From Acidobacteriota bacterium (GTDB lineage Bacteria; Acidobacteriota; Thermoanaerobaculia; Multivoradales; UBA5704), in NCBI GenBank assembly GCA_040005235.1, contig JBDTZG010000079.1:1-20063 (forward strand): DNA of 20,063 bases. Reading direction: 5' to 3'. The position numbers and the translations under genes are program-made. The notes beneath the pieces were generated by a model that saw only the letters and a program-made list of their open reading frames with translations, made no database searches and had not been told where the DNA came from. Shown here piece after piece: positions 1 to 20,063 of the stretch (positions are counted from its first letter, which is position 1; each line of letters starts with the position of its first letter).

Positions 1-549
1 TATTTGAATCACGGCGAGCTGCTTCCCGCGCTCGCCGGCCGGATCGAAAACCTGGTGAAAGAGGGGGCCGAGTCCTTGCCCGAGGGCGGTCACCTTTCGA
101 TGCGCGTCTGGGCCGCGATCTTGCGCCGGGGCGAAATCGAGCCCGGTCCGCTCCTCCATCTCCTTCGAATGCGGCGCCGCGCCCGACGCGCCCTCCGCGC
201 CGAAACTCCTCAACCGCCCGCTCCTGTCGTCGGAGGTCTACCCTTGATTGATTTCATTCCGCCGCTCTTCTTGATTCCTCCCTCCGGGCTGAGCGCGCCG
301 CGAGACGACGATTGGAGCTTGAGTCCGGACGGCAACTGGTTCGTCTGCGAAATCAACGACCCCTCCCCGACGGCAAGGATCGCGCTGGGCCGCAGGGTGA
401 TCGACTTGGGACGCCTGCTGGAGTGCCCTGCCCAATGGCAGATCGAAAGGAAGCGGGTGATCGTGAAGGTCGCGGCGGATCGGCGCGGGTACGAGTTGAT
501 CGCCGCGCTGCGCGGCGATGCGTGGCAGGACCATGAGGCGGCGTCGTGA
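1..549 (+). CDS. Hypothetical protein, probably 5'-truncated by the window edge
   Basis: Frame 1 is open from base 1 to TGA at 547-549. The C-terminal half has protein-like composition (WSLSPDGNWFVCEIND...RVIVKVAADRRGYELIAAL). No family recognised. Confidence 0.55.
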   Translation, partial: YLNHGELLPALAGRIENLVKEGAESLPEGGHLSMRVWAAILRRGEIEPGPLLHLLRMRRRARRALRAETPQPPAPVVGGLPLIDFIPPLFLIPPSGLSAPRDDDWSLSPDGNWFVCEINDPSPTARIALGRRVIDLGRLLECPAQWQIERKRVIVKVAADRRGYELIAALRGDAWQDHEAAS

Positions 550-625
550 AGAAGGCGGCACTGGTCAAACGCTCGTCCGTCAACGAATCCAGAGGACGAG
601 TGGCGGCCCTCGGGGGGCAGGTTGC

Positions 626-655
626 TTGCTTCATGGGGTCGCTCCAGGCTAGTCT
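626..655 (+). promoter_or_regulatory. Possible sigma70-type promoter for the 761-15707 operon
   Basis: TTGCTT (626-631)-N18-TAGTCT (650-655) lies in the relatively AT-rich gap upstream of the operon. A GGGAGGG Shine-Dalgarno sits at 747-753 before GTG 761. Confidence 0.3.
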
Positions 656-760
656 GCAAATAGGAAGAAGCTGTGGGAAAAGCGTCATTTTCATTTGGCA
701 ATGGGTGGCTGGAGGAGGTGGTCGTCATTCGCCTAGCTTTGGTCCAGGGAGGGCAGGCGA

Positions 761-3700
761 GTGAGCGGCGAAAACCTATTTCTGGCAGCACGGGTTCCCT
801 CGGTCGGGCCGACGAACCCACTTCGGGCGGCGCCTCGGCGCGCCAGTTTGCGGTCCATCGCCTTGATGGGGCTCGTCCTGTTGGCCGGCGCGGTCGGAGC
901 GAGAGCTGCAACCACGACGGTGACCCTGACAGCGGTCGCCGACACGACGCTCCGGCAACAGCAGACGAATCAGAACCGCGGCACCGACGAGTTGATTCGG
1001 CTCGGTTGGGCTCAAGGGAGCCGCGCTCTGGTCCGCTTCGATCAGGCCGCGATCGCCGCGGCGGTTGGAAGCGGTCATCTCGTCTCGGCGCAACTTGAGC
1101 TGTGGGTCGATGCCACCGGGGAAAGCTGGGGCAGCGGCGCGCAGAACGTCGGCACGCATCGCGTCACCGCCGATTGGACCGAAGCGGGCGCCACCTGGAG
1201 CTGCGCGATCGACAGCCACCCGGGCGACAACCATGCGGACTGCAACCTGCCGTGGAACGGCGGCTCGTTCCTCGCTGCGACCGCGACCGTGCCGCACACT
1301 AAGCAGACCCGCGGCGCCGTGACCTTTGGGGTCACCGCGGACGTCGCGGCGTTCCTTTCCGGCACCGCGAATCGCGGCTGGTTGCTCAAGAAGGCGAACG
1401 AGAGCGCGAGCGGCCGGATCGACTATGCCTCCCGCGAAGGGACTGCGGCGAGCCACGCCCCGCGCCTGATGCTGGTGGTCGAGACCAGCGGCGGCGATTC
1501 GACACTGCCGATCGTCACGATCACTGCGCCGGGGAGCGGCGCGCTGCTCCCGACCACCCTGCCCAAGGTCACCGCCTCGTATTCGGACGCCGGCTCGGGG
1601 ATCAACGCAACGTCCGCGCGGTTGACCGTGGACGGCGTAGACCGGACCGGCGGAGCGGTGGTGACGGCCGCGGGCCTCACCTGGACGCCGACCTCTCCGG
1701 TCGCCGAAGGCGCTCACACCGCGTCGGTGACCGTGCGCGACCTGGCGGGCAACTCCGCCTCGGCGAGCGCCTCGTTCTCGACCGACTCCCTGGTGCCGAC
1801 GCTCGCGATCGTTTCGCCGCCGCCCGGCCGGACGGTCGGGGCTTTGCCCCCGTCGATCGCCGTTGAGTATGCGGACCTCGGCTCCGGCCTCGATCTGGCC
1901 ACGGTGTCGATCAAGGTGGACGGCGCGGCGCTTTCCGGCTGCACGGTCGGCGCGTCCGCCGCGAGCTGCCAGGTCCCCACCCTCGCGCCGGGTGAGCACA
2001 CACTCGCGGCGAGCGTGCGCGACCGCGCGAGCAATCCCGGCAGCGGCGGCCTCAGCTTCGACTTCGTGCGCGACTTGACTCCCCCGACGATCGCGATCGA
2101 TGTGCCCGCCGACGGCGCGATCGGCAACGGCGCGGCGGTTCTGGTGTCCGGCACGGTTGCGGACGATTCCGGCGCGGAGATCGCGGTCTCGGTGAACGGC
2201 CAGCCCGCGCCGGTCGCGGGCGGGCGCTTCGCGGTCTTCGTGCCGCTCGCCGAGGGAGACAACGAGCTGGTCGCGATCGCGACCGACGTCGCCGGACGGC
2301 AGGCAAGCGCCACGATCTCTGCGGTGCTCGACACCGTTGCGCCTACTCTCGCCGTCGATTCGCCGCAAAGCGGCGCCACGACGAACGCCGCCGTCGCACG
2401 GGTTTCCGGCACGGCGGGCGACACCCAGGCGCTCGAAAGAGTGACCGTCGCGGGCGCGGTCGTCGCGGTCTCGGGCGGACGCTTCGCCGCCGATGTGCCG
2501 CTCGCCGAAGGGAGCAATTCGATCGAGGTCCGCGCGGTCGATCGGGCGGGCAACGACCGGCGGCTCGACGTGGCGGTCTCCCGCTTTTCGCTGCCGACGG
2601 TCGAGGTCACCGCGCCGGCCGATCTCTCCACGGTCGCCGCGACCACGCTGGATGTGCGCGGTACGACCGGCCAATCGGGCCTCATCGTGGCGGTCAACGG
2701 ACGCATGGCCGAGGTCTCCGGCACCTCGTGGGTGGCGACCGACGTGCCGCTGATCGAGGGGGGAAACCTGCTTACCGCGGTGGCGGTGGCGCCTTCGGGG
2801 CGGGTCGGCACAGCGACGATCAACGTCGTGCGCGACCTGGTCGCCCCGCGGCTATCGATCGACCTGCCGCGCGCCGGCTCGGTCCTATCCTCGCCCACAG
2901 TCACGGTGGTTGGCCTGGTCAACGACATCGTCGCCGGCACGGTCAACGCGGGCCAGGCGAGCGTGACGGTCAACGGCCGCCCGGCGATGGTCGCTAACCG
3001 GAGCTTCCTCGCCGTCGGCGTGCCGCTCGTCCCGGGCGAGAACACGCTCACCGCGGTCGCGACCGACGCTAGCGGCAACGTCGGCCAGGCCACAACCATC
3101 GTCCGCCTGGACACCTCCGCCGCGCCGCGCATCGTCGCGGTCGCGGGCGATGGCCAGAGCGGCACGATCCGCTCCGCCCTACCCGCGCCGCTCACCGTGG
3201 CGCTCACCGACGCCGCGGGCCTGCCGGTCGCGGGGCGCCAGGTCCTGTTCAAAGCGGTCGGATCGGACGGCCGGCTGAACGGCGTCGGCCGCCAGGCCGC
3301 GGTGCTCACGGGACCGGACGGTCGCGCGTCGGCAACGTACACACTCGGATCGCGCGCAGGGGTCGGCAACCAGGTGGTCGAGGCGATCGCCGCGGGCTTC
3401 GTCGGTCCCGCACTGTTCACAGAATCGGCCGAGCACGGCCCGGCGAGCTTGATCGTGGTCGACGCGGGAGATCAGCAGGAGGGTGCGACCGGCAACCTGT
3501 TGCCTCGCCCCCTCGTCGCGGCGGTCACTGATGCCGGCTTCAACCGTGTGCCCGGCGTGGCGGTACGCTTCGAGGTATTTAATGGTGGCGGCCGGTTCGC
3601 CAGCGACCAGACAGCGATACAGGTGACGACCGACAGCGATGGGCGCGCGATCGTGCCGTTCCGGATCGATTCGGCAGAGGGAGTGGCGAACAACGTGGTA

Positions 3701-5506
3701 GAGGCCTCCATCGTCGAACTTCCCAGCGGCCCGAGCACGCCGATCGCCGGATTCGTCGCCTCAGGACGCACGGCAGGGGTCGCGGACACCACGATCTCCG
3801 GCATCGTGCTCGACAACAGCAATCAACCAGTTCCGGGAACGACGCTACGCATCATGGGCAGCCCGCTCACCACGACCGCGAACGCCCAGGGGGTGTGGAA
3901 GCTCACCGGCGTGCCGGTCGGCCTGGTAAAACTGATCGTCGACGGCAGCACCACCTCCCGCCCCGGCGCCTGGCCGGACCTCGAATTCGTGATGACCACC
4001 ATCCCGGGGCGCGACAACACGCTGGGAATGCCGATCTTCCTGTTGCCGATCGATCTCGCCCAGGGGGTTCTGATCGACGAGACGCACGGCGGCCGGATCA
4101 CCCTCGCCGACGTACCGGGATTCGCGCTCGAAGTCGCGCCCGGCTCGGTAACGTTCCCTGGCGGCTCACGAAGCGGCGTCGTCTCGGTCACTTCCGTCCA
4201 CAGCGACAAGGTGCCGATGGTGCCGAACTTCGGCCAGCAACCGCGCCTGATCGTGACCATCCAACCGGCGGGAGCACGCTTCGATCCGCCGGCGCGCCTG
4301 ACCCTGCCGAACGTAGAGGGATACGCGCCCGGCCAGGTGACAGAGTTCTACTCGTTCGATCACGACCTCGGCCACTTCGTGAGCATCGGACCGGCGACGG
4401 TCTCCGACGACGGCGCTTTGATCGTGTCGAACCCCGGGGTGGGCATTGTGAAGGCCGGCTGGCACTGCGGAGGCAATCCGGGCGGTTCCGGCACCTCGCA
4501 CAACTGCCCAGAGTGCAAGAAGTGCGTCAACGGTTGTTGCAAGCCGAATGACGGACCGCCGTGCGACGACCACAATGAATGCACAATCAACGACAGCTGC
4601 CGAGGCGGGAGCTGCAAGGGTGATCCGGTCACTGTTACCGAAATCAAGGCCAAGTGCGTCGCCGCGGTGAACCAACCGATCCTGCTCACCGCAGCCTCCA
4701 ACGCCCGGGACAGAGTCAAATGGAAGGCGCCGGGCGGCACACCAGCGACCGGCATGGGCGGCTCTCTATCGGTAACCTACTCAACCGAGGGCGATTTTGT
4801 TGTGACTGCGATGTGCCGGGAAAGTGCGAAAACAAAGAAGGTGTCGACCGGACCAACATGCGCGACCATTGCGGGTTCCTTGAAAGAGCTCGAAACGGAA
4901 GGATCAGCCGGAGGCAACTTCGGAAAGGTGGTTCACGGAACCCGAGTTGAATCGAAATACAAGGCCTGCGTCGATGGATCAAACGGATACTGCTACCGTC
5001 TTGAGGAGTATTTACAAGAGCACTCGTTTAAAGTTGATATCCGCGGCCGAATAGATATTAAGGGTGCTGACGATCCACAGGTTGATCCATCGACCTGTGA
5101 AGCCATCATTGCGGATTTTACCCCGGATCCTTCCAGCCTAATAGATGGCCAGCCCGTGGCACACTACAGGAGTTACATTTCGAGATCGATCATCGAAGCC
5201 CATGAGCAGGTTCACGTCGCGGACGGCACCAATCTTATTGCAAAGATTGTGTTTAGCAAGCTGACGGAATTCGTCTCGCGAACAGTAACATGCAAGGCGT
5301 GCAAAGGGCCAAGCGACTACGAAAAAGCAGTGTTTGACCTCGAGAGAGCAAGACTGTTCTTCGAGCGGCTTACGATAGAAAAAGAAGGGGCCGAGGCGCG
5401 AGGTTATTTGGCGGAGAACGCCCTGCTGGGTGCGTTGACATCTGCGATCCGTCAACGTGCGCGCTCGGCGCCTCCTACGGAAGGGTGGCCGGAGGAATGC
5501 AAGTGA
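761..5506 (+). CDS. Large secreted multidomain surface protein (1581 aa): signal peptide, DNRLRE-like domain, ~6 Ig-like repeats, 2 intimin/Big_1-like domains, carboxypeptidase-regulatory-like and ZU5-like core, Cys-rich repeat, PKD-like domain, C-terminal HExxH putative Zn-metallopeptidase tip
   Basis: Basic N-region and h-region IALMGLVLLAGAVGARA. ADTTLRQ...RALVRFD...HRVTADWTE...TW...NRGWLLK...SRE...PRL is the DNRLRE-type pattern (~920-1485). Six DxxxPT(I/L/V)xIxxP...ATD/VRDxAGN repeats at ~1500-3110. Two AGDxQxG...LPxPLxxxxTDAxG..VxF units at ~3130-3770. ISGIVLDNSNQPVPG and PAGARFDPPARLTLP motifs, CDDHNECTINDSC, and HEQVH at 5201-5215. Confidence 0.9.
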   Translation: MSGENLFLAARVPSVGPTNPLRAAPRRASLRSIALMGLVLLAGAVGARAATTTVTLTAVADTTLRQQQTNQNRGTDELIRLGWAQGSRALVRFDQAAIAAAVGSGHLVSAQLELWVDATGESWGSGAQNVGTHRVTADWTEAGATWSCAIDSHPGDNHADCNLPWNGGSFLAATATVPHTKQTRGAVTFGVTADVAAFLSGTANRGWLLKKANESASGRIDYASREGTAASHAPRLMLVVETSGGDSTLPIVTITAPGSGALLPTTLPKVTASYSDAGSGINATSARLTVDGVDRTGGAVVTAAGLTWTPTSPVAEGAHTASVTVRDLAGNSASASASFSTDSLVPTLAIVSPPPGRTVGALPPSIAVEYADLGSGLDLATVSIKVDGAALSGCTVGASAASCQVPTLAPGEHTLAASVRDRASNPGSGGLSFDFVRDLTPPTIAIDVPADGAIGNGAAVLVSGTVADDSGAEIAVSVNGQPAPVAGGRFAVFVPLAEGDNELVAIATDVAGRQASATISAVLDTVAPTLAVDSPQSGATTNAAVARVSGTAGDTQALERVTVAGAVVAVSGGRFAADVPLAEGSNSIEVRAVDRAGNDRRLDVAVSRFSLPTVEVTAPADLSTVAATTLDVRGTTGQSGLIVAVNGRMAEVSGTSWVATDVPLIEGGNLLTAVAVAPSGRVGTATINVVRDLVAPRLSIDLPRAGSVLSSPTVTVVGLVNDIVAGTVNAGQASVTVNGRPAMVANRSFLAVGVPLVPGENTLTAVATDASGNVGQATTIVRLDTSAAPRIVAVAGDGQSGTIRSALPAPLTVALTDAAGLPVAGRQVLFKAVGSDGRLNGVGRQAAVLTGPDGRASATYTLGSRAGVGNQVVEAIAAGFVGPALFTESAEHGPASLIVVDAGDQQEGATGNLLPRPLVAAVTDAGFNRVPGVAVRFEVFNGGGRFASDQTAIQVTTDSDGRAIVPFRIDSAEGVANNVVEASIVELPSGPSTPIAGFVASGRTAGVADTTISGIVLDNSNQPVPGTTLRIMGSPLTTTANAQGVWKLTGVPVGLVKLIVDGSTTSRPGAWPDLEFVMTTIPGRDNTLGMPIFLLPIDLAQGVLIDETHGGRITLADVPGFALEVAPGSVTFPGGSRSGVVSVTSVHSDKVPMVPNFGQQPRLIVTIQPAGARFDPPARLTLPNVEGYAPGQVTEFYSFDHDLGHFVSIGPATVSDDGALIVSNPGVGIVKAGWHCGGNPGGSGTSHNCPECKKCVNGCCKPNDGPPCDDHNECTINDSCRGGSCKGDPVTVTEIKAKCVAAVNQPILLTAASNARDRVKWKAPGGTPATGMGGSLSVTYSTEGDFVVTAMCRESAKTKKVSTGPTCATIAGSLKELETEGSAGGNFGKVVHGTRVESKYKACVDGSNGYCYRLEEYLQEHSFKVDIRGRIDIKGADDPQVDPSTCEAIIADFTPDPSSLIDGQPVAHYRSYISRSIIEAHEQVHVADGTNLIAKIVFSKLTEFVSRTVTCKACKGPSDYEKAVFDLERARLFFERLTIEKEGAEARGYLAENALLGALTSAIRQRARSAPPTEGWPEECK
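3780..4650 (+). repeat. Direct repeat copy 1 (partner at 6361-7231, offset 2581 bp)
   Basis: tcgcggacaccacgatctccggcatcgtgctcgacaacagcaat occurs at 3780 and 6361. The copies are colinear without indels to ggctggcactgc (4468/7049), then less identical to ~4650/7231. Confidence 0.95.
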
Positions 5507-6291
5507 GACTACTCACTCGTTGTCCAAGCACTTTCGTGCTGTTCGTTGGCTTCTTTCTCTGCGGTCAGGCTTTGACAGCGAATCGACCTGTCGTGCCCGG
5601 CCGACATACTGGCAATGAGACACAGGAATATTATCTTAAGAAGGCGGGAGTTTCAACAGACCTAGCTTCGCTAATCCGCGCCGCTCGGTCAAACAACGAT
5701 CTGCTGGTACGGGCTTTTGCGGTGGAACTACTGGGGGCTCGCAACGAACGGAGTGCAATCCCGACACTGGAAACGGTCTATAAACTAGACCAAGAATCCC
5801 TGATTCGGGAAACTGCAGCCCTCGCGTTGGCAAGCATGGAAGTGCCTGGTGCTGTAGAAAAGCTTGAGGAATGTCTTCGGAAGAATGTACGTGGACTGGA
5901 TCGGCAAGTCTACTTGGCGATCCGCTTAGTCGAGTTTGGCGACCACGTCGGGTATCAATACGTCGTAGCTGCGGCTCGCTCGACAGATCCTTACCTGCGG
6001 GACTTGGCAGCGATGGGCCTTGTCAGATTTGGCACCTCCGGCTGGACCGGAACGGATCCAGAAACCCTGCCCGTCACTCTTCTGGGGAAGCTTCTTAACG
6101 ATCCTGTCGCCAGAGTTCGCCGCGCGGTGATCGTGAACATTTCAGGGGTATCACGTGGATTCGATCCAACAGAATTTGTAGCCAAGATTGCCACCCTGGC
6201 GAAGGCCGACCCCGATCCAGATGTGCGACACGCAGCGGAGATCTTCCTGTTCTTCCACAAGCCGGCCCGACCCGAGGAAGCGACGCCTTGA
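5503..6291 (+). CDS. Exported HEAT-repeat protein 1 (putative cognate immunity/inhibitor of tip 1)
   Basis: GTG 5503 overlaps the upstream stop (GTGA), with SD GGAGGA at 5491-5496 (the ORF track starts at 5485). N-terminal hydrophobic stretch FVLFVGFFLCGQALTA. HEAT/PBS-lyase-like units: DLLVRAFAVELLG, ESLIRETAALALA, DPYLRDLAAMGL, DPVARVRRAVI, DPDPDVRHAAEIFL. Confidence 0.85.
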   Translation: MRLLTRCPSTFVLFVGFFLCGQALTANRPVVPGRHTGNETQEYYLKKAGVSTDLASLIRAARSNNDLLVRAFAVELLGARNERSAIPTLETVYKLDQESLIRETAALALASMEVPGAVEKLEECLRKNVRGLDRQVYLAIRLVEFGDHVGYQYVVAAARSTDPYLRDLAAMGLVRFGTSGWTGTDPETLPVTLLGKLLNDPVARVRRAVIVNISGVSRGFDPTEFVAKIATLAKADPDPDVRHAAEIFLFFHKPARPEEATP

Positions 6292-8069
6292 ACCGATCTG
6301 CTGACTGGACATCGAGTCCTGCCGCGTCGATGTCGACCGCGACCGGTCGAACCGCGGGTATCGCGGACACCACGATCTCCGGCATCGTGCTCGACAACAG
6401 CAATCTACCGGTGCCGGGAACGACGCTGCGCATTCTGGGCAGACCGCTCACCACGACCGCGAACTCTCAGGGGGTGTTCAAGCTCACGGGCGTGCCGGTC
6501 GGCCTGGTCAAGTTGATCGTCGACGGCAGCACTACCTCCCGCCCCGGCGCCTGGCCGGACCTCGAATTCGTGATGGCCACCATCCCGGGGCGCGACAACA
6601 CGCTGGGAATGCCGAGCTTCCTGTTGCCGATCGATCTCGCCCAAGGGGTGCTGATCGACGAGACGCATGGCGGCCGGATCACCCTCGCAAACGTGCCGGG
6701 CTTCGCGCTCGACGTTCTACCCGGTTCGGTGACGTTCCCCGGCGGCTCGCGAAGCGGTGTCGTCTCGGTCACCGCCGTCCATAGCGACAAAGTGCCGATG
6801 GTGCCGAACTTCGGCCAGCAGCCTCGCCTGATCGTCACCATTCAGCCGGCAGGAGCGCGCTTCGATCCGCCGGCCCGGCTGACTCTGCCAAACCTTGAAG
6901 GCTACGCTCCCGGCCGGGTGACCGAGATCTATTCGTTCGATCACGACCTCGGCCACTTCGTAAGCATCGGCCCGGCGACGGTTTCCGACGACGGCGCTTC
7001 GATCGTGTCGAATCCCGGAGTGGGAATTGTGAAGGCCGGCTGGCACTGCAGCGGATATCCAAGTAGCTCCGGAACCTCGCACAACTGCCCGGAATGCTGG
7101 AAGTGCGTCAACGACTACTGCGCAGCGGACAACCTAAGGCCGTGCGACGACCACGATGAATGCACGACCGGCGACATCTGCCGCGAGGGCGTGTGCAAAG
7201 GTGATCCCGTCACAGTGACCGAGATCAAAGGAAACTGTGTCGGCGCCGTCGACCAGGCCATTTCACTGACAGCCGTCTCGAATAGAGCGGACAAGATTGA
7301 GTGGCTGGCCCCGAGTGGCACCCCCGCTCGAGGAAAGGGCGCAACGTTTGCGGTGACCTATTCAAACGAAGGCGATTTTCTCGTCAATGCGATGTGCAAG
7401 TCGAGTCTGAAGGCAAAGAGGGTCTCGACGGGACCGGACTGCGGGTCGATCGTAGCGGTGTTAAATGAGCCCGAAGTGGCTGGTGGAACGAGGGGGAACT
7501 GGGGCCTGGTCCAGCCAGGGTCGCAGAAAGTTGGGAAGTACAAAGGCTGCGCGACTGGTGGAAAATGGTGCTTCCGGCTTGAGGAGTACTTGGAGGAGCA
7601 CACCTTCGGTATCGACGGCGGCGCCGCGATCGATATCTCGGGACCCGCCGATTCGGACGTTACGCCCGCTACCTGCGCGGCGATCATCGCCGACCTTACG
7701 CCGCCAGCCGTCGGTACCCCCCTTGGGCCGCCGCGCTCGAGGTACTGGTCGCAAGTGATCACGATCTCACATGAACGGTTCCACGTCATGGATCTTCATA
7801 ACCGGATCACCAGCAAGGTTTTCGCCGACCTCGAGACTTTCGTCAAGCAATCTAGCCCTTGCACCGACTGTAAAAGCGCGGTCTCACAGGCGACACTCGA
7901 CGCCAAGATGGACTCCCTCTTCAGTATCTATTTCACGGACGTAATCCGGAACGCCGAGAAACTGGCTCACAATTACTCGAACCCGTTGTATGGGACTCTG
8001 ATCTCTGGAATCAAAGTGCGGGCTCGATCCTCGCCAGCGAGCGAAGCCTGGCCGGCGGCATGCAAGTAG
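6288..8069 (+). CDS. Orphan C-terminal module: N-terminally truncated paralog of 761-5506 with no signal peptide and a variant HExxH tip
   Basis: From ~6340 it aligns to residue ~1001 onward of the 1581-aa protein (15 differences in 229 aa from ADTTISG to KAGWHC). HERFH at 7770-7784 and the same WPxxCK terminus. Possible starts are TTG 6288 (TTGA overlap) or ATG 6330. No hydrophobic leader. Confidence 0.85.
   Translation: MNRSADWTSSPAASMSTATGRTAGIADTTISGIVLDNSNLPVPGTTLRILGRPLTTTANSQGVFKLTGVPVGLVKLIVDGSTTSRPGAWPDLEFVMATIPGRDNTLGMPSFLLPIDLAQGVLIDETHGGRITLANVPGFALDVLPGSVTFPGGSRSGVVSVTAVHSDKVPMVPNFGQQPRLIVTIQPAGARFDPPARLTLPNLEGYAPGRVTEIYSFDHDLGHFVSIGPATVSDDGASIVSNPGVGIVKAGWHCSGYPSSSGTSHNCPECWKCVNDYCAADNLRPCDDHDECTTGDICREGVCKGDPVTVTEIKGNCVGAVDQAISLTAVSNRADKIEWLAPSGTPARGKGATFAVTYSNEGDFLVNAMCKSSLKAKRVSTGPDCGSIVAVLNEPEVAGGTRGNWGLVQPGSQKVGKYKGCATGGKWCFRLEEYLEEHTFGIDGGAAIDISGPADSDVTPATCAAIIADLTPPAVGTPLGPPRSRYWSQVITISHERFHVMDLHNRITSKVFADLETFVKQSSPCTDCKSAVSQATLDAKMDSLFSIYFTDVIRNAEKLAHNYSNPLYGTLISGIKVRARSSPASEAWPAACK
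6361..7231 (+). repeat. Direct repeat copy 2 (partner at 3780-4650)
   Basis: See copy 1. Many of the differences are at third codon positions. Confidence 0.95.
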
Positions 8070-8078
8070 GAGCCGACA

Positions 8079-8864
8079 ATGAGAAAGACGACGATGTGGT
8101 CGATGTTCGTGATGGCCCTGTTGTTGGTGAGTACGGTGTGTAGATCCGATCAGCGAGGGGGCTCGGGGACGCTTCCGGACATGCTGCTCGGCGTGCTCGC
8201 GAGCGCGCAGGTAGAACTGGAGCCTTCCTCGCTCGTCCACGCGCTCGCCACGCACCCAGATCCCCTGATTCGAGGCCTCGCTGCCGAGGCTCTCGGGCTG
8301 CTCGGAGAGCGGTCGGCAGAAACCTCTCTCCTCAGTTCTCTCCAGACCGACGCCGATCGAATGGTCCGCGAGCTCGCCGCGCTGGCACTCGCACGGATGG
8401 GCAACGAAACCGGCCTGACGGCGCTGAAAGGATTCCTACGCAGCTCGGACAGTCCTGTCAGGCAATTGACCATGGCCGCGCAGTTGGCCGAACTCGGCGA
8501 GTCGGCCGGCTTCTCGATCGTGGTTGAGGCCGCAGCGTCTCGGCAGACTTCGACGAGAAGCCTTGCAGCAGAGGCTCTGGCCGCGTTCGTCTCACTGGCA
8601 GGGCTAACCGACGACCGGGGGCGGTCGCCCGCAGAGATGCTGTTGGAACTAGCTGGTGACGACAGCGCGGAAGTCCGGCTAACGGTGGTTCAGAACCTGC
8701 CAGAGGCGACACGCAAGGGGATGGACCTTGAGGCGGCACGGTCGACCACAAAGCGCCTCGCCGCTGATGTCGATCCTGTGGTTCGAGAATCCGCGCAGTC
8801 GCTGCTGGACGCCTGGCGTTTCGATGCCGACGAAAAGGCTCGCCGCGAGGGGGGGCCAGGGTGA
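8079..8864 (+). CDS. Exported HEAT-repeat protein 2 (putative cognate partner of orphan tip 2)
   Basis: SD AGGAG at 8068-8072. Signal-like MRKTTMWSMFVMALLLVSTVC. HEAT units: DPLIRGLAAEALG, DRMVRELAALALA, TSTRSLAAEALA, DSAEVRLTVVQNL, DPVVRESAQSLL. Colinear with HEAT protein 1. Confidence 0.88.
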   Translation: MRKTTMWSMFVMALLLVSTVCRSDQRGGSGTLPDMLLGVLASAQVELEPSSLVHALATHPDPLIRGLAAEALGLLGERSAETSLLSSLQTDADRMVRELAALALARMGNETGLTALKGFLRSSDSPVRQLTMAAQLAELGESAGFSIVVEAAASRQTSTRSLAAEALAAFVSLAGLTDDRGRSPAEMLLELAGDDSAEVRLTVVQNLPEATRKGMDLEAARSTTKRLAADVDPVVRESAQSLLDAWRFDADEKARREGGPG

Positions 8865-11800
8865 CTCACGGGTTCCGAAAGGACGGAAAAATGTCCAAAG
8901 TCAAGGGGCGGCTCGCGCGGGTCGTCTGGATCTGGGGAGCTTTCATGCTCGTGGGGCTCGCCGCGCAGGGCACCGACCCAAGGGGCGCGCTCGGGCCCGA
9001 GGTGACTTCGCTCTCCATCTCGGCGTCCTCAAGCTCGATGCTCGTCGGGGCGGCCTCTCAGCTAGCGGTCGTCGCAACCTTCGATGACGGCTCAACGCGA
9101 GACGTAACCTCCGCAACCCTCACTCTGATTCAAGCCTCCCCCGAGGGGGTCGTTGCGATTGATTCGACCGGATCGGTGACCGGGATCTCTAGCGGCGATG
9201 TCGTCGTTGTCGCTTCCTACCAAACTTATACGAGCATTGAGTCCGCTTCTCTAACCCTCATCATCCGCACCCCCGACGACCGCGATGGCGACGGCCTGAC
9301 CGACGCCGTCGAGATCGCAAACCAGCTCAACCCCGACTTTGCTGCGGATGCGGGCGCGGATCTCGACCAGGACGGCTTGACCAACGCCCGGGAGATCGCG
9401 CTCGGCACCGACCTCCGCAAAATGGATACCGACAGCGACTATCTTTCCGACGGGATCGAGGTCGCGCAAGGCACCGACCCGTTGGTCTCCGATCTGCCGC
9501 CCCCACCTCCTCCACCGACTTCCGAGCTCGGCAGCGGATGTGTCATCTCCGTGCTCAACCGATCTGCACGCGTCGAATCGGATGGTACCTGGGTTCTGCC
9601 CAACATCCCGTCGAGCTCCGGCCCGGTGCGAGCGCGGGCGACCTGCGTCGACAATGGCGTCAGCCGTTCCGGCCAGTCCGACTTCTTCGTCGTCCCGCCG
9701 GATGGAGTGATCCGCGTCGCCGACATCCGGTTCGACGCGCCGCAGCAGATCCCCGCGAAGCTCGACCTGGTGGCGCCGACCACCGACCTGTCGACCGCCG
9801 GCCAAAGCGTGCAGCTGCTCGCCCGCGCGACCTATCCGGGCGGTGCGCAGGCCGACCTGACCGCGGCGGCCAACGGCACCGGCTACCGCGTGTCGAACCC
9901 TGCGATCGCCGAGATTTCGGCCGAAGGGCTGGTGACCGCGCACTCTAGCGGCACGGTGATCGTGAGCGCGCTCAACGAGGGCGCGCTCGGCGTCCTTCAA
10001 ATTCACGTCGCGCTCTCGGGCGACAGCGACGGCGACGGCCTGCCGGACGACTTCGAGATCGCCAACGGTCTCGATCCGAACAACCCGCTAGACGTTCTCG
10101 ACGACCTCGATGGCGACGGGCTTACCAACGGCGAAGAGTTCGCGCGCGGCACCGGCTTGAGGAACCCCGACACCGATGGCGATGGTCTGCGTGACGGCGA
10201 CGAAGTGAATCGCTATGGCACCGACCCTCTCCTGTTCGATACCGACGGCGATGGGGTGGGAGATGGCCTTGAGGTCCAGAGCGGCAGCGACCCGCTCGAT
10301 CCGGCGAGCCTGAATCTGGCGACGATTTTGACCTCGCTCACGGCTACGCCGGGCGCTCTCCACCTCGAGTTCGATACCGTGGTGGGCGAGGCGTCCCAAC
10401 GCCTGAACGTCACCGGTCGGTTGATCGACGGCCGGACAATCGACCTACGCTCTCGGAGCCGAGGCACCACCTATGCTTCGAACGATCTGACGGTGGCCTC
10501 GTTCGGCGCGGAAGATGGCCGCGTTTTCGCCGGCCAGGGTGGTGTTGCCACGATCACGGTGAGCAACAGCGGGAAGAGTGCGACGGTGGCGGTTCAGGTG
10601 ACGACCTTCAGTCCAACCTCGCTGGCGTTTCTTTCGATCCCGGGTTTCCCCAACGGTGTGGACGTCGGCAGCACCGGCGCGGGCGACTTCGCCTACGTTG
10701 CGGCAGGATCGGCGGGCTTGGTCGTGGTCGACGTTTCGAACCTGTCGCAACCGCGGATCGTTGGCTCGCTCGATACGCCCGGAAACGCCAACGACGTCAG
10801 GGTCGTTGGCGACCTGGCCTATGTCGCCGACGGAACGAGCGGTCTGCTGATCGTCGACGTTGCGAATTCAAACGCGCCGGTGCTGCTCGGGCGAGCGAAC
10901 ACCCCCGGCAATGCGACCGACGTCGCGCTACGCGGTAGTTTTGCCTATGTCGCGGACGGAGCTTCGGGCCTCGCCGTGATCGACGTCGGCAACCCGGCGG
11001 CGCCCGTACTCCGCGGCCAGGTCGACACTCCAGGAAACGCTCGCGGCGTCGACATCGCGGACGGCGACCTGGTCGTGGTTGCCGATGCCGGATCGGGAGT
11101 CGAAGTGATCGACGTCGCCGATCCTGCCGTTCCGGCAATCCTGGCCCGTGTCCACACTCGAGGTTCGTCATCGGCTGCCGCAGACGTCTGCGTACGCGGT
11201 TCGCTCGCCTACGTGGCGGATGCCGCGGGGCTCACGTTGGGTGGTTTGAAGGTGATCGATTTCAGCGTGCCGGATACACCCGTGATGATCGGGGAGACGC
11301 GCGCCGACCTCGCACTCGACGGGGTTGCGATCGAGGATGGGTTCGTGCTCGCGTCGGACTATTTCTTCTATAACGCCGTGCCGATTCTCAACGTCGGAGA
11401 ACCGCGGGAGCCAACCTTCGCAGCGAACTTGAACTTCGGAAGCGGCCCGACGTTTCGAGATGACAACGGCAACGGGATTGCGGTCGAAAACGGTGCGGTG
11501 TTCATGGTCGGCGTGGTGGGGCAGATCACCGACAATGGCACAGTCGGCAACGGCGGCCTGTACATCGGCCGCTATCGATCCGCGCGAGACACGGCCGGCG
11601 TGGCTCCGGAGGTGACCCTCACTGCGCCGATTCAAGGTACGGAGACGGTGGCTCGGTCGATCGTCCGGGTTCGAGCAACGGCAACCGACGACATTCGCGT
11701 CGCGTCGGTGCGGTTCGCGATCGACGGAAATCCGGTCGCCGTCGACTGGAAGCCGCCGTTCGAGGCGGAACTCAGAATTCCCGAGGGGGTGACGTCGATG

Positions 11801-14053
11801 GTGCTCACCGCCATCGCTTCGGACCTCGGCGGCAACGAGACGACTTCCGACCCGGTCCAGGTCTCGGTGCTCTCGGACGAGAAACCGACCGTTTCGATCC
11901 TGGCGCCGAATCCGGCCAGCCGTTGGGTGGAGGGAATGACCGTGGGGATCGCGGTCCTGGCTACCGATGACCTGGGCGTGACTTCGGTGGAGATCCGCGC
12001 CGACGGCGTGTCGCAAACCCGTACGAGCCCTCCCTATCTGGTGGCCTTCACGATCCCGCTCGGCGCTAACGCGGTCACGATCGAGGCCATCGCGCGCGAT
12101 GCGAGCGGACATGCGACGACCTCAGGTCCGCGCGTCATCCCGGTTTTCGACGATCTGCCGCCGATCGTGGCGATCGTGAGCCCTGCCGCGGGAGGAAACG
12201 TCATGGAGGGCACGCGGCTGAAAGTCGGCATCGGCGCGATCGACGACACCGCGATCCGGAGTGTGCGCCTGTTCGCCGGCGACACGCTGGTCGGCTCCGA
12301 CAGCTCGGCCCCCTATGAGGTGATGTACCAAGTTCCGCTCGGCGCGACGCTCGTTCGCCTGCGCGCGGAGGCGACCGATTCGATCGACCAGATCGGCAGC
12401 TCGGTCGAGGTCCCCGTTCCGGTCCTACCGGATGCATTGACCACCGTGTCAGGGCGCGCGCTCGACGACGCCGGCCTGCCGGTTTCCGACGCAAGCGTAA
12501 CCTGCCAAGGCGTCGCCGGAGCGACCGGCGCGGACGGTCGTTTTGCGCTCCCCGGCCTGCCTACGATCTTTGGGGACATTGCCTGTGCGGTCGTGTCCAG
12601 CGGAACCGGCGATTCGCTCAGTGGAGTTTCCGCCGCCCAACCCCCCGTTCCCGGAGACGTGACGCCGGTCGGCGACGTCGTACTGACCGGCAAGGTCCTC
12701 TATTTTTCGACCGGCTATGCCGCGAGCCAATACGGTGTTCCCGGCCGGCTCTACGCCTACGACAGCGGCCGCGACCGGGCCGTACCGCAAAGCGAGCCGC
12801 TGCCGACCGACGGTCTGCGGGCGATCGTGTTTTCTCCCGCGGGTCAGCTGTACGCTCTGCGCAACCAAGGTCTCCTCCAAACGGCAGGGGCTCGGGCGGT
12901 CGGCACCGGCTCGACCAGCGAGCTGCTCCAAATCGATCCGGACTCCGGCGAAATCCTCGCCAATCTGGGGCCCGTGCGGGTCGGCGCGACCCAGATCGGC
13001 ATGGACGATCTGGCCTGGAATCCGATAAATCACAAGCTCTACGGTTTGGACGTCGGCCGGTTCGGCGACTCTCGGCGCCTTTACACGATCGATCCGGCCA
13101 CCGCTCGGGCGACTCCCCTCGGCAGCACTTATTCTTTCGTTAGCGCGGGCCTCGCCGCCGGACCGGACGGCCTTCTCTACATCTTCGGGCAGTGGAGCGG
13201 CGGCAGCGAGCTCGGTGGCCTGATCAACCGGCTCTCGGTGAGTGACTCCGCGGGCGTACAGATTTCCGATACGGCGGTCTCGGCCTATGTCGGCAGCGTC
13301 GAATCGGTCGAGTACCGCCCCGGCCGTCACAGCCTGCTGTTCGCGGGAAGCGGGCAGATCTTCGATCTCGATCCCGCCACACTCGGCGTCGTGCCCTATG
13401 CCGCGCCCAACGTCGAGTTGATGTACGACGAGCCCATCGCAGGGATGGACTTTCGACCGGTCGTGGGCTCTACGCCGACGACGCTCGCCGGCCGGCTGGT
13501 GGACGAGAGTGGCCTGGCCTTGGCGGGCGTAGAGGTCGAGACCCTGGGAGGAGCGACCACCTCTGGGCCGGACGGCACCTTCTCGCTCGACAGCCTCACG
13601 GTGCGCACCGCGAAGGTACGGATCGTCGCCCGAGCGTTTACCCTCACCACCCTTTCGGCGGCTCTCGAACCCGTCTCCGGCGGTGTCACCGACTTCGGCG
13701 ATTTGATCGCGGCACCCGCCACCACATGCGTCGTCGGCGATCTGGCCTACGACGGTTGCCGAACCGGGCCGGCCGCAGTGCCTTTTCCGCTGTTCGTGGA
13801 CGATGGCGGATTTCTACCGATCGGCGATGGGATCGCGCCCGATCCATCGGGCCATTTCTGCGCCACGCTACGACGCGGAGTTCCCTATCTTCTCTACCGG
13901 ACCGATCTCGACTGCGATGGGACTCCGGCTTACTGCGTGGCGTTTATGGCAGCCTACGCCCCGGGAGCCGCCTCGACCTGCACCGATGGCGCGCCGGTCT
14001 GCGAAGACCTGCACACGGTGACGATGTACTGCGGCGTATTCGGAGGATCTTAG
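8861..14053 (+). CDS. Large secreted multidomain protein (1730 aa): Big_2-like Ig domains, two blocks of thrombospondin-type-3-like Ca-binding repeats, LVIVD-repeat beta-propeller, three further Ig-like domains, two carboxypeptidase-regulatory-like domains flanking a second propeller-like region, Cys-rich tail
   Basis: GTGA overlap with the upstream stop (alternative ATG 8891). Signal-like RLARVVWIWGAFMLVGLAAQG. QLAVVATFDDGSTRDVT-type Ig units. DxDGDGLxDxxE/GTDP repeats at ~9275-9495 and ~10020-10305. AYVAxGxxGLxV(I/V)DVxNxxxPxxxGxxxTPGNAxDV repeats at ~10625-11300. PxVxIxxP...ATDD..V..V units at ~11590-12430. Confidence 0.92.
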   Translation: MTHGFRKDGKMSKVKGRLARVVWIWGAFMLVGLAAQGTDPRGALGPEVTSLSISASSSSMLVGAASQLAVVATFDDGSTRDVTSATLTLIQASPEGVVAIDSTGSVTGISSGDVVVVASYQTYTSIESASLTLIIRTPDDRDGDGLTDAVEIANQLNPDFAADAGADLDQDGLTNAREIALGTDLRKMDTDSDYLSDGIEVAQGTDPLVSDLPPPPPPPTSELGSGCVISVLNRSARVESDGTWVLPNIPSSSGPVRARATCVDNGVSRSGQSDFFVVPPDGVIRVADIRFDAPQQIPAKLDLVAPTTDLSTAGQSVQLLARATYPGGAQADLTAAANGTGYRVSNPAIAEISAEGLVTAHSSGTVIVSALNEGALGVLQIHVALSGDSDGDGLPDDFEIANGLDPNNPLDVLDDLDGDGLTNGEEFARGTGLRNPDTDGDGLRDGDEVNRYGTDPLLFDTDGDGVGDGLEVQSGSDPLDPASLNLATILTSLTATPGALHLEFDTVVGEASQRLNVTGRLIDGRTIDLRSRSRGTTYASNDLTVASFGAEDGRVFAGQGGVATITVSNSGKSATVAVQVTTFSPTSLAFLSIPGFPNGVDVGSTGAGDFAYVAAGSAGLVVVDVSNLSQPRIVGSLDTPGNANDVRVVGDLAYVADGTSGLLIVDVANSNAPVLLGRANTPGNATDVALRGSFAYVADGASGLAVIDVGNPAAPVLRGQVDTPGNARGVDIADGDLVVVADAGSGVEVIDVADPAVPAILARVHTRGSSSAAADVCVRGSLAYVADAAGLTLGGLKVIDFSVPDTPVMIGETRADLALDGVAIEDGFVLASDYFFYNAVPILNVGEPREPTFAANLNFGSGPTFRDDNGNGIAVENGAVFMVGVVGQITDNGTVGNGGLYIGRYRSARDTAGVAPEVTLTAPIQGTETVARSIVRVRATATDDIRVASVRFAIDGNPVAVDWKPPFEAELRIPEGVTSMVLTAIASDLGGNETTSDPVQVSVLSDEKPTVSILAPNPASRWVEGMTVGIAVLATDDLGVTSVEIRADGVSQTRTSPPYLVAFTIPLGANAVTIEAIARDASGHATTSGPRVIPVFDDLPPIVAIVSPAAGGNVMEGTRLKVGIGAIDDTAIRSVRLFAGDTLVGSDSSAPYEVMYQVPLGATLVRLRAEATDSIDQIGSSVEVPVPVLPDALTTVSGRALDDAGLPVSDASVTCQGVAGATGADGRFALPGLPTIFGDIACAVVSSGTGDSLSGVSAAQPPVPGDVTPVGDVVLTGKVLYFSTGYAASQYGVPGRLYAYDSGRDRAVPQSEPLPTDGLRAIVFSPAGQLYALRNQGLLQTAGARAVGTGSTSELLQIDPDSGEILANLGPVRVGATQIGMDDLAWNPINHKLYGLDVGRFGDSRRLYTIDPATARATPLGSTYSFVSAGLAAGPDGLLYIFGQWSGGSELGGLINRLSVSDSAGVQISDTAVSAYVGSVESVEYRPGRHSLLFAGSGQIFDLDPATLGVVPYAAPNVELMYDEPIAGMDFRPVVGSTPTTLAGRLVDESGLALAGVEVETLGGATTSGPDGTFSLDSLTVRTAKVRIVARAFTLTTLSAALEPVSGGVTDFGDLIAAPATTCVVGDLAYDGCRTGPAAVPFPLFVDDGGFLPIGDGIAPDPSGHFCATLRRGVPYLLYRTDLDCDGTPAYCVAFMAAYAPGAASTCTDGAPVCEDLHTVTMYCGVFGGS

Positions 14054-14057
14054 GGGG

Positions 14058-15707
14058 ATGTTGAAGTACTCGGTGCCAACCGAAGACGAGGGAACCACTC
14101 GGCGCGAGCTGTTGACCCGTCTCGCCGCGGTAGCGCTCGCGCTGCCTGGCGAGAGAGTAGGGAGGACAAAGGCGGCGAAGATGCCTACAGGTGCTTCCGC
14201 CCGAGTCGTCGATCCGGAGCTTGAGCGCGCCTACCAGGTCCGCCTCGACGCGGCCCGCCAAGCGCGCGATCTGGGGCGGACCGCCCACCGAGCGAACGGC
14301 GACGAGCAGGGCCCGGTCGGCCGGCTGGCCAGTTTCTCGAAAGCGTTGCCGCACGATCCGCAGGGCCGGGTGGACAACAAGGCCTACGACGTCCTGTTCC
14401 GCGCTCTGGCGAGCGGAGCGCCGGGGGATTTCGAAAACGTGCCGCTCGGCGGTTTCGCCCGGCTCGCGAATCCGCAGGCCGGTTGGTCGCTCGGGTTGGT
14501 CGGTCCCGCCCCGGTGCAGCTGTCCTGCCCTCCCGCGCCGACGCTCGCCAGCGCCGAACAGGCGGGAGAGCTGGTCGAGCTCTATTGGCAGGCGCTGCTG
14601 CGCGACGTGCCGTTCGCCCAATATGGCGACCATCCGCTCGCCCGCGAGGCCGCCGCCGATCTGTCGCGCCTGTCGGATTTCCGCGGCCCGCTCGAAAGCG
14701 GCGCGGTGACCGCCGAGACGCTGTTTCGTGGCTCCCAGCCGGGGGACGTCTCAGGTCCGTACATCTCGCAGTTCTTGCTCAAACCGGTGCCCTACCTGCC
14801 GACGATCATCGATCAGAAGATCCGGACGGTCGTGCCGGAGGTCGACTATCTTCTCGACTTGCCCGAATGGTCGAAGATCCAGAACGGCGCTCTCGCCGGG
14901 GTCAACCGATTCGACCCCCAGGCTCGCTATCTGCGCAACGGCCGTGATCTGGGGGAGTATGTCCACCGCGATTTCTCCTACCAGCCCTATCTCTCCGCCT
15001 GCCTGATGGCGCTCAAATGGGGGACTCCGCCGGACGGCGGGAACCCCTACAAGCACTCGCGGACGCAGAGCGCATTTTCGACGTTCGGGCCGCCTTATCT
15101 GCTCGCGCTGCTCGCGATCGTCACCCAGTCGGCGCTCGCCGCCTGCTGGTACCAGAAATGGCGCGTACACCGCCGCCTGCGGCCCGAGGAGCTGGCCGGC
15201 CGCTGGGAGGCCAGCCGACGCATCGACGGTGCACCGGCGCTTCCAATCCATGGCGATCTCGAATCTTCGAGCGCGGTCGCCGAGATTCGCCGCGCCCACG
15301 CGGAATCCAGCCTGTTGCCCCAAGCCTATCCGGAGGGTTGCCCAATCCACCCTTCTTATCCCTCCGGTCACGCTGCGATCGCCGGAGCGTGTGTCACCGC
15401 GCTCAAGGCTGTACTCGACGAGCGTCATATCGTCCCCGAGCCGGCCGAAGCCGCGTCGGACGGCACTTCACTGATTCCCTACAAGGGACGCGAACTGGCG
15501 GTCGGAGAAGAGCTCGACAAACTGGCATCCAACATCTCGCTTGGCCGTGGTTTTGCCGGTATCCACTGGCGGAGCGACACCTCAGCCGGTCTCTTCCTGG
15601 GTGAAGAGGTCGCGCTCCGGACATTGGCCGAGATGAAGGGAACGGGCAACGAACTGTTCCAGAGCTATGCCCTGCGGCGGTTCGATGGCCGGAGGGTCGA
15701 GGTCTAG
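14058..15707 (+). CDS. Vanadium-dependent haloperoxidase (bromoperoxidase-type, PAP2 superfamily) with a putative Tat signal
   Basis: All three vanadate-binding motifs are present: WYQKWRVHRRLRPEE, CPIHPSYPSGHA and NISLGRGFAGIHWRSD. The N-terminal FSKALPHD...G.V and ELVELYWQALLRDVPF segments resemble algal/cyanobacterial VBPOs. TTRRELL twin-arginine motif followed by LAAVALAL. Confidence 0.9.
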   Translation: MLKYSVPTEDEGTTRRELLTRLAAVALALPGERVGRTKAAKMPTGASARVVDPELERAYQVRLDAARQARDLGRTAHRANGDEQGPVGRLASFSKALPHDPQGRVDNKAYDVLFRALASGAPGDFENVPLGGFARLANPQAGWSLGLVGPAPVQLSCPPAPTLASAEQAGELVELYWQALLRDVPFAQYGDHPLAREAAADLSRLSDFRGPLESGAVTAETLFRGSQPGDVSGPYISQFLLKPVPYLPTIIDQKIRTVVPEVDYLLDLPEWSKIQNGALAGVNRFDPQARYLRNGRDLGEYVHRDFSYQPYLSACLMALKWGTPPDGGNPYKHSRTQSAFSTFGPPYLLALLAIVTQSALAACWYQKWRVHRRLRPEELAGRWEASRRIDGAPALPIHGDLESSSAVAEIRRAHAESSLLPQAYPEGCPIHPSYPSGHAAIAGACVTALKAVLDERHIVPEPAEAASDGTSLIPYKGRELAVGEELDKLASNISLGRGFAGIHWRSDTSAGLFLGEEVALRTLAEMKGTGNELFQSYALRRFDGRRVEV

Positions 15708-15730
15708 CGCCGACGGTGTGAGGCAACTCC

Positions 15731-16945
15731 CTACACCAACTTCAACAGGTGCCCGAGCTTCTCACGCTTGGTGCGCAGATAGTCGCGGCTCAGGTCGGTC
15801 GGGGGGACCTCGAGCTGGACGCGCTCGACGATCTCCAGGCCGTAGCCGTCCAGAGCGATGTACTTGCTCGGGTTGTTGGTCATCAGCCGCATCTTGCGGA
15901 CGCCCAGGTTGCGCAGGATTTGGGCACCGATCCCATAGTCGCGCTGGTCGGGACGGAAACCGAGATGCTCGTTGGCCTCGACCGTGTCCTGGCCCTGGTC
16001 TTGAAGCTCGTAAGCGCGCAGCTTGTTGATTAGCCCGATGCCGCGCCCCTCCTGGAGAAGATAGAGCACGATGCCTTTTCCTTCGGCGCCGATTCGGGCG
16101 AGAGCTTGGTGGAGCTGGGGGCCGCAGTCGCAGCGGGCCGAGCCGAAGATGTCTCCCGTCAGGCACTGGCTGTGAACCCGGACCAGGATCGGCTCGTCCG
16201 CGTCGATCGTACCCATCACCAGCGCGACGTTTTCATCGCCGGTCACGTCCGAGCGGTAGGCGTGGATGCGAAACTCGCCGTATTCCGTAGGCAGGCGAGG
16301 CGAGGCGACCTCTTTGACCAGCGTCTCGTGGCGCAGCCGGTAGCTGATCAGATCGGCAACCGTGACCATCAACAGGCCGTGCTCGGCGGCGAACAGGGTG
16401 AGGTCAGGTACCCTGGCCATCGAGCCGTCGTCTTTCATCACTTCGCAGATCACCCCCGAGGGGTTGAGCCCGGCGAGCTTGGCGAGATCGACCGACGCCT
16501 CGGTCTGGCCGGCGCGCTTGAGCACGCCGCCGCGCCGGGCGCGGAGCGGGAAGATGTGGCCGGGGCGGAGGAGATCCTCCGGCCGGGTGCGCGGGTCGAT
16601 CGCCGTAAGGACGGTCGCCGACCGGTCGGCGGCCGAAATGCCGGTCGAGATTTTCCCCCGCGCCTCGATCGAGACGGTGAACGCGGTGCCGTAGGGGGAG
16701 GTGTTGGTCTCCACCATCAGCGGCAGCTCAAGCTGGTTGCAGCGCTCTTCCGTGAGGGTCAGGCAGATCAGCCCCCGGCCGAACCGGGCCATGAAGTTGA
16801 TCGCGTCGGGGGTGACCTTCTCGGCGGCGATCGTCAGGTCGCCCTCGTTTTCGCGGTCCTCGTCGTCGACCACGATGAGCATCCGCCCGCGGCGGATCTC
16901 TTCAATGGCCTGTTCGATCGTAGCGAAGGGAGAATCCGGAGGCAT
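15731..16945 (-). CDS. ribBA: Bifunctional 3,4-dihydroxy-2-butanone-4-phosphate synthase / GTP cyclohydrolase II
   Basis: RibB motifs: [50 protein letters not shown]. RibA motifs: [42 protein letters not shown]. Likely start ATG 16945 ([14 protein letters not shown], 404 aa) rather than the 17017 in the ORF track. Confidence 0.97.
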
Positions 16946-17052
16946 GTCAGCTCTTTCGATGGCGGAACGGCTCGTGCGGAGCCGGGAGAGGTTCAAACCG
17001 AAAACGAGAGGGGGCAAATTGCATGGCGCGCGAGACGTCCGCCCGCCCTCTG

Positions 17053-17082
17053 AGGATACGGCGCGGCGCGCCGGCCGGTCAA
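17053..17082 (-). promoter_or_regulatory. Putative sigma70 promoter for ribBA
   Basis: On the minus strand, TTGACC (17082-17077)-N18-TATCCT (17058-17053), about 110 nt upstream of the ribBA ATG. Confidence 0.55.
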
Positions 17083-17091
17083 ACGCCGGGT

Positions 17092-17112
17092 TTCCCTTCC
17101 CTTCCCTTCCCC
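17092..17112 (-). repeat. (GGGAA)4 pentamer tandem repeat / G-quadruplex consensus
   Basis: The plus strand reads ttcccttcccttcccttcccc, so the minus strand reads GGGGAAGGGAAGGGAAGGGAA. Confidence 0.8.
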
Positions 17113-17149
17113 AAGCGAAGTGGATCCAAGCTTCGCAGATTTCGATCCG

Positions 17150-18322
17150 CTACCTGGAGGAGATTCGGCGGGGCCGTTCCACCGCGGTGTCGTCCAGGGA
17201 GCTTCCTTCTTCGGCCGGCTGGTGGAGCGCTTCAGCGTGGCGTCGTGCCCGAGCGGCGAGGCCGCGTTGGCGGATCAGGACGATCACTCCCACCTCCAGA
17301 CCGAGGAGCAGGAGTCCGAGGGTCGAGTCTCCGGTGGCCGCCACCAGGAGCGCCATGGCGCAGAAGCTGAGCGCTACCCCGTAGAGGGTGCCGACCGCCT
17401 TGGGCCGGCCGACGGGCGCATGGTCGAGCAGGTGGTGGATGTGGTTGCGGTCGGCGTGAAACATGCGCAGGAATCGCTCGGCCCAACGGCTCTTCGGCCG
17501 ATCGATGAAGCGCACCAGCATGACCAGCAGGGTGTCGAAGACAGGGAGCCCCAAGGCGAGGAGCGGTACCAGGATCGCGACCGCCGCGGGCGCCTTGATC
17601 GAGGAATGGACGCTCGCGGCCGCGAGCAGAAAGCCGAGGGTGAGCGACCCGGAGTCGCCCATGAAGATCTTCGCCGGCTGCCAATTGTGGCGCAGGAAGC
17701 CGAGGCAGGAGCCGGCGGTCGCGGCCATCAGCACGACCGTTCCCGGGTTTTGCTGGATCAGCGCGAGCGACAACAGGGTGCCCGAGATGATTGCGACCAC
17801 CCCGCCGGCCAAGCCGTCGAGGCCGTCGAGCAGGTTGATCGCGTTGGTCACGCCGACGATCCAGAGCAGCGAGACCGCGGGTCCCCAGAGCCCGAGATCG
17901 ACCTGGCCCAAGAGCGGCAGCCTGAGCTCGGAAAACGACCAGCCGACCCGCACCAGCAGGAACGCCGCGCCCAGCTCGACCAGGAACTTCTTCGCCGTCG
18001 ACACCCCCACCAGGTCATCGACCAGGCCGACCAGGAAGACCAGCGCGGTCCCCACTCCGAGGGCGACCAGATCCTGGCGCAGAATGCTCGCCTGCCAATC
18101 CTGCCATTGAAGAAGAGCGACCACGCTCGCCGACAGCGCCAAGCCCATGCCGATCGCGACGCCTCCCAGCCGCGGCACCGGCGCGTCTTGCCGTCGCCGG
18201 CCGCCCGGGTGATCGAGGACGCGAAGGGCGATTGCGAGACGGGTAATCGGTGGCACCAGGAGGTGCGTGATCAACCCGGCGACGGCGAAGGCGCCCGCGG
18301 CATAGAGGAGGAGCTTGTTCAT
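17150..18322 (-). CDS. wecA: MraY/WecA(Rfe)/TagO-family undecaprenyl-phosphate N-acetylhexosamine-1-phosphate transferase
   Basis: Multi-TM protein with D.P..R...[42 protein letters not shown] and [10 protein letters not shown] (the HIHH motif is typical of WecA). Confidence 0.88.
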
Positions 18323-19464
18323 CGGGCGAAGGCCATCTTACGTTCGCCGGGAGGATTCGCCGGAAGTGCCGCCGCCGAGTCTGCAATCGCTTCGAGCGCT
18401 TTCGCCACTCCGGCCGCGTCGCCGACCGGAACCCGACGGTAGGCGGAGGCCGGCATCCGTTCCCGGCAGAGCAGATCGATGTCGGATTCCGCGCTGCCGA
18501 CGAACAAAATTTGTCGCCCCGACTCGATCGCGGCGTGGACCTTGGACGGCAGGACGTAGCCCACGAACTCGTCGCGGAGCGTGATCAAGTGGGCGGCCGG
18601 GGTCACCAGCAACCGCGCCAGGTCGGCGAGCGGCACCGGCCGGCTACGGTGGACCGGCAGGTTCGCCTCGCGAAGCACCGCCTCGACCCGGTCGGCACGC
18701 ACTCCCGTCGCGTTCAACCAGAGCGCCACGCGCCCCGAGCCTTGCCTGTGATGCCGCCGGTACCCCTCGACGAACGTCGCGTCGTCGTGTGCGACGCCGA
18801 AGTTGCCCGAGTAGAGCAGGAGGGTGTACTCCGCAAGCTCGGCCGGCGGGGCCAGGGGCGCAACGTCGGCTGGAATCTCGACCGGCGACGGATCGCGCTT
18901 CAGCCGGATTTTCGCGTCGGGAATGCCGAGGTCGAGCAGGCGTCGGCGTTGATCCTCCCCGAGCACCTCGAAACCGTCGACCCTGCGGCGCAGTGCCACG
19001 GTGAGCCGGTGAAACCCGCGTAGCCAGGCGGGAACCTTCGCCCTCTCGGCCATCAGGCATTCGGGATGAAAATCGGTGATCCGATAGGTCAGGCGCTTTC
19101 CCCAGAGGAGGTTGGCCGGCACCAGGAAGTGGATCAGGAACGGCGGGCTCCCGGTGAACAAAATCTCGTCCGCCGCCCGCATCTCGCGGCGAAGGCGCCA
19201 AAGCAGTCGCAGGTTGGTTCGGAGGGTCCAGAGCGCGCGGCCGCGAAAATTAGCCCGGTCGTAGCTCGGAGTGGCGAGGCGGACGATCCGCAGCCGCCCT
19301 TCTCCCGCACTCTCTTCGACGACCGAATCCGCGCCGGACGACAGGCCTGCGAGCACCACGGCTTGACCCGCCGCCGCGCGCTCGCGGGCAAACAGCAGGC
19401 TGTATTGGCCGACCGCCCCAAAATCGGGCGGCAACCAATCGCAGAGGTAAACCAGCTTGTGCAT
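18319..19464 (-). CDS. GT4-family glycosyltransferase (WcaI/WbuB-like)
   Basis: WLPPDFGAVGQ N-terminus, ITDFHPE, LLYSGNFGVAHD and VLPSKVHAAIESGRQILF. ATGA overlap with wecA. Start is ATG 19464 or TTG 19476. Confidence 0.82.
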   Translation of the reverse strand: MHKLVYLCDWLPPDFGAVGQYSLLFARERAAAGQAVVLAGLSSGADSVVEESAGEGRLRIVRLATPSYDRANFRGRALWTLRTNLRLLWRLRREMRAADEILFTGSPPFLIHFLVPANLLWGKRLTYRITDFHPECLMAERAKVPAWLRGFHRLTVALRRRVDGFEVLGEDQRRRLLDLGIPDAKIRLKRDPSPVEIPADVAPLAPPAELAEYTLLLYSGNFGVAHDDATFVEGYRRHHRQGSGRVALWLNATGVRADRVEAVLREANLPVHRSRPVPLADLARLLVTPAAHLITLRDEFVGYVLPSKVHAAIESGRQILFVGSAESDIDLLCRERMPASAYRRVPVGDAAGVAKALEAIADSAAALPANPPGERKMAFAR

Positions 19465-19497
19465 CGATCCGGACAACCCGACAGACTCCCCGGACGT

Positions 19498-20063
19498 CTA
19501 GCGCTCGGTCAACATCTCCTGGAGATAGCCGGATACCGTCTCTCGCTCGCGGCTGCCGAAATACCAGTCGATGGTCCGGCGCAGACCGTCCATGAACTTC
19601 ATCTCGGGTTCCCAACCCAGCAGCTCTCGTGCCAACCGGTTGCTCGCCACCCGGTTGAGCGGCCCGGTCGGCATGTGGGGAAGGTATTTGATCTCCGCTT
19701 CCTGGCCGGTATAGCGCAGCACCTCGCGCACCGCGTCGATCACCTGGGTGCGCTCCTCCGTGCCCAGGTTGATCGCCGTGCCGTCCTCGATCTTCTCGGC
19801 AGCGAGGACCATGCCGGCAACGATGTCGCCGACGTAGGTCCAGTTGCGGATCTGGGTGCCGTCGCCCCAGACCTCGAACGGGTTCTGGCGGATGAACGCG
19901 CGGGCGATCATCGCGATCACCGCGTGGTTTTCCACCCCGCGCTCGCCGTAGACCGTGAAGAAACGGCACGAGGCGGCCTTGAAGCCAAAGTCCTTGTGGT
20001 ACGCCTGGAGCGTCATCTCGGTCATCAGCTTCGCCCAGCCGTACATGTTGTCGGCGTCGTAGG
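19498..20063 (-). CDS. NAD-dependent nucleotide-sugar epimerase/dehydratase (extended SDR), 5'-truncated
   Basis: The frame is open to the window edge (YDADNMYGWAK, the catalytic YxxxK). Also RFFTVYG, VWGDGTQIRNWTYVGDIVAG, INLGT and LLGWEP. Confidence 0.92.
   Translation of the reverse strand, partial: YDADNMYGWAKLMTEMTLQAYHKDFGFKAASCRFFTVYGERGVENHAVIAMIARAFIRQNPFEVWGDGTQIRNWTYVGDIVAGMVLAAEKIEDGTAINLGTEERTQVIDAVREVLRYTGQEAEIKYLPHMPTGPLNRVASNRLARELLGWEPEMKFMDGLRRTIDWYFGSRERETVSGYLQEMLTER

Follow-up and report, generated by a model that had tools for sequence, protein, structure and literature searches.

A candidate polymorphic effector/immunity locus with an orphan tip cassette in a soil bacterium of the Thermoanaerobaculia

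Known orphan cassettes and the architecture of the locus

Interbacterial weapons are, to our knowledge, well mapped in Proteobacteria, Bacteroidota and Firmicutes but hardly in the Acidobacteriota, which are abundant in soil. A literature search for Thermoanaerobaculia with toxin and immunity found no paper. In CdiA the CT is preceded by a TPS domain, FHA repeats and a VENN motif, and the CdiA-CT/CdiI orphan modules are toxin/immunity pairs downstream of the main gene that keep a conserved piece up to the demarcation motif. Rhs/YD toxins are marked by RHS/YD repeats and by the core end PxxxxDPxGL. In the T6SS loci of Vibrio cholerae, it is reportedly mainly immunity genes that are retained. 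These loci undergo sequential effector/immunity displacement, in which the new pair is active and the old one stays downstream (Kirchberger et al. 2017, PMC5361080). In Salmonella Typhimurium LT2 an Rhs main gene is accompanied by an rhs-CT orphan/rhsI orphan (Koskiniemi et al. 2014, PMC3967940). The survey of polymorphic toxins by Zhang, Aravind et al. (2012, PMC3482391) includes signal-peptide (T2SS) trafficking, HExxH metallopeptidase toxins and an Imm-HEAT class. Here, we document the anatomy of a comparable locus, the change-points within it, the polymorphism of the tips throughout its family, the linkage of tip and HEAT genes and their predicted binding.

The locus lies in a window of 20,063 nucleotides, the whole stretch of DNA analysed, from an Acidobacteriota bacterium of the Thermoanaerobaculia, a soil bacterium represented by a MAG in 140 contigs. 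It is a member of a Thermoanaerobaculia family whose Sec-type Ig-stalk proteins share a K[AG]GWHC boundary and have polymorphic C-termini. The copy of the repeated region in ORF1 is called c1 and that in ORF2 c2. The features are the following:

761..5506, plus strand: ORF1, 1581 aa; signal-peptide-like N-terminus, Ig-type stalk, arm, Cys-rich segment, PKD-like segment and HExxH tip1
3758..4468, plus strand: arm copy 1, a CarboxypepD_reg-like beta-sandwich and a second beta-sandwich; KAGWHC end at 4451-4468
4469..4627, plus strand: linker and Cys-rich segment, copy 1; holds the c1-c2 third-position change-point at ~4601
4628..4840, plus strand: PKD-like segment, copy 1; contains the composition/divergence junction at ~4760 (support 4706-4793)
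4841..5503, plus strand: tip1, HExxH domain; HEQVH at 5201-5215; GC3 0.56
5485..6291, plus strand: HEAT1, HEAT-repeat partner; signal-peptide-like N-terminus; GC3 0.55; start overlaps the end of ORF1
6292..6337, plus strand: junction from the HEAT1 stop to the start of arm 2, 46 nt; bridged by a 2386-nt contig in X1 and X2
6288..8069, plus strand: ORF2, the orphan, 593 aa; 17 unique residues, then arm 2; without stalk and without signal peptide
6339-7049, plus strand: arm 2 of ORF2; KAGWHC at 7032-7049
7050-7208, plus strand: Cys-rich segment of ORF2
7209-7421, plus strand: PKD-like segment of ORF2
7422-8066, plus strand: tip2 of ORF2; HERFH at 7770-7784
8079..8864, plus strand: HEAT2, HEAT-repeat partner of tip2; signal-peptide-like N-terminus
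8861..14053, plus strand: ORF5, 1730 aa; LVIVD, TSP3_bac, Big_7 and CarboxypepD_reg domains

ORF1 would be a giant Ig-stalk protein with Sec-type export, its signal peptide being judged by eye from the translation, and its conserved part would end in a two-domain beta-sandwich arm with K[AG]GWHC. The Pfam scan places Big_13, Big_7, four Glucodextran_B domains and Big_1 in the stalk. Behind the motif there seems to follow a variable module, composed of a Cys-rich linker, a PKD-like domain and an HExxH tip, that is paired with a secreted HEAT protein. ORF1, HEAT1, ORF2, HEAT2 and ORF5 are packed tightly, with successive spacings of -22, -4, +9 and -4 nt, and ORF5 is the conserved downstream neighbour of ORF1-type genes in the relatives examined. 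On the plus strand between the locus genes no promoter-like or terminator-like site was found (site number within shuffle expectation), and the junction at 6292-6337 resembles neither the post-HEAT2 sequence nor the stalk end significantly, as 26 and 50 of 200 shuffles, respectively, score at least as high. Judged from its sequence, ORF2 together with HEAT2 repeats arm, variable module and partner without the head, as an orphan within the same tightly packed operon. The orphan is apparently not decaying, as its frame stays open for 593 codons and the singletons on the arm branches (nonsynonymous/synonymous) number 8/18 for c2, 6/25 for c1 and 9/24 for the congener G007. In the ORF2 model the first 8 residues are disordered and pLDDT is low directly after KAGWHC; fold comparison matched only generic beta-sandwich arrays (S-layer proteins, complement C3, teneurin).

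The arrangement, with an orphan cassette behind a polymorphic toxin gene, is of a known kind by which bacteria keep weapons in reserve, and is seen here in a little-studied group. Like the CdiA-CT/CdiI orphans, ORF2 and HEAT2 follow the main gene, with the arm retained up to the boundary motif. Unlike CdiA, ORF1 has no TPS domain, FHA repeats or VENN motif (Pfam), and no CdiB-type transporter gene was found among the Pfam-scanned ORFs of the window. Unlike in the V. cholerae T6SS, the whole displaced tip is intact and comes with its arm. The order itself resembles V. cholerae displacement, with a newcomer in the active position and the displaced cassette downstream (PMC5361080). A close parallel is the Rhs locus of LT2, where a headless fragment with a core stretch, a different tip and its own immunity gene comes behind a full-length gene (PMC3967940). 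The shared stretch measures 522 bp at 95% in LT2 and 711 bp at 89.5% here, and in both cases recombination within it would deploy the orphan tip and delete the main tip and its immunity gene (PMC3967940). In LT2 such recombinants were shown experimentally (PMC3967940), whereas none was seen here. Moreover, Rhs/YD features are absent from ORF1, in which the Pfam scan finds nothing but Ig-type, CarboxypepD_reg and PKD domains; the tip is carried by a Sec-type Ig-domain stalk without Rhs/YD repeats and without T6SS association (Pfam), the boundary is K[AG]GWHC and the arms are less alike. The signal-peptide export mode, the HExxH tip and the HEAT partner all have counterparts among the polymorphic toxins surveyed in PMC3482391, a source that in the portion considered here lists Imm-HEAT only with Tox-REase-7, a nuclease, whereas the tip here is an HExxH domain. 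Neither the Ig-stalk/K[AG]GWHC carrier nor the HExxH tip matches a named Pfam toxin family, and an equivalent family may stand elsewhere in that survey (PMC3482391).

The direct repeat and the origin of its identity gradient

The two copies form a direct repeat that starts at 3757 and 6338, and the offset of 2581 bp given in a preliminary description of this DNA is constant from c1 nt 3755 to 4987. Upstream of the repeat start there is no DNA similarity between the copies; the onset is sharp and falls on a domain boundary, as that description had proposed, namely in the linker between Big_1 (best stretch at ORF1 aa 919-973) and CarboxypepD_reg (aa 1011-1061). The arms comprise 711 nt with 89.5% DNA identity. 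The stepwise gradient reported earlier is real. From GRTAG to KAGWHC 219/235 aa are identical (93%; previously 214/229), the PKD-like segment has 43/71 (61%; previously 42/71), and the Cys-rich step stands with its count revised from 41/60 (68%) to 34/53 (64%). The tip is still the lowest step, with 95/214 (44%), for which the earlier estimate of about a third was too low. HEAT1 and HEAT2 share 35% identity over 206 aa.

Age and constraint can both contribute to a stepwise gradient of identity; comparing the same segments between species tells them apart. The earlier argument that even decay of a single duplication does not explain the gradient holds, since third-position and synonymous divergence along the duplicated segment are non-uniform. 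The third-position mismatch between c1 and c2 rises from 0.25 before c1 nt 4601 to 0.60 after it (2dlnL 71.9; support 4592-4607), and the two arm halves have a pS of 0.22 and 0.34, as compared with 0.56 in the Cys-rich segment, 0.72 in the PKD-like segment and 0.71 in the tip. The baseline for the species split, taken from G000 and G007, is a pS of 0.26 for ribBA and 0.34 for the stalk, and the arm-to-G007 pS is 0.22-0.37. Because the pS between the two arms equals these values, recent homogenisation of the arm, one of the explanations offered at first, is unsupported. As for selection on the arm, another of them, purifying selection explains most of the 93% amino acid identity, and the same residues are 78-93% conserved in comparison with G006. 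The arms are roughly as diverged as the species split and would be held similar by purifying selection; in the arm tree c1, c2 and G007 cluster closely together. Starting about 130 nt behind KAGWHC, the copies would be old alleles with saturated synonymous sites. The amino acid steps past ~4601 reflect differing constraint, because the same gradient through Cys-rich segment, PKD-like segment and tip recurs in the c1-G007, c2-G007 and G006 comparisons. As far as the sequences tell, the gradient is a composite of an age difference and differing constraint. The variable module is likely older than the arm; its lower codon bias could inflate dS relative to the arm.

A second step concerns composition. 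GC3 changes from 0.85 to 0.55 at 4763 (2dlnL 171.8), which coincides with the change-point of c1-G007 divergence at 4757, and tip2 and HEAT2 have a GC3 of 0.73. The tip tree places tip2 with G007, P0001, P0002 and P0004 (support 94) and sets tip1 apart on a long branch. Import of a foreign tip by recombination, which the preliminary description had also considered, is the best fit to the coinciding change-points and to the grouping of tip2 away from tip1. Tip1 and HEAT1 look imported: the part from ~4763 to 6291, with the 3' PKD, tip1 and HEAT1, has foreign composition and most likely recombined onto the resident stalk, leaving the tip2 cassette downstream. Tip1 would accordingly be the arriving and tip2 the displaced partner. 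A donor of tip1 did not turn up among 401 genomes of the class, where its best match is tip2 at 44%, followed by 41%. The tips are not unrelated; they are homologous from end to end and represent old alleles of a single HExxH family.

A RecA-type crossover from arm to arm would delete 2581 bp and place tip2 on the stalk. That such a crossover fuses tip2 in frame is correct, since (6288-761-2581) mod 3 = 0, and the product would be a stalk-tip2 protein of 1575 aa. The arm may be suited to tip swapping and might actually be used in this way. No joint of a 2581-bp deletion allele occurs in the Logan contigs of X1-X4, contigs that drop rare variants; X3 and X4 hold only small shares, and the interpretation rests on X1 and X2. 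A comparison of cassette numbers in sister genomes, as once suggested, gives one cassette each for the congeners G007 and G006. No second tandem arm was found within the flanks of 149 related loci (80 genome loci and 69 metagenome loci, among them L130 and L145 with contigs too short to tell), and the orphan layout is therefore rare among related loci. Three loci with a short upstream frame (L097, L126, L160) were rejected as orphans, being frameshifted full genes. Nor do we claim G007 as a deletion product with a c1-like 5' and a c2-like 3' arm, since only windows 4088-4208 favour c2 (pS 0.19 vs 0.34-0.38).

Other histories of the repeat have to be weighed against import. If arm, tip and HEAT gene had been duplicated in plain tandem, all parts would have equal age and the gradient would come from differing selection, with neither recombination nor import. 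The recurrence of the amino acid gradient between species would fit, as would a second arm half that is 81% identical even to G006 and the whole-length homology of the tips. However, the step of synonymous divergence at 4601, the drop of GC3 at 4763 in an operon whose tip2 and HEAT2 retain 0.73, and the placement of tip2 with the tips of other lineages all speak against this history, which we regard as improbable. Little probability is also left for ongoing gene conversion between the arms, a concerted evolution that would maintain a recombination substrate. A tract of 175 nt (3933-4107) is 96.6% identical as opposed to 87.1% elsewhere in the arm, the c1-c2 pS in windows 3908-4028 (0.10-0.12) is lower than that of either copy to G007 (0.24-0.34), and there is a weak grouping of c1 and c2 in the arm trees (support 77 and 90). 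The score of this tract is, however, reached by 14/200 codon permutations, so that it is marginal and we do not claim it; the whole-arm pS does not fall below the arm-to-G007 or the ribBA and stalk values, and the arms differ at 75/711 nt with a longest identical run of 45 nt. Finally, the tandem layout might be an assembly artefact that merges two strains with different tips, a concern already raised in the preliminary description. The MAG consists of 140 contigs and Logan contigs break at the arm repeat. Yet in both X1 and X2, which are possibly the source of the assembly and hence not independent of it, one 2386-nt contig spans 4005-6390, that is the 3' part of arm 1, tip1, HEAT1, the junction and 52 nt of arm 2. 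The depths of stalk, cassette 1 and cassette 2 are even (18.4, 21.1 and 19.5 in X1; 10, 11.4 and 11.3 in X2), whereas the stalk would be as deep as both cassettes together if two strains shared it. Bridging contigs and even depth make misassembly unlikely, and we would give it only a very small chance.

The HExxH tip, its HEAT partner and the polymorphic family

H117, E118 and H121 do not vary among 41 tip sequences, and E179 hardly does. The tip model has the HExxH within helix 111-142 and E179 within helix 178-203, and the tip thus has the HExxH on a helix and the downstream Glu by which zincins/gluzincins are recognised in sequence. E179 may be a metal ligand, and the tip is a putative zinc-dependent hydrolase, an activity suggested by the motif alone. 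It belongs to no Pfam family (0/41 members), has no match in the PDB by sequence and none for its model by Foldseek on the PDB at E<=0.001; VIA-align gives a best Z of 5.2, to helical bundles. An assignment to DUF922 (Atlas lead, score 0.87) was dropped, as 0/41 members match DUF922 in Pfam. Altogether 465 representatives match the tip profile, some of them behind PG_binding_1 or fn3 modules or behind eCIS_core (PF13699), which we take to be the PVC-metallopeptidase. The PVC-metallopeptidase is a marker of toxins secreted by the PVC system (PMC3482391). Another tip in the same genome carries a PG_binding_1 domain.

A HEAT gene directly follows the tip in 8/8 HExxH-tip loci (6/6 others and the two here), which is evidence of linkage only. 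HEAT1 and HEAT2 match HEAT_2 of Pfam with E-values of 1.9e-18 and 2.5e-18, and both are, as in the Imm-HEAT class, HEAT-repeat proteins encoded beside a candidate toxin. Modelling of the tip2-HEAT2 complex gave an ipSAE of 0.90 in all three runs, with 0.00 for the best of 3 controls; the mark applied is reached by 116/157 solved complexes and 2/215 mismatched pairs, rates that are approximate because own alignments were used. Contacts coincide between the runs to at least 94%, and the pLDDT of the partner is at least 93. The complex model therefore supports a predicted binding of tip and HEAT protein. The predicted interface includes tip residues 93-100, H121 and residues 164-195, and the HEAT protein might cover the HExxH face like a clamp, in the role of an immunity protein or inhibitor. 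Toxicity of the tips and immunity conferred by the HEAT proteins would be in line with this arrangement. Interface residues are 33% identical vs 65% elsewhere between tip2 and the G007 tip (p=2e-4) and 15% vs 36% between HEAT2 and HEAT1 (p=0.009), with surface exposure uncontrolled throughout. The excess is not significant for tip2 vs tip1 (p=0.17), for tip2 vs G006 (p=0.25) and for HEAT2 vs P0152-P0154 (p=0.05, 0.58 and 0.72).

Polymorphism of the C-termini extends through the family. The 73 complete C-termini fall into 27 tip clusters, a K[AG]GWHC-like motif is present in 80/82 arms, and arms that are 82-89% identical bear tips of different clusters. Arm and tip identities are largely decoupled (93/44% for c1-c2, 49/57% for G007-P0006, 42/53% for G007-P0009). 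Two paralogues of the same genome, A and B, are 88% identical in DNA along 2014 nt, a similarity that ends ~140 nt past the motif; their tips have no DNA similarity and no common Pfam family beyond PKD. Thus, hallmarks of polymorphic toxins are found: a conserved stalk joined to alternative, unrelated C-termini among close relatives, a HEAT gene linked directly behind the HExxH tips and, in ORF2 and HEAT2, an orphan cassette of tip and partner that shares part of the conserved region.

Effector locus or other function

We favour, with a probability of about 0.68, the reading that what this Thermoanaerobaculia soil bacterium encodes in the window is a polymorphic effector/immunity locus, with an exported Ig-stalk, an imported tip1 and HEAT1, an orphan of arm, tip2 and HEAT2, and a composite gradient. 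It counts against this reading that no route of export to the surface or of entry into target cells was identified. It might also be that no warfare is involved. The tip would then be a surface or secreted protease or a binding module serving nutrition, adhesion or matrix remodelling, the HEAT protein a dedicated periplasmic inhibitor or chaperone, the tip diversity a result of substrate range or of phage or predator pressure, and ORF2 a leftover. Several observations fit such a function: Pfam finds no T5SS, T6SS, T7SS, Rhs or CDI marker on ORF1, the stalk consists of adhesin-type Ig domains, PG_binding_1 occurs in the other tip of this genome, and no target-cell entry module was recognised. 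We nevertheless consider it unlikely in view of the polymorphic-toxin layout, with 27 tip types in 73 behind one motif and a type-specific downstream partner in 8/8, the occurrence of the same tip domain behind eCIS_core in other proteins, and the faster divergence of predicted interface residues in several pairs.

The effector/immunity reading can be extended to an undescribed polymorphic effector system of the Thermoanaerobaculia and neighbouring soil lineages, an extension to which we give somewhat less than an even chance. Such a system would combine a Sec-exported Ig stalk, K[AG]GWHC as a recombination boundary, dozens of exchangeable C-terminal modules including an HExxH domain without clear match to a solved fold, and periplasmic neutralisation by co-diversifying HEAT proteins, and the orphan would be a selected working reserve that the 2581-bp arm deletion could deploy. 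The locus offers a well-predicted pair of HExxH domain and HEAT protein, and the family-wide boundary motif K[AG]GWHC is usable to mine new effector domains. It may be seen as a clean natural snapshot of tip displacement, in which both scars are readable, the divergence step at ~4601 and the composition step at ~4763.

Layout of the tandem cassettes

The window is the entire contig C95 (20,063 nt) of a 140-contig, 6.2-Mb MAG with 66% G+C, and it harbors a tightly packed run of five genes on the + strand.

Features of the locus
761-5506, +, ORF1, 1581 aa
4841-5503, +, tip1, HExxH domain ending ORF1
5485-6291, +, HEAT1, HEAT_2 match
6288-8069, +, ORF2, 593 aa
7422-8066, +, tip2, HExxH domain ending ORF2
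8079-8864, +, HEAT2, HEAT_2 match
8861-14053, +, ORF5, 1730 aa, with LVIVD, bacterial TSP3, Big_7 and CarboxypepD_reg repeats
within 14058-17017, +, PAP2 phosphatase-domain protein, 549 aa, locus flank
within 14058-17017, -, bifunctional ribBA (DHBP synthase/GTP cyclohydrolase II), locus flank

ORF1 begins with a signal-peptide-like N-terminus (by eye, from the translation), and a Pfam scan gave the domain order Big_13, Big_7, four Glucodextran_B, Big_1, CarboxypepD_reg and a weak PKD match. HEAT1 and HEAT2 both match HEAT_2 (E about 2e-18) and have signal-peptide-like N-termini as well. On the + strand between the five genes our scan found no promoter-like or terminator-like site. HEAT1/ORF2 (TTGA) and HEAT2/ORF5 (GTGA) overlap by 4 nt, and a GGAGGA lies within the 3' end of ORF1 directly ahead of possible HEAT1 starts, which suggests translational coupling along the operon.

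A direct repeat with a spacing of 2581 bp begins at 3757/6338. The DNA 5' of this start is unrelated between the copies, giving a sharp edge, and the offset stays constant over nt 3755 to 4987 of the stalk-borne copy (c1; the ORF2 copy is c2). As the preliminary description had proposed, homology starts at a domain boundary, namely in the linker that joins Big_1 to CarboxypepD_reg. The stepwise identity gradient described there is real: our recount gives 219/235 (93%) for the arm from GRTAG to KAGWHC (previously 214/229), 34/53 (64%) for the Cys-rich segment (41/60), 43/71 (61%) for the PKD-like segment (42/71) and 95/214 (44%) for the tips (about a third). HEAT1 and HEAT2 share 35% identity over 206 aa.

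Such a tandem layout might be an artefact that merges two strains with a common stalk. Stalk depth should then equal the sum of both cassette depths, whereas the depths of stalk, cassette 1 and cassette 2 are even in the two runs of one study that contain the stretch (18.4/21.1/19.5 in X1 and 10/11.4/11.3 in X2; these runs may be the assembly's own source). In both, a single 2386-nt Logan contig over 4005-6390 runs from the 3' part of arm 1 through tip1, HEAT1 and the junction into 52 nt of arm 2, which also argues against a merge.

Origin of the identity gradient

The gradient had been read as homogenisation of or selection on the arm, or as import of a foreign tip. We calculated synonymous divergence (pS, Nei-Gojobori) per segment, with the single-cassette locus of the congener G007 as third comparator; G007 shares 86% identity with ORF1 in the stalk and 73% with ORF2 in the tip. 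Taking ribBA as housekeeping baseline, the G000-G007 comparison yields a pS of 0.26 in ribBA and 0.34 in the stalk (G000 being the source genome).

Synonymous divergence (pS) by segment: c1-c2, c1-G007, c2-G007
Arm, first half: 0.22, 0.28, 0.22
Arm, second half: 0.34, 0.37, 0.35
Cys-rich: 0.56, 0.53, 0.57
PKD-like: 0.72, 0.61, 0.62
Tip: 0.71, 0.79, 0.62

Since c1-c2 pS in the arm (0.22/0.34) is near the G007 and baseline values, the arms have diverged about as far as the species, and recent homogenisation is not borne out. A low-divergence tract at 3933-4107 was considered as a conversion tract and dropped, its score being matched by 14/200 permutations. The 93% protein identity of the arm is instead owed mostly to purifying selection; the second half of the arm is still 81% identical to that of the congener G006, while tip identity to G006 is just 26%. 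At 4601 (support 4592-4607, 2dlnL 71.9), about 130 nt 3' of KAGWHC, the c1-c2 third-position mismatch rises abruptly, from 0.25 to 0.60, and 3' of this point synonymous sites seem to have reached saturation. From the Cys-rich through the PKD-like to the tip segment, the steps in amino-acid identity reflect differing constraint, and they recur in every between-species pair.

Import by recombination is supported for tip1 and HEAT1. GC3 is 0.86 in the stalk, 0.85 in arm 1 and 0.86 in ribBA, 0.56 in tip1 and 0.55 in HEAT1, and 0.73 in both tip2 and HEAT2. In ORF1 plus HEAT1 the GC3 change-point lies at 4763 (support 4706-4793, 2dlnL 171.8) and coincides with that of c1-G007 divergence at 4757 (4736-4769); these two independent signals therefore place the junction within the PKD-like segment. 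The trees are discordant: in the arm trees c1, c2 and G007 cluster tightly together, while in the tip tree of 25 sequences tip2 clusters with G007, P0001, P0002 and P0004 (support 94) and tip1 is placed elsewhere on a long branch. Searching 401 genomes of the class for tip1 gave no donor; the best matches were tip2 at 44% and then 41%.

The tip domain and its HEAT partner

Pfam and PDB sequence searches returned no family or relative for the tip. A four-tip profile matches 465 cluster representatives in the protein library (E<=0.001), in some of which the domain sits behind PG_binding_1, fn3 or eCIS_core (PF13699), which we take to be the PVC-metallopeptidase of the polymorphic toxin review. 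According to that review (PMC3482391), PVC-metallopeptidase marks a toxin as secreted by that system. Among 41 tips P94, H117, E118 and H121 are invariant and D91, E179 and A182 nearly so; from its HExxH motif we infer that the tip is a zinc hydrolase. The AlphaFold model, a long beta-hairpin with a three-helix bundle (pLDDT 95.8), had no convincing fold match by Foldseek on PDB or VIA-align (best Z 5.2).

In 6/6 other HExxH-tip loci, the gene after the tip encodes a HEAT protein. At L045 (4426-6529) the HExxH tip is followed by two tandem HEAT-repeat genes of 329 aa each, the second possibly a surplus (orphan) immunity gene. Modeling supports tip2-HEAT2 binding: ipSAE was 0.90 in 3/3 runs (best control 0.00), with at least 94% of contacts agreeing between runs and partner pLDDT of at least 93. 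The ipSAE mark is reached by 116/157 solved complexes and 2/215 mismatched pairs, counts that are rough here because we used our own alignments. The predicted interface takes in H121 and tip residues 164-195. Compared with all remaining residues, exposed and buried alike, it is less conserved between tip2 and the G007 tip (33% against 65%, p=2e-4), HEAT2 and HEAT1 (15% against 36%, p=0.009) and HEAT2 and the G007 HEAT protein (17% against 42%, p=0.0025). It is not significantly so for tip2-tip1 (p=0.17) or tip2-G006 (p=0.25), nor for HEAT2 against proteins P0152-P0154 (p=0.05, 0.58, 0.72).

A polymorphic stalk family with an orphan cassette

The arm occurs in 20/41 related genomes searched (G000 counted) and in 292 stretches of a species-representative genome collection, and a K[AG]GWHC-like motif closes 80/82 arms. 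Clustering the 73 complete C-termini gave 27 groups, and tips from different groups occur behind arms that are 82-89% identical. Identity in the arm is largely decoupled from identity in the tip (93/44 for c1-c2, 49/57 for G007-P0006, 42/53 for G007-P0009), with a weak correlation over 159 related-tip pairs (Spearman 0.30). G000 itself has two further full-length family genes in tandem, of 1988 and 2358 aa (contig C52, 10756-29050, locus L029). Their 88% DNA identity over 2014 nt ends about 140 nt past a K[AT]GWGGC motif, and their tips, one bearing PG_binding_1, share no DNA similarity and no Pfam family except PKD. Behind each lies a separate gene with a signal peptide and no Pfam family, and an ORF5-like gene follows the pair. 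An ORF5 counterpart likewise follows the tip/HEAT cassette in G007, G006, G011, G001, L076, L096, L126 and L145 among the relatives examined; ORF5 is 59% identical to that of G007 (pS 0.53), hence fast-evolving, and may be an export or surface-display partner.

ORF2 has neither stalk nor signal peptide; 17 unique residues precede its arm, and its frame is open over 593 codons. Nonsynonymous/synonymous singletons on the arm branches are similar (c2 8/18, c1 6/25, G007 9/24; chi-square p=0.59), so purifying selection has shaped the orphan arm as it has the others; ORF2 was either orphaned only recently or is still under selection. The orphan layout is rare in the family, with a second arm within the flanks at 0/80 genome and 0/69 metagenome loci. 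Candidate orphans with a short upstream frame proved to be frameshifts or short contigs. Two metagenome contigs, L130 (136-1724) and L145 (145-1599), have a frame that opens at the last Ig unit, only about 100-136 codons ahead of the arm, and the L130 frame directly follows an ORF5-like fragment; on such short contigs, both are possible longer-armed orphans.

The stalk family has the layout of the polymorphic toxin systems of Zhang et al. 2012, in passages of which orphan cassettes and Imm-HEAT immunity proteins are already known (PMC3482391). The kind of system is known; the literature and Pfam searched gave no name for the tip domain, its carrier family or the K[AG]GWHC motif at the boundary. 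The arm had also been thought suited to in-frame tip swapping, and the frame arithmetic behind this is correct: (6288-761-2581) mod 3 = 0, and thus an arm crossover would yield a 1575-aa stalk-tip2 protein. A RecA-type crossover is possible in principle between the arms, which differ at 75/711 nt with a longest identical run of 45 nt. For Salmonella Rhs, passages of PMC3967940 report a crossover over 522 bp at 95% identity shown by experiment, whereas no such event was seen here; the Logan contigs, which cannot reveal rare variants, contain no deletion joint.

We propose that a variable module is displayed on the stalk or released from it, that the HExxH tip would act outside the cytoplasm and that the secreted HEAT partner would block it in the producer cell. 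The change-points and the family-wide decoupling of arm and tip show that recombination close to the K[AG]GWHC boundary brings in new modules. The tip1-HEAT1 segment would have taken the active place, leaving the tip2 cassette with its arm behind, and HEAT2, probably co-transcribed, would keep immunity to tip2-type neighbours.
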